From: a virus
Lineage: Duplodnaviria > Caudoviricetes
DNA length: 43,410 bases
Reading direction: 5' to 3' (one strand)
Virus record (IMG/VR): IMGVR_UViG_3300025848_000064
Coordinates: 1-43,410 of that record
The notes below the pieces were generated by a model. That model was not told the origin of the DNA. It ran no database searches and saw only the letters and a program-made list of their open reading frames with translations. Every line of letters starts with the position of its first letter. Within the stretch, counting starts at the first letter, position 1. Shown here piece after piece: positions 1-43,410 of this stretch. The translations under genes were made by a program, and so were the position numbers.

Positions 1-33
1 AACGAGGACCAGCAGGAGTGGCAGATCCCATGA
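1..33 (+). CDS. 3' end of an upstream gene (NEDQQEWQIP*), possibly the C-terminus of the Fn3/fibre gene that runs off the other end of the window
   Basis: Frame 1 is open to TGA 31-33, which overlaps the next ATG at 30 (ATGA coupling). Confidence 0.45.
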   Translation, partial: NEDQQEWQIP

Positions 34-314
34 ATGACTACCACCTCCGCTTCCAAGACCGGCAGGAAATGCTGGACACCCTGGCCTCCATCGGGGTCCC
101 GGTGAACCCGAGCACCCAGACCTCCGTGGACGAGATCGGCCCCATCGTCCTTGAGCCAGCCATCATGGACGGGGACGAGGAGCTTGTCCCGCCAACGATC
201 GACCAGAGCCACCATGTCAACCTCCGCTGCCGGGAGCCGCTCACGGCCGGTCAGCTCGACGTCCTTGCGTCCTTCCTCGTCTATCCGGCGAACCCGGTGA
301 GGGTGTGGGGTTGA
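30..314 (+). CDS. Small conserved phage protein, probably fibre-associated
   Basis: MNDYHLRF...HVNLR...PANPVRVWG resembles small proteins I recall downstream of fibre/spike genes; ATG at 30 preferred over GTG at 18. Confidence 0.6.
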   Translation: MNDYHLRFQDRQEMLDTLASIGVPVNPSTQTSVDEIGPIVLEPAIMDGDEELVPPTIDQSHHVNLRCREPLTAGQLDVLASFLVYPANPVRVWG

Positions 315-526
315 GCCGCAACAAGAAGGCCCTGGAGTCCCTCCACGGCATCCTCATCGAGGAGCTGATCCAGCGCATCAAGGCGGGGACGGCAACGCCC
401 TCCGACCTCAACGTGGCCCGTCAGATGCTCCGTGACAACCAGATCGACTGCGCCGCCGTCGAGGGTGCGCCGATCCTCAAGCTCGCCGAGAACCTGCCCT
501 TCGACGACGAGGAAGAGGCCGCTTGA
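305..526 (+). CDS. Terminase small subunit (T7 gp18-like)
   Basis: LESLH..L..ELI.RIK.G.ATPSDLNVARQMLRDNQI...LAENLPF pattern; directly upstream of the large subunit; start may be TTG 311. Confidence 0.85.
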   Translation: MGLSRNKKALESLHGILIEELIQRIKAGTATPSDLNVARQMLRDNQIDCAAVEGAPILKLAENLPFDDEEEAA

Positions 527-2202
527 CGAGGAAGAAGGACCCGACGCAGGACTTCCGCAACGTCCTGTACATGGTCTGGAAGCACCTCAACCTGCCTGAC
601 CCGACGCCCCTCCAGTACGACATCGCGGCGTTCCTTGACAACGGCCCGAAGCGTTGCGTCATCCAGGCGTTCCGCGGCGTCGGCAAGAGCTGGATCACCT
701 CGGCCTACGTCCTCCACTGCCTGCGGAAGAACCCCGACACCAACATCCTGGTGGTCTCCGCAAGCAAGACCCGCGCCGACGACTTCACGACGTTCACCAA
801 GCGGCTGATCGAGGAGATGCCGCTCTTCCAGCACCTGAAGCCCAGGGAAGGGCAGCGCGACTCCAAGATCGCCTTCGACGTCGGTCCCGCCAAGGCCAGC
901 CATGCGCCCTCCGTCAAGAGCGTGGGCATCACGGGCCAGCTCACCGGCAGCCGCGCCGACCTGATCGTCCTGGACGACGTCGAGGTCCCCAACAACTCCG
1001 AGACGCAGGTCATGCGTGACAAGCTCGCGGAGTCCATCAAGGAGGCGGACGCGATCATCAAGCCCGAGGGGCGCATCGTCTTCCTGGGGACCCCCCAGTG
1101 CGAGGACTCGATCTACCGGCTGCTTGAGGACCGCGGCTACCAGACCCGTATCTGGCCCGCCGAGTACCCCAGCCAGCAGATGCTGGAGCAGTACGGCAGG
1201 CGCCTGACGCCCATGCTGGCGGACTCCTGGGACCAGACGAGGATCGGCGAGGCCACCGAGCCCACCCGCTTCTCCCTGGTTGACCTGGCCGAGCGAAGGC
1301 TGTCCTACGGCAACTCCGGCTACGCCCTCCAGTTCATGCTCAACACCTCGTTGAGCGACCAGGAGCGGTACCCGCTGAAGCTATCCGACCTCGTCGTCAT
1401 GGACTTCGACAACGAGCACGGGCCGGAGAAGGTCTTCTGGAGCGGCTCCCCCGAGAACGTCCTCTCCGACCTCCCCAACGTCGGCCTCCGCGGCGACCGC
1501 TTCCACCGCCCCTTCAGGGTGCAGGGGGACTACGTCAAGTGGCAGGGGGTCGTCATGACGATCGACCCCTCCGGCCGCGGCGAGGACGAGACCGGCTACG
1601 CCGTGGTCTCCAGCCTCAACGGCTGGATGTACGTCCTGGACTGCGGCGGGCTGCGCGGGGGCTACACCCCGGAGAACCTCCAGAAGCTGGCGGACGTCGC
1701 CAAGCGGTACAAGGCCAACGAGGTCCTCGTCGAGGCCAACTTCGGCGACGGCATGTTCAACAACCTGCTGCTGCCGTACCTGCGCGAGACCTACCCCGTC
1801 ACCCTGACGGAGGTCAAGCACAGCCAGCAGAAGGAGAAGCGCATCGCCGACGTCCTGGAGCCGGTCATGAACCAGCACCGGCTCGTGGTGCCCCCCAGGC
1901 TCGTCCGGGCCGACTACGACTCCGTCGGGGACGTCCCCAACGACAAGCAGGCCACCTACCGGCTGCTCTACCAGATGACCCGCCTCACCCGGGACCGGGG
2001 CTCCCTCCGCCACGACGACCGCCTGGACGCCCTGGCAATGGCCGTCCAGTACTGGAAGGACCACGCCTCCGCCGACGTAGAGGCCAACATCCTCGAACGC
2101 AAGGAGCGCCTCCTGGAGAAGGAGCTGGAGGACTTCGAGCGGAGCTGGAACAAGCTCTACCGCCCCCGCCACTCCCAGGGGTGGATCAGGCTTGGCCGTT
2201 AG
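523..2202 (+). CDS. Terminase large subunit (T7 gp19-like)
   Basis: Walker A IQAFRGVGKSW, GQLTGSRADLIVLDDVE, LGTPQ, nuclease motifs IDPSGRGEDETG and HDDRLDALA. Confidence 0.97.
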   Translation: MTRKKDPTQDFRNVLYMVWKHLNLPDPTPLQYDIAAFLDNGPKRCVIQAFRGVGKSWITSAYVLHCLRKNPDTNILVVSASKTRADDFTTFTKRLIEEMPLFQHLKPREGQRDSKIAFDVGPAKASHAPSVKSVGITGQLTGSRADLIVLDDVEVPNNSETQVMRDKLAESIKEADAIIKPEGRIVFLGTPQCEDSIYRLLEDRGYQTRIWPAEYPSQQMLEQYGRRLTPMLADSWDQTRIGEATEPTRFSLVDLAERRLSYGNSGYALQFMLNTSLSDQERYPLKLSDLVVMDFDNEHGPEKVFWSGSPENVLSDLPNVGLRGDRFHRPFRVQGDYVKWQGVVMTIDPSGRGEDETGYAVVSSLNGWMYVLDCGGLRGGYTPENLQKLADVAKRYKANEVLVEANFGDGMFNNLLLPYLRETYPVTLTEVKHSQQKEKRIADVLEPVMNQHRLVVPPRLVRADYDSVGDVPNDKQATYRLLYQMTRLTRDRGSLRHDDRLDALAMAVQYWKDHASADVEANILERKERLLEKELEDFERSWNKLYRPRHSQGWIRLGR

Positions 2203-2478
2203 CGGGGTTCTTGTGCCCTCTGGCGGCCTTTGACGCTTGGCAGGTACCTCCGGACGTCCAAAACTCGGACGCCTCCTGGAGCCTCCTAGGGGCCTTAGAA
2301 AGGAAACGATGGTTTCCCAGGCAGAAACGGCAGGAAAGGCCCAGGGATGACCTATGGAAAGGCATCGGCCTCTGGAGGCCATGCCGGAGCCACCAAGGCG
2401 GTCCTTGGGTAGACACACCAAGGACTAGGTTGAAATTGACGGTCGGGACACCAGGAATGGGGGAAGGGGGCAAAAGGG

Positions 2479-2498
2479 GTCTATAGGTGTCTATAGGT
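2479..2498 (+). repeat. Tandem GTCTATAGGT x2 in the post-terminase intergenic region
   Basis: Exact 10-bp tandem repeat containing a CTATAGG core. Confidence 0.7.
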
Positions 2499-2564
2499 CT
2501 GCCTTCCACCGCCTTCCTCCCTCCCTCTCCAGAGACACCCAAAGCCCTACGGAGACCCTGCTCG

Positions 2565-2849
2565 ATGTCCAACGCGAAGCCTGCTCGAAGCCGGTCCCTG
2601 ACCGTCAGGGGCAGCCGGTGGAAGGTCAGGTGGGTCAACACCCTGGCAGACAACTACGGCGTCTGCGACTACGGCAAGAGGGAGATCAGGATCGCCAAGG
2701 GCCAGCCCACGGCAGTCGAGCTCGACACCGTCGTCCACGAGCTCCTCCACGCAGCCCTCCCAGACCTCGACGAGCCCGCCATCGCGGAGACCGCGGAAGC
2801 CCTTGCGGCCGCCCTGGTCAAGCTCGGGTTCGTCAAGGACCGTCCGTAA
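2565..2849 (+). CDS. Small zincin-like metallopeptidase (HExxH), 94 aa
   Basis: YGVCDYGKREIRI...DTVVHELLHA; genome-typical codon usage from ATG 2565. Confidence 0.65.
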   Translation: MSNAKPARSRSLTVRGSRWKVRWVNTLADNYGVCDYGKREIRIAKGQPTAVELDTVVHELLHAALPDLDEPAIAETAEALAAALVKLGFVKDRP

Positions 2850-2989
2850 ACGATCCGAAACCAAGCCACTGGTCCCCCGAGGGGTGGGCGTAAGCGCCCG
2901 AACGATGGTCCAACAATGGCCTAGCCAGCCATACGACGCCGTGAGGGCTCCGGCAATGGGGGTGTCAGTCCCCTTCGGCCCCTCCGGGA

Positions 2990-3160
2990 CCGGTCTCAAG
3001 GTTTTTGCACAAAACTGTGAGAGGGTGGGGGTGGAGCGCAGCCGCGGGTTTCCCCCCGCACCCCCGCCCGAACGCGCCCGAATCACGCTCATGTCACGCG
3101 AACGTGACACACACGCGCAAATACGCCTGCAAATCACGCATACGCACGGGATTGGCAATC
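2990..3160. other. Probable physical genome end / terminal repeat region
   Basis: Non-coding; lies between terminase and the first early promoter as in T7; TTTTGCACAAAA, C-runs, short CACGC/GCCCGAA repeats, palindrome TGTCACG-CGAA-CGTGACA at 3092-3109. Confidence 0.4.
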
Positions 3161-3309
3161 CTGCGCTCGCCCGCGCACCTGCATCAGAACAGCCTCGCGC
3201 CCAAGCCTCAACGCTTTCAGCGTTGGGGCCTATTTGCTCAAAACGCCACAGCACGCTCGCGTGAGTCAAGGCGAATCGAGGCAAGGCAGCCGGTTGTCAC
3301 GGCAAATCC

Positions 3310-3398
3310 AAAAAAATCTATCCCTACGGGATACGGTGCCAATCGGCGACGATTCGGCGATGCCAGCCATTGACAAGCGGCCCGGCATCGGCGACCAT
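3310..3398 (+). promoter_or_regulatory. Early host-RNAP promoter 1
   Basis: A7 tract, TATCCC-TAC-GGGATA (3319-3333), TTGACA 3370-3375, 17 bp, GACCAT 3393-3398. Confidence 0.6.
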
Positions 3399-3471
3399 TG
3401 AAAGCGCCGAGGCAACGTCGCCAAACGGCACTTATCACCCGATGCCAACGTAGTTGGCAGGAGCAGCGAGT

Positions 3472-4749
3472 ATGCGTATCACCCGATGGAATGCCCGCAT
3501 GACATGGACGGAGCGAGCCGATGTCGGCACCGACAGCAACCGGATGATCCTTCGGATCTACGACGTTCCCGGCGCCGCCAAGTCGGAGACTTGCTTCGTC
3601 TACCTTGCCGAAGGCAACCCCACGTTCATCAAGGGCGATGGCAGCCCCATGCGTTGGGACCTTCGGTCCAAGATTGCCCCGCTGTTTGACGGGCTTGCCA
3701 TGTTCCAGTCCCGGTTCGCCACGGCCGGAGCCTATGAGGCTCCCCGTTCCCCGATCGCCGGGATGGTTTCGGCTGTCCCGACGGCGGCTCCTGCGGTCTC
3801 CGGAGGAGACCTGGCATCTGTGCTTGGCGGTGCGATGGCGTCCTCGGTCATGCCCCTTGTGGAGGCGAAGATCGAGGAGGCGATGCAGAGCATCGAAGAC
3901 CGTGTCAAGGACGTTGTCGCCGATGCCGCGAAGCGGCCCGTTGTCATCACGCTGCCTTCCGTTCCGGAAGTGAGGCTTGACGGCACCGAACACTCCCGGT
4001 TCAAGGACATGGTCATCCTGACCATGACACAGCCGTGCAAGGACAGGAACGTGCTCCTGTACGGTGAGCGTGGCTCCGGCAAGTCAACCGCTGCGAAGCA
4101 GTTCGCCGCGAAGATGGGTCTCCCCTTCGGGGCAGTTTCGTTCTCCGCAGGGGCATCGGAGTCGCTCTTCACGGGGCGCTTCCTGCCCTCCGAAGGAGGG
4201 GCGTTCAAGTGGCGGCCGACGCCGTTCACCCGGCTCTACACCGAAGGTGGCGTCTTCTGCCTTGACGAACTCGACAAGGCGGACCCGCAGGTGGCTACGG
4301 CCCTGAACATGGCGCTTGCCAACGGCGAGATCGTCACCACCGAAGGTGAGGTCCTGAAGCGCCACGAGCAGTTCATCGCGGTTGGCGGAGCCAATTCGCT
4401 CAAGTTCTCGAAGGTGTATGCGGCGGCACAGCCGCAGGACGGCTCCCTGCTTGACCGCTTCGTCAAGGTCGAATGGAACCTGTGCCCCACGTTGCTTCGC
4501 AACGTCCTCAACTCCATCTGCGGCATTGACAAGGCGAATCGGATCCTCCGGATCCGTGATGCCGTGAACGCTGTCCTGAAGGACAAGCGTTTCAGCGAGT
4601 GGGACGTCGGCATGAGGCTGGCGCAGCGCATGGCATATGTGGCTGCGGCGGACATGAACCCGGTCGATCTCGTGCTCCGTGATGAGGTGAAGGCGATGGC
4701 GAGCCAGTACGAGGGGGACGTACTGGCCGCCGCGGCGGGCTGTCGGTGA
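3472..4749 (+). CDS. MoxR/CobS/CbbQ-type AAA+ ATPase
   Basis: Walker A LLYGERGSGKS, Walker B VFCLDELDKADP, sensor ANS, LLDRF arginine finger; ATG 3472 follows GGAGCAGCGAGT. Confidence 0.88.
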   Translation: MRITRWNARMTWTERADVGTDSNRMILRIYDVPGAAKSETCFVYLAEGNPTFIKGDGSPMRWDLRSKIAPLFDGLAMFQSRFATAGAYEAPRSPIAGMVSAVPTAAPAVSGGDLASVLGGAMASSVMPLVEAKIEEAMQSIEDRVKDVVADAAKRPVVITLPSVPEVRLDGTEHSRFKDMVILTMTQPCKDRNVLLYGERGSGKSTAAKQFAAKMGLPFGAVSFSAGASESLFTGRFLPSEGGAFKWRPTPFTRLYTEGGVFCLDELDKADPQVATALNMALANGEIVTTEGEVLKRHEQFIAVGGANSLKFSKVYAAAQPQDGSLLDRFVKVEWNLCPTLLRNVLNSICGIDKANRILRIRDAVNAVLKDKRFSEWDVGMRLAQRMAYVAAADMNPVDLVLRDEVKAMASQYEGDVLAAAAGCR

Positions 4750-4833
4750 AAAAACTCCCCTACGGGGAGGAAACTCCCCGGCGGGGATTCTTGGCGGAAA
4801 CATGTTGACATTCGGCAGCGGTTGCCGGATGAT
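4749..4833 (+). promoter_or_regulatory. Early host-RNAP promoter 2
   Basis: A6 tract, CTCCCC-TAC-GGGGAG (4755-4769), TTGACA 4805-4810, 17 bp, GATGAT 4828-4833. Confidence 0.7.
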
Positions 4834-4871
4834 GGGATGCGAAAGGCGGCGAGTGCCGCAGAAAGGCGAGT

Positions 4872-5750
4872 ATGCGCTACACGACTGACAAGCACGGAGA
4901 CACGACCGTCTACACGTTTGCGAACCTTGCCGATGCCGTTGCAACGGCGGTCGAAGCGGAGCGCGACGGCGTCACGGGTCCCAACGCCAATGCGGCCAAG
5001 CGGCTGCGTGACAGGCTCGACGGCTACCGTGGCGCCACGGAGTGGGCCGACGGCATGGGATGGGACGATGCCGTGGCGTCGATTGCCGCTCCTCCGGAGT
5101 GGAAGCGCGAGGCCCTGTCCCGTTTCGACTGCGGCCAGTACGGCGCCCCGCTTGCCCCGGCTCCCCGCCGCAAGGTTGTCAAGCGGCTCGACGATGGCGA
5201 TGCCATCGACGCCGTGCGCTACGCCACCGAGTTCACGGTGGAGGGCGTGTGGAGCAAGCGGATGCGGGCCCGTGTGGTGCGTCCGGTGGTCCGTGTGCTC
5301 CTGAACAGCGGTGCGTTGGGGCATGTCACGGCGACGGAGATGGCCCGGAACGCGGCGGCAAGCCTCGCGTTCATCCGGATCGCCGAGGACTCCGGCTACG
5401 CCGTCGAAGCGGACTGGGGTTCGCACTTCCAAGTCGGCTGCTCCGGAACGTATGCCATCCGGGTCCGTGTCAAGGAGGTCGGCGAGGCGATCGACTGGAC
5501 CACGCTTGCGGCCCTGTGCGTCGGCGGCGGCGTCCACCGCAGCGTGGGGTGGATGCTGCGGAACGTGTGCCTTCCCGTGTCCCACGGCGACTACGGGGCG
5601 AGCAAGCAGCAGTGGTACCGCGACGGCGAGTACGACGCCGTGTCCAAGGGGTGGATGAACAGCGACGGGGAGGCGCAGCGGTGGCTTGCGGATGCCTGCG
5701 ACCGCCTGTCCCTGCTTGCCAACGCAGGCCGCGAAGCGGTGGCGGCGTGA
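4872..5750 (+). CDS. vWA-like partner of the AAA+ ATPase (CobT-like), degenerate MIDAS
   Basis: DDGDAIDA, VRVLLNSGALGHVTA, AEDSGYAVE, VRVKEVGEAID pattern; adjacent to a MoxR-type ATPase. Confidence 0.6.
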   Translation: MRYTTDKHGDTTVYTFANLADAVATAVEAERDGVTGPNANAAKRLRDRLDGYRGATEWADGMGWDDAVASIAAPPEWKREALSRFDCGQYGAPLAPAPRRKVVKRLDDGDAIDAVRYATEFTVEGVWSKRMRARVVRPVVRVLLNSGALGHVTATEMARNAAASLAFIRIAEDSGYAVEADWGSHFQVGCSGTYAIRVRVKEVGEAIDWTTLAALCVGGGVHRSVGWMLRNVCLPVSHGDYGASKQQWYRDGEYDAVSKGWMNSDGEAQRWLADACDRLSLLANAGREAVAA

Positions 5751-5752
5751 CA

Positions 5753-5799
5753 CGGGTCGGGTGCCCCGTCCGAGGGTGACGGGCGGGGCGCCCATCCCG
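5753..5799 (+). promoter_or_regulatory. Long GC hairpin with internal loops; possible RNase III-type processing site or terminator
   Basis: GGGTGCCCC..GTC / GAC..GGGGCGCCC pairing in an intergenic position. Confidence 0.4.
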
Positions 5800-5826
5800 C
5801 TTCATGCGGAGAAAGCGAGTGAGCAC

Positions 5827-5967
5827 ATGGATGACAAGACGCAAGCGGAGGCTGACATGGACGCGAACGACCCGATTCTTGCCGCCATCGACGCGGAACT
5901 GGAGTACCTCGCAAGCATGATCGCATACCTCGAACGCCGCGACGGCGTGACGAAGGGAGGCGATTGA
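5827..5967 (+). CDS. Small acidic hypothetical protein (46 aa)
   Basis: MDDKTQAEADMDANDPILAAIDAELEYL...; preceded by GAGAAAGCGAGT. Confidence 0.55.
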   Translation: MDDKTQAEADMDANDPILAAIDAELEYLASMIAYLERRDGVTKGGD

Positions 5968-5968
5968 C

Positions 5969-6253
5969 ATGAAGACTCCCGAGTACCTGGCTCACGCAGC
6001 CCGTGACCGCGTTGCCAATGCCTGCCGGTTCCTGCGCTGTCATGCAGGCACCAGCGAGGAGGCGTGGCGCGAGTACTGGGGCGCCGGTGAGGCGCTTGCC
6101 TACGTCATGCGGTGCGAGATCGTTCCCGCCGACGAGTGCATGGCCCTGCTTGAAGGCATGGACGCGGCGCTTGACGAGGGCCTGAACAGGATGCGGCGGA
6201 AAAAAAGTTCCCCTACGGGGAAGGCGACAGACTTTCGGAAAAATGCCGCATGA
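5969..6253 (+). CDS. Hypothetical early protein
   Basis: SD GGGAGG upstream; its 3' end overlaps promoter 3. Confidence 0.6.
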   Translation: MKTPEYLAHAARDRVANACRFLRCHAGTSEEAWREYWGAGEALAYVMRCEIVPADECMALLEGMDAALDEGLNRMRRKKSSPTGKATDFRKNAA

Positions 6254-6286
6254 GGGGTTGACGAACGGCGACGAATGCCCGATGAT
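6200..6286 (+). promoter_or_regulatory. Early host-RNAP promoter 3
   Basis: A7 tract, TTCCCC-TAC-GGGGAA (6208-6222), TTGACG 6258-6263, 17 bp, GATGAT 6281-6286. Confidence 0.7.
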
Positions 6287-6331
6287 GGTTGCACACAAGC
6301 GGCGAAGTGCCGCAGAAAGCGAGTAGCGAGT

Positions 6332-6559
6332 ATGAGAGCGAGTTCATGCATGGTGAGCGATGCGCTTCAGCGCATGAGGGAGGTGCACGACAGCGGGCAT
6401 TGGCGTGTCCATACGGACGCCACGCTCGTGGGAATGGTCGCGTTCATGGAGAGCGTGGACCCGTCCATGCTCCTGCCCGACGAGCGTGACTTCGTGACCG
6501 GGTTCATGGCCGTGCTGTGTGAGCATCAGGACGAGCAGGCGAAGGGAGGTGCAGCGTGA
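6332..6559 (+). CDS. Hypothetical early protein
   Basis: ATG 6332 after GCGAGTAGCGAGT (alternative ATG 6350); ends KGGAA. Confidence 0.6.
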   Translation: MRASSCMVSDALQRMREVHDSGHWRVHTDATLVGMVAFMESVDPSMLLPDERDFVTGFMAVLCEHQDEQAKGGAA

Positions 6560-6744
6560 ACACAAGCAACAGGCCGGGCCCCGAGGCTGACGTACTGGAC
6601 CAAGCCGCCTACTGGGGCTGCTACATGGAGCAGATCGGTACGCCGTCGGGCTACACGCTGACAACACACATCATGCCGCTTGTGCAGCGGCTTGCCGCAG
6701 AGGTCGCATCACATCGCAACAGCAAGAACGGAGGTGCAGCGTGA
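6556..6744 (+). CDS. Hypothetical early protein
   Basis: SD GGGAGGT, GTGA start/stop overlap. Confidence 0.6.
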   Translation: MNTSNRPGPEADVLDQAAYWGCYMEQIGTPSGYTLTTHIMPLVQRLAAEVASHRNSKNGGAA

Positions 6745-6968
6745 GGATCGAAGCAGACATTGACATGGACGAACTGGCGGAGGCCGTCGCAGGCCACATC
6801 GACGTTTCGGACTTGGCGCAGCAGGTGGCGGACAACATGGACGCCGAGCAGGTGGCTGCGGAAGTTCCGTTGGACCGGATTGTCGATGCCGTCATCGAAG
6901 CGATGGACATGGACGAACTGGCCCGTGCCCTGCTGCGGGCTATGGCCGAGCAGAAGGGAGGTGCGTGA
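6741..6968 (+). CDS. Very acidic helical-repeat protein (75 aa)
   Basis: 19 D/E versus 5 K/R; DMDELA motif twice; SD GGAGGT. Confidence 0.7.
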   Translation: MRIEADIDMDELAEAVAGHIDVSDLAQQVADNMDAEQVAAEVPLDRIVDAVIEAMDMDELARALLRAMAEQKGGA

Positions 6969-7192
6969 TGCCACGAGTGGTCATGTACTTGGAGGTGCCC
7001 GAGGGCAAGAACGCGGGAGGCGAAACGAGGTTCGACCTGCTGTGCGACACGTTGCAGGAACTGGTCGAGTCCGACGGGCTCGACGGCTACTTCACGCTGA
7101 CGTTCAACGGCGAGGCGTGGACGCAGGACCGGGGCGAACTTGCGGCGCTTGCGGACAAGACCGAGGCGGCGCAGAAGGAGGTGGGAGCGTGA
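6965..7192 (+). CDS. Hypothetical early protein
   Basis: SD GGGAGGT, coupled start. Confidence 0.65.
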   Translation: MMPRVVMYLEVPEGKNAGGETRFDLLCDTLQELVESDGLDGYFTLTFNGEAWTQDRGELAALADKTEAAQKEVGA

Positions 7193-7539
7193 GCAGGCCC
7201 ATTGACAAGGTCATCGGCACGATGGACTGGGACGAGTTCGCTCGTCGCTACCAGCCCGTGCCCGGCGGCGAGTTCTACGAGGTGTGCACGAGCCGCGCCG
7301 TCGGTCCGGAGGACAGCCTGTGCTACGGACGCAACGAGTTCCCCCGTGGCGTTCCCGAGGAGCGCGTGTGGGAGGTCCTTGTCACGCCCGACGATCAGAC
7401 CGGAAGCACGATGCTCATCTACCCGTACCAATGCAGGTGGGCGATCAACGCGGTGGAGAGCGGGTGCGACCGCATCGGGTTCATGCTCACGGAGCAGCCG
7501 CACGGGTTCGCAAACATCGAAGTGGAGGATCGGCCATGA
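7189..7539 (+). CDS. Hypothetical early protein
   Basis: GTG 7189 overlaps the upstream TGA; SD AAGGAGGT. Confidence 0.6.
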   Translation: MSRPIDKVIGTMDWDEFARRYQPVPGGEFYEVCTSRAVGPEDSLCYGRNEFPRGVPEERVWEVLVTPDDQTGSTMLIYPYQCRWAINAVESGCDRIGFMLTEQPHGFANIEVEDRP

Positions 7540-7778
7540 CATGGGCAGTAAACGTTGAGTTCGACACGGGCGACGAGCCAATCTATTTCCCGGTCCGGAC
7601 ATACCTGTTCGCCACCGAGAAGGCGGCGCGTGAGTTCGCCGCTCACGCTGATCTTGCGGAGGGCACGACGAACGTGTCGGTGTGCGACGTTGTGCCGGTG
7701 CGGACCGGGCTCAAATCAGCCAAGCGCGATCTTGCGGCATGGATCAAGGAGCAACGTAACGACGAGGAGGAAGAATGA
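7536..7778 (+). CDS. Hypothetical early protein
   Basis: ATGA overlap; SD GGAGG. Confidence 0.65.
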   Translation: MTWAVNVEFDTGDEPIYFPVRTYLFATEKAAREFAAHADLAEGTTNVSVCDVVPVRTGLKSAKRDLAAWIKEQRNDEEEE

Positions 7779-7942
7779 GAAAGATCAAGGGCATGGACAT
7801 CGTCATCGTCGTCAAGTTCCCCGGCATCACGGACTTGGACGGGCAGGACGCAGAGAACGCGGTCTGCGAGGTCACGGAGGCCATGATGGGCACGGGGCTT
7901 GACTGGACCATCGAAGAAATCTTCGGAAGCGAGGAGGCATGA
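7775..7942 (+). CDS. Small acidic hypothetical protein (55 aa, absent from the ORF track)
   Basis: MRKIKGMDIVIVVKFPGITDLDGQDAENAVCEVTEAMMGTGLDWTIEEIFGSEEA*; ATGA overlap; SD GAGGAGG. Confidence 0.65.
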   Translation: MRKIKGMDIVIVVKFPGITDLDGQDAENAVCEVTEAMMGTGLDWTIEEIFGSEEA

Positions 7943-7943
7943 C

Positions 7944-8210
7944 ATGGTGAGCATGTACGACGCGATCCGCACCGGCGTGGTCCCGCCCCACGGCATGGGC
8001 ACGGTGGTGCAGAGCAAGACGTTCCGCACGGTGAACGTGTGGAAGTACGAGCAGAAGGACAAGCCCACGATGTGGTGGGTGCTTGAGTCGATTGACAACG
8101 GCCGGATCGAGAACGTGTACCCGTGTGGGTCGCTCGACGAGGCCCAGGAGTGCTACGCAGGACTGGTGAACCCCAACAAGGAAGCGAGTGAACTGAATGG
8201 AACGGTCTAA
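7944..8210 (+). CDS. Hypothetical early protein
   Basis: SD GAGGAGG, ATG 7944. Confidence 0.65.
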   Translation: MVSMYDAIRTGVVPPHGMGTVVQSKTFRTVNVWKYEQKDKPTMWWVLESIDNGRIENVYPCGSLDEAQECYAGLVNPNKEASELNGTV

Positions 8211-8697
8211 CGTGTATCTGCTGCTGCCTGCGTCCGGCGAACCCAAGTTCGGGACGATCGACAACCCCGACTGGCAGGAGTTCAACCGGGCGATCAAGGC
8301 GGACACGGGAGCGGTTGTGCGTTCCCGTGGGCTGACGGAGGCGCTTGGCGACACGGGTCGCCGCATGTTCGCGGTGGAGACCGTCGATCTGTGGGTCGAT
8401 GACGAGGCGCTGCTGAAGGAGGAGCCCGTGCCCAACGTCCTTGCCTCGTGTTTCGCGGGGCAGATGATCCACGGCGACGCTCTTGTCATGCTCGGCACCG
8501 GGCAGGGCGAGTCCGTGGGTCTGCCCACGGAACTGGAGTTCTGGCTCATCGGCGTGATCGGGGAGATCGAGCGCACCGGCAAGCGTGACGAGATTTACGC
8601 CGTCGTCAAGGCGGAGCATGAGGCGTTCATGAAGGAGAACCCTTCGGGGTTCAAGTTCGTTGCGATGGACATCACCAAGGAAGGGGGTGCGGCGTGA
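8197..8697 (+). CDS. DUF3846-like phage protein
   Basis: VDLWVDDEALLK...PNVLAS...IHGDALV pattern; preceded by GAAGCGAGT. Confidence 0.55.
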   Translation: MERSNVYLLLPASGEPKFGTIDNPDWQEFNRAIKADTGAVVRSRGLTEALGDTGRRMFAVETVDLWVDDEALLKEEPVPNVLASCFAGQMIHGDALVMLGTGQGESVGLPTELEFWLIGVIGEIERTGKRDEIYAVVKAEHEAFMKENPSGFKFVAMDITKEGGAA

Positions 8698-9299
8698 TCC
8701 CGTACAGCCAAGAGGCGCACAGGTGGTTCAAGAGCCTTGAGCGCCACCGCGATGCCGCGATGACGGACGATCCCCCGTCACGCTCGACATGGATGCGTCT
8801 CACCCTCACGGGCGGGAAGGGGTTCACCATCCCGCTCGTGCACGGCTCGGAGGATGCGACCGTGGCGTCCATGCACTACGTCCTCTCGCTGCCGCGGATG
8901 TGGGAGCGGCTTGGGTGCAAGGAGATGACGATCCTTCAGGCGCTTGAGTGCAAGAACCGTGCGCTCATCATGGGCGACGTTGCCGCGTCGATCAGGTACT
9001 TGCAGCAGCACGGGCTGCTCGAAGAGAAGTTCGAGGGCGTCGTCAAGGTGCGGAACCCGTACAACTTCATGAGCCTCGAACTGACCAGGCGTCTCGAAGG
9101 CCTTGACAAGACCGTTCCCGTGGTCTCCGACCGTGCACCCAAGCGGTGGCACTCGGCCGACTGCGAGGACGAGTACGACGTCCGTGCCTTCAACTGCCCG
9201 GACAGGGGTGCCGCCGTGGGGATCGCCATCCACAACGACATCCCCGACGTTTCCCCGTTCGACCTCGCCGGGAGCATCGTCCTTGGCAAGGTCGGCTAA
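8694..9299 (+). CDS. Hypothetical protein (201 aa)
   Basis: Coupled GTG/ATC start region, genome-typical codon bias. Confidence 0.65.
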   Translation: MIPYSQEAHRWFKSLERHRDAAMTDDPPSRSTWMRLTLTGGKGFTIPLVHGSEDATVASMHYVLSLPRMWERLGCKEMTILQALECKNRALIMGDVAASIRYLQQHGLLEEKFEGVVKVRNPYNFMSLELTRRLEGLDKTVPVVSDRAPKRWHSADCEDEYDVRAFNCPDRGAAVGIAIHNDIPDVSPFDLAGSIVLGKVG

Positions 9300-9320
9300 A
9301 GTGCAGGCCTACTCGCTGCT

Positions 9321-9368
9321 CTCCGGCAGGGTGCCCGTGGCCCTGCCGGGGGGCTTTCTCTTTTCCCT
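9321..9368 (+). terminator. Intrinsic terminator ending the early accessory operon
   Basis: CCGGCAGGG (9323-9331) / CCCTGCCGG (9341-9349) stem followed by CTTTCTCTTTTCCCTT. Confidence 0.75.
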
Positions 9369-9393
9369 TACGGTTGACAGAAGGCACTAATCC

Positions 9394-9615
9394 ATGAAAG
9401 ACAAGGTTGTCGATGGGGTTGTTCAGTACCTGCGTTCCCGCGCCCGTGCGGAGTCGGCTGCGTCCGACCTCCACCCGGATGCGTCGATGCTTGCCAAGGC
9501 GGCGGACCTGATCGACCGCATGGCGACGCAGTTGGCGGAGGCCAAGGAACGCAACGTCCACCTTCAGCGTTCCCTCGGGGAGTACGAGGCGCGGGAGATC
9601 GGGGGCGAGGCGTGA
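9394..9615 (+). CDS. Hypothetical coiled-coil protein
   Basis: Open frame, AADLIDRMATQLAEAKER coil; coupled to the next gene. Confidence 0.65.
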   Translation: MKDKVVDGVVQYLRSRARAESAASDLHPDASMLAKAADLIDRMATQLAEAKERNVHLQRSLGEYEAREIGGEA

Positions 9616-9950
9616 ACAAGCGCAAACTCACGGACGGGCAGGTGACGGAGATCCGGGAACTAGCCAAGACCGGCATGAAGCGGGCGACGATCGCCGTCAG
9701 GTACGCGGTCAGCCCCCAGTTGGTGTCGTGGGTGCTGAAGAACGGGTACGAGACCAAGGCGGTTGACGACCGTGTCAGGCGCACGGACGACGACTGTGCG
9801 ACATGGACGGAGATTGCCCGTCTCTACAACGAGCGGGCCGTGGGTGACAGGATCACCCCGGCGCAGGCGAAGAGCGTCCACGACCGTGCCTTGCGAAAGA
9901 TCCGGCTGCTGTGCCAGGACCACGGATTGACACGGGGTGATTTTGAATGA
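9612..9950 (+). CDS. Double helix-turn-helix DNA-binding protein
   Basis: KLTDGQVTEIR...RATIAVRYAVSPQLVSWV HTH plus a sigma region-4-like TWTEIA...KSVHDRALRKIR. Confidence 0.7.
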   Translation: MNKRKLTDGQVTEIRELAKTGMKRATIAVRYAVSPQLVSWVLKNGYETKAVDDRVRRTDDDCATWTEIARLYNERAVGDRITPAQAKSVHDRALRKIRLLCQDHGLTRGDFE

Positions 9951-9997
9951 ACGCGGTCCCTGGCTACCATGTGTTGACAAACGGGGGTAGTTGCTTG

Positions 9998-10026
9998 TTG
10001 CCGTTCCCGTTGGCTTGGCGTAAAGT
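9998..10026 (+). promoter_or_regulatory. Sigma70-type promoter for the marR-like/integrase pair
   Basis: TTGCCG-17 bp-TAAAGT, then SD AAGGAG and ATG 10049. Confidence 0.5.
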
Positions 10027-10048
10027 GTGCAAAGCAAAGGAGCAACGC

Positions 10049-10396
10049 ATGGCTAGCCAGTCTCTCGACACGTTCGTCAATCAAGTCGCCTACCTTCGGG
10101 ACGCGGTGAACCCGGACATGACGGGCCTTGCGATGGCGATGTTCGCCTACATCGCAAGCCACCCGTTCAACGAGGGTGTTCCCATGTCGAGGGTCGTTGA
10201 CAAGTTCGGGCTGTCGGCCAGCACCGCCAGCCGCAACATCTACCTCCTGTCGAGCGGCTTGGTGCGCCCGACGGAGGGCAGGAAGGGGTTCGGGCTGATC
10301 CGCACCGACACGGCTCCGACGGACCGGCGGGCGTTGCAGGTCTACCTCACCCCCAAGGGACAGCAGGTCGCAAAGGGACTCATGCAGGTGAAGTGA
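10049..10396 (+). CDS. MarR-like winged-helix regulator, probable repressor
   Basis: GLSASTASRNI, GLI...DRRALQVYLTPKG wing motif; directly before the integrase as in temperate T7-like marine podoviruses. Confidence 0.85.
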   Translation: MASQSLDTFVNQVAYLRDAVNPDMTGLAMAMFAYIASHPFNEGVPMSRVVDKFGLSASTASRNIYLLSSGLVRPTEGRKGFGLIRTDTAPTDRRALQVYLTPKGQQVAKGLMQVK

Positions 10397-10397
10397 C

Positions 10398-11348
10398 ATG
10401 AACATCAGGAAGCGGAAGAACTCGTGGCAGGTTGACGGGATGATGGACGGGAAGCGCATCCGCAGGCAGTTCAGGAGCGCGGCGGAAGCGGAGGCGTTCG
10501 TGAAGGCGGGGAGCCGGGAGGAGGCGCGTGAGCGCACCGTCGGGGAGCTGTATTCCCGCGTCTATGCCTCGCGGTGGGCGACGCTCAAGTCCGGGGTGAT
10601 GGCCGCTCTGGGCCAGCGGATCGTCAACAGGCTGGGGGCCGACACGCCGGTGTCCAGGATCGACGCCGGGAGGATCCATGACATGGTCTCCGGGCTGCGC
10701 TCGGCGGGCTACTCGAACTCGACGATCAACCGCTGGGTGTGCGGGCTGAACGTCATGCTGCGCCACGCGGCCGTCGAGGGCTGGATCGACAAGCGGCCGG
10801 AGGTGCGTTCCCTGAAGGAGCCGTCGGGCCGGAACAGGTTCCTGTCCAAGGACGAGGAGCAGGAGATCATCGAGATCATCGGGCGCCAGGATCCCAGGCT
10901 CTCGAAGCTTGTCATGGTCCTCGTTGACACCGGCCTGCGGCTGTCGGAGGCCATCGGGCTGGAGTGGCGGGACATCACCGGCGACCAGTTGACCGTGCAC
11001 GAGACGAAGAACGGATCGTCCCGGTCGGTTCCCCTGACGAGGCGGGCGAGGGAAGTACTTGCTTCACTCGACCGGTCGCACGATCGCCCGTTCTCCTTCA
11101 CGGACAGGCACCACGCCTCACGGGCCTTCTCCCGTGCCCGTGAGCGGTCGTCCATGCGGGGGGACACGGAGGTGGTCATGCACACCCTCCGGCACACCTG
11201 CGCCTCGCGGATGATCCAGAGGGGCGTTCCCGTGGCCGTGGTGTCGGCGTGGCTGGGCCACCGCAGCTTGGCCGTGACCATGCGCTACGCCCACCTGCGG
11301 CCGGACCACCTCCGTGACTACGTCCATGTCTTGGAGCGGTCCGCCTGA
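10398..11348 (+). CDS. int: Tyrosine recombinase / phage integrase
   Basis: TGLRLSE (R), TKNG (K), HTLRHT (HxxR), LGH, MRYAH (Y). Confidence 0.96.
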   Translation: MNIRKRKNSWQVDGMMDGKRIRRQFRSAAEAEAFVKAGSREEARERTVGELYSRVYASRWATLKSGVMAALGQRIVNRLGADTPVSRIDAGRIHDMVSGLRSAGYSNSTINRWVCGLNVMLRHAAVEGWIDKRPEVRSLKEPSGRNRFLSKDEEQEIIEIIGRQDPRLSKLVMVLVDTGLRLSEAIGLEWRDITGDQLTVHETKNGSSRSVPLTRRAREVLASLDRSHDRPFSFTDRHHASRAFSRARERSSMRGDTEVVMHTLRHTCASRMIQRGVPVAVVSAWLGHRSLAVTMRYAHLRPDHLRDYVHVLERSA

Positions 11349-11581
11349 CGATCGACAGGTTATCTGGACTTGTACGCTGGAGCGACGCTGCCCACACTTG
11401 TGAGGAAGTCTCGCCCTTTAGATCCATCGACAGAGGTTTCATTACGCACAGCCAGGGGCGTGTGACAAGGCCTACCGTACCACCCCACGAGAGTGACTAT
11501 CTTGTGCGTATCGTGTGACAGAACGTGTGACAGAATGTGACAGAACTTCAACGAGTAGCGAATAATACTGACCTTGACAAA

Positions 11582-11622
11582 GCGGGCGTGGCGAAATTGG
11601 CAGACGCACGAGATTTAGGTTC
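11582..11622 (+). mobile_element. attP core: 5' half of tRNA-Leu(TAG), not a full tRNA
   Basis: GCGGGCG TGGCGAAATTGGCAGACGC A CGAGA TTTAGGT TC gives acceptor 5' strand, Leu-type D arm and TAG anticodon loop, then similarity stops; downstream of int. Confidence 0.85.
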
Positions 11623-11779
11623 CTGCACCAACTATCGCCATTAGGCGGAAGACCGCCACAAGACAACTGTTGACAGCCTATCTCGTGGGGGATGTCACAT
11701 GCGTTGTCACAGCCGGATTTCGGGGAGACGCCATCCTCAAGATTTCTTCCAAATCCTGGAACTTTACTTTCCGTCCATG

Positions 11780-11798
11780 TTCGCCGGTTGGCTATAAT
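11780..11798 (+). promoter_or_regulatory. Putative -10 (TATAAT 11793-11798) for the RNAP gene, overlapped by a degenerate operator
   Basis: Perfect TATAAT in a GC-rich genome; TTCGCC-GGTT-GGCTAT. Confidence 0.5.
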
Positions 11799-11917
11799 CC
11801 TCTAAAGAGAAGAGAAGGGTGACAAGGCAGAAGGAAAGAAACCGCTGAAAGCGGGGTCATTCAGAAGACCTTGGCAACCTTCTGTCACACCTGAAGACAA
11901 CCTAAAGGGAGGGACGG

Positions 11918-14335
11918 GTGACTCTGACCCAGCGGCAGCTCGACAAGGAGATGGTTGAGTCCGGCAAGTCTCGCTTCTGGCGACGGACGGAGAAGGCCAA
12001 GAAGGGGGACCGGGAATCGGACACCGACCACGGCACCCGCCTCCTGAACGCGGCCGTCTACCCCGTTGCCGAGGCACTCCGGGAGGAGTTCAAGACCATC
12101 GGCAGGCCGGGCTTCAACAACACCGGCGTCAAGGGGCTCCTGGATTCCGGCATCGACCCGGAGGTCCTGGCGCTCCTGGCCCTCCAGTCCGTCATCGACG
12201 GGATCAGCAAGAAGCAGCGGGCCAGCCGTGTCATGTCGATCATCGGCAGGCGGATCCAGACCGAGGTCCTGCTGGAGCGGCTTGCCGGTGACAAGCCCTT
12301 CGTCCTGAAGACGGTGGCCCGGTGGACGTCCGACCCGCAGTCTGACCTGCGCCGCCGGGCGACGATCAAGAAGATCGTCTCGAACATGAACGAGGAGTGT
12401 GCGGAGCTGGTCCGCAGCGTCACCATCGACGACGCGCTCCTCCTCCGGATGGGCTTCGTCCTCGTCGAACTGATCCGCCGCCACACCGGCCTGATCGAGG
12501 TCCGCAACGTCTCGACCGCGGCCAAGCGCATGACAACCTGGATCGTTCCCACCCAGGAGACGGTGGACTGGATCCGCAACTACGGCTCGTCCTGCGAGTT
12601 CCTCCGCCCCGTCAAGCTGCCGATGGTGGTGCCCCCGTACAACTGGTCCAGCCCGACGGTCGGCGGGTACGCCAACGACCTCGGCGAGGACCTGATCCGT
12701 TCCGAGTCCGGCACCCAGATGGAGTGCGCGACGAAGGAGCAGATGCCGACGGTGTACCGCGTCATCAACGCGATGCAGCGGGTTCCCCTGCGCGTCAACA
12801 CGCAGGTGCTGGAGGTCGTTGACACGCTCTACCGCAACGGCGTCGTCTTCGGCGACCTGCCTCCCATCGAGGACATCCGGGTTCCCCCGAGGCCCAACAT
12901 CCCGTCGAACGACCCGGCCATCAAGCTCTGGCGCCGGGACTGTCACAAGGTCCACGAGGCCAACCGGACCAACGCCGGGCGCCGCATCAACGTGGCCCAG
13001 ACCCTGGCTCTGGCTGAAAGATATTGTGGTGCGAATTTCTTTCTGCCGGTGTGCATGGACTTCCGTGGCCGCGTCTATCCGCAGACGACCTATCTCTCGT
13101 ACCAGGCCGGTGACATCGGCAAGGGCCTGACGTCGTTCGGCATCGGCAAGCCGGTCAAGGTCCATTCCCCCGAGTGGACGGCGCTCCTGCTGGGCGGGGC
13201 AGGGCACATGGGCGTCAAGGGCAGCATCAACCAGCGGATTGCCGAGGCCGACAAGTTCATCCGCTCCGGTGCCGTCACCGCCGTCGTCTCCGATCCCTAC
13301 CAGCACAAGTCGCTGTGGATCGACCGTGACGAGCCGGTGCAGTTCCTGTCGTGGTGCCATGACATCGCCTCCGTCATGGGCGGCGGCAACAGCCACCACC
13401 CCGTCTGGATGGACGGCTCGTGCAACGGGCTCCAGATCATCAGCCTCCTGCTCCGCGACGAGGTCGGCGGGATGCTCACCAACTGCTGCCCGGCAACCCT
13501 CGACACGGCGCCCATCGACATCTATACGGCCGTTGCCAACCGGACCCAGGAACTGCTCTGCCAGGAGCGGGACCCGAAGACCCAGGAGTGGGCCAGGGAG
13601 TGGGTCCGCTACGGGATTGACAGGGCGGCCGTCAAGCGGTGCGTCATGATCGTCCCGTACAACGGCTCGATCCACGCTGGCGTTACCTACATCCGTGACT
13701 GGTACCAGGAGAAGTACCAGAAGGTCGGGGGTCCCTGGAAGGAGCCGACGTACCCGATCGGCTACCTAGCCACCGTGGTGTGGCGGGCCATCGGAGAGAC
13801 CATCCGCAAGGGGACGGAGTTCATGAAGTGGATGCGGGAGGTGCAGAAGGTCTGCAATTCCGCCGGTGTCCAGCCCTCGTGGGTCACCCCGTCGGGCTTC
13901 CTCGTCCACCAGACCTACCACCAGTACGACGCCTGCAACGTGAAGACCACGCTCGGGCGGACGGTCCGGATGTTCCAGCTCCGCAAGGCCAGCAAGCGGG
14001 TCGCCACCCGCAAGCACCTCAACGCGCTGGCCCCCAACTTCATCCACTCCCTCGACGCGGCGGCGGAGATCCTTACGTTCGACGCCCTGCTCTCCGCGAA
14101 GATCGAGAACTTCCTGGGTCAGCACGACTCCTACGGATGCCTCGCGGCCGACACGCCTACCGTTTACCGCGTCATCCGCCGGACCTGGTCGTCGATGTTC
14201 GAGGACGACCTCTTGTCAATCTTCCGCAAGCATGTTCAGCACGAACTTCCGAAGGGCGTGGAACTCCCGCCGGTGCCCCCATACGGATCGCTCGTACCGG
14301 CGGACATCAACAATTCGCCGTACTTCTTTTCCTGA
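11918..14335 (+). CDS. T7-like single-subunit DNA-directed RNA polymerase
   Basis: DFRGRVY, motif A DGSCNGLQ, motif B RAAVKRCVMIVPY, PNFIHSLDAA, motif C HDSY, C-terminal YFFS. Confidence 0.97.
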   Translation: MTLTQRQLDKEMVESGKSRFWRRTEKAKKGDRESDTDHGTRLLNAAVYPVAEALREEFKTIGRPGFNNTGVKGLLDSGIDPEVLALLALQSVIDGISKKQRASRVMSIIGRRIQTEVLLERLAGDKPFVLKTVARWTSDPQSDLRRRATIKKIVSNMNEECAELVRSVTIDDALLLRMGFVLVELIRRHTGLIEVRNVSTAAKRMTTWIVPTQETVDWIRNYGSSCEFLRPVKLPMVVPPYNWSSPTVGGYANDLGEDLIRSESGTQMECATKEQMPTVYRVINAMQRVPLRVNTQVLEVVDTLYRNGVVFGDLPPIEDIRVPPRPNIPSNDPAIKLWRRDCHKVHEANRTNAGRRINVAQTLALAERYCGANFFLPVCMDFRGRVYPQTTYLSYQAGDIGKGLTSFGIGKPVKVHSPEWTALLLGGAGHMGVKGSINQRIAEADKFIRSGAVTAVVSDPYQHKSLWIDRDEPVQFLSWCHDIASVMGGGNSHHPVWMDGSCNGLQIISLLLRDEVGGMLTNCCPATLDTAPIDIYTAVANRTQELLCQERDPKTQEWAREWVRYGIDRAAVKRCVMIVPYNGSIHAGVTYIRDWYQEKYQKVGGPWKEPTYPIGYLATVVWRAIGETIRKGTEFMKWMREVQKVCNSAGVQPSWVTPSGFLVHQTYHQYDACNVKTTLGRTVRMFQLRKASKRVATRKHLNALAPNFIHSLDAAAEILTFDALLSAKIENFLGQHDSYGCLAADTPTVYRVIRRTWSSMFEDDLLSIFRKHVQHELPKGVELPPVPPYGSLVPADINNSPYFFS

Positions 14336-14337
14336 AG

Positions 14338-14367
14338 GTCGCCTACAGGCGACAGAACTGGTATGCT
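14338..14367 (+). promoter_or_regulatory. Palindromic operator plus extended -10 promoter for ssb
   Basis: GTCGCC-TACA-GGCGAC (14338-14353); TG-G-TATGCT (14359-14367); ATG at 14375. Confidence 0.65.
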
Positions 14368-14374
14368 GGTAACC

Positions 14375-15010
14375 ATGATGACGCAACAGACATCCTCGAT
14401 CAAGATCACGACTCCGGTTGGGACGGCCAAGTACCCGTACCTGATCGAGCCCGACACCAAGTTCCATGCCGAGGGCGAGTACCGCGTCGAGCTCGTGCTC
14501 GACCCCGGCGAGGCGGCCGACGAGCTGTTCGACCGCGTGACCGCGTTCCGCGACAAGACCGCCGCGGAGGCGAAGAAGCTGGCTGGCGGCAAGAACTTCC
14601 GCATCGCGCCCAGCTTCCCGCTCGTCCGCAACGAGGACGGCACCGTCTCCGTCAAGGCCAAGCTCAAGGCGAAGGTGACCTCGAAGTCCGGCCGGTCGTG
14701 GGAGCAGCGTCCTGCGCTGTTCGACGCCAAGGGCAACCCGATCAACAGCGACATCCGCATCGGCAGCGGGTCGCGCCTGCGCCTCAGCCTGGAGGTGACG
14801 ACGTTCAACGCCCCCGGCATCGGCGGGTTCGGCGTCAGCGCCCGCTTGCGTGGGGTCCAGGTCATCGAGGTGCGTGAGCCCCGGGCGACCTCGGCCAGCG
14901 ACTTCGGCTTCGGTGCCGAGGAGTCCGGCTTCGTCACCGAGACCTTCGACAACTTCGAGGACGACGCGAAGCCGGTCGCCAAGTCCGGATCCAGCAAAGC
15001 CGACTTCTGA
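14375..15010 (+). CDS. ssDNA-binding protein (T7 gp2.5-like)
   Basis: TTPVGTAKYPYLIEPDTKF..EGEY, IGSGS, LRGVQVIE, acidic tail ending in F; start 14363, 14375 or 14378. Confidence 0.92.
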   Translation: MMTQQTSSIKITTPVGTAKYPYLIEPDTKFHAEGEYRVELVLDPGEAADELFDRVTAFRDKTAAEAKKLAGGKNFRIAPSFPLVRNEDGTVSVKAKLKAKVTSKSGRSWEQRPALFDAKGNPINSDIRIGSGSRLRLSLEVTTFNAPGIGGFGVSARLRGVQVIEVREPRATSASDFGFGAEESGFVTETFDNFEDDAKPVAKSGSSKADF

Positions 15011-15336
15011 TGGCAAACAACCGTCAACGTGGCAAGTACGGAGAGCGTTCCGCGAGGGACGCCATCCGTCAGCACTGGAAGATGGGCGACTGCCACCGGA
15101 CGGCGCAGACTTCCGCCAAGGTCAGCGGTGCGGACCTCGGCGGCACCGGCAACCTCCATGTCGAGGTGAAGCTTCGCAAGACGCTTGCGGTCGAGAAGTT
15201 CCTGGAGCAGGCGATCCGCGACGCCAAGCACGACAAGGTGCCGGTGGTCTTGATGAGACGGGACAAGGGGGATTGGATCGTCATGCTGCGTATCTCGGAC
15301 TCGTTCCGGTTCGCGGCAGAACTCATGTTCGGGTGA
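15010..15336 (+). CDS. PD-(D/E)xK Holliday junction resolvase-like endonuclease
   Basis: RGKYGER...ADL...LHVEVK...EQAIRDA...PVV; occupies the T7 gp3 position. Confidence 0.75.
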   Translation: MANNRQRGKYGERSARDAIRQHWKMGDCHRTAQTSAKVSGADLGGTGNLHVEVKLRKTLAVEKFLEQAIRDAKHDKVPVVLMRRDKGDWIVMLRISDSFRFAAELMFG

Positions 15337-15360
15337 ACGAGCCAGAAAGGAAAGCAGCGA

Positions 15361-15570
15361 ATGCCTTGCTTCGTCACGGAAAAGACGCTTGACACGGCCA
15401 CGGAGAAGGTCCTCAAGAACTGTCACGGGGATGTGATCCGGGTGAACATGCTGGGGGACATCGAGTTCCAGAAGAAGGACAACCCGTCCGTCTTCTACGT
15501 CTCGCAGCAGGACCTGGGGGTTCTTGTCCGGTTCCTCGTCGAGCAGATGGAAACCGGGCTTGCCGAGTGA
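15361..15570 (+). CDS. Hypothetical protein
   Basis: Purine-rich leader AGAAAGGAAAGCAGCGA-ATG. Confidence 0.6.
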   Translation: MPCFVTEKTLDTATEKVLKNCHGDVIRVNMLGDIEFQKKDNPSVFYVSQQDLGVLVRFLVEQMETGLAE

Positions 15571-17161
15571 GTCCTCGTTTCTGAGGCACGAGCCGTGCCC
15601 GTCCTGTGGCAGCAGGGACAACCTTGCCCGCTACAGCGACGGGCACGGCTATTGCTTCGGATGCGAATACCGAGAGAGGGGCGACGGAAGCGTTGCCCAC
15701 GAGAGGAAGGCAGTAAGGATGCAGGGGATGATCCCGGCGACCTACCAGTCGCTTGACAAGCGTTGCCTGTCGGAGGAGACCTGTCGGCTATGGAACTACG
15801 GGGTAGGGGAATACGCAGGGCAGCCCGTTCAAATAGCGGAATACCGGAACGTCTCGGGCGAGGTCGTTGCCCAGAAGATCAGGACCCCGGACAAGCAGTT
15901 CCGGATCCTCGGGGACTCCTCTTCCATTGTTCTTTTCGGCCAGCACCTCTTCGCCCCGTCCGGCCGCATGGTCGTCGTGACCGAGGGGGAGATCGACGCC
16001 ATGAGCGTCAGCCAGCACTGCTGGGAGAACAAGTTCCCCGTCGTCTCCGTGCCGAACGGGGCCACTTCCGCCGCCAAGGCTGTACGCAAGTCGCTCGACT
16101 GGCTCGAAGGATTCGACAAGGTCATCTTCGCCTTTGACATGGACGAGCCCGGGCAGGAGGCGGCGAAGGAGTGCGCCATGCTGCTGTCTCCGGGCAAGGC
16201 GCACATTGCCAGGCTCCCTGCCAAGGACGCCAACGAGGCCGTCAAGCAGGGCAAGGTCAAGGAACTGATCGACTGCCTCTGGCGGGCACAGCCGTTCCGG
16301 CCGGACTGCATCGTGGCGGCCACCGACATCTGGGACAAGATCGCCGAGTGGGACGGAAGGCAGGGCATCCCGTACCCGTGGCCGGACCTGAACCCCATGA
16401 CCCACGGCATCCGCATGGGAGAGATCGTCACGGTGACCGCAGGAACCGGCATCGGCAAGAGCCAGTTCTGCCGCGAGATTGCCCACCACCTCGTCAAGCA
16501 GGGCTTCACGATCGGCTACATCGCCCTGGAGGAGAGCACGGCCAGGACGGCCCTCGGCCTCATGTCGATCGAGGTGAACCAACGGCTTCACCTGGGTGCC
16601 CCGAAGGAGGTCCTGAAGGACGCCTTCGACCGCACCTTCTCCGAGAACCGGGTGTATCTCTACGACCACTTCGGTTCGACGGAGGAGCAGAACCTGCTCG
16701 ACCGCATCCGCTACATGGTGAAGGGGCTCGGCTGCAAGGTCATCGTCCTGGACCATGTCAGCATCGCGGTCAGCGCCACGGAGGGCGACGAGCGCAAGAT
16801 GCTCGATGCCCTGATGACGAAGCTTCGGACCCTTGTCGAGGAGGTGAAGTGCGCGATGTTCCTGGTGTGCCACCTGCGAAGGGTGGACGGAAGGCCCCAC
16901 GAGGAGGGCGGGGAGGTCCGCTTGTCCCACCTTCGCTCCAGCGCAGGAATCGCCCAGCTCTCCGACTGCGTGATGGCTCTGGAAAGAAATCAGCAGAGCA
17001 ACGAGCACCGAAACCAGACCCGGGTCCGGGTGCTGAAGAACCGCTTCACGGGCGAGACGGGCGTGGCGATGGCGCTTGAGTACGACCAGGAGACCGGCCG
17101 CATGTCGCCGTGCGCCCTGTTCGACCCGTCCGGAGAAACTGCGGAATCCCACGACTTTTGA
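15560..17161 (+). CDS. Primase-helicase (T7 gp4-like)
   Basis: Zn finger HEPCPSCGSRDN...YCFGC, TOPRIM TEGEIDA and FDMD, Walker A AGTGIGKS, LDH, LKNRFTGETG; start probably TTG 15560. Confidence 0.96.
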   Translation: MPSESSFLRHEPCPSCGSRDNLARYSDGHGYCFGCEYRERGDGSVAHERKAVRMQGMIPATYQSLDKRCLSEETCRLWNYGVGEYAGQPVQIAEYRNVSGEVVAQKIRTPDKQFRILGDSSSIVLFGQHLFAPSGRMVVVTEGEIDAMSVSQHCWENKFPVVSVPNGATSAAKAVRKSLDWLEGFDKVIFAFDMDEPGQEAAKECAMLLSPGKAHIARLPAKDANEAVKQGKVKELIDCLWRAQPFRPDCIVAATDIWDKIAEWDGRQGIPYPWPDLNPMTHGIRMGEIVTVTAGTGIGKSQFCREIAHHLVKQGFTIGYIALEESTARTALGLMSIEVNQRLHLGAPKEVLKDAFDRTFSENRVYLYDHFGSTEEQNLLDRIRYMVKGLGCKVIVLDHVSIAVSATEGDERKMLDALMTKLRTLVEEVKCAMFLVCHLRRVDGRPHEEGGEVRLSHLRSSAGIAQLSDCVMALERNQQSNEHRNQTRVRVLKNRFTGETGVAMALEYDQETGRMSPCALFDPSGETAESHDF

Positions 17162-17166
17162 TCGTA

Positions 17167-17190
17167 GTCGCCAAACGGCGACATTACAAT
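17167..17190 (+). promoter_or_regulatory. Palindromic operator plus -10 box upstream of the PolA operon
   Basis: GTCGCC-AAAC-GGCGAC (17167-17182), TACAAT 17185-17190, ATG 17197. Confidence 0.65.
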
Positions 17191-17196
17191 AATGTC

Positions 17197-17445
17197 ATGG
17201 ACCAGACGCTCCTGCTTACCGGCGCAGACTCCGCGATCGTCGGGTGGATCCATCGGTGCGGGGACGTACCGATCGTGATCTACGACCGGGCCAAGCTCGT
17301 CAAGCACTTCGTCAAGGACGGGATGACGGACGACGAGGCGGAGGAGTGGGTGTCGTTCAACATCGAGGGGGCGTGGGTTGGGAAAGGGACTCCGGGTGTC
17401 CTCAACAAGGGGGGCATCGCCAAGATCAGGGAGGTGCTGGCGTGA
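17197..17445 (+). CDS. Conserved phage hypothetical protein
   Basis: GADSAIVG...IYD...GMTDDEAEEWVSFNIEGAWVGKGTP, a pattern I recall from aquatic phages. Confidence 0.7.
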   Translation: MDQTLLLTGADSAIVGWIHRCGDVPIVIYDRAKLVKHFVKDGMTDDEAEEWVSFNIEGAWVGKGTPGVLNKGGIAKIREVLA

Positions 17446-19202
17446 TGCGGTTCGTGCTTGACATCGAGACGGACGCGCTCGACGACGTCAAGAACATCTG
17501 GAGCGTGGTCTTGCGGGACGCCTCCAGCGGCAACATCGTCGCCAGCACCTACCCGGAGTTCGGGCATGACCACGCCTTCGATCTGATCCGGCAGGCCGAC
17601 GAGATCATCGGGCACAACATCCTGTCGTTCGACCTGCCGGTACTTGCCCAGTTTGGCGTCTGCCCGAAGCCGTCGTGCACGATCACGGACACCCTGGTCC
17701 TTGCCCGTGCGGCCTGGCCCGACGTCCGCAACGACGACTTCAAGCGCACCAACTTCCCGAAGGAGCTGATCGGCTCCCACTCGCTGAAGGCCTGGGGAGC
17801 CCGGCTCGGGATCCTGAAGGACCTGTTCGGGGAGACCGCCGACTGGGGCTACTGGTCCGAGCGGATGCAGGACTACTGCGAACAGGACACGGCCGTCACC
17901 CTGGCCCTCTACAAGCAGGTGCTCAAGGAAGGCATCGCCTCCGAGGTCGTGTCCCTTGAGCACTCGGTGGCACGGATCTGCCTCAAGATGCAGCGCCACG
18001 GATGGCGCTTCGACCTCCGTGGAGCCGACGACCTCACCGCCCGCCTGCTTGTCAAGAAGCGCGAACTGCGCGAGCGGCTTGAGCAGACCTTCCCGCCGAA
18101 GGTCACGAAGCTGAAGACCAAGACCAAGACCGAGCCGTTCAACCCAGGCAGCAGGCAGGACATCGCCCGTGCCTTGCAGCAGCTCTATGGCTGGAAGCCG
18201 GTAGAGCTGACCGCCACCGGCCAGCCGCGCATCGACGAGGAGATCCTCTCGTCGCTGGACTACCCGGAGGCCAAGCTCCTGTGCGAGTACCTCCTCGTGG
18301 TCAAGCGCCTCGGGCAGATCGCCGAGGGCGACGAGGCGTGGCTGAAGCTCGTCAAGCGCGGCCGCATCCACGGGTACATCAACACCAACGGCGCGGTCAC
18401 CGGCCGGGCCACCCACTCGAAGCCGAACATGGCGCAGGTCCCCGCCGGACGCAGCCCATACGGCTCCGACTGCCGTGCCCTGTTCATGCCGTCCGACGGA
18501 ATGGTGCTCGTCGGCGCCGACGCATCCGGTCTCGAATTGCGGTGCCTTGCCCACTTCCTCGCCAAGTACGACGACGGCGCCTACGGCCGGATCGTCGTTG
18601 ACGGCGACATCCACTGGGAGAACACGCAGGCGTTCGGCCTTGTCAAGGCCGGTACGAAGCGGGACAAGGACGACCACGCGCTCGAAGCGCAGCGCAACGT
18701 CGCCAAGACCCTGATCTACGCGATGATCTACGGCGCCGGTGACACGAAGCTCGGATCGACGGTCGGGGGCGACGAGAAGCGCGGGGCCGAGCTGCGCCGG
18801 AAGTTCGAGAAGGCGGTGCCTGCGTTCCGGATGCTGAAGGACGCGGTCGCCGGTGCGTCCAAGCGCGGGTTCCTGGTGGGCCTTGACGGGCGCAGGCTCC
18901 CCGTGCGCTCCCAGCACTCAGCCCTCAACACCCTGTTGCAGAGCGCCGGTGCGGTGGTGATGAAGAAGGCGTTGAGCATCCTGGTCGCTGGCCTTGAGAA
19001 GGAGGGCTACGTCTTTGGCAAGGACTTCGGTGTCGTCGGCTGGATCCATGACGAGTTTCAGATTGAAGCCAGGCCTGCCCTGGTCGGGCATGTTGGCGAA
19101 AGCGCGGTCAACGCCATCCGCGCCGCAGGAGAACACTACGGGTTCCGGATTCCCCTTGACGGGGAATGGCGAAGCGGAGCCAACTGGAGCGAGACGCATT
19201 GA
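17445..19202 (+). CDS. DNA polymerase family A (T7 gp5-like), 585 aa
   Basis: Exo I DIETD, GHNILSFD, YCEQD; motif A DASGLELR, motif B KTLIYAMIYG (Tyr at the 762-equivalent), motif C HDEF; short thumb, so no apparent thioredoxin-binding insert. Confidence 0.97.
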   Translation: MRFVLDIETDALDDVKNIWSVVLRDASSGNIVASTYPEFGHDHAFDLIRQADEIIGHNILSFDLPVLAQFGVCPKPSCTITDTLVLARAAWPDVRNDDFKRTNFPKELIGSHSLKAWGARLGILKDLFGETADWGYWSERMQDYCEQDTAVTLALYKQVLKEGIASEVVSLEHSVARICLKMQRHGWRFDLRGADDLTARLLVKKRELRERLEQTFPPKVTKLKTKTKTEPFNPGSRQDIARALQQLYGWKPVELTATGQPRIDEEILSSLDYPEAKLLCEYLLVVKRLGQIAEGDEAWLKLVKRGRIHGYINTNGAVTGRATHSKPNMAQVPAGRSPYGSDCRALFMPSDGMVLVGADASGLELRCLAHFLAKYDDGAYGRIVVDGDIHWENTQAFGLVKAGTKRDKDDHALEAQRNVAKTLIYAMIYGAGDTKLGSTVGGDEKRGAELRRKFEKAVPAFRMLKDAVAGASKRGFLVGLDGRRLPVRSQHSALNTLLQSAGAVVMKKALSILVAGLEKEGYVFGKDFGVVGWIHDEFQIEARPALVGHVGESAVNAIRAAGEHYGFRIPLDGEWRSGANWSETH

Positions 19203-19572
19203 ACGTGCTTCGTGGCTTGCGTATCTGGCTGGCTATCTGGATGGCGAAGGCTGCTTTGCTGCTTCATCCCGGAGTGGCATCCGCTGCTCAGTCTCGAACT
19301 GCTTCCCCTGGGTCTTGCGGGCCCTGCAACAGGAGTTCGGGGGGACGGTGCGGCTCTCCCGCCCGGCGACCCCGCGGCAGCGGGCGCAGTACCAGTGGCA
19401 AGCAAGCGGCGAGAACGCCGTCTGCTGCATCCAAGCGGTGATCCCCTACCTGATCGAGAAGGCACCCCAGGCTGCGTTGGTCCTCGACTACCGCAACTGG
19501 CCCGTCGGAAGCGCCAAGCGCCGCTCCATCGAGATCGAGCTGAAGCGCCTGAAGAGAACCAACTATGAGTAA
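19156..19572 (+). CDS. Free-standing single-motif LAGLIDADG homing endonuclease
   Basis: WLAYLAGYLDGEGCF, FGGTV, YQW, IPYLIEKAPQA; start uncertain (TTG 19156, ATG 19090 or ATT 19198). Confidence 0.82.
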   Translation: MTGNGEAEPTGARRIERASWLAYLAGYLDGEGCFAASSRSGIRCSVSNCFPWVLRALQQEFGGTVRLSRPATPRQRAQYQWQASGENAVCCIQAVIPYLIEKAPQAALVLDYRNWPVGSAKRRSIEIELKRLKRTNYE

Positions 19573-19780
19573 CCCCCTCACCTTCGCCACCACCCCGGAA
19601 CTCTTCGAGGAGCTTGCCAGTCGCTTCGACTCCATGCTGTTCATCGGGTACCAGGACCGCACCGACAAGCATTACGCCATGACCTACGAGTCCAAGGGCA
19701 GCGCCCCGGAGATCGTCGGCCTGAGCCACATGGCGACCCGCCATGTCAACCGCCTCGTGGTGGAAGGCAGCGCCGACTGA
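19565..19780 (+). CDS. Hypothetical protein
   Basis: Genome-typical codon usage; coupled to the exonuclease. Confidence 0.65.
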   Translation: MSNPLTFATTPELFEELASRFDSMLFIGYQDRTDKHYAMTYESKGSAPEIVGLSHMATRHVNRLVVEGSAD

Positions 19781-20514
19781 TGCGAATCCTGATCGACGGC
19801 GACATCCTGTGCTACACGACGGCTGCCGCGGTCGAGAAGCCCATCGACTGGGGCAACGACTTCTGGACGCTGCACTCGGACTTCGCCGAGGCCAAGCAGC
19901 GGATCGACGTAGACATCGTCGAGTTCGTGGAGACGCTGGGCGGGACGTCGTTCACCGTCTGTCTGTCGGACACGCAGAACTTCCGGAAGTCGGTCTACCC
20001 CGAGTACAAGGCGAACCGGGCGAACGTCCGCAAGCCGGTCGTCTTCCAGGCCCTGCGCGACTACATGATCGAGACCTGGGACTGCGAGTTCTGGCCGAGG
20101 CTTGAGGCCGACGACGTCATGGGAATCCTTGCCACGACCAAGAAGAACTGCGTCATCGTCTCCGCCGACAAGGACCTGCGGACCATCCCGACCAAGGTCT
20201 ACAACCCGAGCAAGCCGGACCTGGGGATCATCGAGGTCACGCAGGCCGAGGCTGACCGGAACCACCTGATCCAGACCCTGACCGGAGACCGTACCGACGG
20301 CTACCCGGGATGCCCCGGGATCGGACCGGCACGGGCGGAGAAGATCGTCGAGGGCGGCTGGGACGCCGTCGTCGAGGCCTTTGTCAAGGCAGGGCTCAAC
20401 GAGCCCGTGGCCCTCACGCAGGCAAGACTTGCCCGGATCCTGCGGAAGGGCGATTACAACCGGAAGACCGGGCAGGTGAAGCTCTGGGCTCCACGAAAGG
20501 TCGCCAATGTCTGA
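19780..20514 (+). CDS. 5'-3' exonuclease (T7 gp6-like)
   Basis: LIDGDIL, NFRK..YPEYKANR, LEADDVMGI, SADKDLRTIP, GDRTDGYPGCPGIG. Confidence 0.95.
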   Translation: MRILIDGDILCYTTAAAVEKPIDWGNDFWTLHSDFAEAKQRIDVDIVEFVETLGGTSFTVCLSDTQNFRKSVYPEYKANRANVRKPVVFQALRDYMIETWDCEFWPRLEADDVMGILATTKKNCVIVSADKDLRTIPTKVYNPSKPDLGIIEVTQAEADRNHLIQTLTGDRTDGYPGCPGIGPARAEKIVEGGWDAVVEAFVKAGLNEPVALTQARLARILRKGDYNRKTGQVKLWAPRKVANV

Positions 20515-20917
20515 ACACCGCCAAGACGACATGAGCATCAAGGACTCCGGCGCCCGCCAGACCTGGGATACCGGGTCCCGCCGGGACACCCGGGAGGGCA
20601 AGGGCCGCTACGACCTGATCCCGTGGGAGATCATCGACGCCGACGCCCGCTACCTGGAGCTGGGCGCCAAGAAGTACGGCGACCGAAACTGGGAGAAGGG
20701 CCAGCCGCTCTCGCGCTACCTGGACTCCGCCTGCCGCCACCTGTCAAAGTTCATGATGGGGCGGCGTGACGAGCCGCACCTGCTGGCCGTGCGCTGGAAC
20801 ATCGCGGCGTACCTGTGGACGCTCAACCGCATCAAGAACGGGGACCTGCCGGAGGCGCTGGACGACACCGGGGAGATCGTCAAGCCGAAGACCCTGTTCG
20901 ATTCTCCGGAAGCCTGA
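20507..20917 (+). CDS. dATP/dGTP diphosphohydrolase-like protein (DUF5664 type)
   Basis: GKGRYDLIP...GAKKYGDRNWEKG...SACRHL...HL..V.WN. Confidence 0.8.
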   Translation: MSEHRQDDMSIKDSGARQTWDTGSRRDTREGKGRYDLIPWEIIDADARYLELGAKKYGDRNWEKGQPLSRYLDSACRHLSKFMMGRRDEPHLLAVRWNIAAYLWTLNRIKNGDLPEALDDTGEIVKPKTLFDSPEA

Positions 20918-20926
20918 GTCATATCT

Positions 20927-21118
20927 ATGGACACTGAGCAACCGCTGCCCGAGTTTCCCCCGATTCCGGAACTACTCCTGGTCGCCCTCGAAGCGCGGTT
21001 TCCGCTGCCCATCCCGGAGCTGTCGATGACCGACCGCGAAATCTGGATGCGGCGCGGCCAGTACTCCGTCATTCAGTTCCTCAAGATCGAGCAGGAATCC
21101 CAACAGAACAAGTGGTAA
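20927..21118 (+). CDS. T7 gp6.5-like conserved protein
   Basis: PPIPELLL..LEARFP...GQYSVIQFL; syntenic position. Confidence 0.6.
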   Translation: MDTEQPLPEFPPIPELLLVALEARFPLPIPELSMTDREIWMRRGQYSVIQFLKIEQESQQNKW

Positions 21119-21128
21119 GGACCCCCAA

Positions 21129-21323
21129 ATGTGCATGAGCGCCCCGAAGATGCCGCCCCCGGCACCGCCGCCCCCACCGGCACCCCCTCCGCCGGTGAAG
21201 ATGGCTAATCGAATGGCGCCCAGCCTGTCGATCCAGCAGCGGCCAAGCCGCGGCGCCCTCGGCAGCTACGAGTCCCTTGTCATCCCCTACCGCGGCACCG
21301 GTGTCAACGTGCCTGGGGCATGA
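21129..21323 (+). CDS. Small Pro-rich virion protein (gp6.7/7.3-like)
   Basis: MC start, Pro-rich, ends GTGVNVP; just before the portal. Confidence 0.65.
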   Translation: MCMSAPKMPPPAPPPPPAPPPPVKMANRMAPSLSIQQRPSRGALGSYESLVIPYRGTGVNVPGA

Positions 21324-22876
21324 CGATGGACGAAGCACCGGCACGGGCCAAGTGGAGCAAGCTTGAGTCCGACCGCCATGTCTACCTGGACCGTGCCCGG
21401 CGCTGCTCCGAGCTGACGCTCCCCTTCATCTACCCTCCCTCCGGCACCACCGGGGCCTCGGAACTACCGACGCCTTACAACAGCCTCGGTGCCCGTGCCG
21501 TCAACAACCTGGCGTCGAAGCTGCTCCTGACGCTGCTTCCGCCGAACACCCCCTTCTTCCGCTTCACCGTCAGCCGCGAGGTCGTCCGGCAGGCCGAGGC
21601 CGCCGAGATGCTCGTGCAGCTCGACCAGGCCTTCGGGGAGATGGAACGTGCCATCGTCGAGGAACTGGAGGCGGAGCCCATTCGCCCGGTCCTGTTCGAT
21701 GCCTTGCGTCACCTGATCGTCGGCGGCAACGGCGTCCTCCGCCTTGACCCCAAGCACGGCTGGCGCTTCTACGCCCTTGACCAGTACGTCGTCGAGCGCG
21801 TCGCGGACACCGTCACCGAGCTGATCCTGAAGGAGAAGGTCTCCAAGGACGCCATTGACAAGGACGTCCTAGACGCCCTCCCCGAGGAAGAGCGACGGCG
21901 CCTCGGCGACTCGGTTGACGTCTACACGGTGTGCTGCCTGGAGGACGGCCGCTACGAATGCCACCAGGAGGTGGCCGGTACCAAGATCCCTGGGACCGAG
22001 GCCTCGTACCTCCCAGACGACTTCCCCTACATCGTCCTCCGCTGGAACCGGATCTCGAACGAGAACTACGGCCGAGGCATCGTCGAGGAGTACCTCGGCG
22101 ACCTGAACAGCCTTGAGGCGATCACCAAGTCGATCGTCGAGTTCAGCCTTGCCGCCAGCCGTCTCCTCTTCTTCGTCCGCCCCAACGGCGCCACGCGCCT
22201 GACGGACGTCCAGAACGCCCCCAACGGCGCCATCAAGATCGGCAACGCCGAGGACGTCACCGTCCTTCAGATGCAGAAGTTCGCAGACTTCAACGTCTCG
22301 ATGAGCGTCGGCACGGCCATCCAGCAGCGCCTGGAACACGCCTTCCTGCTCCGCTCCTCCGTCCAGCGGAACGCCGAGCGCGTCACCGCCACCGAGGTTC
22401 GGATCATGGCGCAGGAGCTTGAGGACGCCCTCGGCGGCGTCTTCTCCTCGCTTGCCGGTGACCTCCAGCTCCCGCTCATCCGGGTGACCCTGGGGCACAT
22501 GCAGAAGAAGAAGAAGCTACGCAAGCTCCCGGAAGGCATCGTCCGCCCGGTCATCATCACCGGCCTGGACGCCCTCGGGCGCGGGCATGAGCTCATGAAG
22601 CTCGACGCATTCGTCTCAGGAATCGGGCAGACGCTTGGTCCCCAGGCGCTGGCCCAGTACCTGGACGTCACCGGATACATGGCCGCTCGGGCGGCGGCCC
22701 TTGGCCTTGACGTCGCTGGGATTGTCAAGAGCCCCGAACAGATCGCCCAGGAACAGCAGGCCGCCCAGCAGCAGGCGGCACAGCAGCAGATCGCTCCGGA
22801 GCTCATCCGCGCAGGCACCCAGATCGGGGTCGCGCAGATGAAGCAGCAGGGCGCACAAGGAGTCACTGAAGCATGA
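21320..22876 (+). CDS. Portal / head-tail connector (T7 gp8-like)
   Basis: GARAVNNLASKLLLTLLPPNTPFFR, YGRGIVEEYLGDL, ERVTATEVR, ELEDALGGVFS. Confidence 0.97.
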   Translation: MTMDEAPARAKWSKLESDRHVYLDRARRCSELTLPFIYPPSGTTGASELPTPYNSLGARAVNNLASKLLLTLLPPNTPFFRFTVSREVVRQAEAAEMLVQLDQAFGEMERAIVEELEAEPIRPVLFDALRHLIVGGNGVLRLDPKHGWRFYALDQYVVERVADTVTELILKEKVSKDAIDKDVLDALPEEERRRLGDSVDVYTVCCLEDGRYECHQEVAGTKIPGTEASYLPDDFPYIVLRWNRISNENYGRGIVEEYLGDLNSLEAITKSIVEFSLAASRLLFFVRPNGATRLTDVQNAPNGAIKIGNAEDVTVLQMQKFADFNVSMSVGTAIQQRLEHAFLLRSSVQRNAERVTATEVRIMAQELEDALGGVFSSLAGDLQLPLIRVTLGHMQKKKKLRKLPEGIVRPVIITGLDALGRGHELMKLDAFVSGIGQTLGPQALAQYLDVTGYMAARAAALGLDVAGIVKSPEQIAQEQQAAQQQAAQQQIAPELIRAGTQIGVAQMKQQGAQGVTEA

Positions 22877-23637
22877 GCACCGAAGTCCAGGTCCCTTTCG
22901 CAGCAAAGCCCGAGGGTCCCACCGGACCGAATGACGCCGCCTACCTCGCACGGGCGGAAGCCGCAGAGGCCGCCCGCAACGGCCAGCCACCGGCAGAGCC
23001 CGCCGCGGAGGCGCCGAAGACCTTCGCCGGGAAGTTCAAGTCGGCCGAGGACCTGGAGAAGGCCTACGTCGAGCTCCAGGCCAAGCTCGGGGCGCCCGCA
23101 GACAAGGCGGAGGAGAAGCCCCAGGACGCCCCAAAGGGCCTGACCACCGAGACCTTCTCCGGCTACGTCGAGGAGTACGCCAAGTCTGGCGCCTTGTCCG
23201 ACAAGTCCTACGCGGAGCTGGAGAAGCTCGGCGTCTCCCGCGACCTGGTCGATTCCTACATCGAGGGCCGCAAGTCGGCGGCAGTCGCGGCGGAGAACTC
23301 CGTGTACGGCGAGGTCGGCGGCCGCGATCAGTACCAGTCGATGGTCTCGTGGGCGGCGCAGGCGCTCGCTCCCGAGGAGATCCAGGCCTACAACGAAGTC
23401 ATCAACTCAGGCGACCCCAAGAAGACGCTCTTCGCCGTCCGCAGCCTCGCTGCCCGGTTCAAGGAGAGCAACTCGTCTGGTCCCGCCCGCGTGGTCGAGG
23501 GCAGGCGCACCGACGCATCCGACCGCTTCCAGTCCCGTGCCGAGATGGTGGCCGCCATGAGCGACCCGCGCTACAGCAAGGATCCGGCGTACCGGAGCGC
23601 GGTCATCGAGAAGCTCAAGAACTCGAACCTCGACTGA
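22873..23637 (+). CDS. Capsid scaffolding protein (T7 gp9-like)
   Basis: AGKFKSAEDLEKAY, VGG..QY..MVSWA, FQSRAEMVAAMSDPRYSKDPAYR. Confidence 0.93.
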   Translation: MSTEVQVPFAAKPEGPTGPNDAAYLARAEAAEAARNGQPPAEPAAEAPKTFAGKFKSAEDLEKAYVELQAKLGAPADKAEEKPQDAPKGLTTETFSGYVEEYAKSGALSDKSYAELEKLGVSRDLVDSYIEGRKSAAVAAENSVYGEVGGRDQYQSMVSWAAQALAPEEIQAYNEVINSGDPKKTLFAVRSLAARFKESNSSGPARVVEGRRTDASDRFQSRAEMVAAMSDPRYSKDPAYRSAVIEKLKNSNLD

Positions 23638-24113
23638 TGCGGCTGGCCGTCGTCTGTCTCGCCGCAGGCCTGGGTGCCTGCAACCCTGTCGAGCGCATCG
23701 CCAGGGACACCAACGAGATCCGGACCCAGGCCCAGGCGCTTGTCAGGCACGGCAACGACACCGGCGACGCGGTCGTCGTGTCTCGTGCAAGCAAGATCGA
23801 CAGCCTTGCATCCGACATCCACGGTGAGCTTCCGAACGTGCAGGCCCGCCCGTCGGACTTCATGGACCTCCTGAAGATCGGCGCCATCGGCCTGGTGCTC
23901 GTCGCCGTGGCCGTGATCCTCTGGCAGACCGGCATCGGCACTGCCATCCGAATCGCCGTCGGCTGGATCCCCCGGCGCAAGCAGGAGGAGGCCAAGTTCA
24001 TCGAGGCAGTCCTGGACCCAAGCAAGCCCGAGAGCGCTCGGGAGTACATCGCCGCCCGTCGTGCGGCAGACCCTGAACTGAATGCCGCACTTGCGGCAAA
24101 GGAAAAGCACTAA
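23637..24113 (+). CDS. Predicted lipoprotein with an internal transmembrane helix
   Basis: Signal MRLAVVCLAAGLGA-C lipobox; helical region; hydrophobic IGAIGLVLVAVAVILW. Confidence 0.7.
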   Translation: MRLAVVCLAAGLGACNPVERIARDTNEIRTQAQALVRHGNDTGDAVVVSRASKIDSLASDIHGELPNVQARPSDFMDLLKIGAIGLVLVAVAVILWQTGIGTAIRIAVGWIPRRKQEEAKFIEAVLDPSKPESAREYIAARRAADPELNAALAAKEKH

Positions 24114-24208
24114 TGGAATCTTTCCTCGGCAACGTGTTCTTCGCCCTGCTGGTCGGCTGCTGCGGTTTCGCGGCGGCCTACTACCTGTGCAAGACCCGCC
24201 GAATCTGA
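24113..24208 (+). CDS. 31-aa single-TM peptide (absent from the ORF track)
   Basis: MESFLGNVFFALLVGCCGFAAAYYLCKTRRI*; TAATG coupling; AAGGA upstream. Confidence 0.6.
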   Translation: MESFLGNVFFALLVGCCGFAAAYYLCKTRRI

Positions 24209-24378
24209 ATCACATCACCCCCCGCTGGCTGGGGTGAACGTCCGTCTTGGAAACAGTCCGAGACCGACTCGCGGCCCGATGCGTCGGACACCCGTGGAGG
24301 AGGATCGCTGACTCGCCCGCAGAACGGCTTGTCAAGCCAGCGCGTTTCTTACACACACTCACATAGGAGTCCATTCAA

Positions 24379-25476
24379 ATGGGCAACTGGGATATCACTC
24401 CCTCCCGCTTCGGCTCGGTCAATGGCGCAGCCGACAAGTGGGAACTCTTCCTGAAGGTGTTCGGCGGCGAAGTCCTTTCGCTGTTTGAGCAGAAGACGGT
24501 GATGAAGCCTCTCATCACCATCCGCACGATCAGCCAGGGCAAGTCGGCGACCTTCCCGCTCTACGGGTCGGTGGCCGCCAAGTTCCACAAGCCCGGCGAG
24601 AACATCCTGGAGGGCACCAACGGGTACCTCTCCGAGATGAAGTTCGCCGAGCGCGTGCTGAACATCGACGGCCAGCTCATCTCGGCTTCGTTCGTTTCCG
24701 ACGTCGACGAGATGCTCAACCACTGGGACGCTCGCCGTCCGGTGGCCGAGGAGATCAGCCGCCAGCTGGCGTACTACTTCGACCGCGTCGCCATCCACAC
24801 GATGATCGCCGCCGCCCGTACCAGCACTGCTCCCGTGACGTACAAGACGTCCGGCAACAAGGACCTGGTCGGTACGACGATCGACATCGGTGCTTCGTAC
24901 ACCGCGGCGAACCTCATCAGCAAGGCTTACGACGCTGCTGCGGAACTGGACGCCAAGGATGTTGCGGAGGAGGGCCGGTTCATGCTGGTCAGTCCGACGA
25001 ACTACTGGAGCCTGGTGAACAGCCAGAGCCAGTACATCCAGAGCGTCGACTACTCGCCCGGCAACAGCAACGTGGCCGCAGGCAAGCTGTACCAGATCGC
25101 TGGCTTCCGCCTTGTCAAGACCCCGCTCCTGCCCAACGTCAACATGATCGCTGACGCTGACTCCGGAACGTCGGGCACGCAGATCGCATCGACGTACCAG
25201 ACGCTTGCTGGTGGCAAGGCCACGACGGCTGAAGCGATGCCCAACCACAGCATCAAGAACAGCCCGTTCGGCACCACCAACGGCTACGCCGCCGACTTCT
25301 CCAAGACCGTGGCTGTCTGCGGTCACGGCGCGTCGGTCGGCTGCGTCCAGAAGCATGACATCGCTACCGAGACTGAGCGCAAGATCGAGTACCAGGGCAC
25401 CCTGATGCTCGGCAAGCTCATGACCGGCTTCGGCGTCCTGCGTCCGGAGTGCGCGGTCGAGCTCAAGCTCACCTGA
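24379..25476 (+). CDS. Major capsid protein (T7 gp10-like)
   Basis: LFLKVFGGEVL, RTISQGKSATFP, GFGVLRPECAVEL; SD TAGGAG. Confidence 0.97.
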   Translation: MGNWDITPSRFGSVNGAADKWELFLKVFGGEVLSLFEQKTVMKPLITIRTISQGKSATFPLYGSVAAKFHKPGENILEGTNGYLSEMKFAERVLNIDGQLISASFVSDVDEMLNHWDARRPVAEEISRQLAYYFDRVAIHTMIAAARTSTAPVTYKTSGNKDLVGTTIDIGASYTAANLISKAYDAAAELDAKDVAEEGRFMLVSPTNYWSLVNSQSQYIQSVDYSPGNSNVAAGKLYQIAGFRLVKTPLLPNVNMIADADSGTSGTQIASTYQTLAGGKATTAEAMPNHSIKNSPFGTTNGYAADFSKTVAVCGHGASVGCVQKHDIATETERKIEYQGTLMLGKLMTGFGVLRPECAVELKLT

Positions 25477-25536
25477 TCCTTACCGTCCTGGGGCCTAACC
25501 GCCCCAGGGCGGATTCACTCGCTCCTTTCTGCCTCG

Positions 25537-25572
25537 GCCCCGGTGGGGCCATAAACCCCATCGGGGCTTTCC
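25537..25572 (+). terminator. Post-capsid terminator (T-phi equivalent), short U tract
   Basis: GCCCCGGTGGGG / CCCCATCGGGGC stem then TTT; preceded by a second hairpin at 25483-25512. Confidence 0.75.
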
Positions 25573-26139
25573 ATGCCAACTGACACAACCCTCCTCCAGG
25601 CGGTCAACACGATGCTCTCGTGCATCGGCGAAGCCCCCGTCAACACGCTCGACAGCGGGGTACCGACCGACGCGGTCATCGCCCAGAGCATCCTTGACGA
25701 GACCAGCCGGGAGGTGCAGTCGCGGGGGTGGTGGTTCAACACCATGAAGGGCCTGAGCATGGTCCGCCAGGCCAGCGGCAAGATCGCCGTTCCGCCCAGC
25801 TACGTCACCATCGACCACGCGGAGATGGACATCGTCAAGCGCGGCGGGTTCGTCTACGACCTTGCCGAGAACACCGACGTCTTCGAGAAGGACATCGAGG
25901 ACGTCGAGGCGATCATCCTCCTGGACTTCACCGACATCCCCGAGCCGGTCCGGCGCTACGTCGTCATGCGGGCATCCCGTGCCTTCTTCGAGCGCATGGT
26001 CGGCGACGCGAACCGGGCAGCGATGCTCCAGTCCGAGGAGGCCCAGGCCTACCTCAGCCTGCTCCAGTACGACAGCGACCAGGCGGACATGAACATCTTC
26101 AACAACGACTTCGTCAACTACCAGAGGCGCCGCTTCTGA
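25573..26139 (+). CDS. Tail tubular protein A (gp11-like)
   Basis: LQAVNTMLSCIGEAPVNTL, REVQSRGWWFN, YVVMRASR. Confidence 0.93.
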   Translation: MPTDTTLLQAVNTMLSCIGEAPVNTLDSGVPTDAVIAQSILDETSREVQSRGWWFNTMKGLSMVRQASGKIAVPPSYVTIDHAEMDIVKRGGFVYDLAENTDVFEKDIEDVEAIILLDFTDIPEPVRRYVVMRASRAFFERMVGDANRAAMLQSEEAQAYLSLLQYDSDQADMNIFNNDFVNYQRRRF

Positions 26140-28538
26140 TGCTGGTGTCGATCCCTGTCCCGAACCTCATCCAGGGCGTCTCGCAGCAGCCGCCCCAGAT
26201 GCGGCTACCGAGCCAGGCATCCGAGCAGGTCAACGGCTACTCCTCCCCGACCGACGGCCTGACGAAGCGCCCACCGACCCAGTTCGTCGGCGTCCTTGAC
26301 AACGGCCCGACCGACAGCACTTCGCTCTACCACTTCATCGACCGGGACACATCCGAGAAGTACGTCATGTCCATCAGCGGCCCGACGCTGAAGGTATGGA
26401 CGCTCACCGGTGTCCCCGTGCCCGTCTACGGCGCCAACTGGAGCGACGCAGTCCCGGCTTCGTGGACGACATACATGAGCGGAGCAGACTCATCCAACAC
26501 CCGGATGATGTCCATCGCCGACACGACCTTCGTTGTCAACCGGAATGTGGCGGTGGAGGCGGACACCACGGCATCGGCTACCCGTGCCCAGGAAGCCCTC
26601 ATCACCGTCACGCAGGGCTCGTACAAGTGCACCTACACGATCTGGTTCTCGATCAACGGGGCCACCGAGACCAAGCTTGAGGTCAAGACCTGGGATGGAA
26701 AGACCGTCGAGGCCGGTGAGTACAACTCAATCAAGACCGACGACATCGCCCAACAGTTCTTCGGCATGTCCTGGGGCGGCTTCACCATCCAGCGGTTCGG
26801 CTCGACGCTGCATGTCAAGGTGACGACCGTCACCGACACCTTCACCATCCGCACCGCCGACTCCGGCGGCGACACGCTCCTGCTGGCCGCCAAGCGCACG
26901 GTCCCCCGCATCTCCGACCTTCCGCTCCAGGGCCCCAACGGCTTCAAGATCGCCGTCAACCCTGATCCTGAGAAGGAAGCAGGCGACTACTGGGTGGAGC
27001 TTGTCAAGGACACCCTGAGTGCCAACGGCTACTGGCGAGAGACGGTCGCCCCGAACACCCTGACGACCCTCAAGGCGTCAACGATGCCGTTCATCGTCCG
27101 CCGCAAGGTGGACACGACAAACGGCGTCTTCTTCTCGATTGAGCCCGGTCCCTGGGCGACCCGCGCCGTCGGCGACCTGACGACCAACCCGTGGCCGTCG
27201 TTCGTCGGCCAGAAGATCCAGGACTTCTTCTTCTACAAGAACCGCCTGAGCTTCCTGGCCTCCGACAAGGTCATCATGAGCGAGGCGGGGAACTACTACA
27301 ACTTCTTCCGAAGCGCCATCGCGGTCGTCCTCGACAGCGACCCCATCGACATCGGGACCCTGAACACCTCGGTCAGCACCCTCCGGGCGGCCATCCCGTA
27401 CAACGAGTCGGTCATCATCTTCTCCGACCAGGCGCAGTTCGTCCTCCGCACCGCCAACGACGAGCCCCTGACGTCGGCGACCGCCATGAGCGTCAAGACG
27501 ACCGAGTTCTCCTCGGCGTCGGCCCTGTGCAGGCCCGTGTCCACCGGCCGCTCGATCCTGTTCATGCAGGCCGATGCCCGGTACGCGGGTATGCGCGAGT
27601 ACTCGGCCATGTCAACCTCCGGCGACAGCTACGACGCCGTGGACCTGACCAGCCATGTCAATGCCTACATCGTCGGCAGCCCGCAGAGCCTGACCGTGAG
27701 CTCCTACGACAACCTCGCGGTTGTCGCCACCTCCGAGACCACGAACCCGACCGGCGGCGGCATCCCGAGCCTGTGGAACTACAAGTGGCTCCTGAACGGC
27801 AACGAGAAGATCCAGAGCGCCTGGAGCCGCTGGACCTTCCCGGGATGCACCCGGATCGTCGGCATGGAGTGGTTCAACAAGCGCCTGTACATGGTGGTCA
27901 TCCGGAACTCCCAGGCCTACCTGGAGTTCATGGACTTCGAGATCCGAGTCCCAGACCCGGCGAACTTCCTCCCGCACATCGACTGCCTCGTCAAGGTGCC
28001 TTCGGCTACCTGGGACGGGTCCTCGTCGGTGGTCCAGACCTCCGTCGGTGCCGAGGTAGCCAACTTCCAGAACCTCCCCGCGGTAGCGGTGCTCGACGGC
28101 AAGAAGGTTGACATCCTTTCTAAGACCTCCAGCACCGTCACCATCGCCGGTAACGCCACGGCTCTGCCCGCCTACGTCGGCATCCCGTACACGCTCGAAT
28201 ACACCTTCAGCCCCGTCTACCTCCGGCAGCAGAACGTGCCGGTTCTTGACGGCCGCCTGACGCTGACCTACGGCACCGTGTCGTTCTCCGACACCGGCTA
28301 CTTCAAGGTTGGCATCTCGACGAGATACCGCACCCCGTACTCCTACGAGTACTTCGGCGGGTCGTTCGACGCTAGCTACCTGACGGACGGCGTCAACCTG
28401 GAGCGCGGAACATTCCGCTACCCGATCCACGCCCGCAACGAGGACGCGACGATCACGCTGTCCAACGACACGCACTTCCCCGTCCGCCTCAACTCAGCGA
28501 GCTTCGAGGCCCAGTTCGTCACGAGGTCACGGGTATGA
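26139..28538 (+). CDS. Tail tubular protein B / nozzle (gp12-like)
   Basis: IPVPNLIQGVSQQP, GLTKRPPT, PSFVG, FFYKNRL, QSAWSRW; true start ATG 26139. Confidence 0.95.
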   Translation: MLVSIPVPNLIQGVSQQPPQMRLPSQASEQVNGYSSPTDGLTKRPPTQFVGVLDNGPTDSTSLYHFIDRDTSEKYVMSISGPTLKVWTLTGVPVPVYGANWSDAVPASWTTYMSGADSSNTRMMSIADTTFVVNRNVAVEADTTASATRAQEALITVTQGSYKCTYTIWFSINGATETKLEVKTWDGKTVEAGEYNSIKTDDIAQQFFGMSWGGFTIQRFGSTLHVKVTTVTDTFTIRTADSGGDTLLLAAKRTVPRISDLPLQGPNGFKIAVNPDPEKEAGDYWVELVKDTLSANGYWRETVAPNTLTTLKASTMPFIVRRKVDTTNGVFFSIEPGPWATRAVGDLTTNPWPSFVGQKIQDFFFYKNRLSFLASDKVIMSEAGNYYNFFRSAIAVVLDSDPIDIGTLNTSVSTLRAAIPYNESVIIFSDQAQFVLRTANDEPLTSATAMSVKTTEFSSASALCRPVSTGRSILFMQADARYAGMREYSAMSTSGDSYDAVDLTSHVNAYIVGSPQSLTVSSYDNLAVVATSETTNPTGGGIPSLWNYKWLLNGNEKIQSAWSRWTFPGCTRIVGMEWFNKRLYMVVIRNSQAYLEFMDFEIRVPDPANFLPHIDCLVKVPSATWDGSSSVVQTSVGAEVANFQNLPAVAVLDGKKVDILSKTSSTVTIAGNATALPAYVGIPYTLEYTFSPVYLRQQNVPVLDGRLTLTYGTVSFSDTGYFKVGISTRYRTPYSYEYFGGSFDASYLTDGVNLERGTFRYPIHARNEDATITLSNDTHFPVRLNSASFEAQFVTRSRV

Positions 28539-28987
28539 GCCACGTTCGCCCGTCCATCGAGACGGACGTCCGCTACATCGCCGACAGGATTCGCCAGGCC
28601 GACCTCGACGAGCTCGATCTATGGGATGTCCTCCCGACCGAAGCCCTGACTTCGGGATACCGCAACAGCCTCCAGCCCATGACGATCATCAGCGACTCCA
28701 TGCCGTGCGCGATGTTCGGGGTGACCGAGCCGTTGCCTGGTTCCGGCTTCGGGATCGTGTGGCTCCTCGGGACGGACACCCTCTTCTCGGCAAAGGTCCC
28801 GTTCCTGCGCCAGAGCTACCTCTGGCTTCATCACTGCTGCCGCCCGTTCTCCGCCGTCGGGAACTGGGTCGATTCCAGAAACACCAAGCACCTGCGCTGG
28901 CTTCGCTGGCTCGGCTTCGAGGTCACGCAGGAGATCACAGTCAAGAACGTCCCCGTCCTCTTCCACCACCTGAAGGTCAAAGACTAA
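28535..28987 (+). CDS. gp13-like protein (acetyltransferase-like fold)
   Basis: IRQADLDE, AMFGV, VWLLGT, NTKHLRWLRWLGF; synteny. Confidence 0.8.
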   Translation: MSHVRPSIETDVRYIADRIRQADLDELDLWDVLPTEALTSGYRNSLQPMTIISDSMPCAMFGVTEPLPGSGFGIVWLLGTDTLFSAKVPFLRQSYLWLHHCCRPFSAVGNWVDSRNTKHLRWLRWLGFEVTQEITVKNVPVLFHHLKVKD

Positions 28988-29689
28988 ATGTGCCCCCCAC
29001 TCCTTGCCGCGATCCCGTTCGCTTCGACGATCGGGACGGCGCTCGGAACCAGCGCGGCCGCCGGTGGCCTGCTCATCGCCGGTACGGCCATGTCAGGCGC
29101 GGCCGCAGGCCTGTCCTACATGGGACAGAAGCAGGCCGTTGACCAGCAGAACGCATTCCAGAAGTACCAGTACGAGGAGACGCAGCGGCTTGCCAACGCC
29201 AACCTCCTCCAGCAGTACCGCCAGATCGGCCTGCGCCAGCAGGAGGAACGCGCCGCCTTCGCCCAGCAGATCCAGCAGATCGAGATGGAGGGCAGGCAGG
29301 CGATGGGGCAGGCGGCCGTCCAGCAGGGCCAGAGCGGCATCTACGGCAACTCCTACGACATCCTGCTGATGGACTTCCGCAGGCAGCAGATCGAGGCGGT
29401 CGGCAACGCCGAGCTCAACTACGCCATGCGGGACCGGCAGATGAACCTTGAGGCCCAGGGCTTCCGCAGCCAGGCCGAGGCGCAGGTCATCCGGGCCATG
29501 CCGCAGTACCAGGCCAGCCCGTCGATCATCTCGCCGATCCTCCAGACCTTCGGCTCGGGTCTCGGGATGGCGGCCAACTTCGCCGGTCCCGGCTTCTTTG
29601 CGCCTGAAGCAGCGCAGGCCTCTCGCCAGTACTCGAACCCGTACTTCGGTGGGCGGTTCGGTCGCAACTTCAACTGGGGCACAACCTGA
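28988..29689 (+). CDS. Internal virion protein (gp14-like)
   Basis: MC start, Ala/Gly hydrophobic N-terminus, Gln-rich coil, SGIYGNS; synteny. Confidence 0.75.
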   Translation: MCPPLLAAIPFASTIGTALGTSAAAGGLLIAGTAMSGAAAGLSYMGQKQAVDQQNAFQKYQYEETQRLANANLLQQYRQIGLRQQEERAAFAQQIQQIEMEGRQAMGQAAVQQGQSGIYGNSYDILLMDFRRQQIEAVGNAELNYAMRDRQMNLEAQGFRSQAEAQVIRAMPQYQASPSIISPILQTFGSGLGMAANFAGPGFFAPEAAQASRQYSNPYFGGRFGRNFNWGTT

Positions 29690-32211
29690 TGCGATCGCGC
29701 TACGCAACCGGCGACAACATCCCGCAGGTCGCCCTTCAGCCGTCGGCCAGCCCGATCAGCCTGAACGTGCTTCCGGCGGCCGGGCAGCCGATCCGCGGAG
29801 CCAACGACCTCATCCAGATCGCCGAGGCACTGGCCCCCTTCAACCAGGGCCTCCTGGCGTTCGGCAAGCGGGCCGTGGATGCGGAGAACGAGCGGGCCGC
29901 AATCGCCGGGTCCACGCTCGACTTCGGCCAGGTGCAGGCGCAGAACGTGCCAATCGAGCAGCGGGCGGCAGAGCTGAACCGGCAGTTCAAGTCGGTCATC
30001 GAGAAGTCAGGAGTCTCGGACGCCGCCAACCCGTTCTTCCAGATCGCGGCCCGCCAGAACTTCGGCCGCAAGCTCGCCTTCGACTACCGGGCGGCGATGT
30101 ACGCCAAGCGAGAGCAGGTGACGGATCCCGACAACCCGCTCTCCTACCAGGAGGCTTCCGCCCAGGTTGCCCAGGAGGTCCTCGGGGAAGCCCTCGTCGG
30201 CGACTTCTACGGCTTTGCCGGGTTCCGCGAGGTCGCCCAGAGGGTGGACGCGGAGCTCATGAACGAGTTCGCGGTCGAGTCGGTCCGCCGCAAGGAGTCC
30301 AAGGGCACCCTGTTCGCCAAGCAGGCCCTCACGGCCGCGGTGGTGCAGGGCGACGTCGAGACGGCCAACAGGTCGTGGGCCGACTTCCAGACCAAGGTCA
30401 CCGACCCCGTCAAGGTCCGAGCCGCCTTCATGGGCTCGGCCAAGGACATCCTGATGTCGGCACCGGACCTGGAGCAACTGACTAGCAGACTGGACAGTTT
30501 GCGGTCCATCCAGTACGGCAACCAGTCCGTGAGCGACAACATGGACCTCGTGACCGAGCTCGTGCAGCTCGAAGACCAGGCCAGGAAGACGATCGTCGCC
30601 AAGATCGACCAGGAGAACAGGGTCGGCGAGATGGCCTTCGACAACGCCAAGCGGGCGATGTTCGGCCAGGGATTCGTCTCCGAGGCGTACCGCCACATCC
30701 AGACCCAGGGCGCAGAGATCGCCGGTGGCAGCCTTGCAGACTGGGCATCCGTCTACGTCGATGACCTGGCCCAGAAGAACGGGTTCAGCGACTCGGTGAG
30801 GGAACGCCTGAAGGAGTTCGCCATCGAGCGAGTCCAGGCACTCTCTGCAAGGACGGATGCCATGTCAGCGGCCCGGTCGAAGGACGCGCTGAGGGAGGTC
30901 TACCGGGGCATCTACGACGGATCGCTCCCCTCCGAGGAGGCGGTGTTTGCTCGTGGCCTGGAGCTCGGCGTCAGTCCAGACGACCTCATCGCAGCCGTGG
31001 AGCTCCGAGCCCGCCGTGGCGGTGCCGTGCAGACAGCCATTGAGCGAACCCTGGAAGAGACCATCGGGCAGAACGCCGGGCTCCTCAGCTCCCACATGAA
31101 CGCCAACGGCCTGTCGCCGTTCGGTCTTGACGGACGGCCCACCGCTTCTGGAGCACTGGAGTCCAACCGCCACGCCATGCGGATCCAGGCGAACCTCATG
31201 CTGGAGGCCAACCGGTTCACCGCAGACGAGGTTCCCGACAAGCAGGGCAAGCTCTTCTCCGAGTATGCGAAGGAAGGCCAGCAGCAGGCCGCTGCTGCCG
31301 TGCGCCGCTTCATGGCCGACCGCAACGCCGAGCTTGTCCAAGGCGTCATGGACGAGTCAGACCAGGCGGTCACCGCCGGGAAGATCAGTATGCGCGGGTC
31401 GTTCACGAAGCCGGAAGAAGACAAGGCGGCCATCAACTGGAAATCCTGGCAGGACCTCGGCAACCTCGTCTCAGAGGTGTCCAGGGGAACCGTCAGCGTC
31501 TCCGACAGGTCGGTCCCCCCGCAGATGGAGCAAATCTTCCGCGACCGGATGGACCAGCTTGCCAAGGACTACGACATCGGCTTCCTCTCGGGTACCCGAG
31601 GAAGCGTCGAGCAGCTCCGCGTCGCCGTGGCCGAGCGCCTGTTCACGGCCATGAAGGACGGCGGCGACATCGAGACGAAGGACCGGGACATCATCGGCGG
31701 CATCTCTGCCGCAGCCGCTTTCATCATTCCAGCAGCGACCGACTTCTCTGTCGGAGCCGATCTGCCGAGAGCCGCCTACTCCTACTGGAGCACGTTCAAG
31801 AACGTGGACCAGATCCGGGAGGACTACGCCAACGTCATGCGCCTCGGCGGCCTGACCCTCGACCACATCTTGCAAGACCGTGACCAGGAGGGCCTGCCGG
31901 TGTTCGGGCTCACCCTCCCCAAGACCAAGCAGGAGGCCATGAAGGCCGCCTTCGCCATCCCGATGGTCCAGTCACTCGACGAGCTGCGCGACTACGGCAA
32001 GGTCTCGGCGGTCCTCAAGCGCCTTGGGCTCACCGACAACGAGATGCCGCAGTTCATCCAGGCCCAGCGGATCCTCTTCGAGATCCGCCGCGTCGGCAAG
32101 CGGTTCGAGGTGCCCGCATCCGTGTCGTACACGACCCCCGAGCAGCTTGAACAGGCCAAGAGCGCCTACTTCCAGAGCCTCGAATCAGCCAAGCAGAAGA
32201 TCGGTCAATGA
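29689..32211 (+). CDS. Internal virion protein (gp15-like)
   Basis: 840-aa helical protein, QIAEALAPFN, ANPFF; synteny. Confidence 0.7.
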   Translation: MRSRYATGDNIPQVALQPSASPISLNVLPAAGQPIRGANDLIQIAEALAPFNQGLLAFGKRAVDAENERAAIAGSTLDFGQVQAQNVPIEQRAAELNRQFKSVIEKSGVSDAANPFFQIAARQNFGRKLAFDYRAAMYAKREQVTDPDNPLSYQEASAQVAQEVLGEALVGDFYGFAGFREVAQRVDAELMNEFAVESVRRKESKGTLFAKQALTAAVVQGDVETANRSWADFQTKVTDPVKVRAAFMGSAKDILMSAPDLEQLTSRLDSLRSIQYGNQSVSDNMDLVTELVQLEDQARKTIVAKIDQENRVGEMAFDNAKRAMFGQGFVSEAYRHIQTQGAEIAGGSLADWASVYVDDLAQKNGFSDSVRERLKEFAIERVQALSARTDAMSAARSKDALREVYRGIYDGSLPSEEAVFARGLELGVSPDDLIAAVELRARRGGAVQTAIERTLEETIGQNAGLLSSHMNANGLSPFGLDGRPTASGALESNRHAMRIQANLMLEANRFTADEVPDKQGKLFSEYAKEGQQQAAAAVRRFMADRNAELVQGVMDESDQAVTAGKISMRGSFTKPEEDKAAINWKSWQDLGNLVSEVSRGTVSVSDRSVPPQMEQIFRDRMDQLAKDYDIGFLSGTRGSVEQLRVAVAERLFTAMKDGGDIETKDRDIIGGISAAAAFIIPAATDFSVGADLPRAAYSYWSTFKNVDQIREDYANVMRLGGLTLDHILQDRDQEGLPVFGLTLPKTKQEAMKAAFAIPMVQSLDELRDYGKVSAVLKRLGLTDNEMPQFIQAQRILFEIRRVGKRFEVPASVSYTTPEQLEQAKSAYFQSLESAKQKIGQ

Positions 32212-35200
32212 GCCAATTCCAGAACCCACTCACGACTCTCGGCCAGGACGCGGAGATCAAGTCCCCGGAGCTTTCCGGCGGACCAATCGTTGACGCAGGG
32301 CAGCCTGCGCCACAAGGCGAAATGCCGATCTGGGACACCACCGATGCCCTGATGGCTGCGCCCCGTGGCCTGGTCGGGGCGGCCCAGGGGATCTACAACA
32401 CGATCGACTGGGTCGGTTTCGACGTCCTCCCTGACTGGAAGACCAACCCGCTCGGGGAGTCCCGAAGCATCGCCGGTGGCCTGCTTGAGGGGCTCGTCGA
32501 GTTCGGCTCGATCCTGATCCCCGGCATGGGTGCGGCGTCCGGCGTCGGCGCAGTGGCAAAGGCAGGCCGTCTTGGCAAGGCCGCGTCAAAGGGCCTCGGC
32601 TGGCTTGCCAAGGCTCCCGCCAGCGCCTCGGCTGGCGCCAAGGTCGCCAACGAGATCGCCCGCGCAACCGCCGTTGGCGCAGTCGCCGACTTCACGCTCA
32701 CCACCCCAGGCCAGCAGCGCCTCAGCAACCTCGCGCTCCAGTTCGAGTCTCCCTGGCTCAACAACGACGTCACCAAGTTCCTTGCCTCCGGCGAGGGCGA
32801 GGGCGAGCTTGAGGCCCGCCTGAAGGGTGCCGTCGAGGGAATGCTCCTGGGCGTCCCCGTTGACTTCGTCGTCGAGGGCGTGATGCACGGCATCAAGGCC
32901 GTCCGCCACGGACGCATGGCAGGCGAAGCCGCAGCCCGTTCCGGTGCCTCCCCGGAGGAGGCCATCGACGTCGCCGCCCGTGCCGAGGCCGAGTACGCAG
33001 CACAGCACCGGGACGCGATCGAGAGGGCCGCGTCTGCCTACTCAAGACCCGACGAAGGCGTGGCGGCGATGGCGGCGGACGGCCGCTCGTCTGGCGCGGC
33101 TGAGAAGTTCCCAGTGATCGAGAACGGCGCGATGGACCGGCCGCTTGAGCAGGCCCCGTCGATGCTTGCCAGGATCCAGAAGGTCATTGACGCGGAAACG
33201 CAAGGCGGGCCGCCGAGCCTCAGTCAGGTCGCCTCTTCCGGAGACGGGCTTGCCGAGAGCCTGCGGTGGGTGGCTATAGATGCGTGGAAGAAGACACGAA
33301 GACATGACGACGTCCTCGACGCCATCAACACCTGGAAGAACGACAACGGGTTCGACAGCACCAGGGACCTACAGCGGGCGTCCAAGCCAGCATCGAAGCT
33401 GTTTGCGGAGGCCCAGAGCACCGAGTTCGCCGGGAAGTTCTCCACCGATATCAAGGCCGAGGTGGCTGCGGAGCGGGCGAAGATCGTCGGGGAGCTCTCC
33501 GACATGGTCGCCAACCCGCGCAAGTACACCGTCAGGTCGGCGTCGCAGGCTCTCCAGCCGCTGCTTCTTGAGGGCGAGAGCATGGACAAGATCCTCGCAG
33601 AAGCCGGTGTCCGGAAGTCAGTCTTCGGAATCACCACCGGAGGATCGCTGAAGGAAACCCTTGAGAGCACCATCTCGCTTCCCGAGATGCAGTCTCAGCC
33701 GGGGCTCAAGGCGCTTGGCGAGTTCCTGCTCAAGCAGGCCGACAGCGAGTCGCTCCAGGACTCAAGGACTCTTGCCGGAGGCGAAAGCAGCATCTTCCTA
33801 GGCGAGTACTTCAGCGCGGAGCGGCTAGTCACGCTGTTCCAGAGCATCAAGAATCCGGAGCAGGCTGCCCGCGTCGTCCTACACGAGGCGGTCCACGCCA
33901 CCGTCCTGCGGAAGATCAACCTGTCGGTCAGGGACGCCGTCGGCAACAAGACCGGGGCATTCTTCGACTACGAGAACTTCAGCGGGCAGGGCGCGGCCCT
34001 CACGAACAAGACCGGGGCTGCCGCCTCCGAGATGAGGCAGATCATCTCGAAGATCAAGGACAAGGACGTAAAGCAGCTCTTCGAGCTGTACGACCATGTC
34101 ATGAAGAACATCCCGGAGGAATGGAAGAACAAGAGGCTCTTCCAGACCTGGATGCCTAACGACGCGCATTACGGGCTCACGAACATCCAGGAGTTCATCG
34201 CGGAAGCGATGACCAACGGGAAGTTCCAGCGGATGCTCGCCGACATGAAGCTTCCGGACAACCGGAGCCTCTGGCAGGCATTCCTCGATGCGCTCTCCAA
34301 GATCCTCGGGACCGACAAGCTGTTTGGCGCCCTTGCGTCGGATGCTGGCGTCTCCGGATCAGACAACGTCCTGGCGTCGGTCATTGACACCGGCGGCAAG
34401 ATCATCAGCCGAAGCGAGGCAGAGTTCAAGGGGAGAAACCCGCCGTCTCTTGTACCGGACGCCTCCCGTGCATTCAGCCTCCCTGACCCGTCCAAGGCAG
34501 GCAGCGGCAACCCCCGCGCCAGCTCCATGCCGGTGCCTAACTCTCCGCGGCCCGACCCGATCGCTCCGCTGCGCCAGCAGATCGAGGAGATCGTCAAGCG
34601 CGTCCGCGGCAACCCGACCGGCTGGACCCCAGGCGACCTCCAGGAACTCAACCGCCTGGTCGCCGAGACCACCGACAGCGGCCTGTTCAACACGGGCTTC
34701 GGGGCCAAGAACGGGAACGTCCAGGGCGAGTTCATCCTGGCCTTCGCCGAGATGGTCTCCGAGAACAAGGTCCTGTACGAGGGCATCAAGCGCGTCCGCT
34801 CCAACGCCGAGACCGCGGCCGACCGCGACAGCTTCCTCAGCGTGATGGAGTCGATCGGCGGCTTCACCCCCGAGCAGAAGATCAAGTTCGCCCAGACCAT
34901 CTCCGACTGGCACGGTCCGATGTTCGAGGACGGCGCGGCGGTCGTCTCCGCGATGGTCGGGGCGCAGATGAACAAGTACCTCGACGCCATCAAGCAGGGC
35001 GCCTCCCAGGGCGAGCGCGAAGCCCTCTACAACGTCCTTGTCACGATGGCCGCGGCGGACCGCAAGAACGCCAACATCATCGGCCGCGCCCTCCAGAACC
35101 GGAAGATGATGTGGAAGGAGGAGCTGGCCGCCCGCATCTCCCAGCTCACCCCGCAGCAGGTCAGCCAGCAGCTCCAGTTCATGCAGGGCATGGTCGAGAT

Positions 35201-37289
35201 CGGAATCCTCGACAAGGACACCTTCTTCCAGATCCGCGACAGTGCCCTCGGCTCGGGTTGGTCCGGCCACGCCCTGTGGGCGTTCAAGAACAGCATCCTG
35301 TCCGGCCCGGCCTCCAGCGCCATCAACGTCATCAGCGGCTCGGCGGCGTGGCTCTACATGCCGCTGGAGCGGGCGCTTGGCTACGCGGTGGACGGCCTGT
35401 TCGACCAGCGCCAGACGGGACGCGCCTCCCGCGAGCTCTCCGTCTACAAGGAGCTCCCGTCGGTCATCGGCGAAGTCTGGAACTCCACCAGGGCCTCGTG
35501 GAAGCAGGGCGGCGACTCGATCACCCTGGGGTCCGACAGCAGCCCCTACGGCGAGTTCCTGAACCGCCGAGGGTTCGTGCCCCGCCGCAACGGCAACGTC
35601 TTCACGGTCGCTATGGACTACCTCGTGTGGGGCTCCGGGCAGGCGGTCGGCCTCGGCGGCATCCCGACGAAGCTCATGGGCGCCACCGACGAGGCCTTCT
35701 CCTCGGTGGCCGCACGGGCGGACATGCGGTCGTACCTGATCCACAACGCCCCGGCCAACGTCCAGGGCAACCCGACCCGCCTGGCTGCCTGGGTCCGCGG
35801 CAAGATGCGCCAGGCGTTCAACGACGTCGGCGCCCTCTACAGCGAGGAGGCCGTCCGTGGTCGCGTCATGCGCGAGGCCAAGGCCAAGGGCTTCGAGCCC
35901 GGCAGCCCGGAATGGACGGCATACGTCCAGAACGGGATGGCGAAGGCCTGGGTCGCGCCGCAGGGCAGGGACCGGCTTGACATGGAGTTCATGCAGCGGG
36001 CCGCGGCAGGCGTCCGCCGCCGTGCCGAGCAGACCACGTTCAAGCGCGACTACACGGACATCCTGGAGGAGGCCCACTCGATGGCCCTCGGAACCAGGAC
36101 GCTGGCTGGCCTTGGCCGCAACGCCACCGGCCTGATCCGCGACGTCCCGGCGCTGGGCTTCCTGATGCCCTTCGTCAAGACGCCCACGAACCTGCTGATC
36201 TGGGCCGTCGAGCGCAACCCCATCGAGGCCACGCTCAACCTCCGCAAGCACATGGACAACCCGGAGATGCGCGGCGAGATGGTCGGCCGCCTCTCGGCTG
36301 GCCTGCTCATGTACGGCGTGGCCGTGACGGCCGCCTTCAACGGCGCGATCACCGGCCGCGGTCCGTCCGACCCCAACGTCCGCAAGGCCCTAATGGACTC
36401 CGGATGGCAGCCCAACTCCATCCGCATCGGCGACCGCTACGTCTCCTACTCCCGCTTCGACCCCTACGCCTCGATCCTGGGGCTGATGGGCGACGCGGTT
36501 GACATCGCCAACCAGCGGTACCTGTCGGAGAAGGAGCAGGCGGAGATGATCGACATGACCGCCAAGGTCGTCGTCGGCTCCATCGCCAACAACATGGTCA
36601 ACAAGACCTACCTGACCGGCCTGCGGAACATGCTGGACGCGATCATGAACTGGGAGACCAAGGGGCAGGCCTTCGTCGGCAGCCTCGCCGGTGCGGTCAT
36701 CCCGAACGCCCTGACGCAGCCCTACACCCACTTCCAGGACGAGATGGCGGCCCCCAGGGAGATCATGGACCGCATCATGGCCCGCATCCCGGGCTACGGC
36801 GGCACGGTTGACAAGCGCCGGAACGCCCTCGGGGAGGCTATGGACAACCCAGCGGAAGCCTGGAACCTTGCCATCCCCGCCCGCGTGACTAAGGAGAGCC
36901 GGGACCCGGTCAAGCAGGAGCTGGCGAAGCTGCTGGTGGGCTTCTCCACCCCGAGCCCGACCCTGGACGGCGGCATCGACCTGACCGAGATGCGCTCCGG
37001 CACCGGCCAGACGGCATTCGACCGCTACCAGCAGCTCACCGCCGAGACCGCCATCGGCGGCACGAAGCTGCGCGACCGGCTGGCCCAGATCATCCGGACC
37101 AGCCAGTACCAGGCCATGCCGGAAACCTCCGTTGACGGGGTGCAGACCACCCGCGTCAGCCTGCTCCGCAGCGAGATCGGACGTTATCGCCGTGCCGCGT
37201 TGCAGCGGCTCTTGCAGGAGTACCCAGAGATCGCCAACCGTCGGCGAGAGATCGAGAACATCAAGTCAACCATGCGTCGAGGATCCTGA
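32208..37289 (+). CDS. Large internal virion protein (gp16-like) with a zincin metallopeptidase insert
   Basis: 1693 aa; VVLHEAVHA and EFIAEAMTN; C-terminal PFVKTPTN, GWQPNSI, YSRFDP motifs; synteny. Confidence 0.8.
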   Translation: MSQFQNPLTTLGQDAEIKSPELSGGPIVDAGQPAPQGEMPIWDTTDALMAAPRGLVGAAQGIYNTIDWVGFDVLPDWKTNPLGESRSIAGGLLEGLVEFGSILIPGMGAASGVGAVAKAGRLGKAASKGLGWLAKAPASASAGAKVANEIARATAVGAVADFTLTTPGQQRLSNLALQFESPWLNNDVTKFLASGEGEGELEARLKGAVEGMLLGVPVDFVVEGVMHGIKAVRHGRMAGEAAARSGASPEEAIDVAARAEAEYAAQHRDAIERAASAYSRPDEGVAAMAADGRSSGAAEKFPVIENGAMDRPLEQAPSMLARIQKVIDAETQGGPPSLSQVASSGDGLAESLRWVAIDAWKKTRRHDDVLDAINTWKNDNGFDSTRDLQRASKPASKLFAEAQSTEFAGKFSTDIKAEVAAERAKIVGELSDMVANPRKYTVRSASQALQPLLLEGESMDKILAEAGVRKSVFGITTGGSLKETLESTISLPEMQSQPGLKALGEFLLKQADSESLQDSRTLAGGESSIFLGEYFSAERLVTLFQSIKNPEQAARVVLHEAVHATVLRKINLSVRDAVGNKTGAFFDYENFSGQGAALTNKTGAAASEMRQIISKIKDKDVKQLFELYDHVMKNIPEEWKNKRLFQTWMPNDAHYGLTNIQEFIAEAMTNGKFQRMLADMKLPDNRSLWQAFLDALSKILGTDKLFGALASDAGVSGSDNVLASVIDTGGKIISRSEAEFKGRNPPSLVPDASRAFSLPDPSKAGSGNPRASSMPVPNSPRPDPIAPLRQQIEEIVKRVRGNPTGWTPGDLQELNRLVAETTDSGLFNTGFGAKNGNVQGEFILAFAEMVSENKVLYEGIKRVRSNAETAADRDSFLSVMESIGGFTPEQKIKFAQTISDWHGPMFEDGAAVVSAMVGAQMNKYLDAIKQGASQGEREALYNVLVTMAAADRKNANIIGRALQNRKMMWKEELAARISQLTPQQVSQQLQFMQGMVEIGILDKDTFFQIRDSALGSGWSGHALWAFKNSILSGPASSAINVISGSAAWLYMPLERALGYAVDGLFDQRQTGRASRELSVYKELPSVIGEVWNSTRASWKQGGDSITLGSDSSPYGEFLNRRGFVPRRNGNVFTVAMDYLVWGSGQAVGLGGIPTKLMGATDEAFSSVAARADMRSYLIHNAPANVQGNPTRLAAWVRGKMRQAFNDVGALYSEEAVRGRVMREAKAKGFEPGSPEWTAYVQNGMAKAWVAPQGRDRLDMEFMQRAAAGVRRRAEQTTFKRDYTDILEEAHSMALGTRTLAGLGRNATGLIRDVPALGFLMPFVKTPTNLLIWAVERNPIEATLNLRKHMDNPEMRGEMVGRLSAGLLMYGVAVTAAFNGAITGRGPSDPNVRKALMDSGWQPNSIRIGDRYVSYSRFDPYASILGLMGDAVDIANQRYLSEKEQAEMIDMTAKVVVGSIANNMVNKTYLTGLRNMLDAIMNWETKGQAFVGSLAGAVIPNALTQPYTHFQDEMAAPREIMDRIMARIPGYGGTVDKRRNALGEAMDNPAEAWNLAIPARVTKESRDPVKQELAKLLVGFSTPSPTLDGGIDLTEMRSGTGQTAFDRYQQLTAETAIGGTKLRDRLAQIIRTSQYQAMPETSVDGVQTTRVSLLRSEIGRYRRAALQRLLQEYPEIANRRREIENIKSTMRRGS

Positions 37290-40200
37290 TGCCCGAGTAC
37301 TACGAGCTGCCGTACCAGTCCCGGACCTGGTACCGCGGGGACGGTGTCAAGCTTGACTTCCCGATCCAGTTCGCAGGCGGCCCGCCCCTCGACCGCAGCC
37401 ATGTCAAGGTCTTCATTGACGAGAACATCCTGACCCAGGGGTGGTCCATCGTCAATGTCAACGGTCAGGACCACGTTCGGTTCGGGACCCCGCCGGAGCT
37501 CCGCACCACAGCCCAGGCCCCGAACATCAAGATCGTCCGGGCCACCCCAGGAACCGCCGACAACCGCGCCGTTGACTTCGAGGGCGGGTCGCTGCTGCGG
37601 TCCGAGGACCTCGACAAGGCGATGCTCAACGCCCTGTACGTCTCCCAGGAGTCCTCGGACCTGTTCCTGGACCAGGGAGGCTCGGCCGTCAACACGACCC
37701 AGGCCCAGGACATCGCTGGCGAGAAGACCTTCATCGACGGCGTGGTCATCGACGACAACGCGGTCTTCCGGTTCGAGCCCGGAACCCCGATCAGCAAGGT
37801 CTCCAACGGAGAGCAATACGTCCTCGCCGCGGCGGACCTCCTCGGCAACGTCTCCTGGCAGAAGACGTCGGTGTCCGCGGAGAACCTTCCCTCGTCTGTC
37901 GTCCTGACGGACTCCCCGACCAACCAGGCCCAGGTCATCACCGCCCCGAAGAAGTTCGAGGGCGTCGTTGACATCCTCAACACCAAGCTCAAGATCAGCG
38001 GCGCAACCAGCCCGACCGGCAAGGCCCTGACTTCGGACGCAAACGGCAACCTCAGCCTCAACAGCGTCGTCAACGGGATCCGGCTTGGCAGCGCAAACGT
38101 GGCCCTGAGCACCGGAGAGATCACGATCTCGCCGAACTCCATCGGGGCCCTCCCGGCAAACACCGAGGGCGGCGCACAGACCGTCACGGCGTCCGTCAAC
38201 TTCACCGGCAGCATCAACCTAGGCGACAACGCGGGCGCCGACACGCTTGTCATCAACAGCAAGCTTGTCATCCCGACCAACGCCCAGCAGGGCAGGGTCC
38301 TCACCTGCATCAACGCCGATGGCGACGCTGCATGGCTGGCTGCACCGCAGACCGGGATCACCAGCGTCAACGGCCAGACCGGCGCGGCAACCGGCGGTGC
38401 CGTCACGCTGACCGCAGCAGACGTCGGGGCGGTGACCGTTGACACGAACCAAAACATCAACGGCGCCAAGACGTTCACCAACGATGTCAGCCTTGGCGTC
38501 GATGCCTTTGACAAGATCACCATTGCCGGAGAGCTGTTCATCCCGTCCACAGGCAGCGCCGGTCAGGTCCTGACAAGGACTGCCGATGCCAAGGCAATCT
38601 GGCAGACCCCGCAGCCCGCTGGCGTGTCAACCGTCAACGGCGCCAGCGGCGACGTCTCAATCACCGCAGCCGGTCTGGGCGCATTCACGGCCCAGACGAT
38701 CCCCGTCGCATCGGCCGCCCAAAAGGGCATCATGCAGGTCGGAAGCGGCCTGTCAGTCACCGCCGACGGAGTCGTCAGCGTCAACCAGAACGCGACCCTG
38801 CCGGTCGCCTCCGCAACCGTCCTCGGCGGCGTCAAGGTCGGCAGCAACCTGTCGATCAACGGCGACGGCGTCCTTTCGGCGACCCTCAACGGCAGCGTCG
38901 GCGTCAACAAGTTCAACAACCGGGCCGGGGACGTCATCCCGATCGCGGGCGACTACACGGCCGCCCAGGTGACCAACGCCGTCACCACGAACTCCGCCCA
39001 GGACATCGCGGCTTCCAAGAAGTTCACTGCCAACCAGACCGTGTCCACGGCGACGCCGCCGGTCGGGACTACTGGATCATCCGGCGTCCTGCTGAACACG
39101 AACGGCCTGATCCAGGCGCAGCGGACGGCTGACAACGACCGCGTGTTCCAGGGACACGCGCCTGCTGGCGGCGTGACGTCCTACATCGAGTCGGACGGCA
39201 CCGCCTGGTTCGGCGGCATCGTCACGGCGAACGACGGGTTCGTGTCCACCGGCGGCATGACGATCGGAGACAACACCGCCGACGGCATCAACATCACCGG
39301 CACACTGAAGATCAACGGCAACGGAACACCGGCGGCTGGCAAGGTGCTGACCTGCACGAACGCAAGCGGCAACGTCGAGTGGCAGGTGCCGTCCAACGCC
39401 CCGGTGACCAACGTCAACGGCCTGACCGGCAATGTCCTCATCAGCCTTGACGGAGAGGCAAGCCCGACCGGCAACCTGGGCGGCGTGACCAAGGGCACGA
39501 ACCAGGTCATCTCCGGGACGAAGACCTTCTCGGTGCCCCAGGTGTTCCAGGCAAACGTCACCCTCGGCGATTCCGTGTCGGACACGGTGACCATCAACGC
39601 AGTGACCAAGATCCCGGCAGATGCCTTGGTCGGGCGCGTCCTCACCTGCTCCAACGCAGACGGTACGGTTGCGTGGTCTCCTCCCAGGGTCAACTCCGTC
39701 AAGGGAGTAAACGAGGAATCCGGGCAGATTAACGATGTCGTCATCACGGCGGCCCATGTCGGGGCGCCGACCACGGCAGAACTCACGACGGTTTCCAACG
39801 CAGCCGCGGCAGCCCAGTCCACGGCAACGGCGGCGCAGAACACTGCCACTAACTCGCTCAACGTCGCCAACTCGAAGCTGTCGGCGGTATCGACCGACGC
39901 GACCGTCGGCGGCGACGGAAACCCGTATGTCTGCCTGTCCGGAGACGGGACTTCCGGGAGCAAGCTCCGTGTCGTCGGGGCCCTCCCAATCGGCCCGGCG
40001 GGCGGTGGGCTCACCGGGACCTACCCGAACCCGACCATCGCCAACAGGGCAGTCGGCTTCGGCCAGATCCAGACCGTTCCTGCCCAGACCATCCTCGTCG
40101 GCCCGACCACCGGCACCTCCGCCGGTTCCGTGACAACGGTTGGCATCGGCAGCGGCCTTGGCTTGTCAACGGTGTCCGGCGCGACGGTCCTTGTCAACAG

Positions 40201-40831
40201 CAACCAGCCGGACGTCAAGGCTGCCACGAACAACACCTTCACCGGCACCAACGCCTTCAACGGCGCCAGCGCCACCTTCGGGAACACGACCCCGGTCACC
40301 GTCGGGCAGAACCTGACGGTCAACGGCAACACCACGCTTGGCGACGCCGCGGCTGATTCGGTCATTGTCAACGGCGCCCTGCGGATCTCCTCCGGCACCC
40401 CCGGCGCTGGCAAGGTCTTGACATCGGACGCTAGCGGCAACGCCACCTGGCAGGCAGCCACCGGCGGCTCCGGCGGCGGAGGAAGCGTTACTTCAATCGG
40501 CGCCTGCCAGACCCTGCGTCTGGTCGGGACGCCAAGCGGGTCCAACTGGTCTGCCCTGACCATCGACCAGCCGGGCAACACGTTCTCACGCGCCAACGCG
40601 CTCGGGCTGACGACGGCTGGCGCATGGAACCTCAAGTCTTCTGAAGGTGTCTGGAAGGGCGTCGTCATGCTCAACCCGAACTTCAACGCCTTTGCCAACG
40701 CTCCTCTGCCGACCAGCATGAGCCTTCTCTATGTGACCGTCAACACCACCGGGACGACCGCCAGCCTCGGGACGATCACGCCGACCAACTCCACGGGAAC
40801 GATCGTTCTCATGCTCACGAGGGTCTCCTGA
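37289..40831 (+). CDS. Tail fibre protein (gp17-like)
   Basis: N-terminal T7 gp17-type adaptor (VDFEGGSLLRSEDLD); repeated SVNGxxG, QxIxGxKTF, GxVLT and LGGVKVG fibre motifs. Confidence 0.88.
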   Translation: MPEYYELPYQSRTWYRGDGVKLDFPIQFAGGPPLDRSHVKVFIDENILTQGWSIVNVNGQDHVRFGTPPELRTTAQAPNIKIVRATPGTADNRAVDFEGGSLLRSEDLDKAMLNALYVSQESSDLFLDQGGSAVNTTQAQDIAGEKTFIDGVVIDDNAVFRFEPGTPISKVSNGEQYVLAAADLLGNVSWQKTSVSAENLPSSVVLTDSPTNQAQVITAPKKFEGVVDILNTKLKISGATSPTGKALTSDANGNLSLNSVVNGIRLGSANVALSTGEITISPNSIGALPANTEGGAQTVTASVNFTGSINLGDNAGADTLVINSKLVIPTNAQQGRVLTCINADGDAAWLAAPQTGITSVNGQTGAATGGAVTLTAADVGAVTVDTNQNINGAKTFTNDVSLGVDAFDKITIAGELFIPSTGSAGQVLTRTADAKAIWQTPQPAGVSTVNGASGDVSITAAGLGAFTAQTIPVASAAQKGIMQVGSGLSVTADGVVSVNQNATLPVASATVLGGVKVGSNLSINGDGVLSATLNGSVGVNKFNNRAGDVIPIAGDYTAAQVTNAVTTNSAQDIAASKKFTANQTVSTATPPVGTTGSSGVLLNTNGLIQAQRTADNDRVFQGHAPAGGVTSYIESDGTAWFGGIVTANDGFVSTGGMTIGDNTADGINITGTLKINGNGTPAAGKVLTCTNASGNVEWQVPSNAPVTNVNGLTGNVLISLDGEASPTGNLGGVTKGTNQVISGTKTFSVPQVFQANVTLGDSVSDTVTINAVTKIPADALVGRVLTCSNADGTVAWSPPRVNSVKGVNEESGQINDVVITAAHVGAPTTAELTTVSNAAAAAQSTATAAQNTATNSLNVANSKLSAVSTDATVGGDGNPYVCLSGDGTSGSKLRVVGALPIGPAGGGLTGTYPNPTIANRAVGFGQIQTVPAQTILVGPTTGTSAGSVTTVGIGSGLGLSTVSGATVLVNSNQPDVKAATNNTFTGTNAFNGASATFGNTTPVTVGQNLTVNGNTTLGDAAADSVIVNGALRISSGTPGAGKVLTSDASGNATWQAATGGSGGGGSVTSIGACQTLRLVGTPSGSNWSALTIDQPGNTFSRANALGLTTAGAWNLKSSEGVWKGVVMLNPNFNAFANAPLPTSMSLLYVTVNTTGTTASLGTITPTNSTGTIVLMLTRVS

Positions 40832-41040
40832 TGTCCCAGGACCACGACGTCATGCTCGCCATCGGGCGCCTCGAAGGCAAGCTCGACTCCCTCATCCAGC
40901 TCCGGCAGCAGCAGCAGCAGGAGATCCGCGACCTAGACACCCGGGTGCGGGCTTTGGAGAGCGCCAAGTCACTCATCATCGGCGGAGCAGGCGTCGTGTC
41001 CGCATCCGTGACCCTTCTCCTCAACTTCATCAACAGGTAA
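40831..41040 (+). CDS. Small coiled-coil plus C-terminal TM protein, holin-like candidate
   Basis: IGRLEGKLDSL...RVRALE then LIIGGAGVVSASVTLLL; T7 gp17.5 position. Confidence 0.55.
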   Translation: MSQDHDVMLAIGRLEGKLDSLIQLRQQQQQEIRDLDTRVRALESAKSLIIGGAGVVSASVTLLLNFINR

Positions 41041-41042
41041 CC

Positions 41043-41417
41043 ATGCAAACGATCACGATCATGAACAGCCAGTCGATGGCTACGCCCATCACCGGCACCG
41101 GCGTCACCTACGACGCCCTGATGGACTCCGTCGGCGTCGCCGTCATCAAGATGAAGCAGAGCTCCGCAACGGCACCCAGCGGCACCTGCAACATCCAGAT
41201 CCAGGGCAGCCTCGACGGCAGCGACTGGGCGGTCCTCTACTCGGTCGGCAGCGGATCGCTGACCACCCCCATCGGCGTCTCCCCGGTCTATGGCTCCGGC
41301 AACGACGGCTACCGCACGGTGGCCCAGGTCATCCAGACCATGCCGCTCATGCGCGTCTGCACGGACGCAGGCGTCAGCAACACGAACCTCTCGGTCATCA
41401 TCGCCAACGGACAATGA
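41043..41417 (+). CDS. Hypothetical beta-rich structural protein
   Basis: IQIQGSLDGSDW motif; Thr/Ser/Val-rich. Confidence 0.65.
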   Translation: MQTITIMNSQSMATPITGTGVTYDALMDSVGVAVIKMKQSSATAPSGTCNIQIQGSLDGSDWAVLYSVGSGSLTTPIGVSPVYGSGNDGYRTVAQVIQTMPLMRVCTDAGVSNTNLSVIIANGQ

Positions 41418-43410
41418 CAAGCAGCAACCCCAATTCGTCGCCCACCACGCAACCGACCTTCCGTCCGTTCGCGGCTGCGGGGCGGCGAAAGGGGGTTCGG
41501 CTTGTCCCGACCAACACCATCATTGGCGAACCTACCCAGGCCCCGGCAGCGCCGTCAGGCCTGACCGGTTCTGTCTTCCCGACCTCGATCAACCTGACCT
41601 GGACGGACAACAGCGTCTTCCCGAACACGGCCACTTCGTTCACCTACGAATGGCAGGTGCAGGGGGTCTGGCAATCGGCCACCACGACGGCAACTTCGGC
41701 GACCATCACCGGGCTTTTGGAAACGACCGCATACCCGGTGCAGGTCCGGGCGAACAACGCCGTCGGGAGCAGCTCCTACACACAGTCAACAACGCCGGTC
41801 ACCGGGATCCTGGCCCCGACCAACCTCTCCGTTTCCGTTTCCGGAACCACGGTCAACATCTCCTGGACCGACGCTTCGTCCGTCGAGACCGAGTACCGGG
41901 TCGAGCGTTCGAGCAACGGCGGTGCGTCGTACTCGCTGGTCGCCACTACGGCAGCGAACGCATCTTCCTATGCGGACACGAACCGACCAGACGGCACTTA
42001 CAAGTACCGTGTCGCTGCGGTCAGCTCATCGTCCCCATTCGGTCAGTCTGACTGGGCAACACAGCCGGGCACCGTCACCGTCGCTTCCGTCCCGGCTGCT
42101 CCGACGGGACTTGCGGTGCAGGACGTCACCAACACCCGCGTGGATCTCTCCTGGGACGACATCGCCTCCACCGAGACCGGCTACGTCATCGAGCGGCGCC
42201 TGCTCCCGTCCGGCTCGTTCAGCCAGATCGCGGCCATCGGTGCCGACAGCGTGTCCTACCGGGACAACACCATCCAGGAATCTCGTCAGTACGAGTACCG
42301 GGTGGCGGCAACCAACGCTGCCGGTACGTCGGCCTACAGCAACACGGCCAACACCTGGACGGTACCGAACGCTCCGACCTTCCTCGAAGGGTTCGGTACG
42401 TTCACCGCCGCGTACCTGGACTGGGTTGACAACTCCACCGGAAACACCGGATACCGAATCGAGCGTCGAGTGCCTGGAGGCACGTTCGCGTTCCTTGCCA
42501 ACACCTCCAACGAGGTCACCTACATCAACACCGGCCTGACGACCGGATCGACCTTCGAGTACCGGGTGGCCGCGACCAACGCCACGCAGACCTCCGCCTG
42601 GTCGAACACCGTTTCGGTGACTATGGACGGAGGACTCGGCTCTAACCCAGGCGTCCCGGCGGCGCCGTCCAGCCTCGTCGCCACCGCCACCGGCTCTTCG
42701 ACGATCTCATTGACCTGGACGGACAACGCGAACAACGAGACCGGTTTCGCCATCGAGCGGTCCACGGACAACGTGAACTGGACCGTCATCTCCGACGACG
42801 AGATCGGGCCGAACGGGAACTCCTATTCGGCGGTCTCGCTGAATGCCTCGACCCTCTACTACTTCCGCGTGAAGGCCGAGAATGAGATGGGCTGGTCGCC
42901 CTACAGCAACACGGCGTCTGCTACGACCCAGGCCGCTTCCGGAACTCCAGCCGCATCCTGGTCCCTCGACTTCAGCACCGGGGAGCCGTGGTCGAACGGG
43001 ACGAACTACGTGTTCTCCTCGACGGCCAGCACCACGCGGACGTTCGTCAACAGCAGCGGGTACGTCGCGCCGTGCGTGGCGAATTTGGGCCTGCAAAGCC
43101 AAGACTTCGGTACGACGTGGACGGCATTCGGCATGACCACAACGTCGTATCTGAACACAGATACGGCTCCTGACAATACGGTCACCGCAGACAAACTCAT
43201 TGCCGATACCACGAGCGGCGTGCATTGGTTCTCGCAAGTAATCCCTACCGGGCTTGGTCTTACTCGCACGTTCTCCGTATTTCTGAAGAAGGGAGGTTCA
43301 GACTTCGGGTTTGTTGCGCTGCGATACAACTCAACCGCCGATTCCGCGTACGTTGCGGTTTACGATCTAACCAACGGAACTCGTACCACCACGAACTCCA
43401 TCGGAACATT
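41414..43410 (+). CDS. Fibronectin type III repeat protein (5 Fn3 domains) plus fibre/spike-like domain; truncated by the window end, absent from the ORF track
   Basis: Open from ATG 41414 to the end; five PxAPxxL...LxWxD...YxxER...YxYRVxAxN units, then SLDFS...RTFVNSSG...NLGLQSQDF...APDNTVTADKL. Confidence 0.88.
   Translation, partial: MTSSNPNSSPTTQPTFRPFAAAGRRKGVRLVPTNTIIGEPTQAPAAPSGLTGSVFPTSINLTWTDNSVFPNTATSFTYEWQVQGVWQSATTTATSATITGLLETTAYPVQVRANNAVGSSSYTQSTTPVTGILAPTNLSVSVSGTTVNISWTDASSVETEYRVERSSNGGASYSLVATTAANASSYADTNRPDGTYKYRVAAVSSSSPFGQSDWATQPGTVTVASVPAAPTGLAVQDVTNTRVDLSWDDIASTETGYVIERRLLPSGSFSQIAAIGADSVSYRDNTIQESRQYEYRVAATNAAGTSAYSNTANTWTVPNAPTFLEGFGTFTAAYLDWVDNSTGNTGYRIERRVPGGTFAFLANTSNEVTYINTGLTTGSTFEYRVAATNATQTSAWSNTVSVTMDGGLGSNPGVPAAPSSLVATATGSSTISLTWTDNANNETGFAIERSTDNVNWTVISDDEIGPNGNSYSAVSLNASTLYYFRVKAENEMGWSPYSNTASATTQAASGTPAASWSLDFSTGEPWSNGTNYVFSSTASTTRTFVNSSGYVAPCVANLGLQSQDFGTTWTAFGMTTTSYLNTDTAPDNTVTADKLIADTTSGVHWFSQVIPTGLGLTRTFSVFLKKGGSDFGFVALRYNSTADSAYVAVYDLTNGTRTTTNSIGT

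Follow-up and report, generated by a model that had tools for sequence, protein, structure and literature searches.

A candidate small RNA gene at the end of the early operon of a temperate T7-like phage and its complementarity to early translation starts

Early region and tagged translation starts

The window analysed here, i.e., the whole stretch of 43,410 nucleotides, is a 43.4-kb record of an uncultured virus with T7 gene order. The terminase is followed by an early block (3472-9299), a transcriptional regulator and a tyrosine integrase (10049-11348; phrog_9665, E 1e-18, and phrog_1, E 1e-61), a single-subunit RNA polymerase gene at 11918, and the replication and virion genes. All features described below are located on the plus strand unless indicated otherwise. 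The first early gene (3472-4749) codes for a MoxR-type AAA+ ATPase (Pfam AAA_5, E 1e-19) which has 13 full-length homologues with 54-94% identity. The last early gene (8694-9299) has no assigned function, as Pfam and PHROG searches gave no match; its stop codon overlaps a predicted -10 box. Judged by position and analogy, the regulator is predicted to be MarR-like.

A predicted attP core of 41 nt (11582-11622) is located 3' of the integrase gene and is identical to the 5' part of tRNA-Leu(TAG). It has four exact matches in the genome collection, three in Phycisphaerales/Phycisphaeraceae and one in a genome assigned to Planctomycetota by its title, which makes Phycisphaerales bacteria the likely host group. 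A single-subunit RNA polymerase, T7 gene order, a regulator with an integrase and an att site within a tRNA gene place the phage among the temperate T7-like phages. No prophage of its family was found in 401 genomes of the predicted host order: there were no matches to the ATPase or to the capsid protein, and the seven distant polymerase matches (L201-L207, one in each of seven genomes) are T7-type enzymes only 27-30% identical to that of the phage.

Three other lineages were available for comparison: phage B (contigs L003 and L167, overlapping by 123 nt), phage C (L008 and L168, counted as one lineage) and phage D (L005). Nine near-identical copies (L002, L004, L006, L090, L129, L145, L161, L166, and L198) were excluded from every count. 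Scans with the ATPase, integrase, regulator and polymerase, and with a 14-row ATPase alignment, returned these lineages and distant hits, with no further relatives; a genome scan with the regulator found no relative either, and all GenBank phages are less than 60% identical.

Three strong early promoters are predicted: P1 (3370-3398, TTGACA-17-GACCAT), P2 (4805-4833, TTGACA-17-GATGAT) and P3 (6258-6286, TTGACG-17-GATGAT). P2 and P3 come from a promoter scan and from comparison with the relatives. P1 was not listed by the scan and was read from the sequence; both of its hexamer positions are mostly retained in phages B (L003) and D. Each early promoter is preceded by an A-tract with a hairpin (3308-3333, 4750-4772, and 6201-6222) which reads as a minus-strand terminator; the stems covary and the loops differ among relatives. 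A 12-nt direct repeat (3433-3444 and 3477-3488), partially retained in relatives, lies on both sides of the ribosome site of the first gene. A long conserved hairpin with invariant loop bases GGGTGAC is located at 5750-5813 and is retained in L003 and L168. Its loop is complementary to TCACCC in the first leader, over 6-7 nt only.

The start regions of the early genes share a short tag. Among 46 gene starts picked by eye, with the tag scored in the interval -20..+3, GCGAGT is found at 5 of 14 early starts and at none of the 32 others (Fisher p 0.0015). Together with the overlapping AGCGAG, it is the commonest hexamer of the early start regions. The tagged starts are 3472, 4872, 5827, 6332, and 8197, so the seed for further leaders that the initial annotation had described does have counterparts there.

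The first target (3461-3472), in which complementarity extends beyond the tag, is invariant in the window, phage B (L003) and phage D. The second is GGCGAGT (4865-4871) in the P2 leader, with AAGCGAGT in L003. The third is AGCGAGT at 5814-5820, immediately behind the conserved hairpin and invariant in the window, L003 and L168. The P3 leader carries tandem copies of AGCGAGT (6318-6332), of which the first is retained in L003 and L168 and the second (6326) is not conserved. The fifth target, AGCGAGT at 8183-8189, is retained in L167 and L168 in changed surroundings. In the relatives, tags were found at 5 of 15 scored starts of phage B and 3 of 13 of phage C (L168, a contig that does not extend to the first two tagged starts), all at positions equivalent to those in the window.

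Four of the five tagged genes open their own leader: three are located behind the predicted promoters P1-P3 and one behind the conserved hairpin element. The fifth, 8197, overlaps its neighbour in the window; its counterpart in phage C has a gap of about 110 nt in place of the overlap. The nine untagged early genes start a few bases from the upstream stop codon, most of them with GGAG-type sites. One uncoupled early gene of phage B lacks the tag (L003:7878).

A terminator hairpin with a free complementary seed

The initial annotation had pointed to a 12-nt complementarity between the two ends of the early operon, and this is accurate: TACTCGCTGCTC (9310-9321) exactly matches the reverse complement of GAGCAGCGAGTA (3461-3472), the latter ending with the A of the ATPase ATG and lying 5.8 kb away. 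The companion site before 6332 (6321-6332) differs by one base, which would form a G-U pair, again as described. The placement of the 12-mer just 5' of the terminator stem is right for its first eight nucleotides, while 9318-9321 (GCTC) forms the base of the 15-bp stem, so only 7-8 nt of the 12-mer are single-stranded.

A bare 12-nt match is common and needs context, as the genome has 191 inverted matches of at least 12 nt that are more than 200 nt apart. A 12-mer antisense to any of the 46 start regions occurs in 22 of 43,388 plus-strand windows of 22 nt, which by arithmetic corresponds to two sites, 9310-9321 being one of them. Of 86,790 windows of 15 nt on both strands, 510 (0.6%) contain a sequence complementary to one or other of the two hexamers most common at early starts, and the spacer between the last early stop codon and the stem is one of the 510; it should be kept in mind that the seed-based statistics were designed after the motif had been noticed. 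The functional unit appears to be the 7-nt seed common to five targets rather than the 12-mer.

The predicted RNA covers about 52 nt (9311-9362) if it starts at the A of the seed, and consists of a 5' seed, a 15-bp hairpin and a pyrimidine tail. The region folds into a single hairpin (-32.6 kcal/mol, z -4.36). The seed, (T)ACTCGCT at 9310-9317, is the complement of AGCGAGT(A) and is unpaired and invariant in 4/4 sequences. The hairpin (9318-9354) is an intrinsic terminator that ends the early operon and would also end the RNA. All 60 of 60 stem cells are paired across the alignment of four sequences, with one pair changed on both sides and two on one side; stem covariation by itself is not significant (44/500 shuffles). 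Two invariant U-G pairs are found at the stem base. The tail, TTTCTCTT (9355-9362), together with the last stem base reads CUUUCU in its complementary part and matches AGAAAG ahead of several tags. As both seed and tail are complementary, one target could be held around the hairpin. The tail arm is seen in some of the predicted dimers and contributes 0-4.7 kcal/mol; host terminators in the host-group genomes end in similar tails. Rfam has no match to the predicted RNA at gathering score, and a search of 3200-11950 up to E 5 returned nothing except one unrelated hit at E 4. A short unpaired seed directed at several translation starts and an intrinsic terminator with conserved pairing are features of trans-acting, terminator-ended bacterial small RNAs.

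Genome-wide ranking of targets, proposed with the initial annotation as a check, came out in its favour. When A9311-9362 was used as the RNA and accessibility was taken into account, ranks 1, 2, 5, 6, and 7 among the 46 starts went to the five tagged ones, and ranks 3 and 4 to two untagged starts. The best four of 2,890 plus-strand windows by predicted binding belong to the P3 and P1 leaders, and the tandem tag of the P3 leader is the best predicted site of the genome. The two best targets are predicted at -11 to -13 kcal/mol and targets 2, 3, and 5 at -7 to -8 kcal/mol, the latter being weaker than the two untagged starts. Only 1 of 150 tested seed permutations (of 420) scores as well as the real seed. 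When pairing of the seed was forbidden, most of the predicted binding energy was lost in 13 of 14 own-RNA tests and less in the remaining one.

The same predictions bear on a reversed direction of action, in which untranslated early leaders would pair with the 5' arm of the nascent terminator and cause read-through into the HTH, regulator and integrase genes. The complement of the first leader does span 4-5 nt of the stem base, where the two invariant U-G pairs are located. However, most tags reach the unpaired seed only, and 10 bp of the stem are left intact in the predicted duplex. In addition, the first leader lies 5.8 kb upstream, and a separate TANNNT box (10021) precedes the regulator-integrase pair, so we find such antitermination very improbable.

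Further copies of ACTCGC are present elsewhere in the window. The 3'UTR of the capsid gene (25511-25530) contains an unpaired linker between two strong hairpins with a second ACTCGC followed by TCCTTTCT, which looks like the 3' end of host 16S rRNA carrying an insert. Predicted binding of this linker is -20.5 kcal/mol to the 8197 start and -14.9 kcal/mol to the 5827 start. A motif of this type arose in 3 of 200 simulated genomes, and the region is outside the coverage of the relatives. On these model energies, it is possible that 25511-25530 serves as a late shut-off element. Two more copies are found in the pre-capsid region (24200-24337 and the end of L199), which by appearance is nearly identical in phage B, vs 87% identity overall.

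Conservation, predicted transcription start and host context

TACTCGCTGCTCTCCGG is invariant in the window, in phage B and in both phage C sequences, while the flanking spacers differ on both sides. This invariant stretch of 17 nt (4/4 sequences, three lineages) adjoins a gene that is only 66-75% identical (455/609 and 410/624 identical positions in the last early gene DNA). At the other end of the operon, the pairing region of the first leader is invariant in the window and phages B and D, and the hairpin upstream of it has compensatory changes in phage B. The RNA is represented in three lineages only, and the RNA together with the first leader in two only (the window and phage B).

Covariation in related phages had been suggested as a check of the pairing. 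None is seen at the seed/tag pairs, as seed and tags never vary in the relatives found, and it is the complementarity itself that is conserved. A seed serving five sites can be expected to be hard to change. In phage C, the tail is CUUUCC and the P3 leader has GGAAAG, which looks like one matched change and amounts to about 1 kcal/mol in swap scores. The other two targets of phage C did not change to match this tail, so we treat tail-target covariation as a lead only. A site at 11553 was set aside as it is not retained in L007 or L008.

Could the tag be a Shine-Dalgarno variant or a protein-binding site, AGAAAG(C)GAG, with the complement at the terminator a coincidence kept by descent? AGAAAG can pair with CUUUCU at the 3' tip of host 16S rRNA, and a crude count found GCGAGT in 6 of 340 host upstream regions vs 2.8 expected. 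The scan of viral contigs with the 14-mer gave 120 stretches, almost all unrelated by tblastn, and the scan with the 17-mer gave five, of which three have no match to 18 window proteins. Two records without matches to these 18 proteins, L150 (about 9000, minus strand) and L146 (about 5741, minus strand), have a hairpin, AGAAAGCGAGT and a nearby ATG once each, and L150 additionally has a promoter-like sequence in front. No counterpart of the RNA model was detected in the fetched stretches. Presence of AGAAAGCGAGT in these records keeps the reading as a mere ribosome-site variant alive. On the other hand, it leaves unexplained the eight unpaired invariant bases beside divergent spacers, the promoter box and the 0.6% window probability. 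Four host-group genomes show no enrichment of the tag ahead of an ATG (9 matches vs 17 in the control). Taken together, this makes such an origin of the tag quite improbable. A different form of the idea, an alternative Shine-Dalgarno sequence matching an altered 16S end, was rejected: all three complete host 16S genes end in the canonical GAUCACCUCCUUUCU.

The alternative offered by the initial annotation, a host signal made of ACTCGC and a hairpin and acting on both strands, received no support from tag counts, the 16S end, the RNA model or the 14-mer search in host-group genomes. In its general form, AGCGAGT would be an operator or a polymerase signal recognised on both strands. One inverted copy overlaps a predicted start point, three copies come after promoters, and ACTCGC is mildly over-represented in the same 340 host upstream regions (10 regions). 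However, the sense copies are fixed relative to start codons and two of them are far from predicted promoters, and the anti-SD of the host is canonical. A covariance model of the RNA found weak matches (E up to 0.05) in 14 of 61 host-group genomes. None of the eight best inspected contains an intact ACTCGC; they are mostly plain terminators, the best one being that of a flagellin-like gene, and in one a near-seed is present but a U-rich tail is missing. The model also found nothing in the fetched flanks of four of the T7-type polymerase genes of the host order. The 14-mer has no exact match in four hosts, and its one-mismatch matches (19) do not exceed the control (22). We therefore find a DNA-level or host signal hardly credible.

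A promoter for the RNA is predicted within the end of the last early gene. TAAAGT (9297-9302) overlaps the TAA stop codon, is located 8 nt before A9311 and would act as a -10-only host promoter. Equivalent boxes are TAGGAT in L167 (phage B, at the same distance) and TACCAT in L008/L168 (phage C). The latter is located 10 nt ahead of the A of the seed, after a TGA stop codon, which is outside the 5-9 nt peak described below, so the RNA of phage C would start earlier. TANNNT is rare on the plus strand of the phage (0.0007 per base), with six occurrences between 3400 and 9400 including the one at 9297. The box in front of the regulator gene at 10021 is identical, TAAAGT.

This spacing corresponds to a pattern in the host group. 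In 400 kb of one host-group genome, TANNNT is located 5-9 nt ahead of the ATG in 44 of 505 ORFs, with 0-3 ORFs per position elsewhere, and TTG is present at the -35 position in 3 of these 44. We read these boxes as putative -10-only promoters of leaderless genes. Leaderless genes are apparently common in the sampled Phycisphaerales genome (G004, L178-L197), where TANNNT is spaced 5-9 nt from the following ATG in about 9% of the ORFs sampled, mostly without a -35 element.

The suitably spaced TANNNT of the three lineages suggests a separately promoted RNA rather than a processed 3'UTR or pairing between the ends of one mRNA. Here the initial annotation stands in part: tag enrichment, target ranking and conservation all favour an antisense RNA acting on early starts, whereas the box in three lineages argues against the origin that it had proposed. 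With its own promoter, there would be no feedback from the operon's own transcript. The product is likely an RNA of about 52 nt starting at the seed or just before it.

An RNA processed out of the early mRNA at its 3' end, or that 3' end itself as part of the mRNA, could exert the same antisense action, this time as true negative feedback. The element does sit in the 3'UTR of the very operon that it targets and shares its terminator, as in the OppZ/CarZ type, and OppZ acts in this way on oppB (PMC7398697). In the window and in phage B, the TA of the box doubles as the stop codon, which partly accounts for the box in these two lineages, yet TAA or TAG ends just 7 of 47 window genes. Moreover, TANNNT is preserved as three different sequences, and in phage C it does not overlap the stop codon. 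In folds predicted with the upstream bases attached, part of the seed is paired. OppZ needs Hfq, and Hfq (PF17209) was not found in 4/4 candidate host genomes, which are possibly incomplete and belong to bacteria not proven to be the host, with a control that matched in 5/14. Thus we regard a 3'UTR origin as unlikely.

Proposed mode of action and known systems

The sequence evidence suggests that 9297-9362 is probably the gene of a separately promoted phage small RNA of about 52 nt which blocks early translation starts. Antisense control in one form or another is likely. Host RNA polymerase would transcribe the RNA from the weak -10-only promoter inside the stop codon of the last early gene, and transcription would end at the terminator of the early operon. 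In five early genes, the free 5' seed ACUCGCU would pair with the AGCGAGU tag, which lies between Shine-Dalgarno site and AUG, and thereby block ribosome loading at the lead cistrons. As Hfq was not found in the candidate hosts, a 7-nt seed would have to act without it. At the first gene, a duplex of 12-13 bp would form by continuing into the G-U-rich base of the stem, and in leaders containing AGAAAG the 3' tail could supply a second duplex arm. Since each untagged early gene begins only a few bases from the stop codon upstream of it, blocking the lead genes would silence the coupled genes as well. Rho polarity may spread the silencing; Rho_N was found in 3/4 candidate hosts.

Two purposes can be envisaged. 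The first is a timed shut-off of early proteins after infection. In T7, the early end of the genome enters the cell first. If the same holds here, the RNA gene, located 5.8 kb behind P1, would be reached later and the RNA would appear after its targets, shortening the early pulse. As the phage is temperate, the second purpose could be damping of the three strong early promoters P1-P3 in the prophage. The invariant seed across lineages would be compatible with a housekeeping shut-off and with shared immunity alike.

Antisense control of phage genes has long been known, which lowers the surprise; the CI RNA of P4 is the same kind of phage antisense RNA as C4 of P1/P7. C4 is, like the RNA proposed here, encoded away from its targets and occludes ribosome sites of the phage's own genes, and is part of lysogeny control (PMC5320573). 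It is about 77 nt long, has three stem-loops, is processed by RNase P and pairs via loops a' and b' with the antirepressor operon (PMC5320573). In contrast, the window RNA has one hairpin, a 5' seed and five target cistrons, and no Rfam match, so it is not a C4 RNA.

OppZ and CarZ of Vibrio cholerae, described as processed 3'UTR RNAs repressing their own operon, are comparable in arrangement (PMC7398697). In that account, as proposed here, the RNA comes from the 3' end of an operon, uses its 5' end for pairing at a translation start in that operon and shares the terminator; Rho can add polarity, a further likeness to the present proposal. A cleavage mutant excluded long-range pairing inside one mRNA for OppZ (PMC7398697). 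Unlike these RNAs, which are cut by RNase E and depend on Hfq, the window RNA has a predicted primary promoter and candidate hosts in which Hfq was not found. Besides, OppZ is reported to pair at one start (oppB), while the window RNA has five starts with one tag, in a phage.

VpdS, PreS, 24B_1, sar, OOP, aQ, and others are covered by a 2025 review, and none of the RNAs in its accessible part is described as acting against a shared tag on several early cistrons (PMC12197685). The temperate T7-like phage LUZ100 shares the layout of host-polymerase early promoters, a regulator with an integrase and then the phage RNA polymerase; MarR was proposed to repress the polymerase gene in such phages, and the paper, in its available part, names no small RNA against early-gene starts (PMC10134795). 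To that extent, the MarR model leaves unanswered how temperate T7-like phages silence early genes under strong host promoters (PMC10134795). The candidate described here is compact, consisting of one 52-nt RNA and five 7-nt tags. If real, it would represent an RNA-based regulator in a phage of a Planctomycete group whose candidate hosts yielded no Hfq. The literature searched (main texts and few subscription papers) contained no account of this RNA. The most fitting reading is a new family of phage small RNAs whose function, antisense control, is of a known kind.

The tag also resembles in its distribution the SAS repeats of Cluster K mycobacteriophages (13 nt, 11-19 copies, including the SD core), whose partner, RNA or protein, was left open in 2011 (PMC3203893). 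Both are phage-private asymmetric tags at starts of non-structural genes, mostly after larger intergenic gaps, and the single reverse SAS copy of Cluster K1 phages is a parallel to the antisense element in the window (PMC3203893). The window tag differs from SAS in sequence. The present proposal gives a way to test the SAS repeats. One may go further and speculate that a constitutive, Hfq-independent RNA of 52 nt silences the prophage early operon instead of a protein repressor, with both its ends clamping the private tag and blocking incoming relatives, that the capsid 3'UTR (25511-25530) provides the late shut-off, and that the same logic of tag and mirror explains SAS; we consider this extended scheme doubtful. 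In mycobacteriophage Anaya, 15 forward and one reverse SAS copies were counted in the 30.8 kb fetched. The reverse copy is found within the loop of a predicted hairpin (stretch L231:29845-29905, z -2.8). It comes after the last SAS-tagged gene, with a terminator-like hairpin and a TAGACT hexamer upstream, and on this fold the stretch may be regarded as a candidate antisense RNA for SAS.

Follow-up and report, generated by a model that had tools for sequence, protein, structure and literature searches.

A conserved element in the capsid 3' untranslated region of a temperate T7-like phage, a candidate antisense RNA to early ribosome-binding sites

Introduction

T7-like phages are the textbook example of infection timed by polymerases and inhibitor proteins, and T7 itself shuts off early transcription with proteins. 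The locus described here raises the question of whether the 3' end of a late structural message may also act back, as RNA, on the translation of early genes. The window (the whole stretch of DNA analysed, a 43.4-kb virus record with 64.6% G+C) contains, between the major capsid gene and the first tail gene, an interval that a first-pass annotation read as a small RNA antisense to early-gene leaders, through which the capsid message would turn off early translation. Taken as a whole, that reading is partly supported by the results below: the pairing goes beyond chance, but the covariation goes only halfway.

Results

The phage and its likely host

The gene order is that of a T7-like phage, running from terminase (523-2202) through small early genes (3472-9299), regulators and integrase (9394-11348) and a single-subunit RNA polymerase (11918-14335) to replication genes, portal, scaffold, capsid (24379-25476) and tail protein A (from 25573). 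On the basis of the single-subunit RNA polymerase, the T7-type order and the two features below, the phage is temperate and Autographiviridae-like.

10398-11348: integrase (PHROG 1)
11582-11622, plus strand: attP-like 41-nt copy of the 5' half of a tRNA-Leu, adjoining the integrase

All four genomes with an exact match to the 41-nt attP copy are Planctomycetota MAGs, three of them named Phycisphaerales or Phycisphaeraceae. Because the copy matches the tRNA-Leu of these MAGs, the host is likely to belong to the Phycisphaerales (Planctomycetota), a group that none of the papers listed by one of our literature searches mentions. The 16S rRNA of the candidate host MAGs ends GGATCACCTCCTTTCT; RNase E is encoded in all four, and Hfq gave no match in any of the four. 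A prophage search of the genome contigs with a capsid alignment found none.

Architecture of the capsid 3' untranslated region

We refer below to clade A, the window's own group (capsids 82-100% identical), its sister clade B (40-45%) and a clade C.

24379-25476, plus strand: major capsid gene (PHROG 267, E 8.7e-64), whose mRNA has the element as its 3' UTR
25483-25512, plus strand: hairpin 1, 12 bp by folding, then an invariant GGAUUC junction; compensatory at 7 of 12 pairs, with 100% of cells paired across 10 sequences
25513-25535, plus strand: single-stranded tract with the anti-leader seed ACUCGCU and the anti-Shine-Dalgarno (anti-SD) block CUCCUUUCU; identical in L003 and L006
25536-25568, plus strand: hairpin 2, 13 bp by folding; 5 of 12 pairs compensatory; ends 4 nt before the tail-gene ATG
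25573-26139, plus strand: tail tubular protein A gene (PHROG 446), without an upstream SD in clade A

None of 200 shuffles folds as well as 25460-25590 (z = -4.79). The fold gives 12 bp at 25483-25512 and leaves 25513-25535 essentially open, its sole helix being 2 bp around UCCUUUCU; the first-pass annotation, which had described a hairpin there and an open tract at 25516-25532, where we find CACTCGCTCCTTTCTGC essentially unpaired, was right on both counts. The anti-SD block is identical to the host 16S tail. The second hairpin had been taken for a terminator at 25537-25567, and here only the hairpin stands: it is followed by just three U's (CUUUCC, then AUG), and terminator calling did not report it as an intrinsic terminator with a U tract. 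Its copies in L040 and L044 also have no U tail. Hairpin 2 is likely a 3' barrier or a weak terminator, and a nuclease-barrier 3' end at this position is possible.

No host-type (sigma-70) promoter was found in 20000-30000, and hence none ahead of the element, which argues that the element comes from the capsid mRNA. Contigs from two freshwater RNA runs, which as assemblies carry no information on transcript ends or strand, include stretches of the capsid gene (one contig stops at 25490), and none spans the tract or the 9310 region described below. Rfam yields no gathering-level match in the window or in five related loci; around the capsid gene there are two chance-level matches, the best in 24100-25700 being PhotoRC-I (E 2.8).

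The capsid 5' leader (24215-24378) is itself conserved in L002, L003 and L006 and partly in L004, and contains two copies of ACTCGC (24267 and 24311), one of which is not kept in L006. Its fold (24240-24378) is no better than that of shuffles (z -1.1), and it has no Rfam match. In L002 the leader is identical to that of the window and the capsid protein 88% identical, apparently a sign of recombination among these phages.

Early leaders and their ribosome-binding sites

3456-3474, plus strand: leader and ribosome-binding site (RBS) of the first early gene (AAA+ ATPase, 3472-4749, ATG at 3472); motif also in L008 and L239
4805-4874, plus strand: early sigma-70 promoter TTGACA-17-GATGAT, 5' hairpin and RBS AGAAAGGCGAGU of gene 4872
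5808-5829, plus strand: RBS GGAGAAAGCGAGUGAG of gene 5827; kept in L008
6258-6334, plus strand: early promoter TTGACG-17-GATGAT, 5' hairpin and RBS AGAAAGCGAGUAGCGAGU of gene 6332; kept in L008
6946-6970, plus strand: canonical strong SD of gene 6965/6968, the strongest tract duplex among 14 early starts (-27.8)
8178-8199, plus strand: RBS AAGGAAGCGAGUGAA of gene 8197

The three complements claimed for the tract are all present, namely GCAGAAAGGCGAGT at 4858-4871 before ATG 4872, GCAGAAAGCGAGT at 6312-6324 and AGAAAGCGAGTG at 5810-5821 before 5827. The pairings of 14 and 13 at the first two sites have to be shortened to about 12 and 11, because their first two bases (GC) lie inside the 5' hairpins of the 4872 and 6332 leaders themselves. 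Two more leaders, at 3456-3471 (before ATG 3472) and 8178-8192 (gene 8197), carry the motif, and sigma-70-type promoters precede three of the five leaders (called at 4805 and 6258, read by eye at 3370). When starts are curated by hand, 5 of 14 early ones have GCGAGT no more than 25 nt away, against 0 of 33 others (Fisher p=0.0013).

The same arrangement of a 5' hairpin followed by AGAAAG(x)CGAG is found in unrelated viral contigs, where an ATG stands 4-10 nt downstream of 20 of 26 distinct motif sites against a background of 9%; on this ground the motif is a ribosome-binding site in its own right, used by unrelated phages. Its AGAAAG and GAG parts pair with the 16S tail around an unpaired C. 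More generally, the early RBSs (AGAAAG-C-GAGU in clade A, GAAAG-U-AGG in its sister) are imperfect SDs in which a single base, here called the discriminator, has no partner in the 16S tail. That GCGAG is simply the host's usual SD was rejected: in a 400-kb sample of the host genome G009, with gene starts from a rough caller, its frequency is 13 of 297 both in called upstream regions and in coding controls, against 29 and 1 for AGGAG. Minus-strand leaders were also rejected as an explanation of the inverted copies, since by eye no ATG on that strand follows 25516-25532 or 9311-9327.

Several further features of these leaders may be recorded. A hairpin-AGAAAGCGAG-ATG leader, often directly 3' of promoter-like sequence, recurs in unrelated contigs L010, L011, L013, L019, L021, L022, L025, L028, L029, L032, L033, L035 and L036 as a shared phage translation-start module; L013 also holds an anti-leader copy, perhaps no more than another leader on the opposite strand. 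In the window an A-tract with a CCCTACGGG dyad (3312-3333, 4749-4772 and 6200-6222) precedes each early promoter; kept in L008 and L239, it reads as a minus-strand terminator or as an operator. The early regions of G010 and G027 have SD-less ACACACAC leaders ahead of early genes, which suggests hosts with different initiation rules.

Pairing of the tract with early leaders

The mean duplex energy of the tract on the five leaders is -22.6 kcal/mol, a value that none of 1000 dinucleotide shuffles reaches; nor do any of 1000 do as well on the five leaders when the anti-SD block is held fixed and the rest of the tract is shuffled. For the three promoter-first genes, which were chosen without the motif, 3 of 1000 shuffles reach the tract, and the other nine early starts show no excess pairing (337 of 1000 as good). 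Each GCGAGU leader binds the tract at -21 to -24 kcal/mol, against -7 to -12 for the 16S tail and -6 to -13 for sister-clade tracts; the 3456 leader (-22.8 kcal/mol) also forms 12 contiguous pairs with the predicted RNA at 9310. When the whole element is cofolded with accessibility taken into account, early starts occupy ranks 2-8 of 47, all five GCGAGU leaders included, in agreement with the annotation's expectation that early leaders would rank at the top; rank 1 is the primase start at 15719, a middle gene whose start is uncertain.

Scanned against the five leaders, 12,464 plus-strand 24-mers from outside the early genes place the one at 9306 first and the one at 25515 third, and the tract's best genomic 15-mer match is the 9311 seed (12 of 15 bases). 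An unrestricted genome-wide duplex scan has coding sites at ranks 1-3, and 7 of its top 22 are start regions. The 16S tail alone favours early starts to a similar degree (p 4.6e-5, against 9.4e-5 for the tract) because early genes have strong SDs and most late ones weak, with mean 16S-tail binding of -14.2 for early and -7.6 for late starts. The tract is complementary to early translation starts beyond chance, and the signal specific to it resides at the five GCGAGU leaders.

The element across relatives

The 46 loci with a capsid relative, many of them redundant, comprise 28 with the complete hairpin-tract-hairpin (5 clade A, 23 clade B), 13 complete loci without it (10 of clade C, L004 and L005, whose capsid at 63% is closer than that of clade B, and L061) and 5 truncated at the edge of a contig. 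G010, G027, G028 and G029 (33-40%) lack it too. Clade C and L004 have hairpin 1 and a U-rich tail and nothing else, and more distant relatives have plain hairpins or terminators after the capsid gene. In an alignment of 10 clade A and B sequences, leaving out near-duplicates, truncated loci and element-less loci, 12 of 24 pairs change on both sides, for a structure derived from the same 10 sequences; none of 500 shuffles reaches this, and slid controls drop to 37-61% paired. A model built from the alignment scores at least 87 bits in 16 of 39 sources, the training set being partly among them.

Within clade A the tract is identical in the window, L003 and L006, with 4-fold sites in the latter two only 57% and 44% identical to the window. 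Hairpin 2 is near-identical in this clade as well, so the invariance could owe something to strains having recently exchanged the entire UTR. The annotation's expectation that pairing would be conserved in relatives is thus borne out in clade A by an unchanging tract, but no compensatory change between tract and leader was seen within that clade, and the clade B tract is a generic anti-SD. In clade B (capsid ~43% identical) the leaders have changed to GAAAGUAGG, and the tract reads AUUCCUCCUUUCC or nearly so; it is a simple anti-SD that follows a GGAAAC-looped stem, an arrangement that looks much like the 16S 3' end. The tract of L050 is AUUCACUCCUUUCC, from which the clade A tract would follow by a short insertion creating ACUCGCU. 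The clade A tract pairs at -21.8 with A leaders and -9.5 with B leaders; clade B tracts reach -8 to -11.5 on B leaders, no better than the 16S tail (-10.9). Fine-scale cognate matching in clade B is weak: for 2 of 3 lineages the cognate tract is the best B tract, and its advantage over the 16S tail never exceeds 0.3 kcal/mol. Covariation of the capsid tract is one-sided: clade B tracts do not track their own leaders.

The companion element at 9310

9297-9364, plus strand: predicted sRNA-1, with -10-like TAAAGT (9297-9302), open seed CUACUCGCU (9309-9317) and called terminator stem with U tract (9318-9354)

The capsid hairpin had been counted as the second terminator preceded by ACTCGC. The other member of that pair is sound, as ACTCGC at 9311 directly precedes the called terminator 9318-9354, but hairpin 2 is not convincing as an intrinsic terminator. 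The likeness extends to the fold, for 25513-25572 forms an open 5' seed and one hairpin, as 9309-9364 does. We examined 32 loci with an integrase relative, of which 19 reach the 9310-type region. Fourteen clade B loci carry CCTACTTTC immediately upstream of the early terminator, three clade A loci (on two contigs) carry ACTCGCTGCTCTCC, and two clade C loci are without a seed. All 6 clade B copies that were aligned are directly preceded by a promoter pattern, CTAGCA-17-TAnnnT; its counterpart in L124 is TTGGCC-18-TACCAT, and the window copy shows just the -10-like TAAAGT. A pattern scan for the 9310 seed returned 22 stretches, 2 of them recognised as relatives (L106 and L121).

Early leaders of clade B read GAAAGTAGG. 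When leaders selected by their motif (9 from clade A, 29 from clade B) are crossed with each RNA, clade A 9310 seeds bind at -22 to A leaders and at -11 to -13 to B leaders, and clade B seeds at -9 to -13 to A leaders and -16 to -19 to B leaders, with 9-11 contiguous Watson-Crick pairs. The 9310 seed switches with the leaders in both clades, a clean reciprocal covariation that justifies the first-pass annotation in having singled out this element. By its features (a promoter of its own in the sister clade, an open seed and an intrinsic terminator) it is predicted to be an independently transcribed sRNA, and we consider it probable that this RNA is antisense to early leaders. The 9310 element is a stronger case than the capsid element.

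Some side observations concern the same early regions. The 9310-type terminators of clades B and C share a loop GATTACGC (L125:8061-8170, L132:7898-8007, L135:8601-8710) that is complementary to a GCGTAAT loop repeated in early-leader hairpins and in hammerhead-like units, so a second, loop-loop contact is possible. The latter units, with cores GCCCGAAAC ... CTGAYGA.GGGC, are repeated between early genes of clades B and C (G001:C1 at 26764, 27502, 28385 and 29150; G003:C1 at 21825 and 22872; one copy on the reverse strand of G005) and do not occur in the window. We take them to be hammerhead-like from the core pattern, Rfam giving no gathering-level match; by analogy they may cut early mRNA as RNase III sites do in T7. 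ATTCCC is dense and strand-biased in the early regions of G001, G003 and G005 (10, 25 and 15 on the coding strand, 3, 0 and 3 on the other), and shows no bias in the window (1 and 1).

Discussion

The observation itself, in its structure, coordinates and leader matches, is confirmed. The capsid element is real and conserved, its match to early ribosome-binding sites is non-random, and a switch of early translation is plausible. Because the tract is complementary to early RBSs, we suggest that the capsid RNA is likely a late brake on early protein synthesis, in the form of a processed antisense RNA, and we put the probability of this prediction at about 0.5. The RNA would act in trans late in infection and block ribosome loading on early and some middle mRNAs, either after release by a cut at the invariant GG/AUUC junction, which fits the preference of RNase E, or within the whole capsid mRNA. 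A cut there would yield an RNA of ~60 nt, seed and hairpin, built like the 9310 RNA. Pairing would cover the early SDs and the strong canonical SDs (6968, 7189, RNA polymerase, 15361), and late genes would largely escape because most late starts bind the 16S tail weakly. We posit that the 9310 RNA reads the discriminator base of the early RBSs in both clades, and that in clade A an ancestral anti-SD tract gained the ACUCGCU seed, by which it would out-compete the 16S tail at five leaders by ~12 kcal/mol. A division of labour is likely, with the 9310 RNA, made by host polymerase early or in the prophage state, limiting early genes first, and the capsid RNA reinforcing the shut-off late. Bulged duplexes usually want a chaperone, and the lack of an Hfq match in the candidate MAGs weighs against them unless the RNA is abundant. 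It is tempting to go further and to imagine an all-RNA timer, in which two mimics of the 16S tail, one transcribed from a promoter of its own where the early operon ends (9310) and one cut from the capsid mRNA, read the discriminator base and switch off early translation while the SD-poor late genes are immune, but we hold this larger scheme to be doubtful.

Among other interpretations, the one that deserves most attention, although we think it unlikely, is an ordinary capsid mRNA end like T-phi of T7, in which hairpin 1 and a pyrimidine tail are a degenerate terminator, hairpin 2 serves as a stabiliser, early genes are regulated by the 9310 RNA alone, and the complementarity arises incidentally where a pyrimidine tract faces purine-rich SDs, with some contribution from an ancient copy of, or conversion by, the 9310 element. 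It would account for the bare hairpin 1 and U-rich tail of clade C and L004, for the plain hairpins or terminators of distant relatives and for sister-clade tracts that pair no better than the 16S tail, and ACTCGC does arise in 51 of 1000 dinucleotide shuffles of the tract. A terminator tail, however, has no need of 22 invariant bases, and a C-rich tract serves poorly as one; moreover, among 1000 shuffles that preserve the anti-SD, none pairs as well with the leaders. A general anti-SD decoy, in which the hairpin and GGAUUC-CUCCUUUC mimic the 16S 3' end and titrate any mRNA with a strong SD (phage early, middle or host), with SD-poor late genes escaping and the GCGAGU match secondary, strikes us as improbable. 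The identity of the block with the 16S tail speaks for it, as do the sister-clade elements, which read GGATTCCTCCTTTCC behind a GGAAAC-loop stem like the last 16S helix, and the good pairing of the RNA polymerase, 15361 and primase starts (-18.6 to -24.5). The tract reaches -21 or better on 3.7% of 297 called host starts, yet the median is only -11.4, and the tract of G001 has no preference for early starts (p 0.2).

Control in cis of the capsid-to-tail ratio, by which tract and hairpin 2 would mask the tail-gene start in read-through mRNA, is more improbable still: hairpin 2 does end 4 nt before ATG 25573, and in folds the sister-clade tract can pair with AGGAA before the tail gene, around hairpin 2, but the clade A tail gene has no SD and its start lies near the bottom of the ranking (-3.3), and yet the tract is invariant. 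We give very little credence to GCGAGT/ACTCGC being a DNA site, operator or roadblock, for a phage protein that binds it in either orientation. Its copies do lie just 3' of three early promoters and, inverted, before two hairpins, with two more ACTCGC in the capsid leader (24267, 24311); against this, the motif is not palindromic, it keeps an RBS-like spacing to start codons in unrelated phages too (the 20 of 26 sites above), the inverted copies sit in open RNA regions, and one capsid-leader copy is lost in L006.

If the antisense reading is true, a late structural mRNA 3' end that feeds back on early translation would be an RNA layer tied to capsid output, and an example of a phage exploiting mimicry of the 16S 3' end, with clades A and B offering two naturally orthogonal seed-leader sets. 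Our literature search, mostly outside subscription journals and without supplements, returned no description of a capsid-3'UTR anti-leader RNA, and the words "capsid", "early gene" and "T7-like" are all absent from the accessible text of a 2025 review (PMC12197685).

Comparison with known systems places the element among several familiar kinds of RNA. We take hairpin 2 to resemble the T-phi terminator, which lies between genes 10 and 11 of T7, the same position; the capsid element differs in lacking a U tract and in possessing both a further hairpin upstream and a conserved anti-SD tract. The C4 antisense RNA of P1/P7 and the CI RNA of P4 are phage-encoded trans RNAs whose short open segments pair with repeated sites in their own early or lytic leaders; they are processed, tRNA-like, and act in lysogeny, mainly via termination. 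The capsid element would share with them trans pairing, through a short open segment, with repeated early leaders of its own phage, and differs in lying in a late 3' UTR, in targeting RBSs through an anti-SD block and in having no Rfam match. The sar and OOP RNAs are cis-encoded. In the accessible text of the same review, P22 sar, lambda OOP and aQ, and BTP1 STnc6030 are antisense RNAs to one gene each, sar blocking translation initiation of ant (PMC12197685). The silencing of phage genes by a phage RNA through base pairing, proposed here, would be alike, whereas the capsid element stands 17-22 kb from five or more targets and pairs with them imperfectly. As far as its accessible text goes, AdiZ, a bacterial 3'UTR-derived sRNA, is likewise a seed and 3' hairpin; it is released by RNase E, represses other mRNAs in trans and needs Hfq (10.1101/2025.06.06.658255); here the parent is a phage capsid mRNA, the release is our proposal, and no Hfq was found in the 4 candidate MAGs. 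The temperate T7-like phage LUZ100, according to the available part of its description, has an integrase and a regulator upstream of the RNA polymerase and unexpected non-coding transcription downstream of the capsid gene (PMC10134795); that RNA lies on the opposite strand over structural genes, in contrast to the sense-strand anti-leader proposed here. The same text treats lysogeny control in temperate autographiviruses as still hypothetical (PMC10134795), and the 9310 RNA would be a concrete candidate for early-gene silencing in these phages.
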